Assembly (NCBI GenBank): GCA_005223075.1
Contig: NJBO01000003.1
Coordinates: 9,902 to 73,901 of the forward strand
Reading direction: 5' to 3'
Length of the DNA stretch: 64,000 bases
Source of the DNA: a candidate division TA06 bacterium B3_TA06
GTDB taxonomy: Bacteria; Hydrothermota; Tepidihabitantia; B3-TA06
The notes under the pieces: generated by a model
Database searches by the model: none
What the model was told of the DNA's origin: nothing
The model's input: the letters and a program-made list of their open reading frames with translations, nothing else
Shown: piece by piece, positions 1-64,000 of the stretch
How positions within the stretch are numbered: position 1 is the first letter of the stretch
How the letters are laid out: every line of letters starts with the position of its first letter
Position numbers and translations under genes: made by a program

Positions 1-750
1 GTGCCGCAGGTGAACCCGTATCTGATGCGTACGACCGGTCACAAGCCAGAGCCGAAGGTATGAGACGCATCCGGCATAAACCCGCTCGAGCTTGAACCGG
101 GTGGCTGCCTCGCGCGAGGAGATAGGCGTTACCGTCATGCGCTTGCGGTCGAGGGTTGAGCGCCCGATGGGGGCAGCAATCTCACCCTCTTGCAATTCAA
201 ATCGTCCCCAGGCAAGAGCTGCATACTCCTTGCGCATCGAGCGCGCCCCGGTCTGCTTGGTCAGATCGCGAAGTGCTGTGTGGGTTTTGGCAAACAGAAT
301 AAGGCCAGTTGTGTCTTTGTCAAGTCTGTGGACAACTCCGGGCCGCACTTCACCCTTCTCACCTCTTGGTAAGTCACCGCAGTGCGCAAGTAAGGCGTTT
401 ATCAAGGTACCTGACGAATGTCCACGTGCCGGATGCACAACCATGTTCCGAGGTTTGTTTAAAAGGATTATGTGATCATCCTCGTACACGACGTTTAAAG
501 GAATCTCCTGAGGCTGCAGTGCCGCGTCTCGATCGGGGAGCACGAGCATCGCGTAAACCTCGTCACCGGAGGCAAGCTTCTGGGAAGGCTTGGCCCGCTG
601 CCCGTTCACCAGGATCTTACCCTCTTTGATGAGCTTTGCGGTCATGGAGCGCGAAAGACCGATGCCGGAGGTGATGAGGTAACGATCAAGCCTGGAACCT
701 GCCATCTTCCGGGAAACCGTTCGCTTGAACTCTCGCTCTACAAAGGGCAT
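1..750 (-). CDS. rluD: RluD/RluA-family 23S rRNA pseudouridine synthase (3' end runs off window start)
   Basis: Minus-strand ORF with ATG at 748-750, absent from ORF track because no stop lies in the window; translation MPFVEREFKRTVSRKMAGSRLDRYL... carries the RluA-family catalytic motif HRLDKDTTGL. Confidence 0.8.
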   Translation of the reverse strand, partial: MPFVEREFKRTVSRKMAGSRLDRYLITSGIGLSRSMTAKLIKEGKILVNGQRAKPSQKLASGDEVYAMLVLPDRDAALQPQEIPLNVVYEDDHIILLNKPRNMVVHPARGHSSGTLINALLAHCGDLPRGEKGEVRPGVVHRLDKDTTGLILFAKTHTALRDLTKQTGARSMRKEYAALAWGRFELQEGEIAAPIGRSTLDRKRMTVTPISSREAATRFKLERVYAGCVSYLRLWLVTGRTHQIRVHLRH

Positions 751-811
751 GCTTTACACCTGGGATGATTCTAACGCTAAGGTTGTTTCCAATTAACGAT
801 ACCCCATCCCT

Positions 812-1552
812 TTAAGATGTGTTACGGGGTGTGTTACGGGCACGAAGTGAGCGTTTCATGTGTTTGACGATTTCTGCGATCTTCGCCTTACCCAACGAGA
901 TGATTTCGGAGAGCTGCTCGTCGGATATCGGTTCGCGCTCGGCGGTGAGCTGCAGTTCTATAAGTTTCCCATCTTCCGTTCCTACGATGCTTGCATCCAC
1001 CTGGGCCTTGGAGTCCTCCTCGTAACAGAGATCGGCAATAACCTGGCCCTCCACGATACCTGCACTCACCGCGGCCACAAATCTTCGCAGGGGCAAACGT
1101 TTGAGGATTCCTTCGCTGTGGAGTCTCTCACATGCCTGATACAGGGCGCAGAACCCGGCGCATATCGCAAGGGTCCTGGTTCCGCCGTCCGCCTGAAGAA
1201 CGTCCGTGTCAACGATGAGGGTATTCTCTTCCAATCTTTGAAGATCGAACCCCATCCTTAAGGAACGACCTATGAGCCTTGAAATCTCTTGACTGCGGGC
1301 AGAAGGTCTGCCTCTACGTGCCTCGCGCTGGTTGCGCTCCGGGGTTGCGGCGGGGAGCATGCCGTACTCCGCGGTGATCCATCCCTGTCCTTGCCCCTCA
1401 AGCCAGGTAGGCACGCGCGGCTCAAGCGATACGGCTGCAAGCACCCTTGTTTCCCCTGCCTGGGCAAGACACGAACCTGGGGCGAACTTAAGATACCCTA
1501 ACTGGAATGAAAGCGGTCGGAGTTCTTGAGGCTTGCGGCCGTCAACCCTCAT
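812..1552 (-). CDS. rph: Ribonuclease PH
   Basis: 246-aa ORF with RNase PH-like core; C-terminus has tandem PRNT-PRNT encoded by the recurring cccgtaacac motif. Confidence 0.9.
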   Translation of the reverse strand: MRVDGRKPQELRPLSFQLGYLKFAPGSCLAQAGETRVLAAVSLEPRVPTWLEGQGQGWITAEYGMLPAATPERNQREARRGRPSARSQEISRLIGRSLRMGFDLQRLEENTLIVDTDVLQADGGTRTLAICAGFCALYQACERLHSEGILKRLPLRRFVAAVSAGIVEGQVIADLCYEEDSKAQVDASIVGTEDGKLIELQLTAEREPISDEQLSEIISLGKAKIAEIVKHMKRSLRARNTPRNTS

Positions 1553-2363
1553 GGTTCACACTAACCCGAATAACATCGTGCATCGGCTCGCCCAAAAAGC
1601 GCTCACCGATCGAGCGGAAGTTGGGGGAAAGGTCGGTAAGGTAGAAGCGGCATGAGCCGTGATGGGACGTATCGCGAAGCAGGTTCATCTTCTTCAGAAC
1701 CTCGTGTGCGGCCTGCGCGGTCTCATCTCCAGAATCAACCAGCTTCACCTTGTGCTCAAAGAATCTGTCAAGCGCAGGCGCAAGCAAGGGATAATGGGTG
1801 CAGCCCAGGAGCAGGGTGTCTATCTTATCATCTCTCAAGGAGGTAAGATACTCGGCGATGACCTGGTGTGTTACGTTCTTATCCACCCAGTCCTCCTCTA
1901 CCAGGGGAACGAAGAGTGGTGTTGACTTGGCTATAACCCGTGCGTTGGGGTCTGCGGCAAGGATAGCACGTTCGTATTCTCCGGCAGAGATGGTGGCAGG
2001 CGTGCCTATCACACCTATACGGCGATTCTTAGAGGCCTTCGTAGCTGCCCGCGCCCCAGGCTCTATCACGCCGATGATGGGAAGCTTGAAGTCCTTCTTG
2101 AGGAATGGCAAGGCCGCAGAGGTCGCCGAATGACAGGCAACGATCACCATCTTAACCTGACGTTCAATGAGGAACTCGGTATCCTCGTGTGCGAAGCGGC
2201 GGATAGTCTCGGCAGATTTGGTTCCATAAGGCAAGCGGGCAGTATCGCCAAGGTAGACGATCTCCTCTGATGGGAGAAGCTCGGCAAGCGAACGCACCAC
2301 GGTAAGCCCGCCTATACCTGAATCAAATACACCTATGGGTTGATCCGCGTTTAATTTACTCAT
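1542..2363 (-). CDS. murI: Glutamate racemase
   Basis: 273 aa; motifs GVFDSGIGGLTV and GCTHYPLL; stop overlaps rph start. Confidence 0.9.
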   Translation of the reverse strand: MSKLNADQPIGVFDSGIGGLTVVRSLAELLPSEEIVYLGDTARLPYGTKSAETIRRFAHEDTEFLIERQVKMVIVACHSATSAALPFLKKDFKLPIIGVIEPGARAATKASKNRRIGVIGTPATISAGEYERAILAADPNARVIAKSTPLFVPLVEEDWVDKNVTHQVIAEYLTSLRDDKIDTLLLGCTHYPLLAPALDRFFEHKVKLVDSGDETAQAAHEVLKKMNLLRDTSHHGSCRFYLTDLSPNFRSIGERFLGEPMHDVIRVSVNHEG

Positions 2364-2456
2364 AATCCGTTTTCATTATGCCTCTATCAGGCCAATTTTA
2401 CGAGTTTCTCGATTCGACGCAACCTTTCCCAAAATGGTGGTGTTACGGGTTACGGG

Positions 2457-3806
2457 TTACGGGTTGACGCAATCAGACACCCCTTTGGCAATGCCTTCGG
2501 CTATCCTCTGGCGATAGGAGGACTGGCGAATCTTCGCCTCCTCTGTCGCGTTGGTCAAAAACCCGCCCTCGACGAGCACGGCAGGCATCGAGCAGCCCTT
2601 GAGCACGTAGAAGCCGGCCTGGTTAAGACCACGATTCGCAAAGCCGGTCTTGGCCGCTGACGCGTCCTGTATGTATCCGGCAAGCTCCTCGGACTCCCTC
2701 TGAAACCTGTTGGTAAGAAGGGCGGCGATGATGTCGTTGAGCACCGCATCTGGATTGTAGGCCTTCTCACCGATGTCGTACTTGAGCGATGCGTTCTCGC
2801 GCAGGGCCACATTCTTTGCATACTCAAGCCGATGCATTCCCAAAAAGTAGGTCTCGAACCCTGAAGGTGAGGAGGAGTTGTTGGCGTTGAAGTGGATGCT
2901 TATGAACAAATCAGCCTTTTTTTGGTTGGCGAACTTTGTGCGGTCGGCAAGTGGAACATACTTATCTGTGGTGCGCGTCATGTAAACGGTGTGCCCTTGA
3001 GCCTGGAGAAGCTTCTTTAACCGCAGAGATGTGTCCAGGGTCAAGACCTTTTCCTTGGTGCCCTTACGGCCTATAGCCCCCGGGTCCTTTCCTCCGTGTC
3101 CCGGGTCTATCACTATCACCAGCTTGCGCTTTGCCACAGGTTGCGTAACCACCGCCTTGCTCGTAAACGTAACCTGGACCCCGTTGGGGATACCCTTGGA
3201 GGCAATCGTGACCTCCTTGGAGAATTTCAGATCGATAGTCGTTTTGTTATTTTGGTTCTTAAGGGTTACAGAACTCACCAGACCTGTAGGACTTATCTCA
3301 TTTACATTGGAGCTGGCACCGACCTTGAGGGTCACCGAGGTTGCGGAGCGCTCGATAACCTCGCAGGCGATGCCGCCTGAGGCCAGAATCCGGATGGTGG
3401 TCGGATCAGAGCCGGAAAGGATTATCTTTTCTATCTTTATATCTTCCGAGGGCTTAAGCTGCGATGGGGAGATGCTGAAGATGCGATCAAGCATCTCAAC
3501 CGGTATGTAGAGGTTTACCCCGTCCCAGCCGATAGGCTCAGGCAGATGGATGCCTGCCTGGTTATCTATAACCACCGTGCGGTTTGAAGCGGTAAAGACG
3601 TACGTGTGACCGGCATAAACCAGCACCCCCTTCTTCTTTGCCGCAACCCAGGCATGCCTGGAACCTGTCTTAGCTGCAAACTCGGCTAAGGTAACCGACT
3701 CCCTGCCGTCGTAAGTGACGGTATTCATTGTCTTGCCCGCAAAGGTGACTGTGCCCGCCTCAAGAACAAACAAGACGAGCAGGGAGAGCACAAGCACGCG
3801 TCTCAC
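2457..3806 (-). CDS. N-acetylmuramoyl-L-alanine amidase (Amidase_3, AmiC-like), secreted
   Basis: 449 aa; N-terminal signal peptide; C-terminal core VIDPGHGGKDPGA...ISIHFNA; start overlaps smpB stop (ATGA). Confidence 0.85.
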   Translation of the reverse strand: MRRVLVLSLLVLFVLEAGTVTFAGKTMNTVTYDGRESVTLAEFAAKTGSRHAWVAAKKKGVLVYAGHTYVFTASNRTVVIDNQAGIHLPEPIGWDGVNLYIPVEMLDRIFSISPSQLKPSEDIKIEKIILSGSDPTTIRILASGGIACEVIERSATSVTLKVGASSNVNEISPTGLVSSVTLKNQNNKTTIDLKFSKEVTIASKGIPNGVQVTFTSKAVVTQPVAKRKLVIVIDPGHGGKDPGAIGRKGTKEKVLTLDTSLRLKKLLQAQGHTVYMTRTTDKYVPLADRTKFANQKKADLFISIHFNANNSSSPSGFETYFLGMHRLEYAKNVALRENASLKYDIGEKAYNPDAVLNDIIAALLTNRFQRESEELAGYIQDASAAKTGFANRGLNQAGFYVLKGCSMPAVLVEGGFLTNATEEAKIRQSSYRQRIAEGIAKGVSDCVNP

Positions 3807-4243
3807 AGCCCAATCCTCCTTACTTCGCGCTCCATGGCGCGGCGCTTAAGCGTCTCGCGCTTGTCAATTCTCTGCTTGCCCCGGCAGACGCCTATCAAAA
3901 GCTTGGCAATCCCGCGGTCGCTGAAGTAGAGCCTGAGGGGAATTAGCGTGTAGCCTCTGCGCTGGGTCTTGCCGTAGAGCTTCTTTAACTCATGGCTATG
4001 CAGAAGAAGCTTGCGCTTGCGCAGTGGTTCGGGGACGTCGAACGTTGCCTTTCTGTACGCTGCGATGTGCATTCCCACGATGTATGCTTCGCCTTCCTGG
4101 ATTATGCAGTATGCCTCCTTAATCGATGCCTGATGGTCACGCAGGGACTTGACCTCCGAGCCTACGAGCACAACCCCTGCTTCTAAGGTATCCTCTATGA
4201 AGTAGTCGTGCCGTGCCCGGCGGTTCTCAGCTATGACGTTCAT
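3803..4243 (-). CDS. smpB: SsrA-binding protein
   Basis: 146 aa, MNVIAENRRARHDYFIEDTLEAGVVLVGSEVKSLR typical SmpB N-terminus. Confidence 0.9.
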   Translation of the reverse strand: MNVIAENRRARHDYFIEDTLEAGVVLVGSEVKSLRDHQASIKEAYCIIQEGEAYIVGMHIAAYRKATFDVPEPLRKRKLLLHSHELKKLYGKTQRRGYTLIPLRLYFSDRGIAKLLIGVCRGKQRIDKRETLKRRAMEREVRRIGL

Positions 4244-4248
4244 GTAAA

Positions 4249-4277
4249 AGTGTAGTCTAGAAATGGGCTTCTGTCAA
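4249..4277 (-). promoter_or_regulatory. Putative sigma70-type promoter abutting smpB start (leaderless-type)
   Basis: Minus strand reads TTGACA-N17-TACACT, then 5 nt to the smpB ATG (4241-4243). Confidence 0.4.
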
Positions 4278-4392
4278 CCCTTGCGGACTTTTGCGCTCCT
4301 CGATTTGGAAAATAAAGGGGTAAAATCGTGCCACGATTAAAGATAAACATGCTACAAACTCGTCAGGTTTACATTGCACTCGTCACGATTAT

Positions 4393-4428
4393 GGGGTCCC
4401 CGCAAGAGCGCGAAGCGATCTTGTGGGG
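4393..4428 (+). repeat. R1 hairpin repeat (GGGGTCCCCGC...GTGGGG family)
   Basis: ggggtccccgcaagagcgcgaagcgatcttgtgggg; one of 8 copies with conserved termini and variable internal stem. Confidence 0.7.
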
Positions 4429-4526
4429 TAAAAAAAAAGCTGGTCAAAAGGTAGTCAAAAGCTGGACAAAAGATGGTCAGAAGTTGGACAAAATTAGAGT
4501 GATTTGGGAAGTTCTCTGGGTTTTTT

Positions 4527-4646
4527 GTCATTGCGAGGTTGCTCGGAGCAACCGAAGCAATCTATTACCTTCGGATTGGGTTGCGAGAAGGAAATGCTCC
4601 TTTGATTGAGATTGCTTCGACTTCTGGGGGAAGTCTCGCAATGACA
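4527..4646. repeat. R7 MITE-like element with 11-bp terminal inverted repeats GTCATTGCGAG/CTCGCAATGAC
   Basis: TIRs at 4527-4537 and 4634-4644; second copy at 46172-46280 shares the TIRs and internal ttgagattgcttc. Confidence 0.6.
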
Positions 4647-4689
4647 CCCCCTCTTTAATTCTCCCCCATCAAGGGGGAGGTAATTATAT

Positions 4690-4730
4690 GCTCCTTTTTA
4701 CCTAGCGGTAAAAAGATCGCAGTATAGAAC
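4690..4730 (+). repeat. R8 hairpin repeat (GCTCCTTTT-variable hairpin-AAAAGATCGCAG)
   Basis: gctcctttttacctagcggtaaaaagatcgcag; family has 5 copies with compensatory stem changes. Confidence 0.6.
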
Positions 4731-4737
4731 TGTCCTA

Positions 4738-4773
4738 GGGGTCCCCGCGGCGTTACGTAGTAACGGCGTGGGG
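4738..4773 (+). repeat. R1 hairpin repeat
   Basis: ggggtccccgcggcgttacgtagtaacggcgtgggg. Confidence 0.7.
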
Positions 4774-4780
4774 TAATAGT

Positions 4781-4864
4781 TCCCCCTCCCTTTGTGGACA
4801 GTGTGCCCCTTGGGGTGCTAACTTTACTGCACCCCATAGGGTAGGGGGATAAAGGGGGAGGGGA
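4781..4864 (-). repeat. R2 ~85-bp MITE-like element
   Basis: Reverse complement matches the copies at 10334-10428 and 59613-59697 (cccctccccctt.atccccctaccctatggggtgcagtaaa.ttggcaccccaaggggcac.ctgtccacaaagggagggggaac). Confidence 0.7.
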
Positions 4865-4977
4865 ATTTTAGACTGACGTACTATCATCTGTCTCCTCCCC
4901 CTTGATGGGGAAGGTGTTTTTCACCCCACGCGTTTACTTCGCAGCCGCGCGGGGAGCCCGAGGATAAAATCCATAGC

Positions 4978-5011
4978 TTCTGCGATCTTTTGCCCGCAGG
5001 GCAAAAGGAGC
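4978..5011 (-). repeat. R8 hairpin repeat (reverse orientation)
   Basis: cttctgcgatcttttgcccgcagggcaaaaggagc. Confidence 0.55.
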
Positions 5012-5071
5012 AATAGAACTACTTGACAACCCCTCAAGTTTGGCCTATATTATAACATAAACCAGCCCTTT

Positions 5072-5107
5072 GGGGTCCCCTCGCGAAAGCGAAGCTTTCG
5101 TGCGGGG
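5072..5107 (+). repeat. R1 hairpin repeat
   Basis: ggggtcccctcgcgaaagcgaagctttcgtgcgggg. Confidence 0.7.
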
Positions 5108-5125
5108 TAATGAAAGGAGGAAATC

Positions 5126-6529
5126 ATGAAGAGGTTTTCCCTAATCCTTATCCTGGCGAGTGTGGCGCTTGCAGTGATACCCACACAACTGGTCGCTGGC
5201 TGGTGGAGGACGTATGGAGGGGCAGAAAATGACGTAGGAAGATGCGTCAGGCAGACCCCTGATGGTGGCTACATAGTCCTTGGGCACACCTACTCTTTTC
5301 AAGGAGGCCCTATGTGGCTACTAAAGCTGGACCCCAACGGTGATACAGTTTGGACTAGACTCTATAACGGTAGCGCCGAGAATATCTACCTGACCAGCGA
5401 CGGGGGATATCTCATAGCGGGCGGGAAAAACGACAATCTCTGGTTGTTAAAGCTAAAAGAAAATGGGGACACTTCGTGGACTCGCACGTACGGAAAAGAT
5501 AGTTTGTTGGATTATGGTATTGCTGCATTCGAGACTGAAGATGGCGGATATATGCTTTTCGGAAGGACAGAATCCTTTGCAACGAATGAATGGGACGAAG
5601 ATGTTTGGATGTTGAGGACGGATGCCAAGGGAGATACTTTATGGACTAAGATCTACGGGGGAGAAGAAGATGACATACTTCGTTGTGTTCACCCCACTCA
5701 CCAAAAAGGAAAAGGCTACATAATGCTCGTTACGGCATATTCTTATATGGGTGATCAATTGGTTAAAGTCGACACGGCAGGCGAAGTACAATCTGAAGGT
5801 GAAGTATGGGTAGGTCTGCACACAGTATATATGAATGATGTTGTAAACGGCTATCTCGTCACATGTTGGGTTCATCCTAGTGGTGGGGAGTATAATATTT
5901 CCGATATCTATTTAGCCAAAACGGAATTTGGAAGCCTGGAACTTTATGAATGGGATGTATCTTGGGGGTCGGAATACTACGACTTAGGATATTACGTTGC
6001 ACTCACTAACGATTTTAGTTGTGTTGTCACCGGAGTATGGGGAGAAAATGGTCCTTCAGAAGGGGATCTTTTCCTGGCCAAAAGAGATCTTTGGGATGGC
6101 TGGGGGGTCTGGCAACGTATATATGGGGGTGACTCCTCCGAGTGGGGCAATTTCGTAGAACAAACAAGTGACGAAGGCTACATTGTGGTAGGGGGAACAG
6201 AATCATTCGGAGCAGGGGGAAGTGATATCTATATACTCAAAACTGACTCGTTAGGTTATGTCGGAGTAGAAGAGGAATCGGTTGCGGATAGGTGTGTTAC
6301 GGACTGGGATGCTACTCCCATCGGCCGCGAGATTATGCTGATGTATAAGGATAGGCCGGAAGGTTTCCACGCCGCTGTTTTCGACGAGTCGGGTCAAAAG
6401 GTTGACGAGTTGCACTCAACCCTGCACTCTGGCAGCGTGATGTGGGGTGAGGGGCACTCACCGGGTGTCTACTTCATTATGCCCACAGACGGGGAGTTGT
6501 CTAAACAGAAGGTGATCCTGATTCGATAG
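5126..6529 (+). CDS. Secreted repeat protein with T9SS-type C-terminal sorting domain
   Basis: 467 aa; SD gaaaggagg; N-terminal signal peptide; ~48-aa internal repeats (DGGY...G.T.SF...W.LKLD.NGDT.WT); C-terminus GVYFIMPTDGELSKQKVILIR resembles the CTD of the 50151-51796 gene. Confidence 0.6.
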   Translation: MKRFSLILILASVALAVIPTQLVAGWWRTYGGAENDVGRCVRQTPDGGYIVLGHTYSFQGGPMWLLKLDPNGDTVWTRLYNGSAENIYLTSDGGYLIAGGKNDNLWLLKLKENGDTSWTRTYGKDSLLDYGIAAFETEDGGYMLFGRTESFATNEWDEDVWMLRTDAKGDTLWTKIYGGEEDDILRCVHPTHQKGKGYIMLVTAYSYMGDQLVKVDTAGEVQSEGEVWVGLHTVYMNDVVNGYLVTCWVHPSGGEYNISDIYLAKTEFGSLELYEWDVSWGSEYYDLGYYVALTNDFSCVVTGVWGENGPSEGDLFLAKRDLWDGWGVWQRIYGGDSSEWGNFVEQTSDEGYIVVGGTESFGAGGSDIYILKTDSLGYVGVEEESVADRCVTDWDATPIGREIMLMYKDRPEGFHAAVFDESGQKVDELHSTLHSGSVMWGEGHSPGVYFIMPTDGELSKQKVILIR

Positions 6530-6779
6530 ACTAAAATGTGGCGCAGACTCTCCAGTCTGCGCGTTTATTCTCTCCATCAGAACAGGCTGGAGAGCCTGTT
6601 CCACAGTCTAAGAACCCGTTGACAGTGCTTGACATGCATGTCACTGCTTCCTATACTCCGAGTGTGAAAAACTTCCCTCGTAAAGTAATCACCCTCCTCT
6701 CTTATCCCCTACCCGACTGCCCCAGACGGTGGGATTAACAGGGCACGCTGTCCCGTTGAGGGAGGGGAAGATCAGAACT

Positions 6780-7040
6780 GAGCCAATCAAAGGTTGACTA
6801 TCGTATTGTATCTCCTCCTTGACCGGGGACGAAGTGCCCCCGTCGGGTAGAATTAAAGAGGGGGTGACTCCCCCTCCTTGGTGGAGGGGATCGACGTTTA
6901 CGTCGGGGGGAGGGGGAAAATATCCACCCCCACCCTACCCTCCCCCGTAAAGGGGGAGGTGAGTAACTGGTACTTGGTAGGATAAAAGAATACCCCTCCC
7001 TTGACGGGAGGGGATAAAGGGGAGGGTGATACCCTCCGGC
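6780..7040. repeat. Cluster of short C-run/G-run hairpins (CCTCCCCC-loop-GGGGGAGG type)
   Basis: agggggtgactccccct, cgacgtttacgtcg, cctcccccgtaaagggggagg, cccctcccttgacgggagggg; related hairpins near 4661-4690 and 10265-10330. Confidence 0.6.
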
Positions 7041-7062
7041 CGTTTCAGGAAGGAAATAACGG

Positions 7063-7090
7063 TTGACACCCGCGTCTGCCTACCTATACT
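7063..7090 (+). promoter_or_regulatory. Putative promoter TTGACA-N16-TATACT ending 6 nt before nadE start
   Basis: ttgaca 7063-7068, tatact 7085-7090; nadE GTG at 7097. Confidence 0.45.
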
Positions 7091-7096
7091 GCGCAT

Positions 7097-8776
7097 GTGG
7101 ATAGGTTCCCAAAGATAGCGCTGTGCCAGATCAACCCGACGGTGGGCGATCTACGCGGCAACGCGGCAAAGATAGTCGAATGGATCAAAAATGCCGAGGG
7201 ACAAGAGGCTGAGTTAATAGTCTTCCCTGAGCTTGTCCTTACCGGCTACCCGCCAAAAGATTTATTGCTCAAGACCCGCTTCCTTGAAGAACAGCGCCAG
7301 AGGCTTACCGAGATCGCTAAGATCACAGGTGATACTCCGGTCATCGTGGGCTGCGTGGATTTTACGCCTCGTAAGGAGGTGCGAGGCCAGAACCTATACG
7401 ACCTTTCGGCTCGAATAAGTGAGGGAAGAAGACTTTACAATGCCGCGGCAGTCCTTCGAGATGGCAAGGTTGAACGCTTCATTCATAAGAAATACCTACC
7501 TAATTATGACGTATTCGACGAAAAAAGGTACTTTGAAAGTCAATTCTGGCGCCAGAATCCTGTAATCGCCCTAAGGAACGGAACCAATGTGATGATTACT
7601 ATTTGCGAGGATATCTGGGTCGATAGAATTCTGAGTAAAATAAATTGGGCGAAATCGGACAAAGGTGCCGATCTCTTAGTAAACATCTCCGCCTCGCCCT
7701 TCTACGCCCGCAAGTTTCAAGCCAGGCTGGACTTATTGTCAACCAGAGCAAAGGAAGCCGGTCTGCCCCTTATCTACGTCAACATGATCGGCGGCCAGGA
7801 CGATTTGATCTTCGACGGTCGTAGCCTGGTGGTGGATGCAGGTGGCAGGATTGTAGGATTGGCCAAGGGATTTAAGGAGGATTTGTTTGTATACAATGGT
7901 GAGGATAAGGAAGTTAAACCTGAGATTGAGGAGGTGGGTGAAATCTGGCACGCGTTAACCCTGGGCCTGGGCGACTACGCTCATAAGAACAGCTTTTCAA
8001 AGGCTGTTCTCGGCGTCTCAGGGGGTATCGACTCGGCCCTAGTCGCCGCCTTAGCATCCGAGGCATTGGGGCCGGAGAACGTTCTGGGTCTGGTCATGCC
8101 CTCCAGCTACACCTCAAAACAGAGTCTCAAGGATGCTTTACTCCTATGCAACAACCTGGGCATCAAGACCGAACCCATATCCATAGACCCCCTGTTCGAG
8201 ACCTATCTTGCCACCCTGAAGGACCACTTCGCGGGCCAGGAACCCGACAACACCGAGCAGAACATCCAGGCGCGCATAAGGGGCAACCTTCTGATGGCAT
8301 TTTCCAACAAGTTCGGGTATCTGGTGCTGGCCACCGGCAACAAGTCTGAGCTTGCCGTGGGTTACGCAACTTTATATGGCGACATGTCAGGCGGTTTGGC
8401 TCCCATAGGTGACGTGCCCAAAACCACAGTCTATGCGCTTGCCCGCTGGCTCAACGAGCGTGAGCAGACCGACCAGATCCCCATCGGTATCCTGGAGCGC
8501 GCCCCATCTGCAGAGCTTGCGCCTGATCAAAAGGATGCCGACGACCTGCCGCCCTACGAGCTGCTGGATCGGGTGCTTGAGCTTTATATTGAAGAGAACC
8601 TATCCTCCAAGGAGATTATAGCTAAGGGATTCGATGAGGGACTGGTGCGCTCGATTATCAGCCGGATTGACCATTCCGAGCACAAACGTCGCCAGGCCGC
8701 ACCGGTATTGAAAATCACTCCAAGAGCATTCGGTTTTGGCAGAAGAATGCCGATAACGAATAGGTACGAGGGGTAG
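7097..8776 (+). CDS. nadE: Glutamine-dependent NAD+ synthetase
   Basis: 559 aa; N-terminal CN-hydrolase domain plus C-terminal NAD synthetase domain (GVSGGIDSALVAALA P-loop-like motif); GTG start. Confidence 0.9.
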   Translation: MDRFPKIALCQINPTVGDLRGNAAKIVEWIKNAEGQEAELIVFPELVLTGYPPKDLLLKTRFLEEQRQRLTEIAKITGDTPVIVGCVDFTPRKEVRGQNLYDLSARISEGRRLYNAAAVLRDGKVERFIHKKYLPNYDVFDEKRYFESQFWRQNPVIALRNGTNVMITICEDIWVDRILSKINWAKSDKGADLLVNISASPFYARKFQARLDLLSTRAKEAGLPLIYVNMIGGQDDLIFDGRSLVVDAGGRIVGLAKGFKEDLFVYNGEDKEVKPEIEEVGEIWHALTLGLGDYAHKNSFSKAVLGVSGGIDSALVAALASEALGPENVLGLVMPSSYTSKQSLKDALLLCNNLGIKTEPISIDPLFETYLATLKDHFAGQEPDNTEQNIQARIRGNLLMAFSNKFGYLVLATGNKSELAVGYATLYGDMSGGLAPIGDVPKTTVYALARWLNEREQTDQIPIGILERAPSAELAPDQKDADDLPPYELLDRVLELYIEENLSSKEIIAKGFDEGLVRSIISRIDHSEHKRRQAAPVLKITPRAFGFGRRMPITNRYEG

Positions 8777-8816
8777 TAGGTAATGATTAAAAGCTCTTCC
8801 AAAAAGGAGGAAGGCA

Positions 8817-9344
8817 ATGAAATTAGAATTGGCTCTTGAGGATGTTTCCCTTCCAGAGGGCATTCCAGTCGAAAGCCGTGAAGAATATCTCAAAAACAAT
8901 AAAGTCCTCATAGTATACTGTTGGTTAGAACCAACCGATTGGTCAACAATCAAGTATGAAACACAACAAAGAATCCTAGCTAGATTAAGTCTAGGTAATC
9001 AAACGCCCTATGAAACAGGATTTACAATGCAGGCCTTTCCAGCCCCGATCTACAGACTACTCGAAAACTATCTAAATGAAGAAAACTTAGGATTTATCTA
9101 TGGTGTAAAGGAATGGAAAATGGCTCCAATCTCAAGATTCAAGCTAGTAAGTATAGAAGAAAATACTCTGATTGGCAAATGCGTTCTTCCTCTATCCATA
9201 CGAGAAGACTTAGATTTTGACTGGAAAACACTTAAAGAGGGTATCGAAACGAGAATCAATAATTCTCTCGATGAAATTCGAGAAGGTGTAGTGAACTACG
9301 TAAGCACTTGTGACCACTTTAGTGATCTCTTCAGGAATGGTTGA
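8817..9344 (+). CDS. Hypothetical protein, compositionally atypical (AT-rich)
   Basis: 175-aa ORF with SD aaaggagga; markedly lower GC than flanking nadE and dedA-like genes; no recognisable motif. Confidence 0.4.
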   Translation: MKLELALEDVSLPEGIPVESREEYLKNNKVLIVYCWLEPTDWSTIKYETQQRILARLSLGNQTPYETGFTMQAFPAPIYRLLENYLNEENLGFIYGVKEWKMAPISRFKLVSIEENTLIGKCVLPLSIREDLDFDWKTLKEGIETRINNSLDEIREGVVNYVSTCDHFSDLFRNG

Positions 9345-9385
9345 CCACCTATTTATAACAATACTTTTGAGCCACACCTTATAGG

Positions 9386-9413
9386 TTGACCTTTCCCTAA
9401 CCTCCCCTATACT
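9386..9413 (+). promoter_or_regulatory. Putative promoter TTGACC-N16-TATACT, 9 nt before start codon
   Basis: ttgacc 9386-9391, tatact 9408-9413; ATG at 9423. Confidence 0.4.
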
Positions 9414-9422
9414 TACCCCCGC

Positions 9423-10172
9423 ATGAAGAAGACCCGACCGGGTGAGGTGATAATCCTTGCCTCAGGTGCCATGGTTCTTGCCGCACTAGTCGCTTTCGTG
9501 GTCTGGCAGTGGCCCCAGATTTCCCACCTTTTCTCAAACCCCACCGAGATCCGTTCTTACATTGCCTCGTTCGGCATCTGGGCACCGGTGATCTTCGTCG
9601 CCCTTTACGTCTTCCAGATCATCGTTGCCCCGATCCCTGGCACGCTCATGAACTTCGCAGGAGGGCTTATGTTCGGCTGGGGAGGCGGGGTAGGGCTTTC
9701 CTGGATCTCCTGCGTGATAGGTGCCGCGATCTCCATCTCCATCATGAGGGCGTTTGGCCGCTCGCTCATGCGCATCTTCATCTCCGAGGAGAAGCTGGAT
9801 AGGTTCGATAAATATGTCAGGACACGAGGATGGGCATATCTGTTCCTCCTCTACATCGTCCCCAACCCACTTGGCGACACGGTAAACTACATGTCCGCGC
9901 TTTCGGATATCAAGCTGTGGAAGCTTCTTCTGATGGTTGCTGTGGGCCGTATCCCCTCGCTCATCGTGGGTAGCTGGCTGGGCAAGCAGTCAATCCACTT
10001 CTCAACCATCCACTGGATAATTCTGGCTGCGGGGTTTGTAGGACTCCTGGTAGGTGTTTACCTTATCCACAAGCCACTTGAGAACCTGGCGATGAAGCTA
10101 TCGGCAAAGCTCTTGCCGCCACAAATCAACCCCAAGCGTTCGCCACGTGACCGCGCGTGGATGCCGAAATAA
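9423..10172 (+). CDS. TVP38/TMEM64 (DedA-superfamily) membrane protein
   Basis: 249 aa, multiple TM helices, motif pattern typical of DedA/TVP38 proteins (FQIIVAPIPGTLMNFAGGLMFGWGGG). Confidence 0.7.
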   Translation: MKKTRPGEVIILASGAMVLAALVAFVVWQWPQISHLFSNPTEIRSYIASFGIWAPVIFVALYVFQIIVAPIPGTLMNFAGGLMFGWGGGVGLSWISCVIGAAISISIMRAFGRSLMRIFISEEKLDRFDKYVRTRGWAYLFLLYIVPNPLGDTVNYMSALSDIKLWKLLLMVAVGRIPSLIVGSWLGKQSIHFSTIHWIILAAGFVGLLVGVYLIHKPLENLAMKLSAKLLPPQINPKRSPRDRAWMPK

Positions 10173-10333
10173 ATCCCAACCAACCTTTGTGGTGCAGGCT
10201 CTCCAGCCTGCGCAAAACAGCGATCTTTATCCTTTCGGATCGCAAGCGTCGTCCGTAGGACGAAGGGAGCATTGAGTCTCCTCCTCCTTGATAGGGGAGG
10301 TGGCCGATCCAATGGATCGGACGGAGGAGGTGT

Positions 10334-10428
10334 TACTTCTTTTCCCCTCCCCCTTTATCCCCCTACCCTATGGGGCGCAGTAAAATTGGCGCCCCAAGGG
10401 GCACGCTGTCCACACAGGGAGGGGGAAC
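10334..10428 (+). repeat. R2 ~85-bp MITE-like element
   Basis: cccctccccctttatccccctaccctatggggcgcagtaaaattggcgccccaaggggcacgctgtccacacagggagggggaac; nested inverted repeats. Confidence 0.7.
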
Positions 10429-10554
10429 TATTATCTCGAATAAGCAAACATTCCTAAATTCCCATTGCGAACTTTTCTGTGAAGGAGAAAAGGAGCATAA
10501 ATCCGCAGATTGGAACTCCTTTCAGTCGTTCTCCTTCGGAACGCAGATCCGTAG

Positions 10555-10581
10555 GGGCACGGCACGCCGTGCCCTCTTTTT
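10555..10581 (+). terminator. Intrinsic-terminator-like hairpin with T-tract
   Basis: gggcacggc-ac-gccgtgccc followed by tcttttta; the same stem appears at 23275-23298 without a T-tract. Confidence 0.45.
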
Positions 10582-10676
10582 ATCCGCAGATTACACAGAT
10601 TTAATTGATCTTACAACTCAGAAGTTCTACTCTCGTAATATTTAATCAGCGTAATCTGCGCAATCTGCGGTTTGAA
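10581..10676 (+). repeat. R6-related element (diverged copy of the 76-bp repeat at 17389-17571)
   Basis: ccgcagattacacagatt...aatcagcgtaatctgcgcaatctgcggttt; ends immediately upstream of the purM -35. Confidence 0.5.
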
Positions 10677-10685
10677 TGTATTTTC

Positions 10686-10713
10686 TTGACAACCCTCACA
10701 ACCGCCTTATGCT
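10686..10713 (+). promoter_or_regulatory. Putative promoter TTGACA-N16-TATGCT ending 6 nt before purM ATG
   Basis: ttgaca 10686-10691, tatgct 10708-10713, ATG 10720. Confidence 0.4.
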
Positions 10714-10719
10714 TCTGGT

Positions 10720-11718
10720 ATGGATTACCGTAAGGCAGGCGTGGATATCGCGACGCTGGATAGGATCAAGAAGAGGATGTCGAGAGCGGTGAAGCGAACG
10801 TTCACCGAGAACGTGGTTACCGAGTTCGGGCACTTCGGCGGAGGGTTTCGCCTGAAGGGGTATCGCAAGCCGGTGCTTGTGGCATCGACCGACAACATCG
10901 GCACCAAGGCCAAGGTCGCGAGACTGGCAGGCATCTACAATACAATTGGCGCGGATATGGTCAATCACTCGTCCAACGACATCATGTGCACTGGTGCTAC
11001 ACCTCTCTTCATACTGGACTATCTAGCGTTCACCAAGCTTGATGCAGACTACATCGCACAGATCGTAGAAGGATTTGCCAAGGCATGTAAGAAGGAGAAG
11101 GTGGTCCTCATCGGCGGCGAGACCGCCCAGCTTCCTGGTGTTCACAAACCTGGGGACTTCGACTTGTCGGCTACCGTGGTCGGGGTTATCGAAGAAGGTA
11201 AATTGATCGACGGTAGCTCCATCAAACCTGGTGATGTGGTCATAGGGCTGCGATCAACCGGTCTTCATACCAACGGCTACAGCCTGGCAAGGAAGGTGCT
11301 TCTTGAGGGCAACGCCCCCTTCCCTCTGGACGCTCTGGTCCCGGGGACCAAAAAGACGGTGGGCCAGGCGCTTCTGGCCGTGCACAAATCCTATCGGAAA
11401 GAGGTTGAGGGGGTGAAGCCGCTTCTTAAGGGCATCGCCCACATCACCGGCGGCGGGTTCCGCGGCAACATCTCCCGAATCCTGCCGGATGATCTCGACT
11501 GCGTGATCGAGCGCAAGAGCTGGAAGGTTCCTGCTGTCTTTAAACTTATCCAGGAGCGCGGCAATGTGACCGATACCGAGGCCTACCGGGTGTTCAACAT
11601 GGGGATAGGGATGGTGCTGTTCGTAAGGTCGAAGGACGCTGAGGGGGTACGCGAGAAGACACGTGGTATCCTCATCGGCAGGATAGTGAAAGGCAAAGGC
11701 AAAGTACATCCAGCATGA
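10720..11718 (+). CDS. purM: Phosphoribosylformylglycinamidine cyclo-ligase (AIR synthetase)
   Basis: 332 aa; MDYRKAGVDIA N-terminus and PurM-type fold motifs. Confidence 0.9.
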   Translation: MDYRKAGVDIATLDRIKKRMSRAVKRTFTENVVTEFGHFGGGFRLKGYRKPVLVASTDNIGTKAKVARLAGIYNTIGADMVNHSSNDIMCTGATPLFILDYLAFTKLDADYIAQIVEGFAKACKKEKVVLIGGETAQLPGVHKPGDFDLSATVVGVIEEGKLIDGSSIKPGDVVIGLRSTGLHTNGYSLARKVLLEGNAPFPLDALVPGTKKTVGQALLAVHKSYRKEVEGVKPLLKGIAHITGGGFRGNISRILPDDLDCVIERKSWKVPAVFKLIQERGNVTDTEAYRVFNMGIGMVLFVRSKDAEGVREKTRGILIGRIVKGKGKVHPA

Positions 11719-12116
11719 ACAATCAGCTTCAAAGGCTCACGAGACTCGCCGAAATCCTGGGACGCGATCGTCGTTACAAGCTTGAGGCTTATCTCTTCGT
11801 AATCGAGGCATTGCACCATGAGCTGAAACGTCTGGGGGTGGACTCTCCAGACAAACGGCGTCACCTCACGGCCAGAGAACTTCTTGAAGGGATCAGGACG
11901 CTGGGCTGGGAGCGATACGGCCGACTGGCAAAACAGGTATTCGAGAGCTGGGGGGTTCGCTCTACTCGAGACTTCGGGGAGATAGTGTTTAACCTTATCG
12001 AGGCCGGGGAGTTTACCAAGACCGACGAGGACCGCAAGGAAGATTTTGTGGGCGTCTTCGACTTCGACCGCGATCTGGTTAACGCCTATCCTCTAGGCGA
12101 TGCATCAAAAGATTGA
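11715..12116 (+). CDS. Hypothetical protein
   Basis: 133-aa ORF overlapping purM stop by 4 nt (translational coupling); no recognisable motif. Confidence 0.4.
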   Translation: MNNQLQRLTRLAEILGRDRRYKLEAYLFVIEALHHELKRLGVDSPDKRRHLTARELLEGIRTLGWERYGRLAKQVFESWGVRSTRDFGEIVFNLIEAGEFTKTDEDRKEDFVGVFDFDRDLVNAYPLGDASKD

Positions 12117-12169
12117 CGCCGGTTTGAAGTTCTTGCCACCACAAAAAACCGGCTGAGGTTGATTCAGGG

Positions 12170-14125
12170 ATGCACGCGAGAATAGAGGCGGAGTTCACAG
12201 GACGCGGCCCGATCCTCACCAACCTCCCCAGATATGAAAAGCGCGGTGGACAGCTGGAAATGGCATTAGCGGTGGCGGACGCGCTTACCTCAGAAACCAA
12301 CCTGATGGTTGAGGCGGGCACCGGCATCGGCAAAAGCTTTGCCTATCTTGTGCCCTTGATCTACTGGACCCTCAAGGAAGGGCGCAAGGCGGTCGTCGCC
12401 ACCGGAACCAAGGTTCTGCAGAACCAGCTTGTCGCAAAAGACCTGCCCTTCCTTGCAGATCACAGCGATATACCGTTTAAGTTCGAGGTCCTCTATGGTC
12501 AGGAGAATTTTTTCTGCCGCCGCAGGGCCGGGATGGTCGCTCAGTACGGTCTTTTTGACGATCCGGACCAGGCCTCAGAGCTTGAGCGGATTGCAACCTG
12601 GGCCAGTCAAGAAAGCGGTGTCTTCGAAGACTACCAAGAACCCATCTCCCACGGACTCAAGGGACAGATAAGCCGTCGCTCCGAGGCCTGCCTTCGCCGC
12701 AACTGCACCTACTACGTCGAGTGCCCTTACTACCGCAAGCGCCGGGCAGCCGAGCAGGCCGACATCATCGTGATCAACCACCACCTGTTCTTTGCCCATC
12801 TTGAGTCGGCGGGCAAGCTTCTGCCAGAGTTCGGTGCCACTGTATTCGACGAGGCGCAACGCCTTGAGCAGATAGCCGCCTCCTACTTCGGGGTACGCTT
12901 GACCTCGATCGGGCTTTCATTGCTTTGCTCCCGTATCTACAATCCCCGCCGCGGCTCGGGGATAGCCCCCAAGCTACCCGGCTTCCCCGCACTCAAACCC
13001 AAACTGCGGGCGCTCATCGAGGAGACCCGCTTGGCGGCTGACAACTTCTTTATGAACATAGCAGGTCTGCTCAAACCCTACGAGTACAAGAAGCGCATCC
13101 GGGTTCCGGAGTGCGTACCCAACGATCTTGAGCAGCCACTTGACGATCTTTCCGGGTTCTGCTTCGAGAAGGCCAAGGACACCGACGATGAGAATCTGTC
13201 TTTTGAACTGATTTCCTTGGGTGATCGGATATCGGTGGCTAAGGGCGCGGTGGTCAGTTTTCTGGACATGGCGGATGCGAACTCGGTATACTGGATAGAG
13301 GCAAGCGACCGTAACGACCGTGTTTCGATCCACTCGGCTTTGATTGACGTTTCTGAGATGATGCGCAACTCGGTGTGGAACCAGCCCTGGACCAACATCC
13401 TGACCTCGGCTACCCTGACCGTGGGCAAGCGGTTCGAGTTTACCTGCCAGAGGATAGGATTCAACGACAGGACATTGCTTCTTGGCTCGCCATTTGATTA
13501 CGAGCAGAACGCCCTGACCTACGTAGGGCACGATCTGGTATCGCCCAAGCATGAAGCGTGGGCCGAGCGCATGCCGCAAAGGGTCGGCGAACTGCTCAAA
13601 GTAAGCGAAGGTAGAGCATTAGTCCTATTCACCAGCTACGCAACGCTAAACAAAACCGTAGAGGCTCTGGAAGAAGAGGTCTCCAAGAAGCACACCGTGC
13701 TGGTGCAAGGGCGGACTACCCGGAATGTGCTTCTCGATGAGTTCCGCTTCGACACCTCATCGGTCTTATTCGCCACCACCTCGTTCTGGGAGGGTGTGGA
13801 TATCCCCGGCGAGTCGCTGGTACTTCTCGTGATCACGCGCCTTCCCTTCGAGGTTCCTGACGATCCGCGGGCTGAGGCGATCCTTGAAGGCTATCGCAGA
13901 CAGGGAAAGGAGCCTTTTACCACCTACCAGCTGCCTTTGTCTGTCTTGAGGTTCAGGCAGGGCATCGGAAGATTGATCCGCCGCGACGACGACTACGGGG
14001 TGATAGCGGTGCTGGACTCGAGGATTGTGAAGAAAGCGTATGGAAGATTATTCTTAGATTCGATGCCACCTGCGCCGGTCGTTTTCAACCTCTTAGAAGT
14101 CCAGAGATTCTTCGAAGATCATTAA
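12170..14125 (+). CDS. DinG/XPD-family ATP-dependent helicase with Fe-S cluster domain
   Basis: 651 aa; Walker A AGTGIGKS, four Cys in FFCRRR...CLRRNCTYYVECPYY, DEAQ-type box FDEAQ. Confidence 0.8.
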   Translation: MHARIEAEFTGRGPILTNLPRYEKRGGQLEMALAVADALTSETNLMVEAGTGIGKSFAYLVPLIYWTLKEGRKAVVATGTKVLQNQLVAKDLPFLADHSDIPFKFEVLYGQENFFCRRRAGMVAQYGLFDDPDQASELERIATWASQESGVFEDYQEPISHGLKGQISRRSEACLRRNCTYYVECPYYRKRRAAEQADIIVINHHLFFAHLESAGKLLPEFGATVFDEAQRLEQIAASYFGVRLTSIGLSLLCSRIYNPRRGSGIAPKLPGFPALKPKLRALIEETRLAADNFFMNIAGLLKPYEYKKRIRVPECVPNDLEQPLDDLSGFCFEKAKDTDDENLSFELISLGDRISVAKGAVVSFLDMADANSVYWIEASDRNDRVSIHSALIDVSEMMRNSVWNQPWTNILTSATLTVGKRFEFTCQRIGFNDRTLLLGSPFDYEQNALTYVGHDLVSPKHEAWAERMPQRVGELLKVSEGRALVLFTSYATLNKTVEALEEEVSKKHTVLVQGRTTRNVLLDEFRFDTSSVLFATTSFWEGVDIPGESLVLLVITRLPFEVPDDPRAEAILEGYRRQGKEPFTTYQLPLSVLRFRQGIGRLIRRDDDYGVIAVLDSRIVKKAYGRLFLDSMPPAPVVFNLLEVQRFFEDH

Positions 14126-14129
14126 AATC

Positions 14130-14165
14130 GGGGTCCCCGCGCGATAGTAAAGCGACCGCGTGGGG
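14130..14165 (+). repeat. R1 hairpin repeat
   Basis: ggggtccccgcgcgatagtaaagcgaccgcgtgggg, 5 nt after helicase stop. Confidence 0.7.
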
Positions 14166-14360
14166 CGTTAAATGTAGTGCGAACCTTCAGGTTCGCCAAG
14201 AAAGCAAGCGAGACTAAAGTCTCGCACTACATGCTAATCTGGAACAGGCAGGAGTGTCTGTTCTCTTAAATGTAATTGTATGGGCTGCTATTTGAAGTGC
14301 AGCAGTTTTCCAAAAGTCCGTTATCCTGTACCATATGCGGGCCGGTCTAAAGACCGGCCC
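14166..14360. repeat. REP-like hairpin cluster (TAAAG-loop family)
   Basis: atgtagtgcga...tcgcactacatg inverted repeat, gcgagactaaagtctcgc (14208-14225), gggccggtctaaagaccggccc (14339-14360); same family as hairpins around the IS200-like gene at 54790. Confidence 0.55.
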
Positions 14361-14404
14361 CTACGAAATCCCCCAAATATCAAGGCCCGATGTATTTCTC
14401 GTAG

Positions 14405-14432
14405 TTGACATCACCTCCCTTCATTATATTAT
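14405..14432 (+). promoter_or_regulatory. Putative promoter TTGACA-N16-TATTAT ending 5 nt before serS ATG (leaderless-type)
   Basis: ttgaca 14405-14410, tattat 14427-14432, ATG 14438; no SD present. Confidence 0.45.
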
Positions 14433-14437
14433 ACCCC

Positions 14438-15691
14438 ATGATTGATCCCAAGAAGATTCGCGAGAACCCTGATGAGATTCGCAAGCTTCTGGCACGCCGA
14501 AGGTGTCCGGTCTCGGTGGACGAAGTTCTGGCGGCAGACGAGGAGCGGAGAAAACTGCAGGCAGAACGTGATACGCTGAGGCACGATCTGAAAGAGGCGT
14601 CCGATGCCATCGGTCAGCTCAAGCGCGAGGGCAAAGATGCATCCGGGGTGATGACAAAAACCAAGAAGCTCTCTGCTAAGACCAAGGAGCTGGATGGTAA
14701 GCTCTCGGAGATCGAGGCACGCTTCGAAGAGTTACTCTGGCAGCTGCCCAACCTGCCCGATCCGGGCTCGCCGGATGAAGATACCGTACTAAGGACGTGG
14801 GGAGAAAAACCAGAATTCGACTTCCAACCCGCCGATCACGTAACCATCTGCGAGAGACTTGAGCTTTGCGACTTCCGCTACGCGGCATCTTACGCCGGTG
14901 CACGTTTTGCCGCCTATACAGGCGATGGCGCGCTCCTCCTGCGTGCGCTGGTAAACCTCTGCCTTGATCTGCACACCAGAGAACACGGTTACAAAGAGGT
15001 CTTCCCGCCGGTATTAGCCCGTGCTGAATCGGCAAACGCCGCCGGGCAGCTTTCCAAACTTGAGGATATGTACGCGCTCAAGGACGATCCACTTTATTTA
15101 ATCCCAACCTCGGAGACAGCACTCATCAACCTGCATATGGGGCAAGAGATCAAGGAAGAAGACTTACCTCTTAAATACACCGCCTACACCTCCTGCTTCC
15201 GCCGCGAGGCAGGAACCTACGGCACCCAGACCAAAGGTCTCTTCCGCATACATCAGTTCGAGAAGGTGGAGCTTGTGCAGTTCGCGCATCCTGAGCACTG
15301 GCACCAGGCTTTCGATGAAATCCTTTCTAATGCTGAGAAGGTCCTTCAGCTTCTCGAGCTACCCTACAGGGTTAAGGCGCTCTCCCCAACCGAGGCCGCG
15401 TTCCAGGCATCACTCACCTACGACATCGACGTGTGGGCTGCAGGTGCCGAAGATTGGCTAGAGGTCTCCTCGATCTCCAATTGCGCCGACTTCCAGGCAC
15501 GTCGCAACAAGACGCGGCTGAGGCTCGCAGACGGCAGCTTGATCCATCCACACATACTCAACGGTTCGGGCACCGCGTTCCCCAGGCTCATCATCGCAAT
15601 CGTCGAGAACTACCAGCAAGCGGACGGCAGCATAAAAGTGCCTGACGCTCTGCGTCCCTACATGGACGGCAAGGAGCATCTGGGCAGATGA
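14438..15691 (+). CDS. serS: Seryl-tRNA synthetase
   Basis: Start placed at ATG 14438 (MIDPKKIRENPDE, typical SerS N-terminus); ORF-track start 14405 is an upstream in-frame TTG lying in the promoter. Confidence 0.9.
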   Translation: MIDPKKIRENPDEIRKLLARRRCPVSVDEVLAADEERRKLQAERDTLRHDLKEASDAIGQLKREGKDASGVMTKTKKLSAKTKELDGKLSEIEARFEELLWQLPNLPDPGSPDEDTVLRTWGEKPEFDFQPADHVTICERLELCDFRYAASYAGARFAAYTGDGALLLRALVNLCLDLHTREHGYKEVFPPVLARAESANAAGQLSKLEDMYALKDDPLYLIPTSETALINLHMGQEIKEEDLPLKYTAYTSCFRREAGTYGTQTKGLFRIHQFEKVELVQFAHPEHWHQAFDEILSNAEKVLQLLELPYRVKALSPTEAAFQASLTYDIDVWAAGAEDWLEVSSISNCADFQARRNKTRLRLADGSLIHPHILNGSGTAFPRLIIAIVENYQQADGSIKVPDALRPYMDGKEHLGR

Positions 15692-16812
15692 GTGACACCC
15701 TCTTCCCGGAGTTCTCTCAAGAGGACGAGCGCTACATGTGCATGGCTTTAGCTCTGGCAGAGAAGGGAAGGGGTCAGGTTTCGCCCAATCCCATGGTAGG
15801 TGCGGTAATCGTGAAGGAAGGTGAGGTGGTTGGCAAAGGCTATCATTCCCGCTACGGAGGGCCTCACGCCGAGGCTATCGCTATCGCCGACGCCGGGCTG
15901 CGGGCGGACGGCGCGACCCTTTATGTGAATCTCGAACCGTGCGTACACTTCGGGCGTACGCCTCCATGTGTGGAGAAGATATCCAAAGCCCGTATCCTGA
16001 GGGTAGTGATCGCCATAAAAGACCCGGACAGGCTGGTTAACGGCAAAGGCATAGAGTACCTGCGCCGCTCACACATTCATGTGGATGTAGGGCTTTTAGA
16101 AGACGAAGCTCGCGCGTTGAACCAGGCCTATTTCAAGCACCGCGAGACGGGCTTGCCCTTGATTATCCTTAAGCTCGCTACCACACTCGACGGGAAGCTA
16201 GCTACTTCTACAGGCGACTCCAGGTGGATCACAGACGAGGAGGCGCGGCGTTACTCGCATCAACTGAGGACCGAGTCCGACGCGGTGATGGTAGGCATTG
16301 GAACCGTTTTGGCCGACAACCCCCAGCTTACCGTGAGGCTAGTAACCGGGCGCAATCCCCTCAAGGTGATACTCGACACCAAGCTTAAGATGCCTGCCGA
16401 TGCCAAGGTGTTCGATGAAGGCAAAACATTGATTTTCACATCACGCGAATCGCTTGCTCGAAGAGAAAGTTACGATGCGGCAAAGGTTTCGTTCGCAGCG
16501 GTCGACCTGACTGAAGATGGACGGCTGAATCTTAAAAAGGTGCTGAAAGAGCTGGGGAGAAGGCAGATCGCCCAGCTCCTGGTTGAAGGCGGCGGCATGC
16601 TTGCCTCCGAGCTGCTGCGTCAGGGCCTTGTGGATCGCTTCATCTGCTGCATCAACCTCTCGTTCCTCGGCAAAGGAATCGGCTACACCGACACCATTGA
16701 GTACTCCAACATCAACGAACGAATCTGTCTTAAAGACGTGAAGGTTTCCTGGCTGGGTAAAGATCTAAGACTCGAGGCGCGACCTTGTTTACCGGCATCA
16801 TCGAGGAAGTAG
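15688..16812 (+). CDS. ribD: Bifunctional riboflavin biosynthesis deaminase/reductase
   Basis: 374 aa; deaminase zinc motif HAE...PCVHFGRTPPC plus C-terminal reductase domain. Confidence 0.9.
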   Translation: MSDTLFPEFSQEDERYMCMALALAEKGRGQVSPNPMVGAVIVKEGEVVGKGYHSRYGGPHAEAIAIADAGLRADGATLYVNLEPCVHFGRTPPCVEKISKARILRVVIAIKDPDRLVNGKGIEYLRRSHIHVDVGLLEDEARALNQAYFKHRETGLPLIILKLATTLDGKLATSTGDSRWITDEEARRYSHQLRTESDAVMVGIGTVLADNPQLTVRLVTGRNPLKVILDTKLKMPADAKVFDEGKTLIFTSRESLARRESYDAAKVSFAAVDLTEDGRLNLKKVLKELGRRQIAQLLVEGGGMLASELLRQGLVDRFICCINLSFLGKGIGYTDTIEYSNINERICLKDVKVSWLGKDLRLEARPCLPASSRK

Positions 16813-17366
16813 GCACCCTTCGCAGGGTCACCAGTCGAGGAGATAACAAGATCCTTGAGATTGAAACGAGTTTGGAGCTGAGCGAGGGTGACAGCTTGGC
16901 GGTGAGCGGTGCGTGCCTGACTGTGATCAAGGTTGAACCAGGATTCCTGAAGGCAGAGGCGACAGGAGAAACGATCAAAAGGACGATACTCGGCGATCTG
17001 CACGCAGGCTCACGGATCAATCTGGAGAGGGCGCTGACATTGCAGAAGCCCTTGGGAGGCCATCTGGTGCAGGGGCACGTGGATGAGGTGGGTAAGGTTG
17101 CCGCGCTCAAGAAGACTCAAGACGCATGGCATATAGAGGTGGCGTTCTCACGCGAAGCGGATGGTCTGGTGGTTGATCAGGGCTCTGTTGCCATTGATGG
17201 TGTTAGCCTCACGGTGTTAAAAAAATTGCCTGGGCCAAAACTCACCGTTAACCTGATCCCAGAGACCCTGCGCAGAACCACCTTATCCGGGCTAAGGGTG
17301 GGCGATAAGGTGAACCTTGAGTTCGATATAATCGCCAAGTACGTGCGGGAACACACCCGCCCGTAA
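16785..17366 (+). CDS. ribE: Riboflavin synthase alpha subunit
   Basis: 193 aa, MFTGIIEEVGTL N-terminus; overlaps ribD; 3' end contains tandem cacccgcccgtaa duplication. Confidence 0.85.
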   Translation: MFTGIIEEVGTLRRVTSRGDNKILEIETSLELSEGDSLAVSGACLTVIKVEPGFLKAEATGETIKRTILGDLHAGSRINLERALTLQKPLGGHLVQGHVDEVGKVAALKKTQDAWHIEVAFSREADGLVVDQGSVAIDGVSLTVLKKLPGPKLTVNLIPETLRRTTLSGLRVGDKVNLEFDIIAKYVREHTRP

Positions 17367-17388
17367 CACCCGCCCGTAACACCCCTTA

Positions 17389-17464
17389 ACCGCAGATTAC
17401 GCCGATTTCGCCGATGGATCTGTTCTTTAATCCGTGTAATCTGCGAAATCTGTGGTTTATTCCT
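17389..17464 (+). repeat. R6 76-bp direct repeat, copy 1
   Basis: accgcagattacgccgatttcgccgatggat...aatccgtgtaatctgcgaaatctgtggtttattcct. Confidence 0.75.
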
Positions 17465-17495
17465 GCGGGAGCAAATCGCAAGGTAGATTCCTTTT

Positions 17496-17571
17496 ATCCG
17501 CGGATTACGCCGATTTCGCCGATGGATATATTCTTTAATCCGTGTAATCTGCGAAATCTGTGGTTTATTCC
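17496..17571 (+). repeat. R6 76-bp direct repeat, copy 2
   Basis: Near-identical to copy 1, 31-bp spacer between; ends 8 bp before the -35 at 17579. Confidence 0.75.
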
Positions 17572-17578
17572 TAAGCAC

Positions 17579-17606
17579 TTGACACGTTAAGAACGCCCGT
17601 TATACT
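17579..17606 (+). promoter_or_regulatory. Putative promoter TTGACA-N16-TATACT for the 17768-19799 operon
   Basis: ttgaca 17579-17584, tatact 17601-17606. Confidence 0.5.
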
Positions 17607-17767
17607 TGATTCCGGTTCTCTGGAGGCATCTGCGGACACGGGAACAAACGCACAAGCAACGCTAGTTGGAGCCTTAGCACAATGATACTAACTCCAATGA
17701 ATAAGCCGGCACCCCCTTGACAAGCGACAGTTTTGCCCTATTCTTAGGCATACAGAGGAGGATATGA

Positions 17768-18454
17768 ATGCCCAAAAAGGCCGATAAAGAACTGGAAAAG
17801 TTTAAGAAAGTCGTTGGTCTCCTGCGTCAGCTATACAAAGACGACGGGATGAAAATCCTTGTTCACCCTGACGGCGTTGATCTTAAAATTGAAGAAGGTG
17901 CATTGGAAAAATATATTAAGGGAATGGATTTGAAACTAGAAGAGGTGAAAAGTTCGATAGGGGAAATCTCCAAATTTCTTAACGTTACGAGAGGTAAGTA
18001 CGAAGAAATAGAAATATCTGTAGACATACTTTTAGGCCCCCCTTCTGAGGAGGAAACCGAAAAAGCCCGAAAAGAAAGGGGAGAAATACTAGAAAAGAAG
18101 ATAGGCATACTCAAAGAAATCGAACCGGAATGGGCCATTCGCAGAAGATCAAAAGCAAAACGGCGGGCGAAGACTCCCGTAGTTACGGAAGTCAGGTGGG
18201 AGATAAACCGGAGGCTGGCGGATGAACGTAAATCGAAACGAGAGTCGACCCCCTTTGCGACTATTGAATTCCGTTACTTAGAACCGCCTTTTGGTCCTTC
18301 CGAAGACCCTTTAGCAAGGATTCTATCACCGATTTTTGGAATCCATAGAATTCAAAAAAGTCTCTCCTTAGGGTGTGACAAGGAAGATATCCGTTATTTG
18401 ATAAGCGAACTCAAAAAAATAGAAGATGAGTTAGCAACCGGAGAATCCAAGTGA
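17768..18454 (+). CDS. Hypothetical protein (Lys/Glu-rich), gene 1 of AT-rich three-gene operon
   Basis: 228-aa ORF with SD gaggaggatatgaATG; low GC relative to surroundings. Confidence 0.5.
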   Translation: MPKKADKELEKFKKVVGLLRQLYKDDGMKILVHPDGVDLKIEEGALEKYIKGMDLKLEEVKSSIGEISKFLNVTRGKYEEIEISVDILLGPPSEEETEKARKERGEILEKKIGILKEIEPEWAIRRRSKAKRRAKTPVVTEVRWEINRRLADERKSKRESTPFATIEFRYLEPPFGPSEDPLARILSPIFGIHRIQKSLSLGCDKEDIRYLISELKKIEDELATGESK

Positions 18455-19041
18455 GATATCTAGAGGAAAGAAACATTGAAGAAATTTTCCGCATCATGCG
18501 GGGCATGTTTAACTTGCATTGGGGCCATTTAAAAGAACATGCGACTGAAATAGAAAACATTAAAAAAACGGTAAGTGAATTCCTTAAGTTAACGCCAGAG
18601 CGTGCGGAATTTGTTCATCAGCCATCACGAGAACACAAGGAAATAAGGTTTTTAGTGATTCTGAATGATTTACGACTCGCAGCAGAAACTACGCTGGAGT
18701 CTTTTGATGATCTTGGGCAACGACTAGATTGTTTCTGTAGGGTGCAAGAGAAGGCAGATTCTCTCTATGAGGCAGTAAGACATCTTGACTTACGCAGGGA
18801 TGTCCGGAAACAGATCGCGCTCACCATCAGAGACGCTGTGAGAAATATCTATGCTGAGGATCTTGAAAAAGAAAATCTCCAAGCACTGCTTAAGGCCATA
18901 AAGGTTGCAGCAAAGGAAGAACTTCATCCCTCAGATCATATGCAGGTATTAGAATTCCTTTATGAGGGCGACCTAGATGCATACCCGCATCTTGATGAAG
19001 ACCTTTCCAAAATAATTGAAGAAGAAAACCAAAACGAGTGA
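18451..19041 (+). CDS. Hypothetical protein, gene 2 of AT-rich operon
   Basis: 196 aa; start overlaps upstream stop by 4 nt. Confidence 0.5.
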   Translation: MRYLEERNIEEIFRIMRGMFNLHWGHLKEHATEIENIKKTVSEFLKLTPERAEFVHQPSREHKEIRFLVILNDLRLAAETTLESFDDLGQRLDCFCRVQEKADSLYEAVRHLDLRRDVRKQIALTIRDAVRNIYAEDLEKENLQALLKAIKVAAKEELHPSDHMQVLEFLYEGDLDAYPHLDEDLSKIIEEENQNE

Positions 19042-19799
19042 AGCTTTTTCTCGACACAACTGTCCAAATGAACAGATACCTGGGTAAACAAAAGACCAAG
19101 AAAAAAATACGCAAAAAAATAAACCAAAGCACATCGTGTACTGCATCGAATTACGTTCTTGGTGAATACAGATGGACAATTGTCAAGGATGCGGCAATCT
19201 TTTTGAATTTGTTGAAAAGCTCTAATTCGATCAATGAAGCCGTCAATAGACTACCCTCTTATAATAGAAGAACGGAGAGAGTAACGAAAAAAATCCTTGG
19301 GCCAGTAATGGAGGAGTTACGGAACAGTGCCCCTAACCGACCGATGTCCGAATTAAAAGAAGCATTGCAGGAACGTGTAGAATATCTTTTAGATTGGTTG
19401 CTGGATTATTACTTTTGGGTAAGGATAGATAGGGATTCATTTGTAAAATCACCTGAATGCGTAGATGCACGGATTGAACCTTCTGCATCCGAAAAAATTT
19501 CATGTCCTCTTACAAAACCACCTCCTTGTGACATCGAGGATTTCTGGAGCCGTCACAAGGCGGAACTAAAGTCACTCGCCCATAACCTTCCTGATAGCCT
19601 GAGTAAATTTAAATCTCCAGCGGCATCCATCTTGAGAAATCCTGAAAAGGCGCATGGTAAGAAATGTCGCTACATCTTGGGGGATGCAATAATTGCCACA
19701 CAATGTCCTAAAGGTTATCGAGTCTTTACAACCAACACCGGGGATTTCCAACCAATCTGTCAGGCGGTCGGAAAGTCCACTCCAATTGGCCTTAAATAA
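19038..19799 (+). CDS. PIN-like nuclease domain protein (putative), gene 3 of AT-rich operon
   Basis: 253 aa; N-terminal MKLFLDTTV and C-terminal LGDAIIATQ...FTTNTGDFQPI resemble the first and last acidic motifs of PIN domains; long Cys-containing insertion; start overlaps upstream stop. Confidence 0.45.
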   Translation: MKLFLDTTVQMNRYLGKQKTKKKIRKKINQSTSCTASNYVLGEYRWTIVKDAAIFLNLLKSSNSINEAVNRLPSYNRRTERVTKKILGPVMEELRNSAPNRPMSELKEALQERVEYLLDWLLDYYFWVRIDRDSFVKSPECVDARIEPSASEKISCPLTKPPPCDIEDFWSRHKAELKSLAHNLPDSLSKFKSPAASILRNPEKAHGKKCRYILGDAIIATQCPKGYRVFTTNTGDFQPICQAVGKSTPIGLK

Positions 19800-19818
19800 T
19801 TATACTGTCTCATAACAC

Positions 19819-19846
19819 TTGACAGTTCCAAAGCCCCAGATATACT
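19819..19846 (+). promoter_or_regulatory. Putative promoter TTGACA-N16-TATACT upstream of the aminotransferase gene
   Basis: ttgaca 19819-19824, tatact 19841-19846; ~130-nt leader with agatgt...acatct hairpin. Confidence 0.45.
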
Positions 19847-19974
19847 AGAGTTCGTTTGACAAGATAGATGTAAAGACGCAGACATCTGTGTTGCTAAGTG
19901 GTTGGATTAAAACGTCTTAACAGAGGCGTTTTCGGAAAGTTGAATAGATTAACCCTCAAACCTCCGAGGAGGTA

Positions 19975-21048
19975 GTGATGCATAAGAAACTTTTCATCCC
20001 AGGACCCACCGAGGTCCTGCCTGAGGTTCTAGAGGCTCAGACCAAACCCATGTTCGGGCACCGCATGAAGGAGGCATCCGAACTGGGAACATCGGTAATC
20101 AACAAGCTGAAAAAAGTACTGGAGACCGACCAGCAGGTGATCGTGTGGACCGCTTCGGGTTCCTTGATCATGGAGGCATCCATACGCAACAGCGTCAAGA
20201 AGGGCGTGCTCAACACTATCTGCGGGGCCTTTTCCGAGCGCTGGCACAAGATGGCCAAGGCCAACGGCTTGCCATGTGGTGCTATTGAAGTCGAATGGGG
20301 CAAGGCCATAACGCCGGAGATGGTGGATCAAGAACTGGCAACCGGCAAATACGACGTGCTGTGCCTTACCCATAACGAAACCTCCACCGGCGTAATGAAC
20401 CCAACCGATGCGATCGCGGACATGGTGCGTGAGCGCTATCCGGACGTTTTGATTCTGGTAGACGCCGTCTCCTCACTCACCGGTGCCAGGATCAACGTTG
20501 ACAAATACGACGTGGTTTTGACCTCTACCCAGAAATGTGTGGCACTTCCACCCGGCCTTTCCTTCTGCACCGTCTCCGACAGGTTCCTTGAGCGGGCCCA
20601 GACCATCGAGCACCGCGGCCACTACACCGACTTCCTACTCATGAAGAAGTACATAGACGAGCGAGGCGGACAGACACCATCCACCCCCAACCTTGCCCTC
20701 TACAACGCACTCGACTTCCAGCTCGATCGCATGCTTGAAGAAGGCATGGACAACCGTTACAAGCGTCACTCGGATATGGCCAACCGCGTGCGCTCCTGGG
20801 CAAAGGAGCACTTTGATCTTTTCCCTGAGCAAGGCTATGAGTCCGAGACCGTGACCGTTATCGCCAACACCAAGGGCATAAGTGTGGCCGATTTGAACAA
20901 GGCATTGGCTGAGCGCGGCATGGCCCTAGCCAACGGCTACGGTAAAAAGCTCAAGGAGAAGACCTTCCGCATCGCCCACATGGGTGATCTTCAGATGAAA
21001 GACATAGACGAGCTATTGGCCGCTATAGACGACATACTCGGCCACTAG
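19975..21048 (+). CDS. Class V aminotransferase (serine-glyoxylate or phosphoserine aminotransferase type)
   Basis: 357 aa; PLP-dependent class V pattern (VLILVDAVSSL, TSTQKCVALPPG); adjacent to serA-like gene. Confidence 0.8.
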   Translation: MMHKKLFIPGPTEVLPEVLEAQTKPMFGHRMKEASELGTSVINKLKKVLETDQQVIVWTASGSLIMEASIRNSVKKGVLNTICGAFSERWHKMAKANGLPCGAIEVEWGKAITPEMVDQELATGKYDVLCLTHNETSTGVMNPTDAIADMVRERYPDVLILVDAVSSLTGARINVDKYDVVLTSTQKCVALPPGLSFCTVSDRFLERAQTIEHRGHYTDFLLMKKYIDERGGQTPSTPNLALYNALDFQLDRMLEEGMDNRYKRHSDMANRVRSWAKEHFDLFPEQGYESETVTVIANTKGISVADLNKALAERGMALANGYGKKLKEKTFRIAHMGDLQMKDIDELLAAIDDILGH

Positions 21049-21057
21049 GAGGATGTA

Positions 21058-21957
21058 ATGAAGGTTTTAGTAAACGACGCCATCGCCCCCCAGGGCGTCC
21101 AGAAGCTGAAGGACGCAGGATTCGAGGTGGTGGTGGATCATCTCGAACCGGAGGATTTGAAAGCTCAGATCAAAGACTACGACGCCCTCATCGTGCGTTC
21201 GGCGACCAAGGTGCGCCGCGAGATCATCGAGGCCGCCGAGAACCTGAAGGTGATCGGTCGCGCCGGCGTTGGACTGGATAACGTGGACCGCGAGGCGGCC
21301 AAGGAGCGCGGCATTGCTGTCTACAACACCCCGGCAGCGACATCCATCTCGGTAGCTGAGCTTGCTCTGGGTATGATGCTTTCCGCGGCCCGGCACATCG
21401 CACAGGGCACGGTTAGCCTCAAGCAAGGCCGCTGGGACAAGAAGAAGTTCAAGGGTATTGAGCTTTACGGCAAGACACTGGGCATAATCGGCATGGGTCG
21501 CATCGGCTCCGAGCTGGCCAAGCGCGCCCGGGCCATGGGCATGAGTGTCTTCTTCTTCGACGCCGTAGTCTCCGAATCCGAGTTCGGCACCTACAAGGAG
21601 ATGGATGAGGTCCTGGCGGAGGCTGATTTCCTTTCCCTTCACCTGCCCCATAACGACAGCACCCATTACCTCATAAGCACCGATGCGTTTGCGAAGATGA
21701 AGGACGGAGCGATTCTTGTCAACGCTGCCCGCGGCGGTGTGGTTGATGAGGAGGCGCTGTATGAAGCGCTCACCTCCGGCAAGCTCAGAGCGGCCGCCGT
21801 AGACGTCTACGAGAGCGAACCTGTAACCGAGCACAAGCTCTTTAGTCTGGATAACGTGGTGCTCACCCCGCACGTGGGTGCCCAGGCCGCAGAAGGTCAG
21901 CAGCGCGCAGGCGTGCAGGTCGCAGAAAAGGTAATCGAGGCGCTCAAGGGGTCATAA
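21058..21957 (+). CDS. D-3-phosphoglycerate dehydrogenase-like 2-hydroxyacid dehydrogenase (no ACT domain)
   Basis: 299 aa; NAD-binding GIIGMGRIGSELAKRA and catalytic region; SerA-like. Confidence 0.8.
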   Translation: MKVLVNDAIAPQGVQKLKDAGFEVVVDHLEPEDLKAQIKDYDALIVRSATKVRREIIEAAENLKVIGRAGVGLDNVDREAAKERGIAVYNTPAATSISVAELALGMMLSAARHIAQGTVSLKQGRWDKKKFKGIELYGKTLGIIGMGRIGSELAKRARAMGMSVFFFDAVVSESEFGTYKEMDEVLAEADFLSLHLPHNDSTHYLISTDAFAKMKDGAILVNAARGGVVDEEALYEALTSGKLRAAAVDVYESEPVTEHKLFSLDNVVLTPHVGAQAAEGQQRAGVQVAEKVIEALKGS

Positions 21958-23247
21958 GTGGCAACCATACGACCGTTCAGAGGGCTTCGCTACAACCCGG
22001 AAGAGATAGCTGACCCCTCTCGTGTGATCACCCAGCCCTACGACAAGATAACGCCCCGGATGCAAGCGGAGTATTATGATCGGCACCCGCTGAACTATGT
22101 ACGCCTCATCTACGGACGCGAAGAAGACCGTTACCAGGAATCGGCGGATTTCTTCAACAAGTGGATGGAAGAGGGTCTCATCATCAAGGATGTCGAACCC
22201 GCACTCTACCCATATACCCAGACTTATAGGATTGAGGGTAATCCTGCCCCTATCACCCGCACCGGGTTCATCACCGCACTCAAGCTTCACCCTTACTCCG
22301 ACAGGGTGGTGCTTCCGCACGAGCGCACCCTGAAGGGGCCAAAACAGGATCGTTTCAAACTCTTTTCAAAGACACATAAGAACTACGAGCAGGTGTTCAT
22401 GCTCTACGCTGATTCCGACCGCAGGATCGAGAAGTTCTTTGAGCCTGCGATGGCCCAAAAGCCCCTGATGGAGGCGACGGACGATTATGATTGTATCCAC
22501 AGGGTTTGGCGGGTTTCTGATCCTGAGGTGATCGGCAAGGTTCAGGAGGTTCTTGCTCCCAAACCGGTAATGATCGCAGACGGTCACCACCGCTACGAGA
22601 CCGCGCTTGCACTCAAGGAGCATCTTGTCAAGGATCATCCCGATGTGCCTGACGCCTCGGCCTTCAACCACCGCATGGTGACACTGGTTAATCTGTTCGA
22701 TCCAGGACTGCTGGTGCTTCCTACCCATCGCTACGTGATAAAACTGAAAACCGACTTCGATACCGCCAAAGCGGAGATGGCAGAGTATTTCGAGATCACG
22801 CCGGTTGCCAAGGAAGAACTTGCGGTCAAGGTCAAGGAGAACGCGGATAAGCACGCGTTTGGCCTCTATCGTAAGGACGGTTCCTGGCTTCTGCTGCTCA
22901 AGGACGATGCCGTGATGGACGAGGTAATGCCCGCAGATCCGCCCCAGATCAAAGCGCTTGACGTATCTGTGCTGCACAACCTGGTGATCGAGAAGCTGTT
23001 GGATATCAGCAAGGAGGAGATCGAGTCATACATCCGCTACGAGCGCTACGTGGATAAAGCTTTCAGCCGTGTGGATTCCGGCGAGTTTGAGATATGCTTC
23101 CTCATGAACCCGACAAAGGTCGAGCAGGTTGAAGCGGTCTCGGCGGCCGGCGCCAGGATGCCGCAGAAGTCCACCGACTTCTACCCGAAGCTCGTTTCAG
23201 GTCTGGTGGCGTTTGACGTTTCTCCGGGCGAGGTTCTGCCCTGGTAG
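21958..23247 (+). CDS. DUF1015-family protein
   Basis: 429 aa; GTG start; N-terminal MATIRPFRGLRY resembles the conserved DUF1015 N-terminus (recalled, not searched). Confidence 0.55.
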   Translation: MATIRPFRGLRYNPEEIADPSRVITQPYDKITPRMQAEYYDRHPLNYVRLIYGREEDRYQESADFFNKWMEEGLIIKDVEPALYPYTQTYRIEGNPAPITRTGFITALKLHPYSDRVVLPHERTLKGPKQDRFKLFSKTHKNYEQVFMLYADSDRRIEKFFEPAMAQKPLMEATDDYDCIHRVWRVSDPEVIGKVQEVLAPKPVMIADGHHRYETALALKEHLVKDHPDVPDASAFNHRMVTLVNLFDPGLLVLPTHRYVIKLKTDFDTAKAEMAEYFEITPVAKEELAVKVKENADKHAFGLYRKDGSWLLLLKDDAVMDEVMPADPPQIKALDVSVLHNLVIEKLLDISKEEIESYIRYERYVDKAFSRVDSGEFEICFLMNPTKVEQVEAVSAAGARMPQKSTDFYPKLVSGLVAFDVSPGEVLPW

Positions 23248-23316
23248 CGGTGATAGCTTCAAGTTATTAAGAGTAGGGGCACGGCATGCCGTGCCCCTAC
23301 AATTTAGGAGGAAAGG

Positions 23317-26085
23317 ATGTCCCTGACGTTAGTTTTTGCGATACTTGCCGCACCCATAGATAGCCTCTGGCAGACTGAGTACGAGCACATACTTGAAGGG
23401 CTCCAGCTTATGAATCTTGAGGTTTCAGACCTGGGCTACGACAAGCTCTGGCGCGAAGACTCATTCAGGCTCGAGATCGTCAACGACCTCATGAACAACC
23501 CGCTGGACGTGCCTGACTACGTGCTTCTCTCAGGTAAAGAGATACGTGAGCTCTACCGGCCTTCCGACTACCTGAGGTTTACATGTCTGGAGCTTACCGG
23601 CAAGAGGTTCAGATCGGAGAAGATAAAAGCTGCAGATATCGAGGATGCGGTTAAAGAGGTGTTCGAATTGACCAGCCAGCATCTGGATAAGGCGTTTGAG
23701 GATTTAACCGAGGCGGAGCGCGACAGCCTCCTATACACCGCCCCTGCCTTGTGGTCTGACGAGGCCGACTCGTTAGAAAACGGCTACGCAGGCGCGCTGC
23801 ATAAAGAGTTCGGGATAGAGCGCGATACGAGTTACGGGTTGAAGCTGGTTGATCTGCTTCGCTTATCCCAGAAGGTGGATATCCGCGAGCTGCACGTTGC
23901 AGGGGCGAGTCTTGCTGATGGGGTGGAACAGATCATACCAATGGCTAAGGAGCTACTTGCGCAGGAGAACCCGCCACAGGTGCAGGTGGAGGGGGTTGAA
24001 GGAGTGGTCTACGCGGTCTACGATCTCCCCGATGGCCAGAAATGCGTTATCGGCGGACCGTGGCATAACACCTATACCGGTGATTTCGCGGTGATCATCG
24101 ATCTGGGCGGCAACGATGTCTACGAAGGACGGGCTGCAGGTGCGGTTGGCGAGCTGTGGACCGCGGTCAGCTTCGTGCTCGATCTTGCAGGAGACGACGT
24201 CTACCGCAACCGTACCAAGCTGGTTAACCAGGGTGCGGCGCTGTTCGGTGCGGCCTTATTATGGGATAAAGGCGGCAACGATTCCTACACAGGGTTCCAC
24301 ATCTCGCATGGTGCGGGTCTGTATGGGATCGGCATGTTGATCGACGAGGACGGAGAGGATTCATACAGGGCCGGGTTCTTCACCCAGGGGGCGGGCAACT
24401 TCGGATCAGGCGTTCTTGCCGATCGTGAAGGCGACGACACCTACCGCGCCTGGGACTGGACTCAAGGGTTAGGCGGCCCATGGGGATACGGGTTAATTGC
24501 CGACTACGAAGGCGACGATCTGTACTACGCTGGCGGGGTTCACATCCACCATCCCCTTACCCCTGACCAGTACCGCTCGTTCGCCCAGGGGTTCGGTTTC
24601 GGCTGGCGCGACGTGGCCTCCGGTGGGATAGGATTTTTATACGACCGTAAGGGCAACGATAAGTACATCTCAGAGATATACGCGCAGGCCACCTCCTACT
24701 GGTTCGCGTTAGGGATGCTTTTAGATGAACAGGGCAACGATTTGTACTCGGCGGCTCAGTACTCTCAAGGGTCAGGCATTCATTTATCGATAGGTGCGTT
24801 GATGGATCTGGAGGGCGACGATCACTACTTCTCGCGCTACGGTCCGTCCCAGGGTGAGGGGCACGATCTTGCGGTCGGCTGGCTTCTTGATGCCGACGGC
24901 GACGATGTGTATTACGCGTCAGGAGGTCAGGGGATCGGCCTGACCAACTCGGTAGGGATATTCGTGGACACAAGGGGTAACGACGACTACTGCTCCCGCG
25001 AGGGTCTAAGCCAGGGCGGGGCAAACTGGTCGCGAGGCACCGGGGGAGTGGGCATGTTTATCGACCTTCAGGGTAACGACCGCTACGCCGAGGAGGACAA
25101 GGGCGAAAATAACCACGTCTGGACCTCAGGCACCTTCGCCCTGGGTATGGACGTGGAGGCGGTCCAGCCGCGCAAGGAACCCTGGCAGGATACGGTTACC
25201 ACCTTCCCTGAGCTGGATACGTTAGAGACTGACTCGGCAAGGATGGCGAGGCTGTTCCACTACGCGTCGCTGTGGGAGGTGCGCGGCGACATCGGCAAGG
25301 TAAGGACAGCAAGAAGGATGCTGAAAGAGGATTACGCAGAGCAGGCGGTCTCATACATCTTCAACTACGAGTTCTGCACCTACAGCGGGCTGACGCTGCG
25401 GGCGATAGAGAAGCATTTTGCGGAGTTCAAGGACACCGCCGCCTACTATCTCTATCAAGGTCTTGAAGCAGACAACGACACCATCGTGCGCAACTCGATC
25501 TATCTCTTGGGTCAGCTGGAGATCGAGGGAGCAGCAGACACATTAATCAAAAAGCTTGAGGACAAACGCAACGACTCCCTGGCAGGCTCACTGGTCTCTG
25601 CGCTTGGGAAGTTAAAGGCAAATCAGGCGGTTCCTGCGATAGTCCACTACGCCGATCATCATAAGGAACGCATGAGGATTCTGGTGGCAGAGGCTTTCTC
25701 AAAGATAAAGGACGAAAGGGCCGTACCTGTCTTGATAGATGATCTTTCGGATCCCTACTTTACGGTCCGCGCCGCGGCGATGGCCGCTTTAGCCCAGATA
25801 GGTGAGGCGGCACTTGAACCCCTTGAGATTGAGTTGGACAAAGCACGCAAACCGGATTATCAGGCGACACTCCTGCGAGCACTGCGCAACGTCTATACGA
25901 AACTAGAGGACGAGGAGAAGACCTCAGACCTCAAGGAGCGCTTGGCTGAGCTTGCGCGGCCCTATCTTGATGCCTCCTACCCCGCACTTCGCGAACAGGC
26001 GCAAAAGCTCTTAGACGAGGTGGAAGGCCGCAGCATACTCTCTCCTACCGAGCTGTTCGGCTATCCTGAGCAAGCTTGGGATTGA
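23317..26085 (+). CDS. Large repeat protein: ~12 G(N/D)DxY repeats plus C-terminal HEAT/PBS-lyase-like repeats
   Basis: 922 aa; repeats GGNDVYEG, AGDDVYRN, GGNDSYTG, DGEDSYRAG, EGDDTYRAW, EGDDLYYAG, KGNDKYISE, QGNDLYSAA, EGDDHYFSR, DGDDVYYAS, RGNDDYCSR, QGNDRYAEE; immediately upstream of the paralog array. Confidence 0.55.
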   Translation: MSLTLVFAILAAPIDSLWQTEYEHILEGLQLMNLEVSDLGYDKLWREDSFRLEIVNDLMNNPLDVPDYVLLSGKEIRELYRPSDYLRFTCLELTGKRFRSEKIKAADIEDAVKEVFELTSQHLDKAFEDLTEAERDSLLYTAPALWSDEADSLENGYAGALHKEFGIERDTSYGLKLVDLLRLSQKVDIRELHVAGASLADGVEQIIPMAKELLAQENPPQVQVEGVEGVVYAVYDLPDGQKCVIGGPWHNTYTGDFAVIIDLGGNDVYEGRAAGAVGELWTAVSFVLDLAGDDVYRNRTKLVNQGAALFGAALLWDKGGNDSYTGFHISHGAGLYGIGMLIDEDGEDSYRAGFFTQGAGNFGSGVLADREGDDTYRAWDWTQGLGGPWGYGLIADYEGDDLYYAGGVHIHHPLTPDQYRSFAQGFGFGWRDVASGGIGFLYDRKGNDKYISEIYAQATSYWFALGMLLDEQGNDLYSAAQYSQGSGIHLSIGALMDLEGDDHYFSRYGPSQGEGHDLAVGWLLDADGDDVYYASGGQGIGLTNSVGIFVDTRGNDDYCSREGLSQGGANWSRGTGGVGMFIDLQGNDRYAEEDKGENNHVWTSGTFALGMDVEAVQPRKEPWQDTVTTFPELDTLETDSARMARLFHYASLWEVRGDIGKVRTARRMLKEDYAEQAVSYIFNYEFCTYSGLTLRAIEKHFAEFKDTAAYYLYQGLEADNDTIVRNSIYLLGQLEIEGAADTLIKKLEDKRNDSLAGSLVSALGKLKANQAVPAIVHYADHHKERMRILVAEAFSKIKDERAVPVLIDDLSDPYFTVRAAAMAALAQIGEAALEPLEIELDKARKPDYQATLLRALRNVYTKLEDEEKTSDLKERLAELARPYLDASYPALREQAQKLLDEVEGRSILSPTELFGYPEQAWD

Positions 26086-26295
26086 CGGAGCAATCTAGCA
26101 GAAAGTAAGGGCGCCTTTAGGGCATCTAAGACTCCAAAAACGACGAGTGGGAAGGGGCTACCCCAACCAAATTCTTGATATCATTTTTTTGATTTATAAC
26201 AAAAGCTCTTGACAATCATAAAATTTTGTGCATCATTAGGGATAGAAGGAAGATTTATGTCCTTCTTTCAGAAACCTTCAACCCAAGGAGGAGAT

Positions 26296-26745
26296 ATGCA
26301 TAACTCCAAAAAACTCATACTCGCCGTCCTGGCAGTTATCCTGCTGCTGGGAGCCACTCCGGCGTTCGCTCAGCTGGGCGGAACCTGGGAGGGCATAGGT
26401 AGGGGCGAAGCTTACCCGCCCTGTCACCCTCCTATACACCCCTGGCAGACGTGGAAGGGCGAGATCCCGGCCACCCAAGATGTCTTCACCGGCGAATGGT
26501 GGGATGCGGACGGCAATCACGGCACATTCAAGGGCGTGGTGGAGTTCTCACCCATTCCTGAGATAGCATACGCTGAAGGCGAATGGACATGGTACGACCC
26601 CACAGGCCACTCTCAGCAACCAATAGTCGGCGGCAAGTTCAAGATGACGTTCTACATCCTGGAAAAAAGATGCGAAGGCACCTGGACATCCATCTGGCCC
26701 TCACCCAGCGATCACGGCACCATGAAAGGCTGGAAGGTAGATTAA
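26296..26745 (+). CDS. Array paralog 1: small Sec-secreted Trp/Cys-rich protein, subtype A
   Basis: 150 aa; start placed at ATG 26296 (SD aaggagg); signal MHNSKKLILAVLAVILLLGATPAFA; PPCHPPIHPWQTWKGEIP ... GTMKGWKVD. Confidence 0.7.
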   Translation: MHNSKKLILAVLAVILLLGATPAFAQLGGTWEGIGRGEAYPPCHPPIHPWQTWKGEIPATQDVFTGEWWDADGNHGTFKGVVEFSPIPEIAYAEGEWTWYDPTGHSQQPIVGGKFKMTFYILEKRCEGTWTSIWPSPSDHGTMKGWKVD

Positions 26746-26809
26746 CCTTCCATGAAACTCGGAGGGGCAGATTTCTGCCCCTCCTCACAGATCACAAAAG
26801 GAGTAAGAG

Positions 26810-27253
26810 ATGAGTAACTTCAAAAAACTCACGATCGCCGCGCTCGCGGTGATCTTTCTGATCGGAGCAACGCCTATTGCCGCCGAGCTCGACGGCATCT
26901 GGGAAGGCCATGGCGATGGAACCTGGCGGCCACCAAGCGGCATAGTACCTGTTCACCCCTGGCAAACCTGGAAAGGCACCGTCGAGAACGGACGCTTTTA
27001 CGGGGAGTGGTACGATAGCACAGGCGCCCACGGCAGATTCCAAGGCGTCATACCATCCTTAACCCAAGAGGTAGCATACTGCGAAGGCTTCTGGACGTGG
27101 GTAGATGAAGGTTGCGACCCACCACGGGAGATCACCGTAGGTCCGTTCGAGATGGATTTTCACTACGTCATTGAAACATGCAGGGGCGCATGGTGGAGTG
27201 AACTTACCGCCGTCCCGCAAGGACACATGTGGGGCCGAAGGACAGGCCCGTAG
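26810..27253 (+). CDS. Array paralog 2, subtype B-like
   Basis: 147 aa; signal MSNFKKLTIAALAVIFLIGATPIAA; HPWQTWKGTVENG ... CEGFWTWVD. Confidence 0.7.
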   Translation: MSNFKKLTIAALAVIFLIGATPIAAELDGIWEGHGDGTWRPPSGIVPVHPWQTWKGTVENGRFYGEWYDSTGAHGRFQGVIPSLTQEVAYCEGFWTWVDEGCDPPREITVGPFEMDFHYVIETCRGAWWSELTAVPQGHMWGRRTGP

Positions 27254-27326
27254 GGCATAATAGAAACCAAGCAGGGGGCGGGGTTACTCGCCCCCTCATA
27301 AACCTAAAACCTCAAAGGAGGAACAA

Positions 27327-27773
27327 ATGAGCAACTCCAAAAAACTCATAATCGCCCTCGCCGTGATCTTCTTGGTTGGGGCAACACCTGCCTTGGCCGA
27401 TCTCGATGGTATTTGGGAAGGCTATGGTAATGGCAGCTACTACTTACCTGACGGTAGCATCATCTACCCATGGCAAAGCTGGAACGGTACTGTCGAGAAT
27501 GGAGTCTTCAGCGGCTCCTGGGAAGATGACGAAGGCAACTCCGGCGGTTTCACAGGAGGCATCACATGCTTCTTCACTACTGTCCCACCCTCATATACGT
27601 TTGCCGGCTGCGAAGGAACCTGGACGTGGATTGACCCCAGCGGCTTAGAACCCATTGAACTAGGGAGCTTCTGGATGACGTTCAACGTAGACCTTGACAC
27701 CTGCTGGGGCGAATGGTTGCCTTACACTAATGCTCAGGGTGGAACCATGTGGGGCTGGAGGATAGGAGACTGA
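27327..27773 (+). CDS. Array paralog 3, subtype B
   Basis: 148 aa; YPWQSWNGTVENG ... CEGTWTWID ... GGTMWGWRIGD. Confidence 0.7.
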   Translation: MSNSKKLIIALAVIFLVGATPALADLDGIWEGYGNGSYYLPDGSIIYPWQSWNGTVENGVFSGSWEDDEGNSGGFTGGITCFFTTVPPSYTFAGCEGTWTWIDPSGLEPIELGSFWMTFNVDLDTCWGEWLPYTNAQGGTMWGWRIGD

Positions 27774-27846
27774 GGCATAATAGAAACCAACCAGGGGGCG
27801 GGGTTACTCGCCCCCTCATAAACCTTAAACCAAAAGGAGGAACAAA

Positions 27847-28302
27847 ATGAGTAACTCCAAAAAACTCCTCATCGCCCTGGCTGTGATACTTGCAGTCGGG
27901 GCAACGCCCCTCCTCGCACAACTTGAAGGACCGTGGGCAGGCAATGGCGAAGGAAGCTGCAAGACACCCACCGGAATCACTATCTACCCTTGGCAGGAGT
28001 GGGACGGCTTCGTGGAGAATGGAGCCTTCGACGGCAGTTGGTGGGACGGCGACAACGGCGGCAACTTTCACGGCGACATAATATCCATCAGCACCCCAGT
28101 CCCACCCGCGGAACCACATGACGTAGCATACTGTGAAGGCACCTGGACATGGGTAAATGACGAGGGGGAGGAGATATCTATGGGCCAGTTCTGGATGAAC
28201 TTTGACCTCCTCTACGGAACATGCGAAGGTGAATGGTGGCCTTGCAATCGCCCTGAGCCTTGGGGCCCGGGAATCATGTGGGGCTGGAGGATAGGAGACT
28301 GA
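27847..28302 (+). CDS. Array paralog 4, subtype B
   Basis: 151 aa; YPWQEWDGFVENG ... CEGTWTWVND ... IMWGWRIGD. Confidence 0.7.
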   Translation: MSNSKKLLIALAVILAVGATPLLAQLEGPWAGNGEGSCKTPTGITIYPWQEWDGFVENGAFDGSWWDGDNGGNFHGDIISISTPVPPAEPHDVAYCEGTWTWVNDEGEEISMGQFWMNFDLLYGTCEGEWWPCNRPEPWGPGIMWGWRIGD

Positions 28303-28375
28303 GGCATAATAGAAACCAAGCAGGGGGCGGGGTTACTCGCCCCCTCATAAACCTTAAACCTCAAAGGAGGAACAA

Positions 28376-28813
28376 ATGAGCACCCCAAAAAAAATCCTGC
28401 TAACCGCTTTGGCGGTGATCCTTTTACTAGGGGCCACGCCTATTGCCGCCCAGATCGCAGGAGTCTGGGAGGGCACCGGTAAAGGCGCAGCTTACCCGCC
28501 CTGCCACCTACCTATATATCCATGGCAGAAATGGATAGGCGAGATACCAAACTCTGAAGACGTCTTTTTCGGCGAGTGGAAAGACACCCTTGACAACCAC
28601 GGCAGATTCGAAGGCAAGCCTGCACCTTACTCCACTCCTGATGCGAAGGTGTTCAAAGGCTACTGGACCTGGGAAACCCCCGAAGGGATATTCAAAGGCG
28701 GCGAATTCACGATGACCTTTTACTTCTTGGAAGGCGAATGCAAGGGCACCTGGACATCCATCTGGCCTTCGCCGGGCAAGCTGGGAACCATGAGAGGCTG
28801 GAAGGTGCACTGA
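28376..28813 (+). CDS. Array paralog 5, subtype A
   Basis: 145 aa; PPCHLPIYPWQKWIGEIP ... GTMRGWKVH. Confidence 0.7.
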   Translation: MSTPKKILLTALAVILLLGATPIAAQIAGVWEGTGKGAAYPPCHLPIYPWQKWIGEIPNSEDVFFGEWKDTLDNHGRFEGKPAPYSTPDAKVFKGYWTWETPEGIFKGGEFTMTFYFLEGECKGTWTSIWPSPGKLGTMRGWKVH

Positions 28814-28880
28814 AGCATACAACCAACCAGGGGGCGGCCCTCCGCCCCCTATAAACCTTAAACCTCAAAGGAGGAACAAA

Positions 28881-29318
28881 ATGAGTAACCCCAAAAAACT
28901 CCTCATCGCCGCGCTTGCGGTGATCTTCCTGCTCGGCGCAACGCCCCTTGCCGCCGAGCTAGACGGGTTCTGGGCAGGAACTGGCACTGGCTGCTGCCAT
29001 CCAGAGTCCACCACCATCACCATATACCCCTGGCAGACATGGGACGGCTTCGTCGTGAACCACGAGATCTTTCACGGTGAGTGGCAAGATAGCTTAGGAC
29101 ACCAAGGCACCTTCGAAGGAAGAGTCGTCCAGATAGACTCAACCTATGCGGTTTTCGAAGGCACGTGGAGATGGACTGACCCCACCATACTCATAATCCC
29201 TCCTGTTATAGGCGAGTTCCATATGGACTTCGATCTTCTCACCCGCACCTGCCTGGGCGAATGGTTCTACCATGAGGACTACGGAACCATGCAAGGACAA
29301 AAACTGGAGACAAAATAA
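28881..29318 (+). CDS. Array paralog 6, divergent B-like
   Basis: 145 aa; GCCHPESTTITIYPWQTWDGFVVN ... GTMQGQKLETK. Confidence 0.7.
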   Translation: MSNPKKLLIAALAVIFLLGATPLAAELDGFWAGTGTGCCHPESTTITIYPWQTWDGFVVNHEIFHGEWQDSLGHQGTFEGRVVQIDSTYAVFEGTWRWTDPTILIIPPVIGEFHMDFDLLTRTCLGEWFYHEDYGTMQGQKLETK

Positions 29319-29393
29319 GAAAGAACAGACAAACCAACCAGGGGGCGGGGTTACTCGCCCCCTCATAAACCTTAAACCTCAAAGGAGGAACAA

Positions 29394-29834
29394 ATGAGCA
29401 CCCCAAAAAAAATCCTGCTAACCGGTTTGGCGGTAATCCTTTTACTAGGGGCCACGCCGCTTGCCGCCCAGATCGCAGGAAGATGGGAGGGTACTGGTAC
29501 AGGCGAAGCTTACCCGCCCTGCCACCCGCCTATACACCCCTGGCAGATCTGGATGGGCGAGATCCCGCTCACTCAGGATGTTTTCACAGGCGAATGGTGT
29601 GACGCGGACTGCAATCACGGCACCTTCAAGGGCGAGATAGCCCCTTTCTCAACTCCAGAGGAAGCATACTGTGAAGGTTATTGGACGTGGGATGATCCTT
29701 CCAGCCCGTCCATCATTGTAGGCCATTTCAAGATGACGTTCTACATCCTGGAAGGAATATGCGAAGGCACCTGGACATCCATCTGGCCATCGCCCAGCGG
29801 TCCCGGAACCATGAAAGGCTGGAAGATAGACTGA
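29394..29834 (+). CDS. Array paralog 7, subtype A
   Basis: 146 aa; PPCHPPIHPWQIWMGEIP ... GTMKGWKID; 5' end nearly identical at nucleotide level to paralogs 5 and 12. Confidence 0.7.
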   Translation: MSTPKKILLTGLAVILLLGATPLAAQIAGRWEGTGTGEAYPPCHPPIHPWQIWMGEIPLTQDVFTGEWCDADCNHGTFKGEIAPFSTPEEAYCEGYWTWDDPSSPSIIVGHFKMTFYILEGICEGTWTSIWPSPSGPGTMKGWKID

Positions 29835-29907
29835 GGTATACCTCGACAGACCATCAGGGGGCGGCCCTCCGCCCCCTTACAAACCTTAAACCAAAAGGAG
29901 GAACAAA

Positions 29908-30342
29908 ATGAGTAACTCCAAAAAACTCCTCATCGCCGCGCTTGCGGTGATCTTCCTCGCAGGGGCTACGCCTCTCGCCGCCCAGCTCGCAGGAGTCTGG
30001 GCAGGCACGGGCGAAGGCTGCTGCAGCCCTCCCGGAACTACCATCTACCCTTGGCAGACGTGGAAGGGTGAAATACCCAACAGCCAAGACGTGTTTTCCG
30101 GCAAGTGGTGGGACGCAGATAGCAACCGGGGCACCTTCCACGGAAAGATAATAATCTCCAGTGTCACCGAAGCATACTGCGAAGGTATCTGGAACTTAGA
30201 TGACCCTTCAGGGGCTTCAATCATTGGAGGTGATTTCAAGATGACATTCTACATCCTGGAAGGAACATGCGAAGGCACCTGGATATCCATCTGGCCCACC
30301 GCCTTACCCGCAACCATGAGAGGCTGGAAGGTAGAACCGTAA
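29908..30342 (+). CDS. Array paralog 8, A/B mosaic
   Basis: 144 aa; B-type signal peptide with A-type body (YPWQTWKGEIPNSQDVFSGKWWD ... TMRGWKVEP). Confidence 0.7.
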   Translation: MSNSKKLLIAALAVIFLAGATPLAAQLAGVWAGTGEGCCSPPGTTIYPWQTWKGEIPNSQDVFSGKWWDADSNRGTFHGKIIISSVTEAYCEGIWNLDDPSGASIIGGDFKMTFYILEGTCEGTWISIWPTALPATMRGWKVEP

Positions 30343-30406
30343 AGTCACAACCTAGGGGGCGGGCTTGTGCCCCCTCATAAACCTCAAACCTCAAAGGAGG
30401 AACAAA

Positions 30407-30856
30407 ATGCACAACTATAAAAAACTCATACTCGCCGCCCTGGCAGTTATCCTGCTGCTGGGAGCCACTCCGGCGTTCGCTCAGCTGGCCGGAACCTGGG
30501 AGGGCACTGGTAGGGGCGAAGCTTACCCGCCCTGCCACCCTCCTATACACCCCTGGCAAAACTGGATAGGCGAGATCCCGAACTCTCAGGATGTGTTTTT
30601 CGGCGAATGGTGGGACTCGGACTGCAATCACGGCACCTTCAAGGGCGAAATAGCCCCTTTCTCCACTCCAGAGGAAGTATACTGTGAAGGCGAATGGACA
30701 TGGTACGACCCCACAGGCTCCTCTCACCAACCAATAGTCGGCGGCAAGTTCAAGATGACGTTCTACATCCTGGAAGGAAGATGCGAAGGCACCTGGACCT
30801 CCATATGGCCATCGCCCAGCGAGCACGGAACCATGAGAGGCAGGAAGGTACACTGA
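30407..30856 (+). CDS. Array paralog 9, subtype A
   Basis: 149 aa; start placed at ATG 30407 after SD aaaggagg; ends GTMRGRKVH. Confidence 0.7.
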   Translation: MHNYKKLILAALAVILLLGATPAFAQLAGTWEGTGRGEAYPPCHPPIHPWQNWIGEIPNSQDVFFGEWWDSDCNHGTFKGEIAPFSTPEEVYCEGEWTWYDPTGSSHQPIVGGKFKMTFYILEGRCEGTWTSIWPSPSEHGTMRGRKVH

Positions 30857-30925
30857 ACCTTAACGCCGAGCGGGGACGGGTTTCCATCCCCGCTCGGGAT
30901 AAACCTTAAACCAAAAGGAGAAGCA

Positions 30926-31354
30926 ATGAGTAACTCCAAAAAGCTAATGCTCACCGCCTTGGCGGTGATCTTTCTGATCGGAGCGACGCCTCTCTTCGCC
31001 GATCTCGACGGCATCTGGGAAGGCTACGGCGAAGGAAGCTGCGAGACACCCGCTGGAACCATCATCTACCCCTGGCAAACCTGGAACGGAACCGTTGATG
31101 AATACGGGTACTTCTCCGGCGAGTGGGAAGACTCGGACGGCAATCAAGGCACCTTCGAAGGCTGCATGGCGTCCCTGAACCCCCCAGTCTGCCCGGGGGT
31201 ATGGACATGGAGAGACGATTCGAGTCTCGAACCCATCGAGATGGGCCTATTCCAGATGGTCTTTTACGAGGTCCAAGGAACATGCAACGGCGAATGGTGG
31301 CCGTACTCTGGCGCTCAGGGTGGAACCATGTGGGGCTGGAGTATAGGAGACTAA
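30926..31354 (+). CDS. Array paralog 10, subtype B
   Basis: 142 aa; YPWQTWNGTVDEYG ... GGTMWGWSIGD. Confidence 0.7.
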   Translation: MSNSKKLMLTALAVIFLIGATPLFADLDGIWEGYGEGSCETPAGTIIYPWQTWNGTVDEYGYFSGEWEDSDGNQGTFEGCMASLNPPVCPGVWTWRDDSSLEPIEMGLFQMVFYEVQGTCNGEWWPYSGAQGGTMWGWSIGD

Positions 31355-31425
31355 GGCATAATAGAAACCAACCAGGGGGCGGCCATCCGCCCCCACTTAA
31401 ACCCTAAACCTCAAAGGAGGAACAA

Positions 31426-31875
31426 ATGAGTAACCCCAAAAAAATCCTCATCGCCGCGCTTGCGGTGATCTTCCTCGCAGGGGCGACGCCGCTTCTTGCC
31501 CAACTCAACGGTACATGGGCGGGCGAAGGAGAAGGCGTTTGCTCTCCGCCTCCCCCTATACCTACCGACTTCCCCATCTATGCTTGGCAGAACTGGAAAG
31601 GTCTGGTTGAGGATAATGAAGTCTTCTACGGCGAGTGGTACGATAACCGCTGTAACAACGGCACCTTCAAAGGCGAGATCGTATTCGTAACTCCCGAGGA
31701 TGCATACTGCGAAGGCGAGTGGCACTGGTTCGACGAACGCTACGACCCTCCGCGTGTCTACTACATGGGACCGTTTTCGATGAAGTTCAAGCTGGAAGAA
31801 GCAATATGCTACGGTGAATGGCGGACTTACTACAGTAATGAGAGCGGAACCATGAAAGGAGAAAAGATAGACTGA
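31426..31875 (+). CDS. Array paralog 11, divergent
   Basis: 149 aa; FPIYAWQNWKGLVEDNEVFYGEWYD ... GTMKGEKID. Confidence 0.7.
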   Translation: MSNPKKILIAALAVIFLAGATPLLAQLNGTWAGEGEGVCSPPPPIPTDFPIYAWQNWKGLVEDNEVFYGEWYDNRCNNGTFKGEIVFVTPEDAYCEGEWHWFDERYDPPRVYYMGPFSMKFKLEEAICYGEWRTYYSNESGTMKGEKID

Positions 31876-31953
31876 GGATATACCGGGAAACCGGCTAACC
31901 CAGGGGGCGGGCTTCCGCCCCCTGATAAACCCTAAACCTCAAAGGAGGAACAA

Positions 31954-32400
31954 ATGAGCACCCCAAAAAAAATCCTGCTAACAGGTTTGGCGGTGATCCT
32001 TTTACTAGGGGCCACGCCGCTTGCCGCCCAGATCGCAGGCACATGGGAAGGCACCGGAACCAGCTGCTGCTGTCCACACCCGGGCACGATCATCTACCCC
32101 TGGCAGGCGTGGGTAGGTGAGATCCCCAACTCCCAGGACGTCTTCACCGGCGAGTGGAAAGACAGCCTCGACAACCGCGGCACATTCAAGGGCGAAATCC
32201 TCTGGATCAGCACCACCGTCGCCATCGCCAGAGGTTCCTGGTACTGGTTCGATCCTACCGGTCCCAGTCACGAACCGGTCTACGGAGGCGACTTCGAGAT
32301 GAAGTTCTACGTCTACGAGAGGGAGTGCACCGGCACCTGGACATCCATCTGGCTATCGCCCAGCGAACACGGAACCATGAGAGGCAGAAAGGTACACTAA
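31954..32400 (+). CDS. Array paralog 12, subtype A
   Basis: 148 aa; CCCPHPGTIIYPWQAWVGEIP ... GTMRGRKVH. Confidence 0.7.
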   Translation: MSTPKKILLTGLAVILLLGATPLAAQIAGTWEGTGTSCCCPHPGTIIYPWQAWVGEIPNSQDVFTGEWKDSLDNRGTFKGEILWISTTVAIARGSWYWFDPTGPSHEPVYGGDFEMKFYVYERECTGTWTSIWLSPSEHGTMRGRKVH

Positions 32401-32466
32401 ACCTAAAGCCGAGGGGGGCGCAAACCCGTCCCCCTCGGGATGAACCTTAAACCAAAAGGAGAAGCA

Positions 32467-32922
32467 ATGAGTAACTCCAAAAAGCTAATGCTCACCGCCT
32501 TGGCGGTGATCTTTCTGATCGGAGCAACGCCGCTCTTCGCAGAACTCGACGGCATCTGGGAAGGCTACGGCGAAGGAAGCTGCGAGACACCCGCTGGAAT
32601 CATCATCTACCCCTGGCAAACCTGGAACGGCAGCCTGGAGTCATGGCTCTTCACCGGCCACTGGCAAGACTTGGACGGCAGCTCCGGCGGCTTCCAGGGG
32701 GCCGTCATATCCCTCGCCAAATCCGTTGAACCGCCTTACCATACGGTTGCTCACTGCGAAGGAACCTGGACGTGGATGGATCCCAGCGGCTTAGAACCCC
32801 TCGAAATGGGTCCCTTCAATATGGAGTTCAATCTGGACATTGACACCTGCTGGGGCAACTGGTACTCCTATTCTAGCCCCGGAATTGGCGGAACCATGTG
32901 GGGCTGGAGGATAGGAGACTGA
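32467..32922 (+). CDS. Array paralog 13, subtype B
   Basis: 151 aa; start placed at ATG 32467; first ~45 codons and upstream intergenic region nearly identical to paralog 10. Confidence 0.7.
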   Translation: MSNSKKLMLTALAVIFLIGATPLFAELDGIWEGYGEGSCETPAGIIIYPWQTWNGSLESWLFTGHWQDLDGSSGGFQGAVISLAKSVEPPYHTVAHCEGTWTWMDPSGLEPLEMGPFNMEFNLDIDTCWGNWYSYSSPGIGGTMWGWRIGD

Positions 32923-32942
32923 GGTATAATAGAAACCAACCA

Positions 32943-32971
32943 GGGGGCGGGCATCCGCCCCCGATTTTTTT
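32943..32971 (+). terminator. Intrinsic terminator closing the paralog array
   Basis: gggggcgg-gcat-ccgccccc followed by gattttttta; the only array hairpin with a T-tract. Confidence 0.7.
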
Positions 32972-32974
32972 AAA

Positions 32975-33012
32975 CCCCACACGGGCGCTTTACGTGCCCG
33001 TGCGGGGACCCC
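32975..33012 (-). repeat. R1 hairpin repeat (reverse orientation)
   Basis: ccccacacgggcgctttacgtgcccgtgcggggacccc. Confidence 0.65.
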
Positions 33013-33118
33013 GGACATTCAGACTCAAAGATGGAATCTAAATCCCCGGTCAGATGCTTTAATCCTTTACCCTCTTGATTTCCCCCCATAACTGGATACA
33101 ATCCCTTAGGAGAAGTTA

Positions 33119-33643
33119 ATGAAGACGGTTGTTGTTTACTATTCCCGCTACGGTAACTCGCGGGTGGCGGCGCGCTTGATAGCAAAACATCTTCAAGCAC
33201 CCGTGCACCGCATAGAGGTCAAGCGCCACAGAGGAGTGGTTAGGTCTACGTTCTCCGCCCTTTTCGGGCGTCGTCCTGAGATCAAAACCATCCCTCTACA
33301 ACCCCAGGACTGGGACCTGATGGTAATTGTTGTTCCGATATGGTCAGGCAGGCCGGCAACACCTCTTAAAACCTTCCTTGCCGAGACACGACTTGCCGAA
33401 AAGCAGGTGGCTGTGTTCTTTTCATACACCAAAACCGATCCCCACAAACGCCCTTCGCGCTGGATGCAAAAGGTGTTGGGGCACTTCGGTGCGCGGCTCG
33501 TTGCCGTAGGCGGGTACAACATCTCCCTTAAGAATCACACCGTACTCAAGCAGCGGATCTGGGACTTCCTCGCCCAGCTCCCACCCCAAGCCATCCCATC
33601 GACTCCCTCCAAGAAATCCGCCAGGCGCAGCCCTCAAAAATAG
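33119..33643 (+). CDS. Flavodoxin-like fold protein (putative)
   Basis: 174 aa; N-terminus MKTVVVYYSRYGNS resembles flavodoxin-type phosphate-binding loop. Confidence 0.45.
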   Translation: MKTVVVYYSRYGNSRVAARLIAKHLQAPVHRIEVKRHRGVVRSTFSALFGRRPEIKTIPLQPQDWDLMVIVVPIWSGRPATPLKTFLAETRLAEKQVAVFFSYTKTDPHKRPSRWMQKVLGHFGARLVAVGGYNISLKNHTVLKQRIWDFLAQLPPQAIPSTPSKKSARRSPQK

Positions 33644-33718
33644 CCTGCCCCTTTCCAAGGTGTTGCACTTCACCATTGAACTCACGAACCCCTGTCCCTT
33701 AAACCGAATTGAAATGTT

Positions 33719-34381
33719 TTACTTGCTCTTCATCCTCGTGGTAAGCAGACCGATAAAGGAGCTGAGTGAGCGCGTCTGCATGATGACTTTGCCAGGGCCG
33801 GTGAAGCTTGCGACCAGGCCCTCGCCCGAAAGAAGTGTGCTCTTCAGGCCGCCTACGGCCTTTACGTTGTACTGCACGTCCTCATCGAAAGCGACCATGT
33901 GCCCGGTATCCACCTTGAGTTCCTGACCGGCAGGCAGTTCACGCTCGGTCATCGCCCCGTAGGAGGACAGGAAAAGATCGCCGGTGCCTGAGATCTTCAG
34001 AAGGAACAGACCTTCGCCGGAGAAGAATGTTTTGGCGCCGCCGAACTTCGTGTCTACCTCGATGTCTCCTACCGAGCAGATGAACGAGCCGGATTGGACA
34101 AACAGGGTGTTGCCGACCATCGGGACGTGTTTGATGTCGCCCGGGACGGAAGAGGCAAGGGTTACTTCGCCTGTGCCGGTGTAGTGGTTCATGAAGAAGC
34201 TCTCGCCGCCCAGGAGTGAACGCTTGAGTGCTCCGCCAAGACCGCCTCGCATCTTGGTTTCGATGTTGATGGTACCGTCCATTGAGACCATCGCTCCGGC
34301 TTCAGCGGTAATCTTTTCGCCCTCGCCGATCCGGATCGAAAGCAGGGAAAACGCAGGTCCATACTCTATCTTGTGTTCCAT
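33719..34381 (-). CDS. AIM24/TIGR00266-like family protein (putative)
   Basis: 220 aa, Gly-rich beta-strand pattern; assignment from recalled family pattern. Confidence 0.5.
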   Translation of the reverse strand: MEHKIEYGPAFSLLSIRIGEGEKITAEAGAMVSMDGTINIETKMRGGLGGALKRSLLGGESFFMNHYTGTGEVTLASSVPGDIKHVPMVGNTLFVQSGSFICSVGDIEVDTKFGGAKTFFSGEGLFLLKISGTGDLFLSSYGAMTERELPAGQELKVDTGHMVAFDEDVQYNVKAVGGLKSTLLSGEGLVASFTGPGKVIMQTRSLSSFIGLLTTRMKSK

Positions 34382-34447
34382 TTACGCCTCCTTATTTGAT
34401 TGGCTGTGTATAATTCTCAGAATCGAGCGCTTGTCAAGCAATTTATA

Positions 34448-34483
34448 CCCCACGTCTTCACTTCGTGAAGCCGCGGGGACCCC
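34448..34483 (-). repeat. R1 hairpin repeat (reverse orientation)
   Basis: ccccacgtcttcacttcgtgaagccgcggggacccc. Confidence 0.65.
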
Positions 34484-34490
34484 GATTTTT

Positions 34491-34527
34491 GCTCCTTTTT
34501 GCCTTCGGCAAAAAGATCGCAAAGGAG
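34491..34527 (+). repeat. R8 hairpin repeat
   Basis: gctcctttttgccttcggcaaaaagatcgcaaaggag. Confidence 0.6.
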
Positions 34528-34642
34528 AAAAACACATTATCTCTGGGAATAAATCACTACGTCCTTCCGACTCCTGCGAATCAATTTCTCCGAGCCTCTA
34601 CAAGAAGGCGAAGCATTCGTTGTTTCGGCAAAAACTTCCTCC

Positions 34643-34674
34643 CTGCGATCTTTTCTCAGTATGAGAAAAGGAGC
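34643..34674 (-). repeat. R8 hairpin repeat (reverse orientation)
   Basis: ctgcgatcttttctcagtatgagaaaaggagc. Confidence 0.55.
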
Positions 34675-34719
34675 ATGTGAAAAACCGGGGCCGTGAGGCC
34701 CCGGCTCTTTGTGGTCTTT

Positions 34720-36135
34720 CTAGGGTCGGATGGTTAGAAAGTGCGTGTGCCCTCTACGGTTAATCTGGAAAAGGGCCACGTCTGCCTTCTCCAGATCACC
34801 TTTCAGTCTCTTTAACTCTTTGACGTTAGAGATGAGGATTTTGTTGACTTTAATGATTACGTCTCCGACCCTGATTCCTGCCCTGTCGGCCAGACTGCCG
34901 GGTTCGACATCCTCCACCAGAACCCCATGCTTGAGATCATATTCCTTCTTGATTCTGTCACTTATGTCTTTGACCGTTATGCCAAGGATAGATGTCTTGG
35001 TCCCTTTCTCCTCTTCGGGTACAGGCTCGATGCGGGTGGAGAGTTCCTCGCGGCCAGGGCGTTCGGCAAGCCTCAGGGTTATCTTCCTGCGTTTGCCTTC
35101 ACGGATAATATCAAGGTCTACCTTTGTGCCAGGTGCAGTGCTTGCGGCAAGCCAGCGAAGCTGATCTACCGAGGTTATCTTTTCTCCGGCAAACGAGGTG
35201 ATTAGGTCGCCGTCCTCCAGACCCGCCTTCTCGGCCGGTGAGTCGGGAACAACCCTGGTTACAAAAACCCCTTCTTCCTCGATATCCATTGCTTCAAGCA
35301 CCTCAGGTTTGACTTCCTCGAGGTATATCCCCATATAGCCGCGTGAGATCTTGCCGTGCTTGATAAGCTCGCCTGCGATATCGGCGGCCATGTCAGAAGG
35401 AATGGCGAACCCTATACCTGAGTTCGCAAGCCCGTTCGTACGGATAGCGGTGTTGATGCCGATGACCTCGCCATTGATGTTGCATAATGCTCCGCCCGAG
35501 TTGCCCGGGTTGATTGCCGCGTCGGTCTGCAGGAAGTTCTGGTAGCTTGGACCGCCATATAGGAGCACGTTACTGCGTCCCTTGGCACTTACCACGCCCA
35601 CTGTCACGGTTTGCTCAAGGTTGTAGGGGTTGCCGATGGCAATCGCCCAGTCGCCGACCTTGACCTCTTCAGAGCTGGCAAACTTCGCTACCGGGAGGGG
35701 GTCCTTGGCTTTGATCTTGAGAACGGCGAGGTCGGTCTCAGGGTCTGTGCCGATGACTTCCACGTCTTTGCCGGAGAACTCCCTGCCGTCTGACAACTTT
35801 ACTCCGATATCCTTAGCGCCATCAACCACGTGGTTGTTTGTCAGTATGTATCCTCGTTCATCGAAGATCACGCCGGAGGCGGCACCCGGAACAAACCGGG
35901 GGGCACGTGGAGCAGGGATGTCGAAGTCCCAAAATTCAAAGAACTTACGAAGTTCTTCCGGGACACTCTCCTCGTCGAAATCGAACCCCTGAACGAATGG
36001 AACCTCCTTTGTCACGGTGATACCGACCACCGCCGGCGCCACCTTATCCACCACCTCGCTGAATCCTTCAAGCGGTACAGCAGAGTTGAGTGCTGCCGAT
36101 GAGATAAGGATCAAAATGCTTAGAACTCTTCTCAT
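34720..36135 (-). CDS. htrA: HtrA/DegP-family periplasmic serine protease with two PDZ domains
   Basis: 471 aa; signal peptide; trypsin-like core GYILTNNHVV ... GNSGGAL; SD aaggagg. Confidence 0.9.
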   Translation of the reverse strand: MRRVLSILILISSAALNSAVPLEGFSEVVDKVAPAVVGITVTKEVPFVQGFDFDEESVPEELRKFFEFWDFDIPAPRAPRFVPGAASGVIFDERGYILTNNHVVDGAKDIGVKLSDGREFSGKDVEVIGTDPETDLAVLKIKAKDPLPVAKFASSEEVKVGDWAIAIGNPYNLEQTVTVGVVSAKGRSNVLLYGGPSYQNFLQTDAAINPGNSGGALCNINGEVIGINTAIRTNGLANSGIGFAIPSDMAADIAGELIKHGKISRGYMGIYLEEVKPEVLEAMDIEEEGVFVTRVVPDSPAEKAGLEDGDLITSFAGEKITSVDQLRWLAASTAPGTKVDLDIIREGKRRKITLRLAERPGREELSTRIEPVPEEEKGTKTSILGITVKDISDRIKKEYDLKHGVLVEDVEPGSLADRAGIRVGDVIIKVNKILISNVKELKRLKGDLEKADVALFQINRRGHTHFLTIRP

Positions 36136-36186
36136 CTTTTTCCTCCTTACGGTTATTATTGCAACTTTATCCTTACTCCTTACTCT

Positions 36187-36813
36187 TTACCTGTAGATGG
36201 TCTCCCCTACGGTAACGATCCACCCTTCGTCTTCTTGAGGTATATGGAACCGAGGCCCTTGTCTGAAGTGGGGGGTCTTAGCGGCCTCTAAGTTCTGCCT
36301 GGCCGTCTCATCAAGCGGGATAAGAATAACTGTATCATGCGAAGGCTCCTCATAGGCTGCAACATGTACATCTGAGTGGTTGGTTTGGGATGATTGACCG
36401 AACCCCTGAGCGTGTGCCAGCCCAAGCGGCGGGCCAAGGGGTTCGGCTGCGGGTTCAATTACCAGTGGTGTTACGGGTTCCGCTCGAGGCTCAGGAGTGG
36501 TGCTGTGGGGAAGAAGTATAAGGAGAGCTATTGCAGCACTTATTGCAAATCCCAGGACTATCCCGCGCCACAACCCCTGAGTTTTTGGAGCCTTGGAGGC
36601 AGAAATACGTGCACGGACGCCTGCAAGGAGACCTGGAGGAACCTCAACAGGCTCAAGGCTTTCTGCCAGATCCTTAATGTGAACAATCTCTGCAAGGCGC
36701 CTCTTACACCCTGAGCACCCCTTAAGGTGACTTGCCAGGTGAGTTTTTTCCGCTCCACTCAAATCCCCGTCGGCGTAGCGGGATAGGGTTGCATCAGACG
36801 GGTGTCGGCCCAT
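36187..36813 (-). CDS. Anti-sigma factor with zinc-finger (HC2-type) N-terminus
   Basis: Start placed at internal ATG 36811-36813 (SD ggagg upstream; MGRHPSDATLSRYADGDLSGAEKTHLASHLKGCSGCKRRL); ORF-track start 36855 lies inside the sigma-factor gene. Confidence 0.6.
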   Translation of the reverse strand: MGRHPSDATLSRYADGDLSGAEKTHLASHLKGCSGCKRRLAEIVHIKDLAESLEPVEVPPGLLAGVRARISASKAPKTQGLWRGIVLGFAISAAIALLILLPHSTTPEPRAEPVTPLVIEPAAEPLGPPLGLAHAQGFGQSSQTNHSDVHVAAYEEPSHDTVILIPLDETARQNLEAAKTPHFRQGPRFHIPQEDEGWIVTVGETIYR

Positions 36814-37447
36814 TGCGCCTCCGGATTCCTTTAAGTTTTTTCCGCAAGATAACACGCGAACGATGCAGGAGCGACTTGGACGAACCCGCTGTGATACCCA
36901 GGATTTCTGCTATCTCTGCGTGACGGAAACCCTGGATGTCATGAAGCACAAAGACGCTGCGGTAGCTGGGCGACAGGCTTGCAACGGCCTTCTCGAGCTC
37001 AATGCGTGCATCGTGATCGCGCTTCGGCGAGGCCATCCACTCCTGAAGCTCGACCGTCTTAAGCTTCTTGCGCCTCATTCGATCAATGCAGTGGTTCATC
37101 GTGATCCTGTATATCCAGGTCGAAAGCTTCGAACGACCGGCGAACTTGTGCAAGTTCTTGTAGACCTTAACAAACACATCCTGTGTCGCGTCCTGTGCGT
37201 CGGCACGGTTGGCAAACATCCTGTAGCAGAGGTTGTAAACCATAGCCCCGTGGTTGGCATAGATTTGCTCCAGTTTCTTTTCTCGTTCGCGCTCCCCCAC
37301 ATCACCGCGGGCTTGCTGGGCAGCCTGCCCGCTTGTTAGCGTTACCGTTAACCCCTCGGTTTCCATCACTCTCTTTTGACGTGAAGAACCCCTGAAAGGT
37401 TCGCTTGCTCGCCTGGATTTGCCCATATCACGAAGCCGATTCATCAC
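36794..37447 (-). CDS. ECF-type RNA polymerase sigma-70 family factor
   Basis: 217 aa; region 2 (IYRITMNHCIDRMRRKK) and region 4 (RSVFVLHDIQGFRHAEIAEILGITAGSSKSLLHRSR); true start may be ATG 37444 or a downstream Met. Confidence 0.85.
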   Translation of the reverse strand: MMNRLRDMGKSRRASEPFRGSSRQKRVMETEGLTVTLTSGQAAQQARGDVGEREREKKLEQIYANHGAMVYNLCYRMFANRADAQDATQDVFVKVYKNLHKFAGRSKLSTWIYRITMNHCIDRMRRKKLKTVELQEWMASPKRDHDARIELEKAVASLSPSYRSVFVLHDIQGFRHAEIAEILGITAGSSKSLLHRSRVILRKKLKGIRRRNGPTPV

Positions 37448-37449
37448 TG

Positions 37450-37477
37450 ACTATACGTACATATTTGCCAAATTCAA
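37450..37477 (-). promoter_or_regulatory. Putative promoter TTGAAT-N16-TATAGT abutting the sigma-factor start
   Basis: Minus strand: ttgaat (37472-37477), tatagt (37450-37455), then GTG-ATG at 37447/37444. Confidence 0.4.
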
Positions 37478-37640
37478 CACTCGCTCCTCGCGATGACAAA
37501 AGGAACCGGGCCGACCTTATACCCGACCGGGGCACGTTGTCCATCCGGTGACGACGCAATTATCCTCCCTCTCCTCAATTAAAGCGAGGCACCTTGACAA
37601 TCCTGTCTCTCCCATATAATGATCTTAGAAAGGAGGAGTG

Positions 37641-38522
37641 ATGAAAAAGACATCGCTTATTTTGACAGTGGCCCTGCTGGGTACGGTTTTGCTCTCATGC
37701 ACTCCCCATATCGAAGGAGAACTGACCCTGCTGGTAGAGAACCATCTGGAGGCTACCTACTCCCCTCGCTGGTCTGCAGACGGCTCCAAGATATATTTTA
37801 TACACTCAGATGGTCCCCGCAATCCCGACGAACCCGGACAGATCTGGTCGGTCAACCTCGCAGACGAGGCGCTGGAGACGGTCTGTGGGGATACGTTTCA
37901 GGCGATGGATGTCTCTCGCCGTGACGGTATCTGCTTGCCCACCTGGTTTGAAGGCGACGATTGGATCAGGGTGGTGGACATAGAAACCTGGACCACTCTG
38001 GACTCAATAAGGCCCGAGGGCATCTACGGTTACCCCAGGTTCTCGTACGAATCCAGCGAGGTCTTTTATTATATCTATCGGAAGCAGGGTTGGGATTCAA
38101 CCTACCTGCACAGGGTCGAAAGAACCAGCGGCACGGACGAGGTTATCTTCGTCGCGGGGAAGGGCTACAGCGTTGCCCCGGGCCCGGGTGACACCCTGTT
38201 CGCCATAGGAGATGCGATCTACAACATCAACAGCGGCGAGCGAATACCACTTGATCTTGACCCTCAATTCGATGCAGCCCTTGATTGGAATCCGGCCAAC
38301 CCCTCGGAACTTCTTATCTACCAGAGGGAATCCAACCGGAATATACTTTTATTCAACCTGGAGAGGGGAAAGACGAGCAAGGTTGACGCCTCACCGGACA
38401 AAGCGGCCTGGATAGACAACCCTACCTTCTCCCCGGATGGAGAAAGGATCGCCCTCGAAGCAGCCCAGGGCGGGGACAGCTTCTACGACTATCAGATCTG
38501 GATATTCGACTCGATGGATTAG
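37641..38522 (+). CDS. Lipoprotein with PD40/TolB-like beta-propeller repeats (putative)
   Basis: SD aggagg; signal peptide with lipobox LLSC; WSADGSKIYF and FSPDGERIAL repeat motifs; start placed at ATG 37641. Confidence 0.55.
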   Translation: MKKTSLILTVALLGTVLLSCTPHIEGELTLLVENHLEATYSPRWSADGSKIYFIHSDGPRNPDEPGQIWSVNLADEALETVCGDTFQAMDVSRRDGICLPTWFEGDDWIRVVDIETWTTLDSIRPEGIYGYPRFSYESSEVFYYIYRKQGWDSTYLHRVERTSGTDEVIFVAGKGYSVAPGPGDTLFAIGDAIYNINSGERIPLDLDPQFDAALDWNPANPSELLIYQRESNRNILLFNLERGKTSKVDASPDKAAWIDNPTFSPDGERIALEAAQGGDSFYDYQIWIFDSMD

Positions 38523-38593
38523 AAAATAGCACCCCTCTCAGCCCGATTATCTCTTAGGCTCACATCCACATTCTAAATCAACTCAAGATTACC

Positions 38594-38621
38594 TTGATAA
38601 TCCATACAGAAATAGTATAAT
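38594..38621 (+). promoter_or_regulatory. Putative promoter TTGATA-N16-TATAAT
   Basis: ttgata 38594-38599, tataat 38616-38621, ~200 nt upstream of dfx. Confidence 0.4.
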
Positions 38622-38695
38622 TACTGCGATGGATGTAACTCCTGGACTGTATAACCATGTATCTGTCTCAAATATCAATTACTTACACTCCCAGC

Positions 38696-38723
38696 TTGAC
38701 ATCCCCCTTTCTTATCCTATACT
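38696..38723 (+). promoter_or_regulatory. Putative promoter TTGACA-N16-TATACT upstream of dfx
   Basis: ttgaca 38696-38701, tatact 38718-38723. Confidence 0.45.
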
Positions 38724-38830
38724 CAAAAGGGTACTTCCAGAGGGCTTTCCCGGAAGGGTACGAGAAAGTGCAGTGAGATTTTTTGAAGAGATTATTGTTT
38801 CAAAAAATCCAAAAACCCAAGGAGGGTTAA

Positions 38831-39211
38831 ATGCCTGAACTAAAAAAGATATACAGGTGTGAGGAGTGCGGGGACATGATAGAGGTCCTAAAGGAAGGCT
38901 GCGGAAACTACTCGTGTCACGGCGAACCGATGAAGCTTCTGGATGAACAGACCGCTGACTATAAGACCGAAAAGCACGTGCCCATGATCGAGAAGATAGA
39001 AGGCGGCTTCAAGGTCATCGTGGGTTCGACCCCGCATCCCATGGAGGAGGATCACTACATCGAGTGGATAGAGATTACCGATGATGCGGGACGCGTCTAC
39101 CGCAAGCACCTTAAGCCGGGCGACGTGCCTGAAGCTATCTTCATGGTTGATTCCGAAAAGATCGCTGCCCGTGAGCACTGCAACGTTCACGGTCTGTGGA
39201 AAGGAGAATAA
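38831..39211 (+). CDS. dfx: Desulfoferrodoxin (superoxide reductase, 2Fe type)
   Basis: 126 aa; N-terminal desulforedoxin CEECG...C...C motif and C-terminal His/Cys centre (HVP...H...H...C..H); SD aaggaggg. Confidence 0.9.
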
Positions 39212-39213
39212 CC

Positions 39214-39753
39214 ATGATAAGCAAGAAGATCGAGGACGGATTCAACAAACAGCTGAACGCCGAACTCTATGCCGCATATCTCTACTTCGCCATAGGGGCA
39301 TGGTTTGAGGGCTCCAACCTTGAAGGTTTTGCTCAATGGATGAAGGCGCAGGCGTTTGAGGAGATGAGCCATGCAATGCGCTTCTACAACCATATAATCG
39401 AACGCGGCGGAATGGTGGAGTTGTACGCTGTCAAAAAACCGGAGATCACCTTATCAACCCCTGTGGAGGCGTTTGAGGCGGCTTACGAGCATGAGCAAAA
39501 GGTCACAAGGATGATCAACGACCTGGTTGATCTGGCCCGCGAGGAGGGGGACAACGCGGCCCTTATCGGCCTCCTGCACTGGTTCGTTGCCGAGCAGATC
39601 GAGGAGGAGGAGCAGACCCTCAAGGCGGTAGAGCGGCTCAAGATGGTGGAAGGCAGCAAGGAAGGTCTCTTTATGCTGGACAAGGAGATGGGTGCAAGGC
39701 CTCTGATCGCAACCGCAACCATCCTGAATCCGGCTGCAACACCAGGCGAATAA
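39214..39753 (+). CDS. Ferritin (non-haem, Ftn-type)
   Basis: Start placed at ATG 39214 (SD ggaaaggag); ferroxidase-centre pattern E..Y...E..H...E. Confidence 0.85.
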   Translation: MISKKIEDGFNKQLNAELYAAYLYFAIGAWFEGSNLEGFAQWMKAQAFEEMSHAMRFYNHIIERGGMVELYAVKKPEITLSTPVEAFEAAYEHEQKVTRMINDLVDLAREEGDNAALIGLLHWFVAEQIEEEEQTLKAVERLKMVEGSKEGLFMLDKEMGARPLIATATILNPAATPGE

Positions 39754-39953
39754 ATGAAGACACGATGGGCATCAAGGAGATGGTTCCCGAGCGACTGGGC
39801 ACGGAAAGGGTCACCGACATCATTAAGGAGGAACTTTCCCACATCACCATGCTCAGCAATCAACTTAAGGAACTCAAGGGTTGATTCAGGCCGTTTGAGA
39901 GAAAAAGGTTGGGGGTCGCTGCAAGCGGCCCCCGCAGCCCCCAAGGAGAAGGA

Positions 39954-41453
39954 ATGTTACTCAGCCCCAAGACCAGGATCGCAGAACTTCTGAAGGCTTT
40001 CCCTTTCCTGGAGGAGTTTCTGCCCCGCTACAACCCAAAGTTTAAGAAACTCCTTAACCCGGTCGCCCGCAAGACTATCGGCAAGATAGCCACGCTGCAG
40101 ATGGCCGCCTCCAACGCCGATATTGAAGTCACCAGATTCATTGCCGATCTGCGGGATGCGATTAAGAGCCAGACCGGCCAGGAAGTTGGTATAATGAGCG
40201 CCGAGGAGATGGCAGAGCGGGCGAAAAGGATCAGGCAGATACTTGAGGAACTGCACGCAGCCGAGGGGAAGAATATCGAGGAACTGCAGGCGCGGTTCGC
40301 AGCCGAGATCAAGGACGTAAGCCCCACAGAGATCGCCGAGATCGAGCAGCAGTTGATCAAGACAGGCATCAGTGAGGAAGAGATAACCTCGATGTGTGAT
40401 TTGCACGTGGCGGTTTTCAGGGAGTCACTGGATAAACAGGACTCTCCGGGGATGCAGCCCGGGCATCCGGTGCACACCTTCCGCGCCGAGAACCGGGAAT
40501 TCGAGAAGCTGGCAAGACGGTTGAGCGAGCTGACCCGGGATGCCGACGAGCAGGCTTTGGCCGAACGTAAGGACGATCTTGAGGAAGTGCTGGATAATCT
40601 GGGCAAGATAGACATCCACTACACCCGCAAGGAGAACCAGCTATTTCCCTATCTGGAAAAACACGGGGTGCAAGGACCGCCCCAGGTGATGTGGGGGGTG
40701 CACGATCAGATTCGAGAGCACCTTAAGGCAGTTCGTGTCGGACTGACCCAGGGAAATCTCCAGGCAGTTAAAGAGCGCTCCTCAAAGCTGGCCGGTGCGG
40801 TGCTGGACATGATCTACAAGGAAGAGCAGATTCTTTATCCCATGGCCCTGGAGAAGCTGGATGAAACGGAGTGGTGGGAGATTCGCAAGGGGGAGCCGGA
40901 GATAGGGTATGCTTTAATAGATCCGCCGGGCGAGGAGTGGAGGCCGGAAATCGTGGAAGAAAGGAGCGAGGAAATGGCTAAAGAAAGAATTGAAGCAGGT
41001 TCGATGAACCTCAATGACCTGCCCGAAATCGTTGCTCGCAACATGAAACTGCCTCTGGACGTAGGCGAGCTTACCCTGGAGCAGATAAACATCATGCTCA
41101 AGCACCTGCCAGTGGACGTAAGCTTTGTGGACGAGTCGGATGAGCTGCGTTACTACTCCGACACCCCGGAGCGCATCTTCGCCCGAACCCCTGCGGTGAT
41201 CGGCCGAAAGGTGCAGAACTGCCATCCACCCAAGAGCGTGCACGTGGTTAATAAGATACTGGAAGAGTTCAAGAAAGGCAGCAAGGATGCCGCCGAGTTC
41301 TGGATCGAGCTCAAGGGTAAGTTCATCCACATCCGCTACTTCGCCATGAGAGACGCCGATGGTAACTACCGCGGAACCCTCGAGGTTAGTCAGGATGTTA
41401 CAGAGATCCGCAAGTTAGAAGGCGAGAGGCGGTTGTTGGACTGGGAGGATTAA
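39954..41453 (+). CDS. Hemerythrin-like / DUF438-DUF1858-type protein with C-terminal PAS-like domain (putative)
   Basis: Start placed at ATG 39954; domain assignment from recalled family pattern, not searched. Confidence 0.5.
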   Translation: MLLSPKTRIAELLKAFPFLEEFLPRYNPKFKKLLNPVARKTIGKIATLQMAASNADIEVTRFIADLRDAIKSQTGQEVGIMSAEEMAERAKRIRQILEELHAAEGKNIEELQARFAAEIKDVSPTEIAEIEQQLIKTGISEEEITSMCDLHVAVFRESLDKQDSPGMQPGHPVHTFRAENREFEKLARRLSELTRDADEQALAERKDDLEEVLDNLGKIDIHYTRKENQLFPYLEKHGVQGPPQVMWGVHDQIREHLKAVRVGLTQGNLQAVKERSSKLAGAVLDMIYKEEQILYPMALEKLDETEWWEIRKGEPEIGYALIDPPGEEWRPEIVEERSEEMAKERIEAGSMNLNDLPEIVARNMKLPLDVGELTLEQINIMLKHLPVDVSFVDESDELRYYSDTPERIFARTPAVIGRKVQNCHPPKSVHVVNKILEEFKKGSKDAAEFWIELKGKFIHIRYFAMRDADGNYRGTLEVSQDVTEIRKLEGERRLLDWED

Positions 41454-41463
41454 GGAGAACGCC

Positions 41464-41670
41464 ATGGAAGCAAAGAAGATAAAAATCCCAGCGATAAGCT
41501 GTCATCACTGTAAGATGACCATAGAGCGGGAGTTAGGTGAACTTGAAGGTGTAAGGAGCGTTGAGGTAGACGTTGATGCCAAGACCGCCCGCATTCGGTG
41601 GGATGCGCCTGCAACCTGGGAGCAGATCAAAAAGACCCTCACCGAGATCGGCTATCCACCTGAGGAATAG
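41464..41670 (+). CDS. Small HMA-like metal-binding protein with CxxC
   Basis: 68 aa; IPAISCHHCKMTIE (non-canonical CxxC context). Confidence 0.55.
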   Translation: MEAKKIKIPAISCHHCKMTIERELGELEGVRSVEVDVDAKTARIRWDAPATWEQIKKTLTEIGYPPEE

Positions 41671-41674
41671 ATAC

Positions 41675-41881
41675 ATGGAGAAGAAGATAGTCAAGATACC
41701 GGCGATCGGCGGCCACTACAGCCTCATCGAGATGCGGAACGAGCTGGCAAAGCTTGAAGGCGTAAAGGACGTAAAGGTGGATATCACCACCAAGCAAGCG
41801 CGTTTCATCTGGGAAGCACCCGCCACATGGGAGAAGATCAAGGAGCGCATAAGCGCCATCGGCTACCCGCCCCAGGAGTGA
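41675..41881 (+). CDS. Small HMA-like paralog lacking the CxxC pair
   Basis: 68 aa; start placed at ATG 41675; IPAIGGHYSLIE aligns to the CxxC region of the upstream paralog; shared C-terminus WEAPATWEKIKERISAIGYPP. Confidence 0.5.
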   Translation: MEKKIVKIPAIGGHYSLIEMRNELAKLEGVKDVKVDITTKQARFIWEAPATWEKIKERISAIGYPPQE

Positions 41882-41913
41882 AGCCCGACGCATAGAGACC
41901 GCTAGGAGGACTG

Positions 41914-44151
41914 ATGCCGCCTAAATCTCAAAAGACCGAGATACCCATAATCGGCATGACCTGCACCAACTGCGCGTTGACAATCGAGCGCTCGCTGAAG
42001 CGCAAGGTGCCCGGTCTGATCTCGGCCAACGTAAACTTTGCAACAGAGCGAGCATCGGTGGAGTTCGATTCTAAGTTAGCCGATCTCAAGGTGATAGCCG
42101 ACGTTGTCGAGCGGGCAGGCTACAAGGCGGTTCTGCCTGATGACGACGCGAAAGCGGCGGACGCCGAGCAGGAGGCACGGGAGAAAGAGGTTCGCAGGGA
42201 GCGCACCGCGTTCTGGGTGGGTGTGGCGTTCACCGTTCCCCTGTTCGTTTTGAGCATGAGCAGAGATTTTGGGCTCGTAGGCGCGTGGGCTCACCAGCCC
42301 TGGGTCAACTGGCTGTTCCTTGCTCTTGCTCTCCCGGTTCAGTTCTTTACCGGCCTGGGATTCTACATCGGAGGCTTCAAGTCCTTAAGGAACCGCTCGG
42401 CCAACATGGAGGTGCTGGTGGCGATGGGCTCCTCGGTGGCATTCTTCTATTCCCTGGCGGTAATCCTGGTACCCCTGATCGCTCCAGGCATAAGCATCGG
42501 CGAACACGTCTACTTCGAGACCGCAGCCATGATCATCACCCTTATCAAGCTCGGAAAGATGCTTGAGGTGATGGCCAAGGGAAGGACGTCGGCGGCAATA
42601 CGAAAGCTGATGGATCTTGCCCCCAAGATCGCCCATGTGATTGATGCCGACGGAAACGAGAAGGATGTTCCGGCTGATCAGGTGAGACGAGGCGACGTAG
42701 TAATAGTCAAGCCCGGCGAGGCGATACCGGTAGACGGGAAGGTAATTGCCGGAAGTTCCTCAATAGATGAGAGCATGCTGACCGGCGAGTCCATACCGGT
42801 GGACAAGAAGGAAGGGGCTGAGGTGTTCGGCGCCACCGTCAATCAACAGGGTCTTTTGAAGGTTAAGGCCACCGGTGTTGGCTCGGAGACCGCACTCGCC
42901 CAGATCATAAGATTGGTAAGGGCGGCGCAGGGTTCGAAGGCACCCATTCAGAGGTTAGCGGACAGGGTGTCCGGTGTGTTCGTGCCCACGATTATCGGAA
43001 TAGCGATCGTGACCTTTGCTTTGTGGTGGGGATTGGGAGGCGAGTTCGTTCCTGCCATGCTAAGGATGGTTGCGGTTCTTGTGATCGCCTGCCCCTGCGC
43101 ATTAGGATTAGCCACACCGACCGCAATAATGGTAGGTACAGGCAAGGGTGCGCAGATGGGCATCCTCTTCAAATCGAGTGAGGCGCTGGAGACCGCCCAC
43201 AAGCTGGACACGATAATGTTCGATAAGACCGGGACCATAACAGAAGGCAAGCCGGTGCTTACCGATTGGTTGCCTCTGGATAACGGAGATGAAGGACTTG
43301 TTCTCGCCGCAAGTGCTGAGCGCGGCTCCGAGCATCCTATTGCGAAGGCGGTGGTTGAGGGAGCGGAGGGGAAGGGGGCGAAACTTAAAGAACCGAGGGA
43401 TTTCAAAGCGGTCTCAGGATTCGGGGTAACAGCCACAGTCAATGGCAAAGATGTGAAAGTAGGCAAACCCGACTGGTTCGAGTTGAGCAGTGAGATTAAA
43501 GGCAGAGTGGATGAGCTGGCATCGGCGGGCAAGACGGTGATAGTGGTTGAGGTGGATGGCAAGGTGGTAGGACTCTTGGCAGTAGCAGATGAAGAAAAGC
43601 CCTCCTCCCATGAAGCGGTAGCTTCCCTTAAGTTTCTGGGGTTGGTACCTGTGATGCTCACAGGCGACAACGAACGGGCGGCTCAAGCCATTGCTCAAAA
43701 AGTGGGAATTGATAAAGTAATCGCCGGGGTTCTTCCAGAGAAAAAGGAATCCTACATCAATGAATATCAAAAGGATGGGAGGAGGGCGGCGATGGTGGGT
43801 GACGGCATCAACGACGCGCCTGCCCTGGCACGGGCGGACGTAGGGATAGCGATAGGCACTGGCACGGATATAGCGATGGAGGCATCGGATGTAACCCTGG
43901 TGGGCGGCGACCTTGCTGGCGTAGCCAAGGCGATCAAACTCTCCAAGGCAACCATGCGCACCATAAAGCAGAACCTGTTCTGGGCGTTTGCATACAACAC
44001 CGCGCTCGTTCCCCTGGCTGCCGGGGTATTCGCCGCGGTAGGGCTTCTGCCGGGCTTCATCCTTCACCCAATGCTCGCCGCCGGTGCCATGGCGTTTTCG
44101 AGTGTGACTGTGGTGTTAAACAGTTTGAGGCTCTCACGGAAAAAGATATAA
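41914..44151 (+). CDS. copA: Copper-translocating P-type ATPase
   Basis: 745 aa; N-terminal HMA GMTCTNC, CPC transport motif, DKTGT phosphorylation site, GDGINDAP hinge. Confidence 0.9.
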
Positions 44152-44157
44152 TTATGA

Positions 44158-44245
44158 AGTGCAATGACACAGTCATTGCAGTCCAAAAGATTTTATGGAG
44201 TGCAACGAGCGTCTCGTTGCTTGCGACAACACGGTTGTCGCACTC
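44158..44245. repeat. REP-like palindromic cluster upstream of RAYT gene
   Basis: tgcaatgacacagtcattgca and ggagtgcaacgagcgtctcgttgcttgcgacaacacggttgtcgcactcc (outer stem enclosing two inner hairpins). Confidence 0.7.
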
Positions 44246-44262
44246 CAGAATAGCGTTGTATA

Positions 44263-44817
44263 ATGAGCGATGATTTAATCTACAAGCAGCACAAACACAA
44301 TCCACCTCATCTGTTCATCCCCAAAGCCAAATACTTCATCACCGCTTCTACATACCAGAAAAAGCCTTTTCTAAGTTCTCATGAGAGCAAATCGCGTCTC
44401 CTGGAATCCATAATTAAAGGATGCGATAAATCCAACTGGTTATTGGAAGATTGGGTTATACTCGACAATCATTATCACCTGATGCTGCAAGCCCCTGAGG
44501 AGGATCCTGATTTATCCAAAATGATCAGTGAAATCCATCGCTTTACCGCTCTCTGGATAAAGAAAAATGCCTTGGAAGCGAAATCGGCTAAAAGAATCTT
44601 CTGGAACTACTGGGATAGATGTATTACTCACGAACGGTCTTACTTTGCCAGACTAAACTACATTTACTTCAACCCGGTAAAGCATGGATATGTCCCAAAT
44701 CCTGAAGATTATCCGCATGGGAGTTATTATTACAGAATAAAGACTGAAGAAGAACGCCTCAAAAAACTACAACAAGATTATCCTTGGGGTCGTGTCAATG
44801 TCAATGACGATTTCTAG
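44263..44817 (+). CDS. REP-associated tyrosine transposase (RAYT, IS200-like Y1 HUH family)
   Basis: 184 aa; HUH motif NHYHLML and YIYFNPVKHGYV region; flanked on both sides by REP-like palindromes. Confidence 0.7.
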   Translation: MSDDLIYKQHKHNPPHLFIPKAKYFITASTYQKKPFLSSHESKSRLLESIIKGCDKSNWLLEDWVILDNHYHLMLQAPEEDPDLSKMISEIHRFTALWIKKNALEAKSAKRIFWNYWDRCITHERSYFARLNYIYFNPVKHGYVPNPEDYPHGSYYYRIKTEEERLKKLQQDYPWGRVNVNDDF

Positions 44818-44910
44818 CTTGACGCAACAACACGGTTGTCGTACTCCAAAAACCCACTCTGGAGTGCAACGAGCGCCTCGTTGCATGCAACAACACGGTT
44901 GTTGCACTCC
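44818..44910. repeat. REP-like palindromic cluster downstream of RAYT gene
   Basis: cttgacgcaacaacacggttgtcgtactcc and ggagtgcaacgagcgcctcgttgcatgcaacaacacggttgttgcactcc. Confidence 0.7.
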
Positions 44911-44924
44911 AAAATAATCTGTAA

Positions 44925-45371
44925 ATGCCTGATAAGATAAAAGTGCTTTTTCTCTGCATCGGCAACTCATGCCGCTCCCAGATGGCGGAAGGGTTACTCA
45001 GACATCTTGCAGGCGAGCGGTTCGAGGTGGAAAGCGCAGGCACCATCCCTTGCTTCGTTCAGCCTAATGCGATCCAGGTTATGGGTGAACTGGGCGTTGA
45101 CATATCCGGGCAGCGCTCAAAGCACGTGCAAGAATTTCAAGGCCAGTCCTTCGATTACGTTATCTCCCTGTGCGGCGAGAACAACTGCCACTCGTTTATA
45201 GGAAAGGCAGGCCAGAGCCTGCACTGGCCGTTTTCTGACCCGATCAGCGCATCCGGAACCGAGGAGAAGGTGCTGGGTGAGTTCCGCACCGTAAGGGACG
45301 CAATCAGAGCGAAGCTGGAAGAGTTCATAGCCGACCCTGGTTCCTTCTCCTCTGATTATGGAGTGCAATGA
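44925..45371 (+). CDS. arsC: Arsenate reductase / low-molecular-weight phosphotyrosine phosphatase family
   Basis: 148 aa; CIGNSCRS P-loop (CX5R); last codons and stop are supplied by the REP copy at 45359. Confidence 0.7.
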   Translation: MPDKIKVLFLCIGNSCRSQMAEGLLRHLAGERFEVESAGTIPCFVQPNAIQVMGELGVDISGQRSKHVQEFQGQSFDYVISLCGENNCHSFIGKAGQSLHWPFSDPISASGTEEKVLGEFRTVRDAIRAKLEEFIADPGSFSSDYGVQ

Positions 45372-45407
45372 CCGTGTCATTGCTACAACAACACGGTTGT
45401 TGTACTC
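45359..45407. repeat. REP-like palindrome overlapping the arsC 3' end
   Basis: ggagtgcaatgaccgtgtcattgctacaacaacacggttgttgtactcc. Confidence 0.7.
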
Positions 45408-45478
45408 CAAAGGACTTTCGTGAATGTTGCTTTCATCCCCATGTCAAGTAAAATTAGCTAAAGACTCAAGGAGGAGAA

Positions 45479-45988
45479 ATGACTGTAGAAGAGGCGATCA
45501 AGACCGCAATCACCTACGAGACCAGGGTGCGAGACGTTTACCAGGAGGCGGTGGAAAAAGCAACCGACGAGAAGGGCAGACGCATCTTCAAGCTTCTGGC
45601 CGACGAAGAACAGCACCATCTTGACTTCCTTTATTCAAAACTTGCGATGTGGCAGGCATCAGGAGAACTCACCATCGAAGGACTCAGAACCGCTCTTCCC
45701 TCCAAGGAAAGAATCATCGAAGGCACCAAAAAGATGAAAGCCCAGGTCTCCCGGAAGGACTACGGGGCCGAGATCAACATGCTCCAAAAGGCTCTTGAAG
45801 CGGAAAAGGTAACATCGAGCTTCTACAAAAAGATGGTTGAAAAACTCCCCGGCGATGCCCAGAAGATGTTTGCCCAATTCGTGGAGATCGAGGAAGGACA
45901 CCTCGCCTTAGTGCAGGCAGAGCTGGATTCGGTTACAAAGATGGGCTACTGGTTCGACTTCCGCGAGTTCGATCTCTACGGCAATTAA
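45479..45988 (+). CDS. Ferritin-like / rubrerythrin-family diiron protein (putative)
   Basis: 169 aa; E...EEQHH and EIEEGH pairs typical of four-helix-bundle diiron proteins; no rubredoxin domain. Confidence 0.5.
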   Translation: MTVEEAIKTAITYETRVRDVYQEAVEKATDEKGRRIFKLLADEEQHHLDFLYSKLAMWQASGELTIEGLRTALPSKERIIEGTKKMKAQVSRKDYGAEINMLQKALEAEKVTSSFYKKMVEKLPGDAQKMFAQFVEIEEGHLALVQAELDSVTKMGYWFDFREFDLYGN

Positions 45989-45991
45989 TCA

Positions 45992-46026
45992 CCCCACGAC
46001 TTTGCTCACAAAGTCGCGGGGACCCC
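45992..46026 (-). repeat. R1 hairpin repeat (reverse orientation)
   Basis: ccccacgactttgctcacaaagtcgcggggacccc. Confidence 0.65.
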
Positions 46027-46171
46027 AAAATCTTTTCGACAATCGCCGGAATACTTCATCAAGATTCTAAAATCGGCAATCCTCAAACAATGTGGTCTGA
46101 CAAGGAAAGAACTTGAAACTCTGTTATGACCGAGTCCATTATTTCGCTAAGCAACAAGCCTTGCTCACCCC

Positions 46172-46280
46172 GTCATTGCGAGCCACCGCAGGTGGCGTGG
46201 CTCCGTAGGATGACGGCTGCGGAACAATCTCATTGAGATTGCTTCTTCCTGACGCCTGCGACGTTAGGACTCGCAATGAC
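46172..46280. repeat. R7 MITE-like element, copy 2
   Basis: TIR gtcattgcgag (46172-46182) and ctcgcaatgac (46270-46280). Confidence 0.6.
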
Positions 46281-46374
46281 TAACCCTTCTTTCGGAAACT
46301 TCATCTCCCCTAACCACCGACCTACAATCACCCCGCGCTTGACACCCACTTATGCTCGGATATATTACTAGCCT

Positions 46375-46725
46375 ATGAGCAGGATTGAAGATTTCAAAAA
46401 AGAGCGCGAGCGGCTGCACAAGAAGCTGATGGAGTTCGCGGGAAAGAATATGAAGACGTTCCATCACCTCGACTGGCAGACATATCAAGAGGGTGCTCTC
46501 GATGCAAAGACCAAAGAGCTTCTGGGACTGGTGGCCTCGCTTGTGCTGCGATGCGAGGACTGCATCACCTACCATCTTATCAGATGCAAGGAGGAAGGGG
46601 TTACATCTGCCGAATTCGAGGAGGCCCTGATGGTGGGATTAATGGTGGGCGGTTCTATCGTAATCCCCCATCTGAGAAGGGCGGTTGATCTGTGGTGCGA
46701 CATGAAGGAGGGAAAAAATGACTGA
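46375..46725 (+). CDS. Carboxymuconolactone decarboxylase / AhpD-like family protein
   Basis: 116 aa; CEDCITYH motif typical of AhpD-like CxxC...H. Confidence 0.7.
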   Translation: MSRIEDFKKERERLHKKLMEFAGKNMKTFHHLDWQTYQEGALDAKTKELLGLVASLVLRCEDCITYHLIRCKEEGVTSAEFEEALMVGLMVGGSIVIPHLRRAVDLWCDMKEGKND

Positions 46726-47296
46726 TGAACAGAAAAAGGAGCTTTTCTCAAACCTTATCCACAAGGTAAGTCAGGCCACGCGTCCCGTAACACAACCTGA
46801 CTCTTCCCTTTCATCTTCTGAAGCACAGTCAGGCGACGATGCCGATGCCAGGCTTCAGGCAGTATGTGATCTCCTCAAAGAAGAAGTTCCCCACTACGAC
46901 TGGGTAGGATTCTATCTGGTAGACCCCAACAAGGAACGTGAACTTGTTCTCGGCCCATTTGCCGGCGAACCCACCGAACACGTTCGCATCCCCTTCGGCT
47001 ACGGCATATGCGGGCAGGCCGCTGAGCGAAAGAAGACCTTTATGGTCCCGGACGTTGCCAGGGAGCAAAACTATCTCTCTTGCAGCCCGCACGTCAAATC
47101 CGAGATCGTACTGCCCGTACTCAGACAGGGCGAGGTGATGGGGGAGCTGGACATTGACTCCAACACCCTGAATGCGTTTTCGGAGGAGGACAGGGCTTTC
47201 CTCTTAAAGGTCTGCTACGCCGCTACCAGGCTGTTGCAGCGCTCACAGGAGGCAAGAAAAACCCAGTACCCGTACCCCTTCGGGGCATTCTCATAA
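46718..47296 (+). CDS. GAF-domain free methionine-(R)-sulfoxide reductase-like protein
   Basis: 192 aa; WVGFYLV ... ICGQAA motifs typical of fRMsr-type GAF domains. Confidence 0.7.
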   Translation: MTDEQKKELFSNLIHKVSQATRPVTQPDSSLSSSEAQSGDDADARLQAVCDLLKEEVPHYDWVGFYLVDPNKERELVLGPFAGEPTEHVRIPFGYGICGQAAERKKTFMVPDVAREQNYLSCSPHVKSEIVLPVLRQGEVMGELDIDSNTLNAFSEEDRAFLLKVCYAATRLLQRSQEARKTQYPYPFGAFS

Positions 47297-47513
47297 TTAT
47301 TCGGAGCTTACGCTCCGCGCACAAGGAGATAACACCCGTAACACGCCTTGCGTAATATAGATGATAAGTTGCATTGGCAGGAGATTTAAAAATCGGAGGT
47401 TTTGGAAATGAATAGCTCAGTAAGCAGTTATCCCTTCATCAGACAAGGGGCTTAAGCCCCTTGTTGGGAGATTGTAAGACAGAGAAGAAAGAAAAAAATC
47501 AAAGGAGAACGAC

Positions 47514-47675
47514 ATGAAGCGCTACGTCTGCAACGTGTGCGGTTACGTGTACGACCCCGGGGTAGGCGATCTGGATTCGGACATCCCTGCTGGAACCGCG
47601 TTTGAGGATCTACCGGATGATTGGACATGTCCGGTGTGCGGCGCGTCCAAGGACGACTTCTCGCCCGAAGAGTAG
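47514..47675 (+). CDS. Rubredoxin
   Basis: Not in ORF track (53 aa); SD aaaggag; [53 protein letters not shown] with both CxxCG knuckles. Confidence 0.85.
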
Positions 47676-48523
47676 AATCAACCGGGATCTAATCCCCCTG
47701 CCACCAATAACAAAAAGAAGAAGGATACGAATCCAGGCCTTCCTTACAGCATGCGAGGCAACGGATGGGGATGAGTAAACTCCTTTTCACTTGACTTCGC
47801 ATATAAAGTATCTATAATAAGCGTAGGATGTTTTTGAGATATTAGGGATGAGACGGAAGATACCGCAAAAACAGAAGATGAGGAAAATAATATGGAGTGT
47901 AGGATCAGCGAGGGACAAGGAGAATTCTCTGTCCTGCTGCCTTTAAGACAATCAAATCAATGCTCCTACATCGTCTTTTGCACGGGAGAAGGAAAGAAAT
48001 CCACCCGCTCAAGGATCATCGCTGTAGGAACGATACTCGATTCCCACCTTGCAAAAGAGCTCTCAACCCGGGAGGACACACTTCCCCCTCACCGATGACA
48101 GATTCTGGACAACTTTACTGAGAGACTCAAAGACGAGTATACTTTTCAGAATCCGCTATGAAATTATCCATTAGGATAACTCTAAAAATGGATTGCCAAG
48201 AGCCCCTTTTGCAACTCTATAAATTACGCAACTTAACTGAAGGCAACCTGGCACGACGCTTGCTACCCTCCAGAACGAATGGAGGTTGTGATGAAGCTAA
48301 ACATAGAGAAGAAGGAAAAGGAGCGTTTGAAGAAGGAGTTGATCCGCAAGCTTGAGGCGAGAATCCGCCAGGCTCAAACTGCGGATGCAACCCGCGCCTA
48401 CTAGATTAAGATTCAATGCCTCCTCATAAAATGCGGCTCCCCTGTGGGGGGGCCGCTTCCTTTTACCCCAAACCGACGCTGCGCATTGCTTTGGGGACCC
48501 GATCTGGTTTGTAAGGTGTTTGC

Positions 48524-50020
48524 TTACTTAAAGACCGTGATTACAATCCTGCGGTTTAGAGCGCGCCCCTCCTCGGTCTCGTTCGAGGCCACAGGCTCTT
48601 TAGAACCCAAGCCCCTCGCGGTGATAAGATTCGGACTTATCCTCTCCACCCCAACGAAGTAGTTTCTTACAATCTCGGCCCTGGCCGCAGAGAGTGCCTG
48701 GTTGTCCTTATACCTCTCTCTGAACCCCTCGGCTAGAGGAACGTTATCGGTATGCGCCTCGACCCGCAACACCTTCCCCGGATAGTTGGCAAGGAACTCG
48801 CCAATCCTGGCAAGAACTCGATATCCTTCGGGGAAAGGTATCTGGGCCGAGCCCTCGTCGAAGCGGATCGCCTGCTCGGTCACGGTGATACGAACCAGGC
48901 TGTCGCTATCCACTATACCAAGCCCGTGGATACGGCCCACCTCTTCAAGCGCCTCACGTCTCAGACGCTCGATATCCGCACGTTCCCTCTCAAGGGCAGC
49001 GCGCTCCTTTTTGATTTGATCAAGCTCTTCACGTAAGCGGTCGCGCTCACGCGCCAGTGCCTCCTCACGCAGACGCCTTGCACGCTCGGCCTGCTCTGCT
49101 AAGATACTGTCCTTCTCAGCCTTGCGGGCATCGCCGAACAAGACGTTTAAGGAAAACTGGTGAAGAATCATCGAGGTATCGGCAGCCCCGTAGTTTAACG
49201 CCGTGCCGTAGCAAAGCTCGAAGTCCGTCTTCTGTAGCCGGTGTGTGCGCAGGGTTACGCCCAGGGTGGGTGAAAAGCCTGAAAGCTCATCCGTCCCGTA
49301 GCGTATCCCGGCACGCAGTCCAAGATGATCGCGAAACAGATAGGCCTCTGTGCCTAAATGAAGCTTTAAGACATTCTCTCTGAATCTCAAAGCCAGATCG
49401 CCGGCCAAAAGAAGGGATGAGAAGGGTCCCGATCCATTAAGCACCGGTTCCCAGACAATCCCGGTATGGACAATAGGGGATGAATAAAGATCAAACGCCG
49501 TCTCCACCACGGATAATCCCAGGCCAAGCCCTTTCGGTAAAGAAACCAAGCTGCCTATGGAAAAGAAAGCGCCTTTCGTAAATCGCTCTTCAAAGGCGTA
49601 GCGGTCAGGTTGCTCCGGGCTTCTCCAGATACTATGAGTGCCAAATGCCGCACCCAAGTTGAAGTGTTTCCCCAAGGGAACGGCCCAAAAGAAGCGCGCA
49701 TCTGCATCACCGCTTCCCCTGTCTGCCATGCCGGGGATATGCCAGTAGAAGAGATTTCCCCCTATGCTGCCCAGGCCACGCACCGGCTGAACATAGCTAA
49801 AGCTCCAGTATCTATTCCAACGGTACAGCGTGGCAGACAGAGCCGTAACCGGCCGCATCCATCTAGCGGGCAATGCAGGATTGGTGAGAGCGGAGAACGC
49901 ATCATCAGCGACTGCCACCTGATCACCTCCCAGGCCTAAGGTGCGTGCGGAGAAGGATACATCCTCGAATGCCGAAAGGCCTCCTGCCGCAAGAAGCAGC
50001 ACAACCAGACGCTTTATCAT
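48524..50020 (-). CDS. OmpA-family outer-membrane protein with coiled-coil linker
   Basis: 498 aa; signal peptide; C-terminal OmpA-like peptidoglycan-binding domain (NQALSAARAEIVRNYF ... NRRIVITV). Confidence 0.8.
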   Translation of the reverse strand: MIKRLVVLLLAAGGLSAFEDVSFSARTLGLGGDQVAVADDAFSALTNPALPARWMRPVTALSATLYRWNRYWSFSYVQPVRGLGSIGGNLFYWHIPGMADRGSGDADARFFWAVPLGKHFNLGAAFGTHSIWRSPEQPDRYAFEERFTKGAFFSIGSLVSLPKGLGLGLSVVETAFDLYSSPIVHTGIVWEPVLNGSGPFSSLLLAGDLALRFRENVLKLHLGTEAYLFRDHLGLRAGIRYGTDELSGFSPTLGVTLRTHRLQKTDFELCYGTALNYGAADTSMILHQFSLNVLFGDARKAEKDSILAEQAERARRLREEALARERDRLREELDQIKKERAALERERADIERLRREALEEVGRIHGLGIVDSDSLVRITVTEQAIRFDEGSAQIPFPEGYRVLARIGEFLANYPGKVLRVEAHTDNVPLAEGFRERYKDNQALSAARAEIVRNYFVGVERISPNLITARGLGSKEPVASNETEEGRALNRRIVITVFK

Positions 50021-50150
50021 TAAAATCCTCCGGGATGATCCATTTCAGTTGAAGGATAGCCCGCAAGAGAGAAAAGTCAAATTAACCATTAAGGACAACA
50101 AGACGCATGGGCCGACGGGAAGGTCGGCCCGGCTGAGCCTCTATCCTTCT

Positions 50151-51796
50151 CTAACGCAGCAGGATGACCTTTTTTGTCGCCGTCTTAGCAGATTGAAGGC
50201 GAATAAAGTAGACGCCGGGCGAGTGGTGTGTTACGGGCCAGGTGATTGTGCCGGATGATCCGCTGACGTGCAATTCATCCACCTTTCTGCCCACCGCGTC
50301 GAAGACAGCGAAGCTGGCGTGGAAGCCTTGAGGCATATCGAAGTATTGCAGGACGATTTGACGTCCGACCGAAGCTGAGAGCCGCCAATTGGATGGATGT
50401 GTTACGGGTGTTACGGGCGGCTCCTCGGAAATGCCTATCCTCGCAAGATCCGCAACGGGGAAGAAATCCGAACCCTTATCATCTCCACAGCTCGCAATCG
50501 TAGCCACCTTATTGGAAGCCATCACGTGGTAGATCGCATGGGCTGTTGCGTCGCCAAGTGCACTGGTGTAGCGGTAGTACTCCCCTGTGTGTAGAGTTCC
50601 CTGCCAGATTTCTGTTTTGTCTCCTCCATCTCGTGGAATCCTTGTCACTGTGACCTCCGTACTGTCTTTGAATGCGACAACATGAAGTCGAGAATAATAA
50701 TCCCTGCCGCCTCCGGAAAGTGATGTCTCAACGGGGAGATAAAACTCTGTTCCTAGACCGGTGCCGCCTCGGTCTATTCCCCGAACCATGTAGAAGGCAA
50801 TCATGCTTGCACCGTAGCTGGCCCAGGGAGTCTGAGCAACCGAGATATCCTTATCCGCATGTATGTAAAGGGCTATCCTCTGAGGCATATCCATTCCCTT
50901 GATCTCACCCTTTTTAGGACACACCACCTGCCAGATCGTATCAGCGGGATCATCAAGATCGGTAACGACAACCGTTGCATCGTCTTCCCAGGGGATGATG
51001 TTCAAATCCTGAGATGCCTCTGTCCAGTTATGACAATAGGTAATGAAATCCTGACCGGTGAAGGTTCCGTTGAACGCAGGTGCGTATGTGCCTACAACCC
51101 CGCTGAGCCCGCTGAGAGTCACCGCCGACACAGGCTTGGTTGACTCAACCGAGAAGATTAAGGGATGGGGAGTCGGAGAGTCTTGGAGATAATACTCGGC
51201 GCTATCCAGATCGCCCTCCCATATTATTCCACCTTCATCTATATCGCGAACAACGACATGGGTACTATCGTAATAGGCGAAGACAGCTATAACCGCATCG
51301 CTTACAGAAGAGATTTTGGGCCCCACAGATAGAGCTTGGTACTGAGTGGGCTGTTGTTTCCATCCACCGCGTACCAGCAGCCTAATCCTTCAATAAACGG
51401 ATCGCCACTGAGAACCGAAAACCCTTTGGGGGCAATAATTCTGTATACACCTGCGGCGAGATCGCTTACCAGTTTATACTCCTCCTCCATCAAGGTATCA
51501 AACCAGACGGACTGACCATCGGAGTCTACTACCTGGAATTCGGTCGAATCAGCCTAGGAAAAGATCACCACATCGCCGTAGGTATACACGTAGGTGGCAA
51601 AGGTATCCTCTTCGGACAACGCGGGGAATTGAAAGCGCCCGACAGTATGGGTGGGTTCGGAGTCATCAAGGACAGACATCAGTATGCCGCCGACTGCATA
51701 ATCCGACCACTGGTTCTCACCCGATCCGTAGAGGACAAACCCAGCGCCCATAACCAACACCACCAGCACCGCACTCCAAAACACGTTTTTCTTCAT
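50151..51796 (-). pseudogene. Disrupted gene for a T9SS-CTD secreted protein (in-frame TAG plus frameshift)
   Basis: Three consecutive ORFs (51554-51796 with signal peptide; 51302-51493; 50151-51326 ending in T9SS-like CTD GVYFIRLQSAKTATKKVILLR); segments 1 and 2 are in the same frame separated by TAG at 51551-51553; segments 2 and 3 differ by a frameshift near ggggccc/aaaa runs around 51320. Confidence 0.5.
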
Positions 51797-51998
51797 GCCT
51801 ACCTCCTCTTGATTGTTTTAACCTCGGCTGCATCGAGCAGCCCCCACTTACATAAAAGAACCTGCTTCCCTCAATATAGTCTTTTTCAAAAAGATGTCAA
51901 GTGAATCGTGGGAGGCCGCGATGTTCATGCTCTTGACAGGATTAAGATATTGGGATTTCAGGAGTTGACATAAGGCCCTTCCGGAGTTAAAGTTAGAT

Positions 51999-52628
51999 AT
52001 GCGGACAACAATCTATTTGATAAGACATGGAGAGTGTGCCGGCAATCGGGAAGGACTGTTCAGAGGCAGATATGACTTTCCCTTAAACGAGGTAGGACGC
52101 AAGCAGGCCATCTGGTTGGCTGAAGAACTCAAAGACGTAAAGTTCGACGCGGTCTACACCAGTCCACTTTCCAGGGCTATGGAAACTGCTGAGGCGATCT
52201 GTAGAAGTCAAGGGATTGAGCCGATCGTAGAACAGGGCTTTAATAACATCCACCTTGGTTCCTGGGAGGGTAAGCCTAAGAAAGAAATCGCCGAGCGATT
52301 CCCCAAAGAATTCAGACTGTGGCGCAGTGAACCGGAGAAGCTAAAGATGAAGGGTGCCGAAACCCTGTCCCAGGTACAGGAAAGGGCTGTTGCCACGCTC
52401 GTAAGAATTACCAAAGAAAGGATGGGAGGAGGGTTCGCGGTGGTGACCCACCGTGCGGTGCTCAAGCCGTTGATTGCCGGTATCTTAGGCATCCCTGCCC
52501 CCTACTTCTGGAAGCTGCACCCGGAAACTGCCTCCTATTCGATAATTGAGCACACCCCCCGGGGGTACGCGCTTTCGTTATTTAACCAGACCAAGCACCT
52601 GAAGGAGTTCATCCGTGAAGATGTATAG
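51999..52628 (+). CDS. Histidine phosphatase (phosphoglycerate-mutase-like) family protein
   Basis: 209 aa; catalytic RHGE motif in LIRHGECAGN. Confidence 0.8.
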   Translation: MRTTIYLIRHGECAGNREGLFRGRYDFPLNEVGRKQAIWLAEELKDVKFDAVYTSPLSRAMETAEAICRSQGIEPIVEQGFNNIHLGSWEGKPKKEIAERFPKEFRLWRSEPEKLKMKGAETLSQVQERAVATLVRITKERMGGGFAVVTHRAVLKPLIAGILGIPAPYFWKLHPETASYSIIEHTPRGYALSLFNQTKHLKEFIREDV

Positions 52629-53760
52629 GTCATTATTGATTCTGGGACTGGTTGGTGTGAGTTACGGGCAGGTAGAGATCAACGGTCAATACGAGAACGT
52701 GTTAAGTGTCCAGCACATCAAGAACTTCTCGATTCTTGATCTCAACAATCTTCTCTTCTCGGTGGAAGGCGACCTGGGCTCATCATCCTTCCTGCACGCA
52801 GATGCCGAGGCCTCGCTTCCGTTCGGATCGGTTGATGTCAACCTGCTGGATTTTGTGCCTGATTCCCTGGCTGATATGATCCCCGATTCCCTCAGATCTC
52901 TATACGACTATAAGCTGGAGCCCTCGTTCCGCATATCAAATGCCTACATGTCCATCTCATGGAAGAGGCTGGTGGTGAGGTTGGGCAAGCAGCCCCTGGC
53001 CTGGGGCACGGGATATGTGTGGAATCCCACCGAGATCATCGCCCCCAGGCTGGCGTACGATCCCAGTTATCGCAGGGACGGCGAGAACGCATTAAGGCTT
53101 TCGTATTCGTGGAGATACGGCGGAGGAGCGGAAGTGATTGGTGTGTTGCGGGGCAGACCGGATAGCAGTATGGCGATCTTAAGGCTCAAGGAGAATCTTT
53201 TAGGCTTCGACCTTGCCGCAATCGGCGCCTGGCTCTGGGACACCACCACAACTCCAGATACAACTCGGAGAAGATTGATGCTGGGCGGTCAGTTCGCGGG
53301 TGAGATAGGCAACATCGGCCTGTGGGCCGAGGGCGGATATAACCTATATGAAGAAGATCCATTGAGTTACGCTGAGTTTGTAGTGGGTGCCGATCACACC
53401 TTCACCTTTCGCACCCACGTTATGGCCGAGTATCTTTACTACGGGAGAGGTTTTGACTCTGCAGATGACTACACCTTCACCGGTTGGCTGGAGAGGGCAT
53501 CTGGGCTTCGTAAAGCGATGGGGCAGCATCTGTTATATGTTGGCGCGGATCAGACGATTATAAGCTTCCATAATGTGGGCATCTCCGCGATCGTGAGCCC
53601 GGTGGATGGCTCCGGTATCGTAATCCCTCGATTGAGCCTGAACCTCGCCGACAACCTTGATCTATCCGCGTTCGGTTTGATCTCCTTCGGGGACGAAGAA
53701 TCGGAGTTTGGCGCTGCACCAGTCAAGGGCGGAATTTTGAGATTAACCGGATACTTCTGA
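52615..53760 (+). CDS. Putative outer-membrane beta-barrel protein
   Basis: 381 aa; signal peptide MYRSLLILGLVGVSYG; C-terminal aromatic residue (…LTGYF). Confidence 0.45.
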   Translation: MKMYRSLLILGLVGVSYGQVEINGQYENVLSVQHIKNFSILDLNNLLFSVEGDLGSSSFLHADAEASLPFGSVDVNLLDFVPDSLADMIPDSLRSLYDYKLEPSFRISNAYMSISWKRLVVRLGKQPLAWGTGYVWNPTEIIAPRLAYDPSYRRDGENALRLSYSWRYGGGAEVIGVLRGRPDSSMAILRLKENLLGFDLAAIGAWLWDTTTTPDTTRRRLMLGGQFAGEIGNIGLWAEGGYNLYEEDPLSYAEFVVGADHTFTFRTHVMAEYLYYGRGFDSADDYTFTGWLERASGLRKAMGQHLLYVGADQTIISFHNVGISAIVSPVDGSGIVIPRLSLNLADNLDLSAFGLISFGDEESEFGAAPVKGGILRLTGYF

Positions 53761-53835
53761 TCTTCTCAGCCACAGACCGTTGAAGTTACGGAGTTCTAAC
53801 CTGTTTCCTTTCCGATGCTTAGCGACAACTCAGGG

Positions 53836-53863
53836 TTGACACCCTCCTTAAAAAGGTTATAAT
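53836..53863 (+). promoter_or_regulatory. Consensus promoter TTGACA-N16-TATAAT upstream of the RRM protein gene
   Basis: ttgaca 53836-53841, tataat 53858-53863; ~45-nt leader with SD. Confidence 0.55.
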
Positions 53864-53908
53864 ATAACGTTCGAGGTGCCACCAACGGCACCAATAAGGA
53901 GTAAATAG

Positions 53909-54193
53909 ATGCGTTTATTCGTCGGAAACCTTCCCCGCTCCTACGAGGAGGAAAAGGTACGCGAGATCTTCGCTGAACACGGGGAAGTAAGTAAGGTAGC
54001 GGTTCCCAGAGATCGCTACACTAACGCCCCTCGCGGTTTTGCTTTTGTAGACATGCCGAATGACGAGGAGGCCAAGGCGGCCATTGAAGCCACTAACGGA
54101 ACAGAGCACGAGGGCCGCCAGATTAGAGTAGAGGAAGCCCGCCCTCCACGCGAACGCGGCGGCTTCTCCAGAGGCGGTGGAAACCGCTGGTAA
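53909..54193 (+). CDS. RRM-type RNA-binding protein
   Basis: 94 aa; RNP-2 LFVGNL and RNP-1 RGFAFVDM; Gly/Arg-rich C-terminus. Confidence 0.85.
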   Translation: MRLFVGNLPRSYEEEKVREIFAEHGEVSKVAVPRDRYTNAPRGFAFVDMPNDEEAKAAIEATNGTEHEGRQIRVEEARPPRERGGFSRGGGNRW

Positions 54194-54257
54194 AACAAAA
54201 AGATACCTTTCTCGTCATTCTTGACAGTTAGTTGATCGAGATCGAGAGAAAGTGATA

Positions 54258-54290
54258 GGGGCCGACTTCAGGTCGGCCCCTATCTTTTAT
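54258..54290 (+). terminator. Intrinsic terminator after the RRM gene
   Basis: ggggccgac-ttcag-gtcggcccc followed by tatcttttat. Confidence 0.65.
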
Positions 54291-54339
54291 ATCACAGGGC
54301 ACCCTGGATCGACCAGCCAACTGATCAACTAAGCGGGGA

Positions 54340-54367
54340 TTGACAGGGAAGCTTTGTCCCATATACT
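54340..54367 (+). promoter_or_regulatory. Putative promoter TTGACA-N16-TATACT
   Basis: ttgaca 54340-54345, tatact 54362-54367; upstream of the small Lys-rich ORF. Confidence 0.45.
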
Positions 54368-54435
54368 TCTACCCTAAGGAGGCAAGCTTACTGCCTCTAT
54401 GTGAGGTAAACGCTCTTTAATGTAATGGAGGAAGC

Positions 54436-54537
54436 ATGGGAAAGGCAAAAGCCCCTATAAAGAAGAAAACCGCCAAGGCGACCAAAAGGACCTCTAGGAA
54501 GAAAAAAGCCGGCGGCAAAAAGAAGCGCAAGAAGTAA
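54436..54537 (+). CDS. Small lysine-rich basic protein (33 aa), hypothetical
   Basis: Not in ORF track; SD ggagg 5 nt upstream; MGKAKAPIKKKTAKATKRTSRKKKAGGKKKRKK. Confidence 0.3.
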   Translation: MGKAKAPIKKKTAKATKRTSRKKKAGGKKKRKK

Positions 54538-54589
54538 TTTGGTCTTGAGCCCATCGGGTTGTAAGCTCTGGTGGTCAGTGAGATTAGTA

Positions 54590-54723
54590 GCGCAGACCTT
54601 TAGGTCCGCCTTTATTTTTAGCGAGGCTAATACCCTATGAGCGCATAAAGCGCTCAAGGGGCACGCTGAGCCTCGCACTACATGCTGTGTGCTATACATG
54701 TAGTGCGGGACTTTAGTCCCGCT
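54590..54723. repeat. REP-like hairpin cluster upstream of IS200-like gene
   Basis: gcagacctttaggtccgc, ccctatgagcgcataaagcgctcaaggggcacgctg, cgcactacatg...catgtagtgcg, gcgggactttagtcccgc. Confidence 0.65.
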
Positions 54724-54789
54724 AAATAAAACTCAACGAAAAGGAAAGGTTAGGTTGACAAAAAACATGGTCTGATTTACTCTAACCCA

Positions 54790-55248
54790 ATGAGGAAGAA
54801 GCGAATACGCCTCAAGTCTTTCGATTACCTGGGTGCTTACAGATACTTCGTGACCATCTGCACGCATAACCAGAAGCAGGCATTCACCAGCGAGGGGCGC
54901 GTAAGAACCGTCTCTGACATTCTGAAAGAAACCGCTGAGCAGGAAGGATTCACGGTCTGGGCCTGGTGTTTCATGCCGGATCATTTGCACATCCTTGTCG
55001 AAGGTGTTAATGAGAAATCCGATCTCCGCCGGTTCATGAAGATATTCAAACAGAAAAGCGGCTATCAGTGGAAGCAGATTGAAGGCGAAAAGTTATGGCA
55101 GGAAGATTACTTCGAGCGCATCCTGCGGCGGGAAGAAACCACCCCAAAGGTCATAGAATACATTCTCAACAACCCTGTGCGGCGTGGTTTGGTTTCTTCT
55201 CCGGAGGAGTACCCCTTCTCCTATTCTCTTTTAGACAACAACATGTAG
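54790..55248 (+). CDS. IS200-like Y1 HUH transposase (RAYT-type)
   Basis: 152 aa; HUH motif DHLHILV, YILNNPVRRGLV region; flanked by REP-like hairpins; stop codon lies within the conserved catgtag REP terminus. Confidence 0.7.
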   Translation: MRKKRIRLKSFDYLGAYRYFVTICTHNQKQAFTSEGRVRTVSDILKETAEQEGFTVWAWCFMPDHLHILVEGVNEKSDLRRFMKIFKQKSGYQWKQIEGEKLWQEDYFERILRREETTPKVIEYILNNPVRRGLVSSPEEYPFSYSLLDNNM

Positions 55249-55441
55249 CGCGGGACTTCAGTCCCGCAGCGAGTCTAAAGACTCGCTCTACACGAATATA
55301 ATCTGGAATTGTGATCAGTCAAGGTAGAACATGTAGCGTGAACCCCAGAGTGCCCCCTTTGGACATTAGGTTCGCAGCGAGTCTAATACCCTATGAGCGC
55401 ATAAAGCGCTCAAGGGATACGCTGAGACTCGCACTACATGT
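55243..55441. repeat. REP-like hairpin cluster downstream of IS200-like gene
   Basis: gcgggacttcagtcccgc, gcgagtctaaagactcgc, ccctatgagcgcataaagcgctcaagggatacgctg, tcgcactacatg. Confidence 0.65.
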
Positions 55442-55463
55442 CTTATTCCACAAGAGAAGCAAT

Positions 55464-57251
55464 TTACTCCGGTATCGTAGCGATGATCTTGGGATCGACC
55501 TTGTACTGTTTCAGGAATTCGCGCCGCTTGAACTTCATGGTCTTGACCCAGTTACGGTAGACATCCATCTTCTTATTCTTCTCAAAGAAAAGGATAGGAT
55601 TGAGGATTTCTGCCGGCACCTTTTTGAGCAAATCCGCGTTCTCCTTAGCCTCCACGTCCACAATCTCGTAGCCGAAGTCAGGATCAAGCTGCCAGGCTAT
55701 CTTACCGGCAAGCATCCCCTCAAGCATCGCTGACGAGTGAGGAATCTTGACCTTGAGTGCTTTGCCCGCCTCAACGTCATTCGCATCGCCGCCGATATAG
55801 CCGGTGTTCATGAGCCAGGTCTCGAGATTTGGTATCTGGGCACTAAGCTCTGCAAACCGGACCGCCTGAAGACCCATCGCCTTTGGGAAGAAGGGCTGGG
55901 TGAAGGGCGAGCGTGTTCTGCCGCGCTCCTTGCCCGCTGCAGAGGTCTTGGTGGTCTCGCCCAACATAAAATAGGCCGCTGCCTGTTCGGTAGAGACAAA
56001 GCGCACGATGCCGGGCATGGCCGCGTCCGGTCCCTCGTCCCGGTTCAGGATGCCCATCGAACGCACGGACGGAATATCCCGCAAATCCGCCGCACCCTCG
56101 ATACGCGACATGGGGATCACCGAACGACCGTTCTGGGTCCAGACCAAAAAATCCCAGCCGTCTTCCGGGATGCCATAGGCATCCACTTTATCCTCAATAT
56201 TGACCTCCCCACTGATGTAGGCGTCCACGTTTTTCTGCAAAGCGCCGGTGATGATCAGGTAGTCGCGCAAACGCTTGACTTCTTCAGGAGTAAGACGTTC
56301 CTTGGAGAAATCGAACCCGCCCTCAGCATCGGTGTAGACGTTCTCTACCCAGGCCGCGGGATCGAGGGTGCCTTTGTAGATAATCGGTTCCGATTCCTCC
56401 TTAAGCCCCCAGGTCTTGGCGAACGCGCCATTCTCAGTGATTGTAATCTTCCCTCCCGGCCACAGGCACACCATGTCGTCCTGGATCGGTTGGGTCAGCT
56501 CGCCCTGCTTGGAGAATGTGGTGGTGGTCTTTCCCGTTCCTGAAAGCCCCATCACGGTCATGGTGATGCGCTCGCCGCGGATGGTCACCGCCTTGGCCCC
56601 GGCGTGAAGCACCAGGCCGCCGCGCTGATAAACGTAGTCGTTAAGCATTCTGAGAGCCCCCTTCTTGGACTCGCCGAAGTAGTCCGCACCGATCACGTAT
56701 GTTGTGTAGTTCTCTAGGTCTACAATAATGGCCTGCCCGCCCGGCATGTCGGGAAGTGGAAACTCGGGAACCATCACCACCCGGATCACCGGTTTGTACT
56801 CCTCGGCAAGCTGCTCGGGCGTCTCTACCGCATCGCGCGGGAAAGAAAGAATCTGCTGCATGCCGGCAACGTTCGCGCACGGCAGGGTGTAAAGCCACTG
56901 GATAGGGAAGCGCCGCTCGTCCAGCCCGTAGTAGCCCTGGATCTCGATCAGCCTGCCCTGCAGTTCCACATACTCCCACACCCGGCTCAGGATGCGTTCG
57001 GCGCGATCAGGCTCGATCACCTTGCTCGAATAAAGATGCGCATCGGGCTCAGGAGCGATGACGTAGGTGTATTGGGCTTTCCGCGCCTTGTTACGCGCGA
57101 TCTTCGAGATGTTACCGTATTTCGTAACATAGCAGGCCGGTGTGTGTTCCAACGCCAGCCGGCGCAGGTCGGCTTGCGACGGGTTCTTGATGTAAGCTAC
57201 GTTGAACGGATGCGGCTCCTCCTGGGGCGGCACCCGCTTGACCTTCGACAT
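55464..57251 (-). CDS. pckA: Phosphoenolpyruvate carboxykinase (ATP-type)
   Basis: 595 aa; kinase-1a motif GLSGTGKTT and PEPCK-like ATP-binding regions; SD aggagg. Confidence 0.7.
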   Translation of the reverse strand: MSKVKRVPPQEEPHPFNVAYIKNPSQADLRRLALEHTPACYVTKYGNISKIARNKARKAQYTYVIAPEPDAHLYSSKVIEPDRAERILSRVWEYVELQGRLIEIQGYYGLDERRFPIQWLYTLPCANVAGMQQILSFPRDAVETPEQLAEEYKPVIRVVMVPEFPLPDMPGGQAIIVDLENYTTYVIGADYFGESKKGALRMLNDYVYQRGGLVLHAGAKAVTIRGERITMTVMGLSGTGKTTTTFSKQGELTQPIQDDMVCLWPGGKITITENGAFAKTWGLKEESEPIIYKGTLDPAAWVENVYTDAEGGFDFSKERLTPEEVKRLRDYLIITGALQKNVDAYISGEVNIEDKVDAYGIPEDGWDFLVWTQNGRSVIPMSRIEGAADLRDIPSVRSMGILNRDEGPDAAMPGIVRFVSTEQAAAYFMLGETTKTSAAGKERGRTRSPFTQPFFPKAMGLQAVRFAELSAQIPNLETWLMNTGYIGGDANDVEAGKALKVKIPHSSAMLEGMLAGKIAWQLDPDFGYEIVDVEAKENADLLKKVPAEILNPILFFEKNKKMDVYRNWVKTMKFKRREFLKQYKVDPKIIATIPE

Positions 57252-57621
57252 CTATATCCTCCTGGGATTCAGCTCAAGCCTCTTACAATACGTATCTTAC
57301 TCAGGGAAACGGGAATTGCAAGTGGTCGGCGTCGTGATTACTCTACTGTTTAAATCGGCGCCAACTCGTCAGGTTTGAGTGGCACTCGTCACCAAAAAGA
57401 TGGTCAAATGCTGGTCAAAAGCTGGTCAAAAGCTACCCAAAAGATGGACAAAAGCGCGACTGCGTCGCAATTACAGATTGAAGATTCAAGATTGAAAGAT
57501 TTAAAGATAGCTCCGCAAGCGTCGCCCTCCGGTGCAAATATCAAAATGCAAAGCAAAGTTAAGGGGGCTGACAGCCGTCGGCCGTGAGCTGTAAGCTGTT
57601 TGCCGTGAGCTCCTAGGGGGG

Positions 57622-57649
57622 TTGACAAGCAGCTTCTTTGGAATAAATT
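57622..57649 (+). promoter_or_regulatory. Putative promoter TTGACA-N16-TAAATT ending 5 nt before ATG 57655
   Basis: ttgaca 57622-57627 (the ORF-track TTG start codon lies in this -35); weak -10. Confidence 0.35.
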
Positions 57650-57654
57650 TAGAT

Positions 57655-59493
57655 ATGAGTTTAAGAAGAGAGCTTTTATTTCTCATTTCACTTTCATTTG
57701 GGCTCTTCATTTTTTGTGGGGAAAGGGAACTGACACCCCAAGAGATTTTTAGGTCAGATTCGTTTTATACCGAGGCTTTGCGTTATGAAAAATTTGGAAA
57801 TTTGGATAGTGCAAGGGTTTTATGTGAAAACGCCTTAAGAATAAACCCTAAACATTACGATGCTCAGAGAAAATTAGCTGCAATTTACTTCGTTACTCAA
57901 GATTACCCCCAGGCTGAAGGGACATACCGTAGTTGTGTTGAATTAAAGCCAGATGATTTTTGGACTCAGTATAACCTAGGCTTGGCCTTACTTTACCAAG
58001 GTAAATTCTCTGAAGCCGCATTAGCAATTCGGAAGGCCATCGAGATTGACTCTACCCGCATTTTTGCATTTATTCACCTTACTGGTGCTTTAATTGGTAA
58101 AGGCGATGTTGTTAACGCAGAAATCGAAATAAGAAAAGCCATGAGTATTGAGCCGCAAAACGTAGATTTTCGACTTCATCATGCCTGGATATTATTTGTA
58201 AAACAAGATTTCGATAGAATGGAAGAAGAGGTTGATAATGTTTTGCTCTCTAATCCAGATATTACGTTTGCCCATTATTTGCGAGCTATAATTTGGTTAG
58301 TCAGAAATAAACTAGATAGAGCTGAGGTCGAATTCAAAAAAGCTATCGAATTGGAGCCAAATTTACCTCAGTTACACGCTCTACTTGGAGGGGTGAAACT
58401 TAAAACGGGTAATTTGGGGGAAGCGGAAGAAGAATTAAAACGGGCGTTGGAGTTGGGTGATACTCACCCTTCAACATACAATAATCTTGCTACCCTTTAT
58501 GAAAGGCAAGGTCGAACCCAAGAAGCAGAGGAAACATACATAAAAGCCATTGAATTAAGCAGTGATGACCCTACGCCTTACAACAATTTAGCATTTCTTC
58601 TATTTTACAAAGGTGAGTTAGACAGTTCATCAGTTGTTTTTTCAAAAGCCTTGACTTTAGCGAAAGAGGGCGAAGCACCCAGCATAAAAGATATTGCAGA
58701 GGATTTTACTAAAGTGTTACTCATTAAGGGCTGGGAAAATTGTATATTAGGCGATTTAGATGAAGCAACACTTGAGATTGATTCAGCAATTTCAGTGCTT
58801 AATAATTACGAAGTGCGTTCAAGAGGGAGTGAGAAGATACTTAAAGTTAATGCTAATACTCTGAGAGGTATAGTTTATCTTAAACAAAGAAAACCGGGCC
58901 AAGCTACCGAAAAGTTCGCCAAAGCCTTGGAAAACGATCCGAGAGATACTGTGGCCAGATATAACCTTGCCTTAGCTTATTTAATGGCTGGCCGTTTCGA
59001 TAATGCAGAATTGGCAGCCTCAGCTGCTATTTATCTAGCTGGTGAAAAAGGGTACCCGGAAGGAGAAAGTCTCTTAACTTACATTAAGAAAAAGAGGGAG
59101 GAAAGAAATGCAGGGTTTCGTTTTCATTGGATTCAATTAGGTGCCCTTGTACTAGTCGTCGGTTGGCTTGCCGCTTCTATGTGTGTTTTCTTTCATAAAA
59201 AAATAGGGAAAACTAAAAAAGGTCAGGAATTCAGAAGGCGATGGGCATATACATTTATGTTGATTTGGATTGCTTTGGCATTCATTTTCTTTATCTTCCC
59301 ATATACGAAGATTGTCACTTTCCCTACTGGCGGACAAGTCGAATTAGACCAAGATAGAATAAGACTCCCACAAGAAATAAGCCCTGATTTCTCACGTATT
59401 GCACAGCCCCAAATAATGACTTTTCCTGAAGAACCAAAATTCCAAATCGATATGGTTCTCGATTTAAGGAGTTACGCACCCCAATCTCCTTGA
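57655..59493 (+). CDS. TPR-repeat protein with C-terminal transmembrane segments
   Basis: Start placed at ATG 57655; multiple 34-aa TPR-like repeats; two hydrophobic helices near C-terminus; AT-rich relative to surroundings. Confidence 0.7.
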   Translation: MSLRRELLFLISLSFGLFIFCGERELTPQEIFRSDSFYTEALRYEKFGNLDSARVLCENALRINPKHYDAQRKLAAIYFVTQDYPQAEGTYRSCVELKPDDFWTQYNLGLALLYQGKFSEAALAIRKAIEIDSTRIFAFIHLTGALIGKGDVVNAEIEIRKAMSIEPQNVDFRLHHAWILFVKQDFDRMEEEVDNVLLSNPDITFAHYLRAIIWLVRNKLDRAEVEFKKAIELEPNLPQLHALLGGVKLKTGNLGEAEEELKRALELGDTHPSTYNNLATLYERQGRTQEAEETYIKAIELSSDDPTPYNNLAFLLFYKGELDSSSVVFSKALTLAKEGEAPSIKDIAEDFTKVLLIKGWENCILGDLDEATLEIDSAISVLNNYEVRSRGSEKILKVNANTLRGIVYLKQRKPGQATEKFAKALENDPRDTVARYNLALAYLMAGRFDNAELAASAAIYLAGEKGYPEGESLLTYIKKKREERNAGFRFHWIQLGALVLVVGWLAASMCVFFHKKIGKTKKGQEFRRRWAYTFMLIWIALAFIFFIFPYTKIVTFPTGGQVELDQDRIRLPQEISPDFSRIAQPQIMTFPEEPKFQIDMVLDLRSYAPQSP

Positions 59494-59528
59494 CTTCCCT
59501 CTTTAATCTCCGCCAAATCACTTAACTA

Positions 59529-59564
59529 CCCCACAACTCCGCTTCGCGTAGTCGCGGGGACCCC
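59529..59564 (-). repeat. R1 hairpin repeat (reverse orientation)
   Basis: ccccacaactccgcttcgcgtagtcgcggggacccc. Confidence 0.65.
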
Positions 59565-59612
59565 AAGGGGATCGTGCTGCATATGAGATCGCCACGGTCG
59601 CGATGACGTAAT

Positions 59613-59697
59613 CCCCTCCCCCTTAATCCCCCTACCCTATGGGGTGCAGTAAAATTGGCACCCCAAGGGGCACGCTGTCCACAAAGGGAGGGGGAAC
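59613..59697 (+). repeat. R2 ~85-bp MITE-like element
   Basis: cccctcccccttaatccccctaccctatggggtgcagtaaaattggcaccccaaggggcacgctgtccacaaagggagggggaac; a degenerate second copy follows at ~59720-59810. Confidence 0.7.
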
Positions 59698-59865
59698 TGT
59701 AGCCCTCACCCCAACCCTCTACCCTATAGGATACCCTATGAGATGCAATAAAGTTAGCATCTCAAGGGGCACACTGTGCAGTAAAGTAGGTATCCCACGG
59801 GGCACGCTGAGATCTGCCCCTACATCTTTATCCCTTTGAGCTTAAAATCGCTTGCGTGGGGTGGA

Positions 59866-62800
59866 TTATAGTTTTCCGTGCACGCGGACCCTGCGCACGC
59901 AGGGAATAGACTTCAAACGCTCTATAAGCTCTGCCGAAGGGCTTACCCTTATATCCTTGCTCCGTATACGGGTGCGTTCGTTATCATCTTCGCCGTTACT
60001 CAAGTTTATGTAAAAGGCGCAGCGTCCCGGAAACTCCTCCGTCAGTTTGCGTATCTTTAGGAGATTCTCCCTGGAGACTTCTTGTTCGTCAAGTTCCACG
60101 ATCATCTTATTCAGTCTTGCCCGTGCGGCGCTGAACGGGATTATCTCTTCACTGAAGAGCTTTGCCCTTGTATCATCCTCACTAACCGCTGCGCGTCCCT
60201 TAACCAGTATGGGTTCGTCTGAGCGAAGGATCGAACGGTGCTGCTCGTAGAGCCTTGCGAACACGAACACGTCTATCTCACCGGTGAAGTCGCGCAGGGT
60301 TATAATTGCATATTCACGTCCATTCTTGTCGCGCTTTGCTTTGCGAGCCGCAACTGCCCCGCCAACAACAATGGTTTTACCGTCCATACGTTCGTCTATC
60401 TCTTCGATTGGAGATACATCAAGCGCTTCGTAGAGGTCCTGGTAGTCCTCCAACGGGTGCCCTGACAGGTAAAAACCGAATGCGTCCTTCTCGTAGCTTA
60501 AAAAATCGGTGGGCTTGAACTTCTTTTGTTTGCGCCTCTCTGACTTTTCCTTGATACCTTGTGTATCGGCGAAAAGCCCTTGTTGTTTCTCAAGTATCAG
60601 CCCGCGCTTGTTCCCCAGTCGTGAGATCTCGTCGGGAAGATGAGCTATCAGAAGCTCCCGGTCCGGGTCGATTGAATCGAAGCAACCGGCTTTGATCAGG
60701 AACTCCGCACACTTGCGGTTCACCGTTCCGTGGGTGCGGGTAAGGAAGTCTCGCATGTCGGAAAAAGGCTCTTTTGAGTTCTCTTGCTCGATAAGCTCCG
60801 CCGCGCCTCTCCCCACGTTCTTAATAGCCCCGATGCCGAAACGGATTGCATCCCCTTGGATTAGGAACTCATAACCGCTTTTGTTTATCTCCGGCGGAAG
60901 GATCTTAATCCCGAACTTGCGGGCATCGGCGATGAACTGAGCCATCTTTGCTTCCGAATGTCCCATCTCGTTGGTCAAAAGGGCGGTGAAGAACTCAAGC
61001 GGGTAGTTGGCCCTAAGATATGCGGTGGCGTAGGAGATATGGGCATATCCGGCGGAGTGCGACTTGTTGAATCCGTAGCCCGAGAAGGGCGCGATCTGGT
61101 CGAAGATAGCCTTAGCTACCTTCTCAGGTACCCCCTCTTTCTTTGCCCCTTCGAAGAACTGCTGCTTCATCTCGGCCATGAGTTCTGGTATCTTCTTTCC
61201 CATGGCGCGGCGCAGGTGGTCGGCCTGAACGTAAGAAAATCCGGCGATAGCTCGGGCGGTTTGCATCACCTGCTCCTGGTAGATGAACATACCGTGGGTT
61301 CCGGCAAGCACCGGTTCCAGACGCGGATGCAGGTAGGTGATCTCGCTTTCTCCGTGTTTGCGGCGGAAGAACTCATCCAGATCAATGTTGGCCAGTGGTC
61401 CGGGTCTGTAGATTGCGATAACCGCGATGATGTCCTCGATCTGGGTAGGACCAAGTTTTCTCAGAATCTCACGCATACCCCTGCTTTCCAGCTGGAAGAT
61501 GCCAGTGGTCTCGGCGCGTTGCAACAGCTGGAAGGTTTTTTTATCATCCAGGGGAAGATTTTTGGTGTCGATTTTTTGACCGTCTTGGTTGATGAGCTTC
61601 TCGCTCATCTTGATCACCGACAGGGTTCTCAGCCCCAGGATGTCCATCTTTAAAAGACCGATTGAGTCCACGGCCTTCATGTCGAACTGGGTCGAGATAC
61701 CGTCGTCTGCAGCCTTGTAGAGGGGGATGAACTCGGTCAATGGCTCGGGAGTAATCACCACGCCTGAGGCGTGGATTGATGCGTGGCGCGATATGCCCTC
61801 AAGCTTCTGAGCGACGTTAAACAGTCGCTCGTAGAGAGGATCGGTCTTGATGGCCTCGGTAAGTTCCTTCTGGGTGTTGCGTGCCTCACGAAGACTTGCG
61901 TTAAATGGGATGAGCTTTGCCAGCCTGTCGACCTCACCGAATGGGATGTCCAGCGCCCTTCCAACGTCGCGAACCGCGGCCTTGGCCTTCATGGTGTCGA
62001 AGGTGATGATGCGTGCGACGTTCTCCTGGCCGTAGCGCTCGTGGATATAGTCAATGACCCTATCGCGATCCTCGTCCGCGAAGTCTATGTCGATATCGGG
62101 AAGGGTTATGCGGTCAGGGTTCAGGAAACGCTCGAATATCAGTCCGTAGTGGATGGGGTCAAGCGCGGTGATGTCCAGTGAGTAAAGAACCAGGCTCCCA
62201 ACCGCCGAACCCCGTCCTGGCCCCACAGGCACACCGGTCTTCCGTGCGTAGTCAACGATGTCTTTCACGATCAGGAAGTACCCGGCGAAGCCAGTCTTGC
62301 GGATGATAGCAAGCTCATGCTCAAGACGTTGCGCGTATATTTTTTTCTCCATAGGACACTTCTGGCGGCAGCCAGAGGAAGCGAGTTCCCTCAGATAGGA
62401 CATCGAAGAGTCGAACTCCTTGGGGATAGGGTAGCGCGGCAGTTTGAAGTTGCGGGTATCCAGGTCAATGCTCACCATGCAGCGCTCGGCTATCTTGACC
62501 GTGTTTTCAAGAGCTTCAGGCAAATCCTTGAAAGCTTCGGCCATCTCCTTGGGCGATTTGAAGTACATCTCGTTTGACTCGAATCGCATCCGGTCAACAT
62601 CGTCCACCTTCTTCCCGGTCTGGATTGCCAAGAGGACATCATGGGCGTCGGCGTCCTCGCGGCTAAGAAAGTGACAGTCGTTGGTGGCCACCACATCCAC
62701 ACCATCTTCTCGTGCCAGATCAACGATGAGTTTAATCATATCGGCACTTTCCGGCAGCCCCAGGTTCTGCACCTCAATGAAGAAGTTCTCAGGCCCGACG

Positions 62801-63306
62801 ATGTCAAGGTAGGATCGCAGGGCTGCTCTGGCCGTCTTGATATCCCCCCGGGCCAACGCCGAGGGAATCTCACCTTTCCAGCAGCCAGAAAGACCAATGA
62901 TTCCCTCGCTGTGCTCGGCAAGTATTTCCTTATCTATTCGAGGCTTATAGTAGAAACCTTCGAGATATGCGATAGAGGAAAGCTTTATAAGGTTCTTGTA
63001 GCCTTTATTGGTTGCGGCAAGCAGGGTAAGATGGTAGTTTGTTTCGCCCGAAGCAGGGGTTTCTTTCTTCTCGGAGATGGATCCGGAAGCAACGTAGGTC
63101 TCTATCCCTATTATGGGCTTTACCCCCCGCTTCTGCATCGCCTTGTAGAAGGGTACTGTGCCAAACATGTTCCCGTGATCGGTCATCGCCACCGCAGGCA
63201 TCTTGAAGCGATGCGCCTGCTCGGCCAGTTCCTTGACCCGGATGGAACCGTCAAGAAGGCTGTACTCGGTGTGCAGATGAAGATGGACAAAGTTCGACTC
63301 AGGCAT
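59866..63306 (-). CDS. dnaE: DNA polymerase III alpha subunit
   Basis: 1146 aa; N-terminal PHP domain HLHLHTEYSLLDG, polymerase core and OB-fold regions. Confidence 0.95.
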   Translation of the reverse strand: MPESNFVHLHLHTEYSLLDGSIRVKELAEQAHRFKMPAVAMTDHGNMFGTVPFYKAMQKRGVKPIIGIETYVASGSISEKKETPASGETNYHLTLLAATNKGYKNLIKLSSIAYLEGFYYKPRIDKEILAEHSEGIIGLSGCWKGEIPSALARGDIKTARAALRSYLDIVGPENFFIEVQNLGLPESADMIKLIVDLAREDGVDVVATNDCHFLSREDADAHDVLLAIQTGKKVDDVDRMRFESNEMYFKSPKEMAEAFKDLPEALENTVKIAERCMVSIDLDTRNFKLPRYPIPKEFDSSMSYLRELASSGCRQKCPMEKKIYAQRLEHELAIIRKTGFAGYFLIVKDIVDYARKTGVPVGPGRGSAVGSLVLYSLDITALDPIHYGLIFERFLNPDRITLPDIDIDFADEDRDRVIDYIHERYGQENVARIITFDTMKAKAAVRDVGRALDIPFGEVDRLAKLIPFNASLREARNTQKELTEAIKTDPLYERLFNVAQKLEGISRHASIHASGVVITPEPLTEFIPLYKAADDGISTQFDMKAVDSIGLLKMDILGLRTLSVIKMSEKLINQDGQKIDTKNLPLDDKKTFQLLQRAETTGIFQLESRGMREILRKLGPTQIEDIIAVIAIYRPGPLANIDLDEFFRRKHGESEITYLHPRLEPVLAGTHGMFIYQEQVMQTARAIAGFSYVQADHLRRAMGKKIPELMAEMKQQFFEGAKKEGVPEKVAKAIFDQIAPFSGYGFNKSHSAGYAHISYATAYLRANYPLEFFTALLTNEMGHSEAKMAQFIADARKFGIKILPPEINKSGYEFLIQGDAIRFGIGAIKNVGRGAAELIEQENSKEPFSDMRDFLTRTHGTVNRKCAEFLIKAGCFDSIDPDRELLIAHLPDEISRLGNKRGLILEKQQGLFADTQGIKEKSERRKQKKFKPTDFLSYEKDAFGFYLSGHPLEDYQDLYEALDVSPIEEIDERMDGKTIVVGGAVAARKAKRDKNGREYAIITLRDFTGEIDVFVFARLYEQHRSILRSDEPILVKGRAAVSEDDTRAKLFSEEIIPFSAARARLNKMIVELDEQEVSRENLLKIRKLTEEFPGRCAFYINLSNGEDDNERTRIRSKDIRVSPSAELIERLKSIPCVRRVRVHGKL

Positions 63307-63312
63307 GGGATG

Positions 63313-63340
63313 ATATTAACCTTCTCTTACCCCCTGTCAA
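63313..63340 (-). promoter_or_regulatory. Putative promoter TTGACA-N16-TAATAT ending 6 nt before dnaE ATG
   Basis: Minus strand: ttgaca (63335-63340), taatat (63313-63318), ATG at 63304-63306. Confidence 0.4.
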
Positions 63341-63350
63341 GAAATTTAGT

Positions 63351-63382
63351 GCTCCTTTCCGCCTTCGACGGAAAGATCGCAG
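63351..63382 (+). repeat. R8 hairpin repeat
   Basis: gctcctttccgccttcgacggaaagatcgcag. Confidence 0.55.
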
Positions 63383-63452
63383 AAGCAATTCCTAGCACCT
63401 GGTAGTTTCTAGGATGATTCGTGGAGATATTGAAAGCTAAGAATCTATACCT

Positions 63453-64000
63453 TTACTGTTGCCTCTTCCCGAAGTGGTGGGTGTAGGCTAGACCCAGGCA
63501 GAAGCTCTGAAAGAAATCGTCGCCGTTGATGCGAAGGTCAGCCACCTCCAGCTTGGAGGGGAGCACGTCGGCGGCGGCGTACATGTGCAACCCCTTCACC
63601 GGATGGACGTTGATGAAGGCGGTCTGGGGGAGAAAGAGATAGGTGGTCTGCAGCCCCAAGGTAATGAATTCATGACCCCGTTCGTCTGAGAGACCCATCA
63701 TGGGGGTAAGGCTGGCGATGTTGGGGAAATCGAGATCCATGCGCAGGGCAACGTTGAACCGGTTTTCAGCCGGGGTAGAGAGCTTGAGTCCCACGCATGA
63801 CATGGGGACGGGTAGATGGTAAGCTCCGCTGTCGTCGTCGGGGTCGTCACCCCGCCAGTAGAGATCCGGAGAGACGAACATCCCGAAGCGCCCCTGGATC
63901 GAGAAGGTGTTGGAAACCCCGTAGGCGATGATGAAATCCGGCCTTGTACCCTTGAACGTCCCTTCAGCCGTACCCTGATTAACCTCGGTGCCCGACCGAT
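63453..64000 (-). CDS. Hypothetical protein (5' end runs off window end)
   Basis: Minus-strand frame stays open from the window end down to the stop at 63453; no recognisable motif. Confidence 0.3.
   Translation of the reverse strand, partial: RSGTEVNQGTAEGTFKGTRPDFIIAYGVSNTFSIQGRFGMFVSPDLYWRGDDPDDDSGAYHLPVPMSCVGLKLSTPAENRFNVALRMDLDFPNIASLTPMMGLSDERGHEFITLGLQTTYLFLPQTAFINVHPVKGLHMYAAADVLPSKLEVADLRINGDDFFQSFCLGLAYTHHFGKRQQ

Follow-up and report, generated by a model that had tools for sequence, protein, structure and literature searches.

Terminator-type hairpins without a U-tract punctuate a putative operon of tandem beta-barrel genes in a candidate division TA06 bacterium

The window, a stretch of 64,000 nucleotides from the candidate division TA06 bacterium B3_TA06, contains an array of 13 same-strand paralogues of 142-151 aa, and a GC-rich hairpin is found at each of the 13 gene ends, with a T-run after the last one only (Table 1). 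Both features had been pointed out in an earlier note made from the sequence, and the layout holds in relatives. We give about an even chance to the reading that the array is one operon punctuated by terminator-type stems without a U-tract, which would be read through and would insulate each cistron or act as barriers to exonucleases. If correct, a single GC stem does double duty: it closes the operon when a U-tract follows, and stems that lack the tract are retained between cistrons, probably for RNA stability or insulation. Within the one operon the pattern would recur 12 times, and it extends to a dozen genomes of a candidate phylum without genetics. In addition, the 62 U-less and 12 U-tract hairpins in matched contexts are useful for comparative work on terminator and read-through prediction, and the stems are a possible source of insulator parts for synthetic operons.

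Table 1. Array features and their positions in the window (dG in kcal/mol)
Feature	Position	Strand	Description
Sigma-70-like promoter of array	26209..26236	+	TTGACA, 16 nt spacer, CATCAT; 10/12 consensus matches
Cistron 1 leader hairpin	26244..26266	+	AGAAGGA-AGATTTATG-TCCTTCT; ends 29 nt before ATG at 26296
13 tandem paralogous genes	26296..32922	+	each a signal peptide plus 8-stranded beta-barrel
Paralogues 1-5	26296-26745, 26810-27253, 27327-27773, 27847-28302, 28376-28813	+	
Paralogues 6-10	28881-29318, 29394-29834, 29908-30342, 30407-30856, 30926-31354	+	
Paralogues 11-13	31426-31875, 31954-32400, 32467-32922	+	
J1 hairpin	26761..26784	+	GGAGGGGCAG-ATTT-CTGCCCCTCC; dG -21.2; tail TCACAGATCA; no T-run
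J2 hairpin	27273..27296	+	AGGGGGCGGG-GTTA-CTCGCCCCCT; one G-U pair; tail CATAAACCTA; no T-run
J3 hairpin	27793..27816	+	sequence as J2; no T-run
J4 hairpin	28322..28345	+	sequence as J2; no T-run
J5 hairpin	28829..28850	+	AGGGGGCGG-CCCT-CCGCCCCCT; dG -18.8; no T-run
J6 hairpin	29340..29363	+	sequence as J2; no T-run
J7 hairpin	29856..29877	+	sequence as J5; no T-run
J8 hairpin	30354..30375	+	AGGGGGCG-GGCTTG-TGCCCCCT; closing G-U pair; dG -15.3; no T-run
J9 hairpin	30866..30897	+	CCGAGCGGGGA..TCCCCGCTCGG; dG -26.3; no T-run
J10 hairpin	31375..31394	+	GGGGGCGG-CCAT-CCGCCCCC; dG -17.2; no T-run
J11 hairpin	31901..31924	+	CAGGGGGCGG-GCTT-CCGCCCCCTG; dG -22.4; no T-run
J12 hairpin	32409..32438	+	CCGAGGGGGGCG-CAAACC-CGTCCCCCTCGG; dG -25.1; no T-run
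Canonical intrinsic terminator of array	32943..32972	+	GGGGGCGG-GCAT-CCGCCCCC then GATTTTTTTA; hairpin 32943-32962, T7 at 32965-32971
Second hairpin past terminator	32975..33012	+	dispersed CCCCAC..GCGGGGACCCC repeat family, not an array hairpin

The barrel gene family itself is perhaps of greater interest than the hairpins. The array protein, a secreted 8-stranded beta-barrel, has no Pfam match, and the family is rare, lineage-restricted and secreted, resembles haemophores and TbpB-type barrels, and occupies a syntenic locus in 2-24 copies. Its neighbours are HEAT-repeat, flavodoxin-like, AIM24, HtrA, anti-sigma and ECF sigma genes. For comparison, 12 arrays of 2-24 genes each from TA06, Stahlbacteria and WOR-3 MAGs were used, and a hairpin was counted in related junctions if its dG was -12 or better. 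The same layout is found across the 12 arrays, with a hairpin in 67 of the 94 internal junctions.

The hairpins of the window have dG values of -15.3 to -26.3 kcal/mol. Folding of each junction, which the earlier note had suggested as a check, gave stable structures throughout, beyond those of dinucleotide shuffles (z = -1.5 to -4.2 in the window; median z = -3.0 for 57 distinct junctions, drawn from the window and from five related loci). A stem of the type GGGGGCG..CGCCCCC is common to 10 of the 13 hairpins; nine fit the exact pattern and J8 is a one-base variant. All nine exact matches in the window lie inside the array, where chance would give 0, and in the window and 11 related loci every match to the main stem motif is located inside an array and on the gene strand. 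The three junctions described before as using a different GC stem are indeed distinct (J1, J9 and J12). The J1 hairpin is also found in related arrays, as J4 of L003 and J1 of L014, and the J9 hairpin is identical to that of L003 J1. Pair 6 is G-C in J12 in place of C-G in J9, a compensatory change as read from the sequences. When the stems are extended to the maximum, most loops are tetraloops (GTTA, CCCT, CCAT, GCTT and GCAT). Some details of the earlier description need correction: the loop reading GGGTTACT conceals two extra pairs, one of them G-U, the start at 26768 falls within the first hairpin (26761-26784), and the loops called covarying merely vary, while the stems show limited covariation. 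Rfam covariance models gave no match in the window at the gathering threshold, and the sole match in 26000-33200 was a chance-level SAM/SAH hit within a coding region (E = 0.37).

The internal tails in the window (12) are A-rich, with 1-2 T per 8 nt and typically CATAAACCTT. The terminal hairpin is the array's one element that combines a GC hairpin with a U-tract. The internal hairpins lack a U-tract of 7-9 nt and are therefore not classed as intrinsic terminators, while the terminal one is. Across the 12 arrays, the 62 unique internal hairpins never have a T-run longer than 2 and hold at most 4 T per 10 nt, and all 12 array ends consist of a hairpin and then a T-rich tract with 5-8 T in 10 nt (Mann-Whitney p = 1e-8 for T content). 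Canonical hairpin and T terminators also close other genes of the window, and since such terminators exist at array and operon ends, a U-independent mechanism is unnecessary. The second hairpin past the terminator is conserved beyond the array end in L003, L006, L017, L018 and L020.

One alternative, which we consider unlikely, is that the internal hairpins act as leaky terminators or as pause sites and stop some polymerases, possibly with NusA/NusG, which would result in a stepwise 5'-to-3' drop in expression, with the last hairpin stopping the remainder. The internal stems are those of the terminal terminator (the type A core is identical), their number scales with array length, and their tails, rich in A/U and poor in G (A 4.8 and G 0.8 per 10 nt), would give a fairly weak RNA-DNA hybrid. 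However, the absence of a T-run from 62/62 internal hairpins and its presence at 12/12 ends suggest that the U-tract is selectively removed or retained. Also, 12-23 serial sites acting at 20% each would nearly silence the distal genes, yet the ORFs are intact. The RNA polymerases tested, from E. coli and mycobacteria, need a U-tract to terminate and do not terminate in vitro at hairpins without one (PMC3993855).

The polycistronic transcript with one terminal terminator that had been proposed gains support, on sequence and comparative grounds, from the conserved single promoter, the absence of junction promoters and the T-rich ends of all 12 arrays. A promoter scan of the window junctions found no promoter-like site in any of them, and one site only, upstream of gene 1. 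This promoter is conserved in L014, L001 and L006, the second hexamer being CATTAT or TATTAT in relatives, and L008 and L010 have a perfect TTGACA-17-TATAAT at the equivalent position. Upstream regions were read for six arrays, and each has one sigma-70-like promoter. Junctions in related arrays are down to 20-49 nt long, too short for a promoter and a leader, which supports a single promoter. Together with the single T-tract terminator, this points to a single transcription unit. It is very improbable that each paralogue forms its own transcription unit, with true U-independent terminators and with promoters in the preceding 3' ends or junctions. A CATAAT/TATAAT hexamer does occur directly past the stop in junctions after ...GWRIGD-type genes, but it has no -35 partner, tracks the upstream gene subtype and recurs past the last gene, with nothing there for it to drive. 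In addition to the negative scan and the short junctions of relatives, the gap of ~28 nt between hairpin and ATG leaves no room for a promoter below the stem, and T-tracts are retained at every array end.

Between lineages, the stem sequences differ but the pairing stays, with some compensatory changes, and these are signs of selection on structure. Hairpins are kept in L008, L010, L021, L022 and L024, where the stems are of unrelated sequence. Within the close group, pairing holds for 89% of cells versus 51-62% with the partner slid, and double-sided changes are found in 6 of 14 pairs. Among the unique hairpins, 38 of 39 have a G-rich 5' arm, and G-U pairs favour the stability of the + strand fold in 17 cases versus 8. 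As descent and gene conversion link the sequences, neither the covariation nor the polarity counts are independent events. For the J2 hairpin, dG is -21.1 on the + strand versus -16.6 on the - strand, and the overall stability difference between strands is not significant (Wilcoxon p = 0.10). The hairpins do not exceed the flanking coding DNA in sequence identity (68% versus 67-73%), and the linker is the best-conserved segment (81.5% identity).

The stems may also be passengers, a history to which we assign a rather small chance. The terminator stem of an ancestral gene would have been copied by tandem duplication, the U-tract being lost, or not copied in the first place, to allow expression of the copies downstream, and the stems would persist via gene conversion, recent duplication and quasi-palindrome correction. 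Such correction, by template switching, can preserve perfect inverted repeats without selection. The variable copy number is in line with this history, as are window junctions that are identical or nearly so (J2 equals J4; J3 and J6 are similar), the mosaic junctions J6 and J8 of L003, in which a type-B upstream flank is joined to a type-A stem, and a U-less hairpin at another window junction (23273-23300) that is present or absent between close relatives. At 27 of 94 junctions, among them the majority of those in the 24-gene array L022, the hairpin is missing and the genes are retained; hairpins are therefore dispensable. However, they persist in lineages whose stems no longer align, and in these diverged lineages the 5' arm is still G-rich and the spacing to the next ATG still constant. 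Cistron 1, which has no upstream paralogue, is likewise preceded by a non-homologous hairpin at an equal distance.

The position of the hairpins follows the downstream start codon and not the upstream stop codon. The distance from hairpin end to next ATG has a median of 29 nt (IQR 27-30; 20-32 nt in 52 of 62 hairpins), and that from stop codon to hairpin start a median of 13.5 nt (range 1-104 nt), a gap probably large enough for the stem to stay folded between ribosomes. The leader hairpin of cistron 1, which lies near the 5' end predicted for the primary transcript and keeps its pairing in L006 despite substitutions, is as far from its ATG as the junction hairpins are from theirs. This equal distance and the tight ATG spacing weaken a pure 3'-end-stabiliser reading, and the tight ATG and loose stop spacing fit a 5'-leader role better than classic 3'-protection. 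A translational leader element, in which a stem 12-16 nt before GGAGG gives an unstructured standby site, blocks scanning or re-initiation from the preceding stop and keeps the C-rich arm off the SD, would account for this spacing, for the conserved linker and for the hairpin before cistron 1. The 3' arms hold CCCCCU or CCUCC, which as read from the sequence could pair with GGAGG if left free. Yet the same stem is found after the last gene, which has no cistron downstream, and 11 junctions of <50 nt are hairpin-free with their genes intact. We regard this explanation as quite improbable; the role itself is compatible with a stability role. A bolder and decidedly doubtful proposal is that the hairpin and the ~28 nt A/C-rich leader form a self-contained 'cistron module' copied with each paralogue, which, beyond blocking exonucleases, could gate 30S recruitment or Rho access via an SD-like 5' arm and an anti-SD-like 3' arm, with switchable copies and with junctions as recombination substrate. 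If true, this would be a built-in diversification and expression-choice system for haemophore-like barrels in an uncultured phylum, and the repeated junctions would drive the 2-to-24-copy expansion and the mosaicism.

In the punctuated operon that we prefer, transcription of the 13 paralogues would begin at the sigma-70-type promoter and stop at the canonical hairpin and U-tract terminator (Table 1). The 12 internal GC stems have no U-tract, so we infer that RNA polymerase passes through them. The internal hairpins would be maintained as RNA structures of the mRNA strand that punctuate the polycistronic transcript. Processing could occur by endonucleolytic cleavage within the unstructured A/C-rich linkers, after which the hairpin would most likely be an exonuclease barrier and stabilise the 3' end of the upstream cistron as a cap, the downstream cistron as a 5' stem, or both. 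Differential expression of the paralogues, put forward in the earlier note as an outcome of such stabiliser or processing hairpins, may result. The hairpin may also shield the translation initiation region of the cistron (a constant leader of ~28 nt with GGAGG) from long-range pairing.

Several known systems resemble the array in part. REP/BIME elements are also short GC-rich intergenic palindromes, and the window holds true dispersed families as well; this assignment was rejected because the array hairpins occur in arrays only, all share the orientation of the genes and differ among themselves in sequence. Integrons have an adjacent intI integrase, attC sites of 57-141 bp with R and L boxes, and unrelated promoterless cassettes. 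Integron attC sites and cassettes were rejected as well: no intI is found among the neighbours, the array consists of paralogues, and its hairpins measure 20-32 nt. A canonical intrinsic terminator is defined by a U-rich tract of ~7-9 nt directly after the stem (PMC3993855). The array hairpins share with it a GC-rich stem of 8-13 bp, a tetraloop-sized loop and a location past the stop codon, and the terminal element fits the full definition, whereas the 12 internal elements have A-rich tails and no U-tract. They are in this respect like the putative U-less ('I-shaped') mycobacterial terminators, GC hairpins after genes, which gave no termination in vitro (PMC3993855).

5' stabilisers of the papBA/papA and ompA leader type are comparable in that the array hairpins are located a short constant distance upstream of each SD; unlike these, the TA06 stem is also part of the terminator after the last gene. 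In the papBA model, cleavage occurs upstream of the hairpin (PMC5927463). Protective intercistronic hairpins are documented in E. coli, including consecutive ones in one operon, and Dar and Sorek (2018) described differentially decaying operons with a REP hairpin in malE-malF and consecutive hairpins in menBCE (PMC5927463). As a REP, the malE-malF element occurs genome-wide, unlike the array-specific TA06 stem. Conservation of structure beyond sequence, as expected of a protective hairpin, is found in the array family (67/94 junctions with divergent stems, and covariation in the close group). As in E. coli, where an operon can have several, stable U-less stem-loops lie between co-directional cistrons and are conserved in relatives. 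The TA06 cistrons differ in being paralogues and not subunits of set stoichiometry, and their hairpins are present at nearly every junction, with a fixed spacing to the next start. Overall, the layout looks like familiar operon punctuation by RNA stability or processing hairpins and not like a new mechanism.

The array of 13 tandem paralogous genes lies between a HEAT-repeat gene and a flavodoxin-like gene. A single family HMM matches all 13 genes with E-values of 1e-52 to 1e-76, and every product combines a Sec-type signal peptide with a mature domain of ~120 residues that is conserved and rich in Trp and Gly. Gene 7 is 100% identical to CEE36_02895 of candidate division TA06 bacterium B3_TA06. 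No match for the family was found in Pfam; a fold search was run on PDB libraries, and specialists might note the family as a rare haemophore-like secreted barrel present in 2-24 tandem copies. Downstream of the array, a conserved neighbourhood encodes AIM24-family, HtrA/DegP-type protease, zf-HC2 anti-sigma and ECF sigma factor genes, an envelope-stress-type cluster with a possible regulatory link to the adjacent secreted proteins.

Features of the array, its surroundings and other repeats in the window
Feature	Position (strand)	Remark
Perfect GC palindrome, 28 nt	23273-23300	GTAGGGGCACGGCATGCCGTGCCCCTAC; no T-run; between DUF1015 and HEAT-repeat genes
HEAT-repeat gene	23317-26085	upstream neighbour of array
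Palindrome followed by T7	26165-26194	TTGATATCA
Array promoter	26209-26236	
Cistron 1 leader hairpin	26244-26266	
13 array genes	26296-32922 (+, all on same strand)	142-151 codons each
SAM/SAH riboswitch match	32489-32526	sub-threshold
Terminal hairpin, J13	32943-32962	tail GATTTTTTTA
Internal-type tail, counterpart of terminal tail		ATAAACCTTA
Flavodoxin-like gene	33119-33643	downstream neighbour of array
AIM24 to ECF sigma factor neighbourhood	33719-37447 (-)	
Hairpin + T terminator at HtrA gene	near 34720	
ORFs ending in hairpin + T	48524-50020, 53909-54193	
REP-like family, 11-mer copies	4393-4403(-), 4738-4748(-), 4949-4959(+), 5072-5082(-), 14130-14140(-)	
REP-like family, further copies	33002-33012(+), 34473-34483(+), 46016-46026(+), 59554-59564(+)	
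Candidate RAYT region	44150-45410	
IS200-like transposase ORF	44263-44817	PF01797, E = 6e-8
Composite palindromes flanking that ORF	44187-44247, 44825-44912	
Third composite palindrome	45360-45410	

One dominant hairpin is present in each of the 12 internal junctions (J1-J12; 64-78 nt) and in the 3' flank of the last array gene. An earlier note had described these intergenic stem-loops, with a U-tract behind the last one only and a different GC stem in three junctions. This description is right, since each junction has a dominant GC hairpin and a T-run, GATTTTTTTA, follows the terminal hairpin alone; the internal tails are A-rich (e.g. CATAAACCTT). The deviating GC stems are those of J1, J9 and J12. 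The motif GGGGGCG-N2-12-CGCCCCC occurs exactly in nine hairpins versus 0 expected, J8 has a variant of it, and the rest of the 64 kb holds no match. Folding of each junction, which had been proposed as a check, gave dG values of -15.3 to -26.3 kcal/mol, and folding was stronger than that of dinucleotide shuffles (median z -3.0, 74% below -2; 57 distinct junctions, drawn from five related loci as well as the window). The loops, for the most part tetraloops, vary without the covariation that had been ascribed to them.

Related loci were collected from contigs encoding homologues and from a scan of GTDB species representatives, resulting in a set of 12 arrays, including that of the window, from TA06, Stahlbacteria and WOR-3 MAGs with 2 to 24 genes each. 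Six arrays share the setting between HEAT-repeat and flavodoxin-like genes. At all 12 array ends, 5-8 of the 10 nt behind a hairpin are T, versus at most 4 T, and never a T-run longer than 2, for the 62 unique internal hairpins counted at a dG of -12 or better. This separation in T content is complete (Mann-Whitney p = 1e-8), a clean contrast that a specialist might note. The restriction of the T-tract to array ends fits the observation that removal of the U-tract abolishes intrinsic termination by the RNA polymerases tested (PMC3993855). At internal hairpins, RNA polymerase would thus read through into the next cistron. That these hairpins, some of which share their stem core with the terminal terminator, act as leaky terminators is considered unlikely. 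The upstream region was read for six arrays, and each has one sigma-70-like promoter ahead of gene 1: TTGACA-16-CATCAT, CATTAT or TATTAT in close relatives and a perfect TTGACA-17-TATAAT in the related loci L008 and L010. No promoter-like sites were found in the window junctions, and the idea that each paralogue, with its own hairpin behind it, forms a separate transcription unit is highly improbable. One operon with read-through hairpins is the best-supported reading. The observation in the earlier note is confirmed and conserved across these arrays. Its interpretation is supported in part: for the operon architecture, with the function of the hairpins a putative one. Upstream of the promoter, ~15-45 nt from the -35 hexamer, lies a palindrome followed by T7 that is almost invariant in four genomes and might serve as a UP element or as the binding site of a regulator.

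Hairpins are found in 67 of the 94 internal junctions. The shortest junctions in the other arrays measure 20-49 nt, and all 11 junctions below 50 nt are without one; in L022, an array of 24 genes, just 9 of the 23 junctions hold a hairpin that reaches dG -12. Internal hairpins are therefore frequent but dispensable. Their position is fixed mainly on the downstream side: the distance from hairpin end to the next ATG has a median of 29 nt (IQR 27-30; 20-32 nt in 52 of 62), while the spacing to the stop codon before it varies more widely (median 13.5 nt, range 1-104). In the 164-nt junction J11 of L010, 27 nt separate the hairpin from the ATG and 104 nt separate it from the stop codon. Cistron 1 lacks an upstream paralogue and has a leader hairpin of its own, non-homologous to the others, whose end lies 29 nt ahead of the ATG; pairing in this hairpin is kept in the related locus L006, and the arrangement recurs in L008 and L010. 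Each cistron is therefore bracketed by stems, with N+1 stems per N genes, and the link of the stems to the translation initiation region behind them is at least as close as that to the 3' end before them. Such constant spacing to the SD sequence and ATG makes an additional insulator or standby-site role in translation plausible; a purely translational leader role, against which the stem behind the last gene speaks, is quite doubtful. A 321-nt junction of L008 (10981-11301) appears to contain the remnant of a decayed paralogue, which comes with an SD-like sequence and, ahead of the next gene, a second, weak hairpin.

In L008, L010, L021, L022 and L024 the stems are unrelated in sequence to those of the window, and hairpins still form at the same place. 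Within the alignable close group of 32 sequences, 89% of cells are paired, a share that drops to 51-62% on sliding the 3' partner by 1-3 columns, and 6 of 14 stem pairs (19 cells) show changes on both sides. J9 and J12 differ by a double-sided change from C-G to G-C, and four double changes separate the type A stem, with the core of the terminator stem, from that of J1. The hairpin primary sequence, at 68% identity, is no more conserved than the coding DNA on either side (67-73%); identity is lowest in the spacer that precedes the hairpin (46%) and highest in the linker after it (81.5%). By eye, this linker, AUAAACCUUAAACC, has no clean match to the RNase E motif RN|WUU. A G-rich 5' arm and C-rich 3' arm occur in 38 of 39 unique hairpins, distant arrays included, a striking polarity that, like the spacing to the start codon, may catch a specialist's eye. 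G-U pairs make the + strand fold stronger in 17 cases versus 8 favouring the - strand, an asymmetry that is suggestive only (Wilcoxon p = 0.10, not significant). All these copies share descent and have been subject to gene conversion, J2 and J4 being identical in sequence, and quasi-palindrome correction can likewise keep stems without selection. In Mantel tests, hairpin similarity follows the two immediate flanks (r = 0.34 and 0.37) and is uncorrelated with either adjacent gene (r = -0.02 and 0.13), the upstream gene being tracked only by the pre-hairpin spacer (r = 0.32); recombination at the stems or close to them would fit this pattern. That the hairpins are non-functional passengers of tandem duplication is improbable. 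Two mosaic junctions of the related locus L003 (2698-2761 and 3741-3804, including its J6) join the upstream flank of the other junction class, type B (ACCTTAAGCCGAG), to a type A stem, which suggests recombination inside junctions.

Elsewhere in the window, hairpin + T terminators follow the HtrA gene and two ORFs, which shows that U-tracts are in use in this lineage. Co-directional junctions outside the array can carry U-less GC hairpins as well. One of these, the 28-nt palindrome upstream of the HEAT-repeat gene, is precisely missing in L006, where AGAGTAGG is directly followed by AGGAAAGG, and different hairpins take its place in L001 and L014, indicating that junction hairpins turn over quickly in this lineage. 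Unlike the array stem motif, two other repeat families are truly dispersed. The first, REP-like, consists of (A)CCCCAC, a variable inner stem (6-9 bp) whose two arms enclose a loop such as CTTCG or CTTTAC, and GCGGGGACCCC. It has nine copies on both strands, versus 1.8 expected for the 11-mer alone; its outer part is constant, and the inner stem varies by copy yet remains complementary. One copy behind the array terminator is kept in L003, L006, L017, L018 and L020, and Rfam has no match for the family. The second consists of composite palindromes (GGAGTGCAACGAGCG..CTCGTTGC..ACAACACGGTTGT..GCACTCC) flanking an ORF that matches the IS200-like Y1 transposase family, with a third copy beyond; this region resembles a REP-associated tyrosine transposase (RAYT) accompanied by REP doublets of its own.

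Several known identities were rejected for the array stems. A genome-wide REP element is ruled out by the confinement of the stem motif to the array, and integron-like cassettes with attC sites by the lack of an integrase, the paralogous genes and the short stems. Rfam gave no match at the gathering threshold; the sole sub-threshold match within 26000-33200, a SAM/SAH riboswitch (E = 0.37; 20.7 bits, the gathering score being 40), falls where gene 13 encodes its signal peptide and is almost certainly due to chance. A consensus terminator scan flagged eight - strand stems, owing to GGTTGGTTT upstream of them. Antisense termination was set aside, as this flank follows one gene subtype only and folding of the - strand weakens wherever a G-U pair turns into C-A.

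Compared with intrinsic terminators, the terminal element is an ordinary member, whereas the internal hairpins lack the U-tract and are therefore not filed as terminators. The simplest class for them would be that of protective or processing hairpins between cistrons, which is defined functionally by stable RNA ends and differential decay. A role in punctuation, stability and insulation is proposed with moderate confidence. Protective intercistronic structures stop 3'-5' exonucleases after endonucleolytic cleavage in malEFG, consecutive hairpins are found in menBCE, and in papBA a stem just downstream of the cleavage site shields the downstream segment (PMC5927463). By analogy with these three systems, we infer that the retained stems of the array may protect RNA.

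Follow-up and report, generated by a model that had tools for sequence, protein, structure and literature searches.

Concerted evolution by gene conversion is known for duplicated bacterial genes such as the tuf genes and the rRNA operons, and antigenic variation from silent cassettes is known for pilE/pilS in Neisseria, vlsE in Borrelia and msp2 in Anaplasma. The closest precedent for the locus described here is the lpl (lipoprotein-like) cluster of tandem paralogs on the nuSa-alpha island of Staphylococcus aureus (Tsuru and Kobayashi 2008, PMC2568036), with a module logic opposite to that of our array. In lpl, the 5' and 3' parts of one open reading frame (ORF) have incongruent phylogenies, and units of similarity run from the 3' end of one gene through the spacer into the 5' end of the next (PMC2568036). 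The crossover site is a central conserved region within the ORF, and tail, spacer and leader form a variable, stably linked unit (PMC2568036). Homologous recombination was the explanation given for the deletions, duplications, translocations and apparent conversions seen between strains (PMC2568036).

We analysed a window of 64,000 nucleotides from candidate division TA06 bacterium B3_TA06, with annotated protein names CEE36_02870 to CEE36_02925, and compared it with related loci (designated L001, L003 and so on); all sequences compared are short-read metagenome assemblies. The window holds 13 intact tandem paralogs, arranged head-to-tail on the + strand (26296-32922), each encoding a small, predicted secreted product of ~145 aa. 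All 13 copies are full length, with a ribosome-binding site (RBS), ATG and signal peptide, and none carries a frameshift (0/13). Every gene has a strong RBS of its own ahead of it and a GC-rich hairpin behind it, and the RBS motif AAACCTCAAAGGAGGAACA was seen 7 times. The site at 26209-26236 is the sole good + strand promoter match ahead of the array, and a hairpin followed by a T-run was found at 32943-32971 only. Judged from the sequence, the array is probably one operon, and its genes would be co-transcribed.

26209 to 26236, + strand: promoter-like site upstream of p1 (TTGACA, 16 nt, CATCAT), in a region conserved in relatives
26296 to 26745, + strand: p1, A-type, 149 aa
26810 to 27253, + strand: p2, 147 aa
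27327 to 27773, + strand: p3, B-type, 148 aa
27847 to 28302, + strand: p4, B-type, 151 aa
28376 to 28813, + strand: p5, A-type, 145 aa
28881 to 29318, + strand: p6, 145 aa
29394 to 29834, + strand: p7, A-type, 146 aa
29908 to 30342, + strand: p8, 144 aa, chimera with a B-like leader and an A-type C-terminal half
30407 to 30856, + strand: p9, A-type, 149 aa, 87% identical to p1 over 432 nt
30926 to 31354, + strand: p10, B-type, 142 aa
31426 to 31875, + strand: p11, 149 aa, ortholog of L003_6
31954 to 32400, + strand: p12, A-type, 148 aa
32467 to 32922, + strand: p13, B-type, 151 aa
32943 to 32971, + strand: hairpin with T-run, likely terminator of the whole array

The array protein is predicted to adopt an 8-stranded beta-barrel fold and belongs to an uncharacterised family of secreted proteins found only in TA06/WOR-3. 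In a set of 1.84 billion representative proteins, this family accounts for only 89 clusters at the 50% identity level, and tandem arrays occur in every multi-gene locus of the family that we examined. Scans of the paralogs against Pfam and NCBIfam gave nothing above cut-off, the best match being HphA_N in one paralog (E=0.12). The likeness to hemophilin/HphA, TbpB, LbpB, NHBA and fHbp is at fold level only, with 13-19% sequence identity, and unlike those proteins the TA06 barrel stands alone, with neither handle domain nor lipobox. Function is not transferable from hemophilin/TbpB-type proteins. Titles and abstracts of the literature on TA06, WOR-3 and Stahlbacteria contained no description of the family or of the array.

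The preliminary description of this DNA reported that the 3' end of p9, the following hairpin and the first ~45 codons of p10 recur almost exactly at p12/p13. Self-BLAST recovered such a repeat, 30788-31089 against 32332-32630, as 302 nt at 92.4% identity with 20 mismatches and a 3-nt gap. It runs from p9 codon 128 to p10 codon 55 and from p12 codon 127 to p13 codon 55, so that the shared 5' part spans 55 codons, in surroundings where the paralogs are only ~55-65% identical. In a GENECONV-style permutation test on junction units, the fragment shared by j9_10 and j12_13 ranked first among all pairs (global P<0.002). The description of the repeat as near-exact did not hold throughout: the hairpin core is 57% identical and the tails, at ~92%, are near the level of their class. 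The block contains the following features.

30788 to 30860, + strand: p9 tail module (last 23 codons, stop and ACCT), ~92% identical to 32332-32404
30866 to 30897, + strand: ig9/10 spacer hairpin, 11-bp stem, MFE of the whole 69-nt spacer -29.6 kcal/mol
30893 to 31089, + strand: RBS, signal peptide and N-terminal tract on the p10 side, 97% identical to 32434-32630
32332 to 32404, + strand: p12 tail module, of the RGRKVH class as in p9 and unlike the SEQGTMRGWKVE-type (with minor variants) of four other genomes
32409 to 32438, + strand: ig12/13 spacer hairpin, 12-bp stem, MFE of the whole 66-nt spacer -28.4 kcal/mol
32434 to 32630, + strand: RBS, signal peptide and N-terminal tract on the p13 side, pS 0.06-0.16 inside and 0.57 beyond

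The strongly exceptional portion of the block is the last of its three parts, in which 191 of the 197 nt (97%) are identical between 30893-31089 and 32434-32630. Synonymous divergence between p10 and p13 is 0.16 over codons 1-26, 0.06 over codons 27-55 and 0.57 over the remainder, and this reduction within the tract excludes constraint at the protein level as its cause. The tails of p9 and p12 are ~92% identical over 73 nt, when A-type tails generally reach 76-87% in their last segment; because this similarity is at class level and the tail of L007_1 is as close to that of p12 as is the tail of p9, p9 is not secured as the tail donor. The core of the ig12/13 hairpin is 57% identical to ig9/10 and 89% identical to ig1/2 of another genome, L009, and the ig9/10 hairpin stretch is 98-100% identical to the first spacer of L003. 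Since the two junctions differ in their hairpin core, one clean conversion out of the p9/p10 junction as it now stands cannot account for all of the block, and alignment of junctions from other genomes (hairpin ancestry, class-level tail) ruled out the 302 nt as one p9/p10 conversion tract. The block is thus a composite of modules with different ancestry rather than one clean copy. These are a tail of the RGRKVH class, an old hairpin variant of separate origin, and a 197-nt stretch that is a recent copy of p10 sequence (RBS, leader and N-terminal part), and the three ancestries imply at least two events or one discontinuous tract.

We also rejected a two-gene segmental duplication of p9-p10 to p12-p13, with bodies that are unrelated (pS 0.74 and 0.57). 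The term segmental duplication, used in the preliminary description, is wrong for this block: L003 also has both counterpart genes, adjacent to each other and with copy number unchanged, which argues for replacement of a patch. Across the relatives, the p12/p13 block is thus best read as a gene conversion without change in copy number. A three-way scan of p12/p13, p9/p10 and L003_10/11 went over from an ortholog-like to a paralog-like pattern at 32355 and reverted at 32621. Inside these breakpoints 62 informative sites were of the p9/p10 type and 5 of the L003_10/11 type; outside them the counts were 15 and 202, respectively. The maximum chi-square of 190 was matched by 0/200 permutations. The body of p12 is 93-98% identical to its orthologs L003_10 and L001_6, and in windowed comparison the best match of the junction is p9/p10. 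The p12-type genes of L001, L003, L005 and L014 carry a GTMRGWKV-type tail and p12 an RGRKVH tail, which is derived relative to these four other genomes. Codons 1-55 of p13 are p10-like, and codons 45-64 match L003_11. Since L003_11 is itself a mosaic, p3-like overall with a p13-like patch, the polarity of the 5' replacement in p13 has L003 as its single reference.

The locus is syntenic among relatives, in the order HEAT-repeat gene, array, flavodoxin, and syntenic arrays hold 3, 5, 6, 11, at least 12, 13 and 23 copies. The right flank of our array is 97-99% identical to L001 and L003, and left-flank identity to relatives is 89-94%. Genomes whose right flanks are 97-99% identical carry 6, 13 and at least 12 copies, and from this we infer that recombination is ongoing, the word chosen in the preliminary description. 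Contig L004 carries the L003 genes in the order 5-6-7-3-4-5, a block permutation; multi-gene block duplication thus does occur elsewhere in the family, as distinct from the p12/p13 block. One gene remnant was found, in relative L013 only, and the p1-p2 adjacency recurs there as L013_10-11. Orthologs gave pN/pS values of 0.02/0.13, 0.04/0.23 and 0.04/0.15 and are under purifying selection. The body of p1 is 100% identical to L003_7 with different last 23 codons, the 5' 57 codons of p5 are 98% identical to L003_2 with unrelated bodies, and we found no counterpart of the p4 body in related arrays.

Mosaicism extends across the array, and the nearest-neighbour paralog changes from segment to segment along the genes. 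The PHI test was matched by 0/1000 permutations for genes and by 0/1000 for junction units, the latter ~13 sd below the permutation mean. Third codon positions alone gave a marginal result (61/1000); these sites are probably saturated, and we therefore relied on tract-level synonymous counts. Besides j9_10 and j12_13, 13 other pairs reached global P<0.05 in the GENECONV-style test. Further tracts cross gene boundaries.

27741 to 27846, + strand: p3 tail and whole spacer 3/4, crossing the stop codon, 96% identical to 28270-28376
28313 to 28545, + strand: spacer 4/5 through p5 codon 57, a junction tract 91% identical to 29331-29563 (spacer 6/7 through p7 codon 57)
31916 to 32048, + strand: junction tract from spacer 11/12 to p12 codon 32, 95.5% identical to 29356-29488 (p7)

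The first 124 nt of the last of these tracts (31916-32039) are also 95.2% identical to 28338-28461 (p5). The signal-peptide sequences of p5, p7 and p12, described earlier as homogenised, are indeed 94-97% identical at the nucleotide level, with synonymous divergence of 0.09 against 0.58-0.66 in the remaining gene. Leaders fall into several nucleotide classes; their synonymous divergence is 0.66-0.71 from class to class and 0.09 within a class. The pairing of a B-type leader with an A-type body in p8 was likewise borne out by nearest neighbours that differ between its halves: p11, p6 and p2 for the leader (80-88%), and p7, p9 and p1 for the C-terminal half (72-81%). Similar combinations are present in relatives, so this one is not peculiar to B3_TA06. 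PHI, the permutation fragments, the collapse of synonymous divergence, the segment neighbours and the three-way switch are independent tests that show recombination among array members, as the preliminary description claimed. Exact inter-copy repeats of at least 25 nt cover 56-62% of bases in spacers and leaders and 10% in bodies, the longest in the array being 86 and 83 nt. Linkage between modules is 0.56-0.72 within bodies, 0.29 between body and tail, and 0.33-0.37 between tail and hairpin.

A stable hairpin is retained in 49 of the 50 spacers of the close clade. An Rfam scan of the array, on both strands and at a relaxed threshold, returned only a chance-level SAM-SAH match (E=0.38), and by this comparison the spacer hairpins belong to no described RNA family. 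We considered and rejected a genome-wide REP-like element; all five exact motif matches in the window (5/5) fall within the array.

A recombining mosaic array, with exchange within the array and changes in copy number, is very probably the best overall explanation. Misaligned copies would undergo homologous recombination, in which gene conversion, as non-reciprocal short-tract exchange, would overwrite patches of 50-300 nt and unequal crossing-over would alter copy number and gene order. Exchange is focused on a junction cassette of the last ~24 codons, hairpin, RBS, signal peptide and first ~30 mature codons, where the long exact identities between copies are concentrated, and gene bodies (codons ~58-125) remain distinct and are under purifying selection. 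At p12/p13, the junction would have been replaced by p9/p10-type junction sequence, the presumed direction of transfer. A RecA-type mechanism may be responsible. The minimal length for RecA-dependent recombination in E. coli is ~25 nt, and exact junction identities in the array are 25-86 nt, above this minimum. Hairpins might also play a role. In a further step, the junction cassette would be a built-in recombination device rather than passive homology: the GC-rich spacer hairpins would cause replication to stall or DNA to break, and repair templated by adjacent copies would continually reshuffle modules and copy number. We think this further step unlikely. If true, it would give a free-living anaerobe a combinatorial repertoire of secreted beta-barrel binders, resembling antigen-variation loci but with every copy expressed.

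The mosaic could instead stem mainly from homologous recombination between strains, with DNA imported from the arrays of other cells rather than exchanged within the chromosome. Modules 90-100% common to two genomes lie next to modules that differ, as in the 5' half of p5 (L003_2), the body of p1 (L003_7, with another tail) and the ig12/13 hairpin (L009), and identity to relatives steps from 89-94% to 97-99% between the left and right flanks. Import is also permitted by the model for the S. aureus lpl cluster (PMC2568036). However, the best partner of the 197-nt tract lies in its own genome (97%; no sampled relative exceeds 89%), and among RBS modules paired within a genome, 34-39% of pairs share 90% identity or more. 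We regard import as the main source as a lesser, though real, possibility. We note that import and within-genome exchange are non-exclusive routes.

Selection might also preserve RBS, hairpin and signal peptide as the bodies drift, without any exchange. The functional signals do sit in the junction, with the stable hairpin in 49/50 close-clade spacers and the RBS motif repeated seven times, but distinct leader nucleotide classes coexist with the between-class and within-class synonymous divergence given above. The similarity is moreover pair-specific and reaches into the mature protein to codon 55, and the tract resembles a paralog more than it does the counterpart gene of a nearly identical genome. 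The synonymous-site and three-way tests already contradict this account, which is barely credible. An artefact of short-read metagenome assembly, whether a strain chimera or a wrong path through repeats, is very unlikely to have produced the mosaic or gene order, even though the source is a metagenome-assembled genome with exact repeats of up to 86 nt, and even though the L003 assembly broke inside its array, so that its start lies within a gene, as does the end of L015 from that sample. The 20 mismatches and indel between the paired tracts show that they are not a collapsed repeat, and typical reads are longer than the exact repeats. Independent assemblies from other samples share the family, the synteny, several adjacencies (p1-p2 as L013_10-11) and the kind of mosaic.

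With its statistical support, the array makes a clean case of short-tract exchange combined with changes in copy number, in a tandem gene family from an uncultured phylum (TA06/WOR-3), and near-identical relatives let individual exchange events be placed. It also carries a warning for annotation and binning, as short reads alone are untrustworthy for gene order and copy number at this locus. Separately from the recombination finding, the protein family may merit study.

The array adds a new case to a known process and reveals no new mechanism. Flanks of ~8-10 kb to the left and right of the syntenic array in L001, L003 and L005 gave housekeeping or envelope Pfam matches only and no reverse transcriptase of a diversity-generating retroelement, and unlike variation from such elements, that of TA06 consists of module exchange between copies rather than point mutagenesis. 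With silent-cassette systems the array shares a clustered, variable family of surface or secreted proteins reshuffled by segmental gene conversion; it differs in having no single expression site with truncated donor cassettes (13/13 copies are complete) and in its host, a free-living sediment bacterium. As in tuf genes and rRNA operons, short tracts are homogenised non-reciprocally, with low synonymous divergence and sharp borders, but here homogenisation is partial and modular, and divergent bodies under purifying selection yield a mosaic rather than uniform copies. The lpl cluster and the TA06 array both consist of tandem paralogs for secreted proteins with incongruence between modules, in different protein families and phyla. 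TA06 leaders lack the L-x-x-C lipobox of the lpl lipoproteins and end in AFAQ, LAAQ, IAAQ or FADL, the signal peptides closing on A-x-A motifs such as AFA, LAA and IAA. Unlike lpl, the TA06 bodies are poorest in exact repeats (10%, against 56-62% in spacers and leaders), making the junction the most conserved part, and it is the junction that is least stably linked (0.29-0.37) and the bodies that are stable (0.56-0.72). The module logic is thus the reverse of that in the best-studied bacterial precedent, with stable gene bodies and promiscuous junctions.

The array comprises 13 intact, evenly spaced genes (p1–p13) on the forward strand from 26296 to 32922, each of 142–151 codons and each beginning with a Sec-type signal peptide. 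Spacers of 64–78 nt separate them, every one with a GC-rich hairpin and a near-constant RBS stretch. The only good promoter-like site lies at 26209–26236 on the forward strand and the only array hairpin followed by a T-run at 32943–32962, so we infer that p1–p13 are likely to form a single transcription unit. The 5′ leader of p1 contains a small stem-loop (26244–26266, AGAAGGA...TCCTTCT) that holds an in-frame upstream ATG and is conserved in relatives; its pairing is kept despite sequence changes (GAAGGAAAG...CTTTCCTTC in the related locus L005).

Self-comparison confirmed a repeat, noted in the preliminary description, between the p9/p10 and p12/p13 junctions: 302 nt at 92.4% identity, set in an alignment of p9–p10 with p12–p13 in which window identity is otherwise mostly 40–80%. 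Twelve junction units were put through a GENECONV-style test in which the order of polymorphic sites was shuffled; this pair of junctions gave the top-scoring fragment among 66 pairs, and no permutation reached its score. The block has three unlike parts (tails, hairpin core and RBS-leader tract).

Features of the repeated block
30788–31089, forward strand: p9/p10 junction, p9 codon 128 to p10 codon 55
32332–32630, forward strand: p12/p13 junction, p12 codon 127 to p13 codon 55
30788–30860 and 32332–32404, forward strand: gene tails, about 92% identical
30893–31089 and 32434–32630, forward strand: RBS, signal peptide and first 29 mature codons, 191/197 identical (97%)

The hairpin had been described as repeated almost exactly and the shared 5′ stretch as about 45 codons; the hairpin core is only 57% identical, with a 3-nt length difference, and the stretch covers 55 codons. 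The core between p12 and p13 is closer to spacers of other genomes (89% to spacer 1/2 of L009 and 84% to spacer 5/6 of L005, which comes after a p12-type gene) than to spacer 9/10, and the spacer 9/10 stretch is 98–100% identical to the first spacer of L003. With such matches in other genomes, both hairpin variants must be old. The p12-type genes of L001, L003, L005 and L014 have a GTMRGWKV-type tail, preceded by EQ or EL and with KVE in three and KVLPD in L003. The p12 tail, SEHGTMRGRKVH, is unlike all four, and so is derived; it is 89% identical to the p9 tail over 79 nt, but this is only marginally closer than tails from other genomes, such as that of gene 1 of L007 (89%). Given the separate ancestry of the hairpin and the weakly distinct tail, the block reflects two or more events, or else a single discontinuous tract, and only its 197-nt 3′ part can be traced confidently to the present p10.

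We compared the locus with related genomes. In every relative recovered, a family array lies between the gene for a 922-aa HEAT-repeat protein and a flavodoxin-like gene. The p12 body is 93–98% identical to gene 10 of L003 (L003_10) and gene 6 of L001, and p13 codons 45–64 are 90–98% identical to L003_11, which adjoins L003_10; L003_6 is the counterpart of p11, and L003_7 matches the body of p1 at 100% identity. When p12–p13 was aligned with both p9–p10 and L003_10–11 and informative sites were counted, sites supporting the relative prevailed up to 32354 and again after 32621. Between 32355 and 32621 we counted 62 paralog-type and 5 ortholog-type sites, against 15 and 202 outside this interval (maximum chi-square 190, reached by 0 of 200 permutations). 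Because the counterpart genes are adjacent in both genomes, a patch was replaced and no copy was added. The event is thus the replacement of a patch of composite origin, through gene conversion or a double crossover to the same effect, and not the segmental duplication proposed at first. L003_11, the comparator for p13, is itself a mosaic (mostly p3-like with a p13-like patch), so the direction of replacement at the 5′ end of p13 is not fixed by L003.

Selective constraint alone, with no exchange, is contradicted as the source of the junction similarity by both the three-way count and the synonymous sites. Between p10 and p13, synonymous divergence (pS) is 0.16 in codons 1–26, 0.06 in codons 27–55 and 0.57 in the remaining codons. 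The leaders of p5, p7 and p12, correctly described as homogenised (94–97% nucleotide identity), have a pS of 0.09, against 0.58–0.66 in the bodies. Different leader classes stand at 0.66–0.71, so leaders are under no general nucleotide constraint, and we disfavour constraint as the sole explanation. Assembly artefact is an unlikely source of the mosaic, given that mismatches are present inside the tracts and independent assemblies agree. Exchange is further indicated by segment identity matrices, in which the nearest neighbour of a paralog changes by segment; p8 was rightly called a chimera, its leader being nearest to p11, p6 and p2 and its C-terminal half to p7, p9 and p1. The PHI test rejected a single history for genes and for junction units (0 of 1,000 permutations each) and was marginal for third positions alone (61 of 1,000). 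Recombination among array members, as first suggested, is therefore supported by pS, PHI, segment neighbours and the comparison with relatives.

High-identity tracts are numerous across the array, and nearly all take in a spacer.

Further high-identity tracts
Spacer 4/5 to p5 codon 57 against spacer 6/7 to p7 codon 57: 233 nt, 91%
p3 end and spacer against p4 end and spacer: 107 nt, 96%

Of the leader bases, 62% fall in exact inter-copy repeats of 25 nt or longer, as do 56% of spacer bases; for body bases the figure is only 10%. The longest such repeats are 86 and 83 nt. We measured module linkage in 56 genes from eight genomes as the frequency with which a similarity of 90% or more in one module recurred in the following module. 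Linkage was 0.56–0.72 among the N-terminal and body modules, 0.29 at the step from body to tail and 0.33 at the step from tail to hairpin, a drop that places breakpoint clusters near codon 125, around the hairpin and directly behind the signal peptide. No related array has a counterpart to the bodies of p4, p5, p6 or p10; counterparts do exist for their leaders and for the tails of p4, p5 and p10. Orthologous bodies are under purifying selection (ratio of nonsynonymous to synonymous divergence about 0.15–0.27); the array copies are working genes and are not in decay.

Stable GC-rich hairpins occur in every spacer of 26746–32975 (for example, 30866–30897, 32409–32438 and 32943–32962). We folded ten window spacers (11 of the 13; spacers 3/4 and 4/5 share the hairpin sequence of spacer 2/3) and obtained MFEs between −20 and −36 kcal/mol for the whole spacer, with a T-run only at the last. 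The hairpin is retained in 49 of 50 spacers in the close clade, a figure that falls to 14 of 25 for distant WOR-3 arrays. Its pairing is maintained by several sequence variants, and each of the window's five copies of the GGGGGCGG...CCGCCCCC motif falls within the array. No Rfam family matched the spacers. The hairpins may stabilise or process mRNA between cistrons, or serve as leaky terminators.

Copy number differs widely at the syntenic locus.

Family copies at the syntenic locus
L006, L009, L016, L017: 3
L014: 5
L001: 6
L011: 11
L003 (plus L015): at least 11–13
L013: 12, including a 32-aa remnant
Window: 13
L010: 23

The L013 remnant (3468–3566), tail-only and between two full copies, is the sole degraded copy observed in any array. 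A contig from another sample (L004 1–2730, against L003 1218–3740) carries L003 genes in the order 5-6-7-3-4-5, which implies that a block of five genes was tandemly duplicated or permuted, with the joint in shared tail sequence; this order is a signature of block duplication by unequal crossing-over. Shared identity at the joint is only ~37 nt, making misassembly at k=141 unlikely. In distant WOR-3 genomes, 23 copies (L010 2244–15021) and 11 copies (L011 10001–15770) stand in tandem with different leaders (MRK...) and weaker spacer hairpins, and array formation is thus characteristic of the family as a whole and not of this genome alone.

No Pfam or NCBIfam model matched the array proteins. 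A database search assigned the window to candidate division TA06 bacterium B3_TA06, its proteins bearing locus tags CEE36_02870 to CEE36_02925. Among 5.8 billion proteins it found no more than 114 related clusters, in which all organism-named matches were TA06, WOR-3, Stahlbacteria or unclassified 'bacterium'; an exhaustive profile search of 1.84 billion representative proteins gave 89 clusters at 50% identity. An AlphaFold model from 116 family sequences (mean pLDDT 88) has eight strands after the signal peptide, and loops L4, L5, L6 and L7 are the most variable parts of the protein. The predicted structure resembles known proteins at the level of fold only, from which no function follows. 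The distant members P0165 (288 aa) and P0187 (269 aa) both carry an intracellular proteinase inhibitor domain, BsuPI (PF12690), ahead of the barrel domain. Immediately downstream of the array, the window and its relatives encode proteases of the HtrA and trypsin-TPR types; fusion and neighbourhood give a weak hint of a protease link. The 922-aa protein upstream (23317–26085) has HEAT repeats at its C terminus and 12 G[NDE]DxY motifs, ~27 residues apart, in residues 265–590, a region with no Pfam match.

The best-supported account of array evolution is ordinary homologous recombination between misaligned copies, presumably by RecA-type machinery. Long exact identities in the junction cassette would act as the substrate, short non-reciprocal tracts would make mosaics, and reciprocal unequal exchange would alter copy number and gene order. 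Identity to L001 (Stahlbacteria E44_bin36), L003 and L015 is 89–94% in the left flank (19999–26085) versus 97–99% in the right flank (33119–36135), and the array sits at this step, which may mark a boundary of recombination between strains. Some of the mosaicism probably also comes from DNA imported from related strains, which would be consistent with the step and with the modules shared across genomes.

Such recombination is known in kind. A silent-cassette variation system was ruled out, as all array copies are complete, and a retroelement-based system was rejected, with no reverse transcriptase annotated within ~8–10 kb either side of the syntenic arrays of L001, L003 and L005. The nearest precedent is lpl, a cluster of tandem paralogs in Staphylococcus aureus for which a unit running from one 3′ end across the spacer into the following 5′ end has been described, with a central conserved region as the crossover site and the junction as a stably linked variable unit (PMC2568036). 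The array proteins, unlike those of lpl, are not lipoproteins. The phenomenon is the same but the module logic is inverted: in this array the bodies form the stable units, and the part that is conserved and promiscuous is the junction.

Follow-up and report, generated by a model that had tools for sequence, protein, structure and literature searches.

Results

R8 is a repeat of approximately 40 nt in which fixed arms enclose a hairpin tip that varies in sequence while remaining paired. On balance, we favour the view that it is a lineage-specific, REP-like palindrome which serves as a strand-specific single-stranded DNA (ssDNA) hairpin for a putative partner, probably of the HUH/Y1 type. The repeat was studied in a 64-kb stretch of DNA from an uncultured WOR-3/Stahlbacteria bacterium (the window, taken at its full length) and in related loci, which are referred to by their L numbers.

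The R8 unit and its copies in the window

The unit reads cTGCGATC-TTTT, a variable stem of 4-6 bp with a loop of 3-5 nt, then AAAA-GGAGCA and an A/T-rich tail. Across approximately 150 copies, conservation starts abruptly at the C-T before GCGATC; on the 3′ side an A follows GGAGC in 94% of copies and leads into the tail, T T W A W T, which has faded by 7 nt after GGAGC, and the flanks outside the unit carry no information. The arms form an imperfect inverted repeat with a GA/A internal loop: TGC pairs with GCA, and UCUUUU pairs with AAAAGG via an invariant T.G pair. The stem has 13 pairs. We refer to the strand with CTGCGATC...GGAGCA as forward. The element is asymmetric, the window copies giving 36-59 bits on the scoring strand and 8-20 bits on the opposite strand in a covariance model, and intact copies folded as ssDNA have z-scores of -3.1 to -4.6. 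The cores comprise 122-130 distinct sequences, the commonest of which was found just five times. Two coding or regulatory roles for the unit itself were considered and rejected. A small ORF with a conserved ATG on the GCTCC strand is broken in frame by the varying tip length. A promoter within R8 (TTNNNN-N17-tail) matches at 10/12 positions in one copy, but only approximately 25% of copies have, as second base of the -10-like hexamer, the A that a promoter requires.

A covariance model built from 74 related copies identified six R8 copies in the 64 kb, all with E ≤ 2e-7, and no other convincing match; the pattern GCTCCTTTT-N8-25-AAAAG matches the window five times, compared with 0.03 times expected from shuffles. 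A first-pass annotation had listed five copies, at 4690, 4978, 34491, 34643 and 63351. All five are present; a sixth, decayed copy at 10463-10500 (+) had been overlooked. The copy that the annotation was centred on (34487-34524, -; 55.3 bits) reads tTGCGATC-TTTT-TGCC-GAA-GGCA-AAAA-GGAGCA, folds as ssDNA with -11.6 kcal/mol (z -3.4) and is identical to its ortholog in E44_bin36 (L026). The + strand at 34491-34527 is GCTCCTTTTTGCCTTCGGCAAAAAGATCGCAAAGGAG. The end of this copy had been given as GCAG and is in fact GATCGCAA, and the central palindromes had been listed in an order that does not match their coordinates (ttgccttcggcaa belongs to 34491 and ttacctagcggtaa to 4690). Together with the copy at 34641-34678 (+; tip CTCA-GTA-TGAG; 55.6 bits) it forms an inverted pair, the CTGCGATC ends of which point at each other.

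Of the remaining copies, that at 4686-4724 (-; tip TACC-GCTA-GGTA; 47.7 bits) was placed by alignment within a larger multi-copy composite of hairpin, R1 repeat, spacer, R8 and hairpin. The copy at 4978-5015 (+; tip GCCC-GCA-GGGC; 58.8 bits) has, 11 nt beyond its GGAGC end, a promoter-like TTGACA-N17-TATATT at 5023-5051. Similarly, the GGAGC end of the copy at 63347-63384 (-; tip CGTC-GAA-GGCG; 52.7 bits) lies 10 nt from the promoter-like site of dnaE (63340-63313, -; assigned by Pfam). The arms of this copy are TTTC/GAAA, a small correction to the annotation, and its single C.A mismatch on the + strand is T.G on the opposite strand. In the decayed copy (35.8 bits) GAAC replaces GATC, the pairing of the tip is incomplete and the fold z is just -1.4; E44_bin36 has an intact R8 (L116 4164-4196) in the matching intergenic region, a match made by position and not by alignment. 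A possible rearranged second R8 remnant lies at 10216-10272 (+), CAGCGATCTTT...TCGTCC-GTA-GGACGA-AGGGAGCA. It has approximately 20 extra bases past the 5′ arm, and the model match is limited to 10249-10263 (10.3 bits) with no full copy.

The inverted pair sits between two genes. On one side, an R1 repeat (34447-34483, -), GGGGTCCCCGCG-hairpin-CGTGGGGT, is inserted between R8 34487-34524 and the promoter-like site (34437-34410) of an AIM24-family gene. On the other side, the intrinsic-terminator hairpin (34685-34704, -) of an htrA-like gene (34720-36135, -) is followed on the - strand by TTTTTCACA and then directly by R8 34641-34678. A segment of approximately 150 nt near 34680, present in L026 and L115, is missing from the window; it is bounded by a 13-nt direct repeat, AAAAACCGGGGCC, that equals the left arm of the htrA-like terminator.

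Covariation and turnover of the tip

The annotation had claimed compensatory change around fixed flanks, a claim that depends on statistical support for the covariation. This was checked by alignment of 74 equal-length, non-identical R8 copies, and support was found. Paired cells make up 97.9% of the total, compared with 86.5% after shuffling (0/500 shuffles as high), a control that overstates significance because R8 copies are paralogs, and 46-60% with slid partners, a control that is independent of the paralogy problem, as is the spectrum of pair types. Double-change cells number 104, whereas 29.6 are expected. Each of the four tip pairs occurs as three to four Watson-Crick types (one pair is CG in 30 copies, GC in 26, UA in 11 and AU in 3), and the T/A tract shows rare covariation too, from UA to CG. 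An exchange in situ points the same way: at the sites orthologous to 34641-34678 in E44_bin36 (L026) and RS_17_4 (L115) the tip is CTCC-GCA-GGAG, in surroundings that are 96-98% identical, so that the window copy differs by a C-G to A-T exchange and a GCA to GTA loop which keeps the GNA form. The claim of compensatory change is thus borne out by both controls, by the pair types and by this ortholog.

Changes of this kind are rare. Among 17 candidate orthologous R8 pairs across species, tips are identical in approximately half, including pairs whose flanks have diverged or undergone rearrangement, and where both 40-nt flanks are conserved the tips are identical in 6/6 pairs (0 differences in 68 nt). 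The idea that tips are hypermutable in general was therefore rejected; every locus retains its own tip. Apart from the window case at 34641-34678, tip changes are seen only alongside neighbouring rearrangement: differing tips at the same place accompany neighbouring insertions or rearrangements in L024/L100, L084/L118/L078 and L037/L090. Stepwise compensation and conversion of one copy by another are therefore equally likely. The arms are 93.5% conserved across orthologs and the flanks approximately 77%, but the former figure is inflated, 21/32 positions being fixed by the exact search pattern with which the loci were fetched, and we do not rely on it.

Distribution

A scan of 185,579 species genomes with a 21-base exact R8 pattern gave at least 120 stretches. 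Of these at least 120 listed stretches, 111 come from eight WOR-3/Stahlbacteria MAG species (RS_17_4, CSMAG_1024, MAG095, Zod_Metabat.887, E44_bin36, CSMAG_461, RBin_337 and Bin.72), and the 111 listed loci hold at least approximately 155 further copies. Nine single matches among those listed fall in unrelated taxa, most with long or unpaired spacers, and are about as many as expected by chance. Among the matches listed, R8 is essentially restricted to WOR-3/Stahlbacteria. One genuine copy was found on one IMG/VR contig, and this single copy gives no sign of a phage origin. No description of repeats was found in literature mentioning WOR-3/Stahlbacteria.

The window is 84-98% identical to contig SOJW01000020 of E44_bin36. 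Several differences and expansions were noted in passing. A 175-aa ORF at 8817-9344 (+), with no Pfam match, is missing at the orthologous position in E44_bin36 (L116), where approximately 92 nt of repeats part the flanking genes. At 26209-32922 (+) the window has a tandem array of approximately 13 paralogous genes of about 145-180 aa with signal-peptide-like N-termini and the recurring motifs YPWQxW, GEWxD, HGTFxG and CEGxWTW; the one member tested has no Pfam match, and the array is also expanded in E44_bin36 (L026). Two intergenic arrays (4412-4504 and 57372-57475), each of approximately six phased 11-bp repeats GNTGGNCAAAA, lie upstream of smpB in one case and of the gene at 57622-59493 in the other; their phasing is that of curved DNA or iterated binding sites.

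Position relative to genes

The annotation had proposed a test for association with gene ends. By crude ORF calling, which underlies all the context statistics, R8 faces 149 gene 3′ ends and 100 gene 5′ ends, the 3′ ends being the commoner neighbours; R8-bearing regions are convergent in 38 cases and divergent in 12, and the 22/163 copies that fall in called ORFs are mostly near the ORF ends. In L043, L105 and L110 the repeat is translated as the last 15-20 codons of a gene (e.g. ...CSFSPAEKRSQEKER followed by the stop). In L098 and L005 the repeat block is flanked by a diverged second copy of the 3′ end of the gene, which gives the appearance of a C-terminus duplicated on either side of an insertion.

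R8 has different neighbours on its two sides. Beyond the GGAGCA tail the next feature follows closely. In 20-23 copies, all of them GCTCC-first, a convergent gene (ORFs of at least 120-150 aa) has its stop codon 1-6 nt from R8, and in 18/149 copies TTGAC(A/T) begins 6-13 nt past GGAGC, a spacing to which there is almost never a counterpart on the opposite side. The CTGCGATC side is most often bordered by a pyrimidine-rich run, in many cases the tail of a terminator; 12 copies lie 7-16 nt past a strict terminator hairpin with its T-run. A dedicated promoter-upstream element was rejected as a description of all R8, since only 12% of the 149 copies are followed by a -35 hexamer at +6 to +13, compared with 15% that border on a stop codon and 18% that adjoin R1. 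The one-sidedness may be traced to the unit itself: its tail gives TAA in the reverse reading as well as A/T-rich promoter-upstream sequence, and the other arm has no stop in any frame. The simplest reading is that R8 inserted in the few permissive A/T-rich spots of compact intergenic regions; selection would then have kept the least harmful orientations.

No target-site duplication was found, flank k-mer matches never exceeding the permutation expectation (best z 2.8 in 252 tests). Neighbouring copies are arranged directly (18), tail-to-tail (15) or head-to-head (14) at scattered spacings, with no preferred doublet geometry. A clean filled site with an empty counterpart was not found for R8 by itself, as orthologous regions with differences are mosaics of several repeats, and its mobility is therefore something that we infer. 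No recurrent gene family lies beside R8 in the approximately 800 kb around about 150 copies in the listed loci.

These positions could also mean that R8 is a boundary DNA element selected by the host, such as a site for a nucleoid or regulatory protein or an UP-element-like promoter module, which is not kept by transposition. E. coli BIMEs bind IHF and gyrase, and UP elements lie at roughly -38 to -55, the interval that the A-tract and A/T-rich tail of R8 would span (about -38 to -55) where the -35 hexamer follows. The one-sided spacing of this hexamer (18/149 at +6 to +13; 5023-5051 and 63340-63313 in the window) could point to a host function and so speaks against the REP-like reading; the persistence of copies at orthologous sites across species with diverged flanks and the fact that no transposase association was found in the listed loci are further points for a host-selected element. 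However, most copies have no adjoining promoter, 23 abut the stop codons of convergent genes, R1 insertions of approximately 45 nt are tolerated between R8 and the -35 hexamer, decayed copies exist and the conservation measured is biased by the way in which the loci were fetched. A double-stranded site would, moreover, leave both the pairing covariation and the strand-biased GNA loops (see below) unexplained. We regard a host-selected element as possible but doubtful.

R1, composite repeats and RAYT genes

The annotation had reported that R8 often adjoins R1 in composite blocks, which our counts and the aligned composites confirm: the GGGG(T/A)CCCC head of R1 starts 6-11 nt after GGAGC in 27/149 copies, compared with approximately 0.2 expected from its density. 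The R1 family itself, GGGGTCCCCGC-variable hairpin-G(T/C)GGGG(T/C), likewise combines a paired tip of variable sequence with arms that are fixed, and a G.T pair is conserved on one of its strands; window copies lie at 4393-4429, 4738-4774 and 14130-14166 on the + strand and at 59528-59564, 45991-46026, 34447-34483 and 32974-33012 on the - strand. One R1 beside R8 in E44_bin36 (L026) has no counterpart at this site either in RS_17_4 (L115) or in the window, and is therefore an R1 insertion polymorphism. At several loci and in several genomes R8 is also carried inside a larger composite repeat. This composite, of more than 200 nt (window 4600-4900, L033, L037, L086 and L090), consists in order of a C-rich hairpin, an inverted R1, a spacer TAGGACAGTTCTATA, R8 and a hairpin CCTCCCCCTTGATGGGGGAGG. 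L037 and L090, from the same MAG, agree almost exactly in the composite yet have unrelated R8 tips; in L090 the R1 loop is lengthened by an insertion of 21 nt.

Two intact RAYTs (REP-associated tyrosine transposases) are encoded in the window; they score above the NCBIfam NF047646 cut-off and have the HUH motif and the tyrosine. The first (44263-44817, +; NF047646, 109 bits) is flanked at 44190-44250 and 44820-44915 by GGAGTGC-tagged hairpins, GGAGTGCAACGAGCGYCTCGTTGC and TGCGACAACACGGTTGTCGCACTCC. In contigs with the identical protein the gap to the next gene is 45, 108 or 148 nt, a difference that may reflect how many repeats lie beside this RAYT. The second (54790-55248, +; NF047646) is flanked by GTAG-tagged REPs of the form GTAG(C/T)GC-stem-TTYAG-stem; REPs of this family are located at 54585-54725, 55244-55440, 14176-14230 and 14330-14365, and their stems vary with compensating changes (GGGAC, GAGTC, GAACC, CAGACC). 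Two intact RAYTs with their own REP families in 64 kb indicate that the genome supports REP-like elements. Neither RAYT is flanked by R8, each having another repeat family at its sides, and tblastn gave no match to either in the approximately 800 kb around R8 copies in the listed loci, which are part of each genome. A profile search with both RAYTs returned 439 homologs.

The REP-like reading thus has several observations against it: in the listed approximately 800 kb no RAYT or recurrent gene lies beside R8, there is neither a tag nor a doublet spacing, and 122-130 tips with no master sequence do not resemble REPINs that have been active recently. Three features lie outside the explanation that we favour: the missing enzyme, the coupling of one side of R8 to promoters, stop codons and R1, and the replacement, now and then, of an entire tip. 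Alternatively, R8 would be a separate class of strand-specific ssDNA hairpin, distinct from the RAYT-type REPs and kept by a putative Stahlbacteria-specific factor, with fixed recognition arms, an exchangeable G+C-rich tip and an A/T-rich 3′ tail that acts as a preferred landing site for R1. The exchangeable tip is based on the L037/L090 composites with their unrelated tips and on the ortholog of 34641-34678 with its three-base change. We consider this class improbable.

DNA or RNA

Most R8 loops have three bases and are closed by a C-G pair. On the forward strand the distinct cores include 30 GNA triloops and 7 of the complementary TNC type (p = 2e-4). The d(C-GNA-G) motif is a classic DNA mini-hairpin of very high stability. 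In RNA, stable hairpins tend to have GNRA or UNCG loops, neither of which is enriched in R8. G-U accounts for 4/24 non-Watson-Crick cells in the 74 copies, the share expected without any special tolerance. In tandem gene pairs, again by crude ORF calls, 30 copies are oriented with and 28 against the genes, i.e. there is no bias. The whole window has no Rfam 15 match at the gathering score, and around the 34491 copy only sub-threshold matches at chance level were obtained. No U-tract follows the hairpin on either strand. An intrinsic terminator was rejected because on both strands a T-run precedes and an A-run follows the hairpin, and the two runs pair together; genuine terminators adjoin R8 as separate hairpins. 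The strand bias of the GNA loops, the lack of G-U excess and of orientation bias and the placement of many copies outside likely transcripts favour a DNA-level hairpin, and as far as can be judged from sequence features the evidence points to a strand-specific DNA hairpin rather than an RNA motif.

For these reasons, and because many copies, located directly beyond intrinsic terminators or 8-13 nt ahead of a -35 hexamer, lie outside transcription units, and because R8 shows C-GNA-G triloops in place of GNRA or UNCG loops and no Rfam match, the annotation's suggestion of a small RNA motif is disfavoured. A more specific version would make R8 an mRNA hairpin which, past the stop codon, stabilizes the 3′ end or acts as a brake on translation termination and which, in reverse orientation, modulates initiation through a Shine-Dalgarno sequence (AAGGAG). 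One arm does contain AAGGAG, gene 3′ ends are over-represented beside R8, a stop codon precedes 20-23 copies by 1-6 nt, always GCTCC-first, and for other bacteria it has been proposed that REPs act at the RNA level (Di Nocera et al., 2013; PMC3733652). Against it, R8 as a whole has no preferred direction with respect to transcription, several copies are positioned after an intrinsic terminator or ahead of a promoter, a U-tract is lacking on both strands, and G-U pairs, loops and the Rfam search speak as above. The A/T-rich tail, which gives TAA on that side only, offers another explanation of the stop-codon asymmetry. An RNA hairpin therefore seems to us distinctly unlikely.

A folded-DNA site for a site-specific recombinase, resembling an integron attC, would share with R8 conserved outer boxes, a structure-only centre that varies in sequence and length yet stays paired (the general logic of attC) and strand-specific features, but we judge it highly improbable because no integrase is found among the best 25 Pfam families of window proteins, copies occur in both orientations at irregular spacing without cassette arrays, the flanks lack the attC core-site motifs RYYYAAC and GTTRRRY, and copies hold the same orthologous positions across species. 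The annotation's structured recombination site is disfavoured by the differing flank sequences of R8, by the missing same-orientation cassette arrays and by these stable sites. Its interpretation therefore stands with respect to the structure, the true compensation and the R1 composites, and neither a recombination site nor a small RNA is the best fit.

Discussion

Proposed mechanism and implications

In the REP-like reading that we prefer, R8 would be a miniature REPIN-like unit of approximately 40 nt, whose imperfectly inverted arms, TGC-GA-TCTTTT and AAAAGG-A-GCA, enclose a short G+C-rich stem that is free in sequence while paired and usually capped by a C-GNA-G triloop. We infer that R8 acts as an ssDNA hairpin on the CTGCGATC...GGAGCA strand, that it has been mobile and that it has a protein partner, for which the unpaired or irregular conserved bases of the arms may be the determinants of recognition or cleavage in trans. 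The likeliest partner would be an HUH/Y1 (RAYT-type) enzyme encoded elsewhere in the genome. R8 would have spread without target-site duplication to A/T-rich boundary spots (past terminators, upstream of -35 hexamers, on or beside stop codons), and the copies would then have been inherited vertically for a long time, their tips rarely altered, by compensatory substitution or by conversion.

R8 is ordinary in kind but cleanly defined. It adds a well-defined, covariation-supported repeat family to the candidate phylum WOR-3/Stahlbacteria, which is known largely from MAGs, and could be used as a lineage marker for binning. Together with R1 and the GTAG REPs it explains the mosaic intergenic regions of these genomes and the assembly breaks there. 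With two intact RAYTs and at least four hairpin-repeat families, the window is a compact test bed for the hairpin specificity of RAYTs. Should no RAYT recognize R8, it would be an abundant palindrome without a known mobilizing enzyme, like the CGTC repeats.

Comparison with known systems

MITEs such as the Correia elements of Neisseria are, like R8, small non-coding repeats at gene boundaries that can adjoin promoters. They have terminal inverted repeats flanked by a target-site duplication, which R8 lacks; R8 is also much shorter, and its tip is variable where the body of a MITE is conserved. With integron attC sites R8 shares fixed outer boxes, a variable paired centre and presumed recognition via the folded single strand. 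In contrast to attC, R8 has boxes that differ in sequence and keeps its orthologous positions, the best 25 Pfam families of window proteins included no integrase, and R8 does not form same-orientation arrays around promoterless cassettes. The likeness to the subterminal hairpins of IS200/IS605 elements is closer. These too are strand-specific and imperfect, with conserved bases at the foot; IS200/IS605 and REP-type elements, like R8, make no target-site duplication, and the Y1 HUH enzymes of IS200/IS605 belong to the same superfamily as the two RAYTs of the window. R8 differs from them in having no gene, one hairpin instead of distinct left and right ends, and no target tetranucleotide that we could find.

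GTAG and CGTC are the tags of two large REP super-families, and REP-like families without either tag and without a dedicated transposase are known, with examples listed in Mycobacterium, Deinococcus, Bordetella, Brucella and cyanobacteria (Di Nocera et al., 2013; PMC3733652). R8 resembles these untagged stem-loops in being a small palindrome with no terminal tetranucleotide and no known dedicated transposase; it is set apart by its apparently unrelated sequence and, among the matches listed, by its restriction to WOR-3/Stahlbacteria.

REPINs consist of conserved arms around a spacer that keeps its hairpin by compensatory changes (Bertels and Rainey, 2011; PMC3116915). R8 differs from REPs and REPINs in that it has no GTAG or CGTC tag (its ends are CTGCGATC and GGAGCA, and the GTAG REPs of the window are a different family), its lower stem is A/T-rich and conserved, it has no dominant master sequence and no RAYT was found beside any listed copy. 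Its unit is a single 40-nt hairpin, whereas a REPIN is a doublet of 70-110 nt with two inverted REPs at a characteristic short spacing, an arrangement not seen in R8; the lone hairpin mimics the REPIN layout on a smaller scale. R8 nevertheless agrees with REPs in the broad sense, as a short imperfect palindrome (20-40 bp) with a stem-loop that occurs in many copies, is extragenic and lies mostly downstream of coding regions. It further shares with REPs and REPINs hundreds of extragenic copies with a preference for gene 3′ ends, arms conserved around a compensating paired segment, insertion sites without target-site duplication, long vertical persistence and a host genome that encodes RAYTs. 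R8 is therefore best classed as a new, lineage-specific addition to the REP-type repeats already known, and not as a new kind of element.
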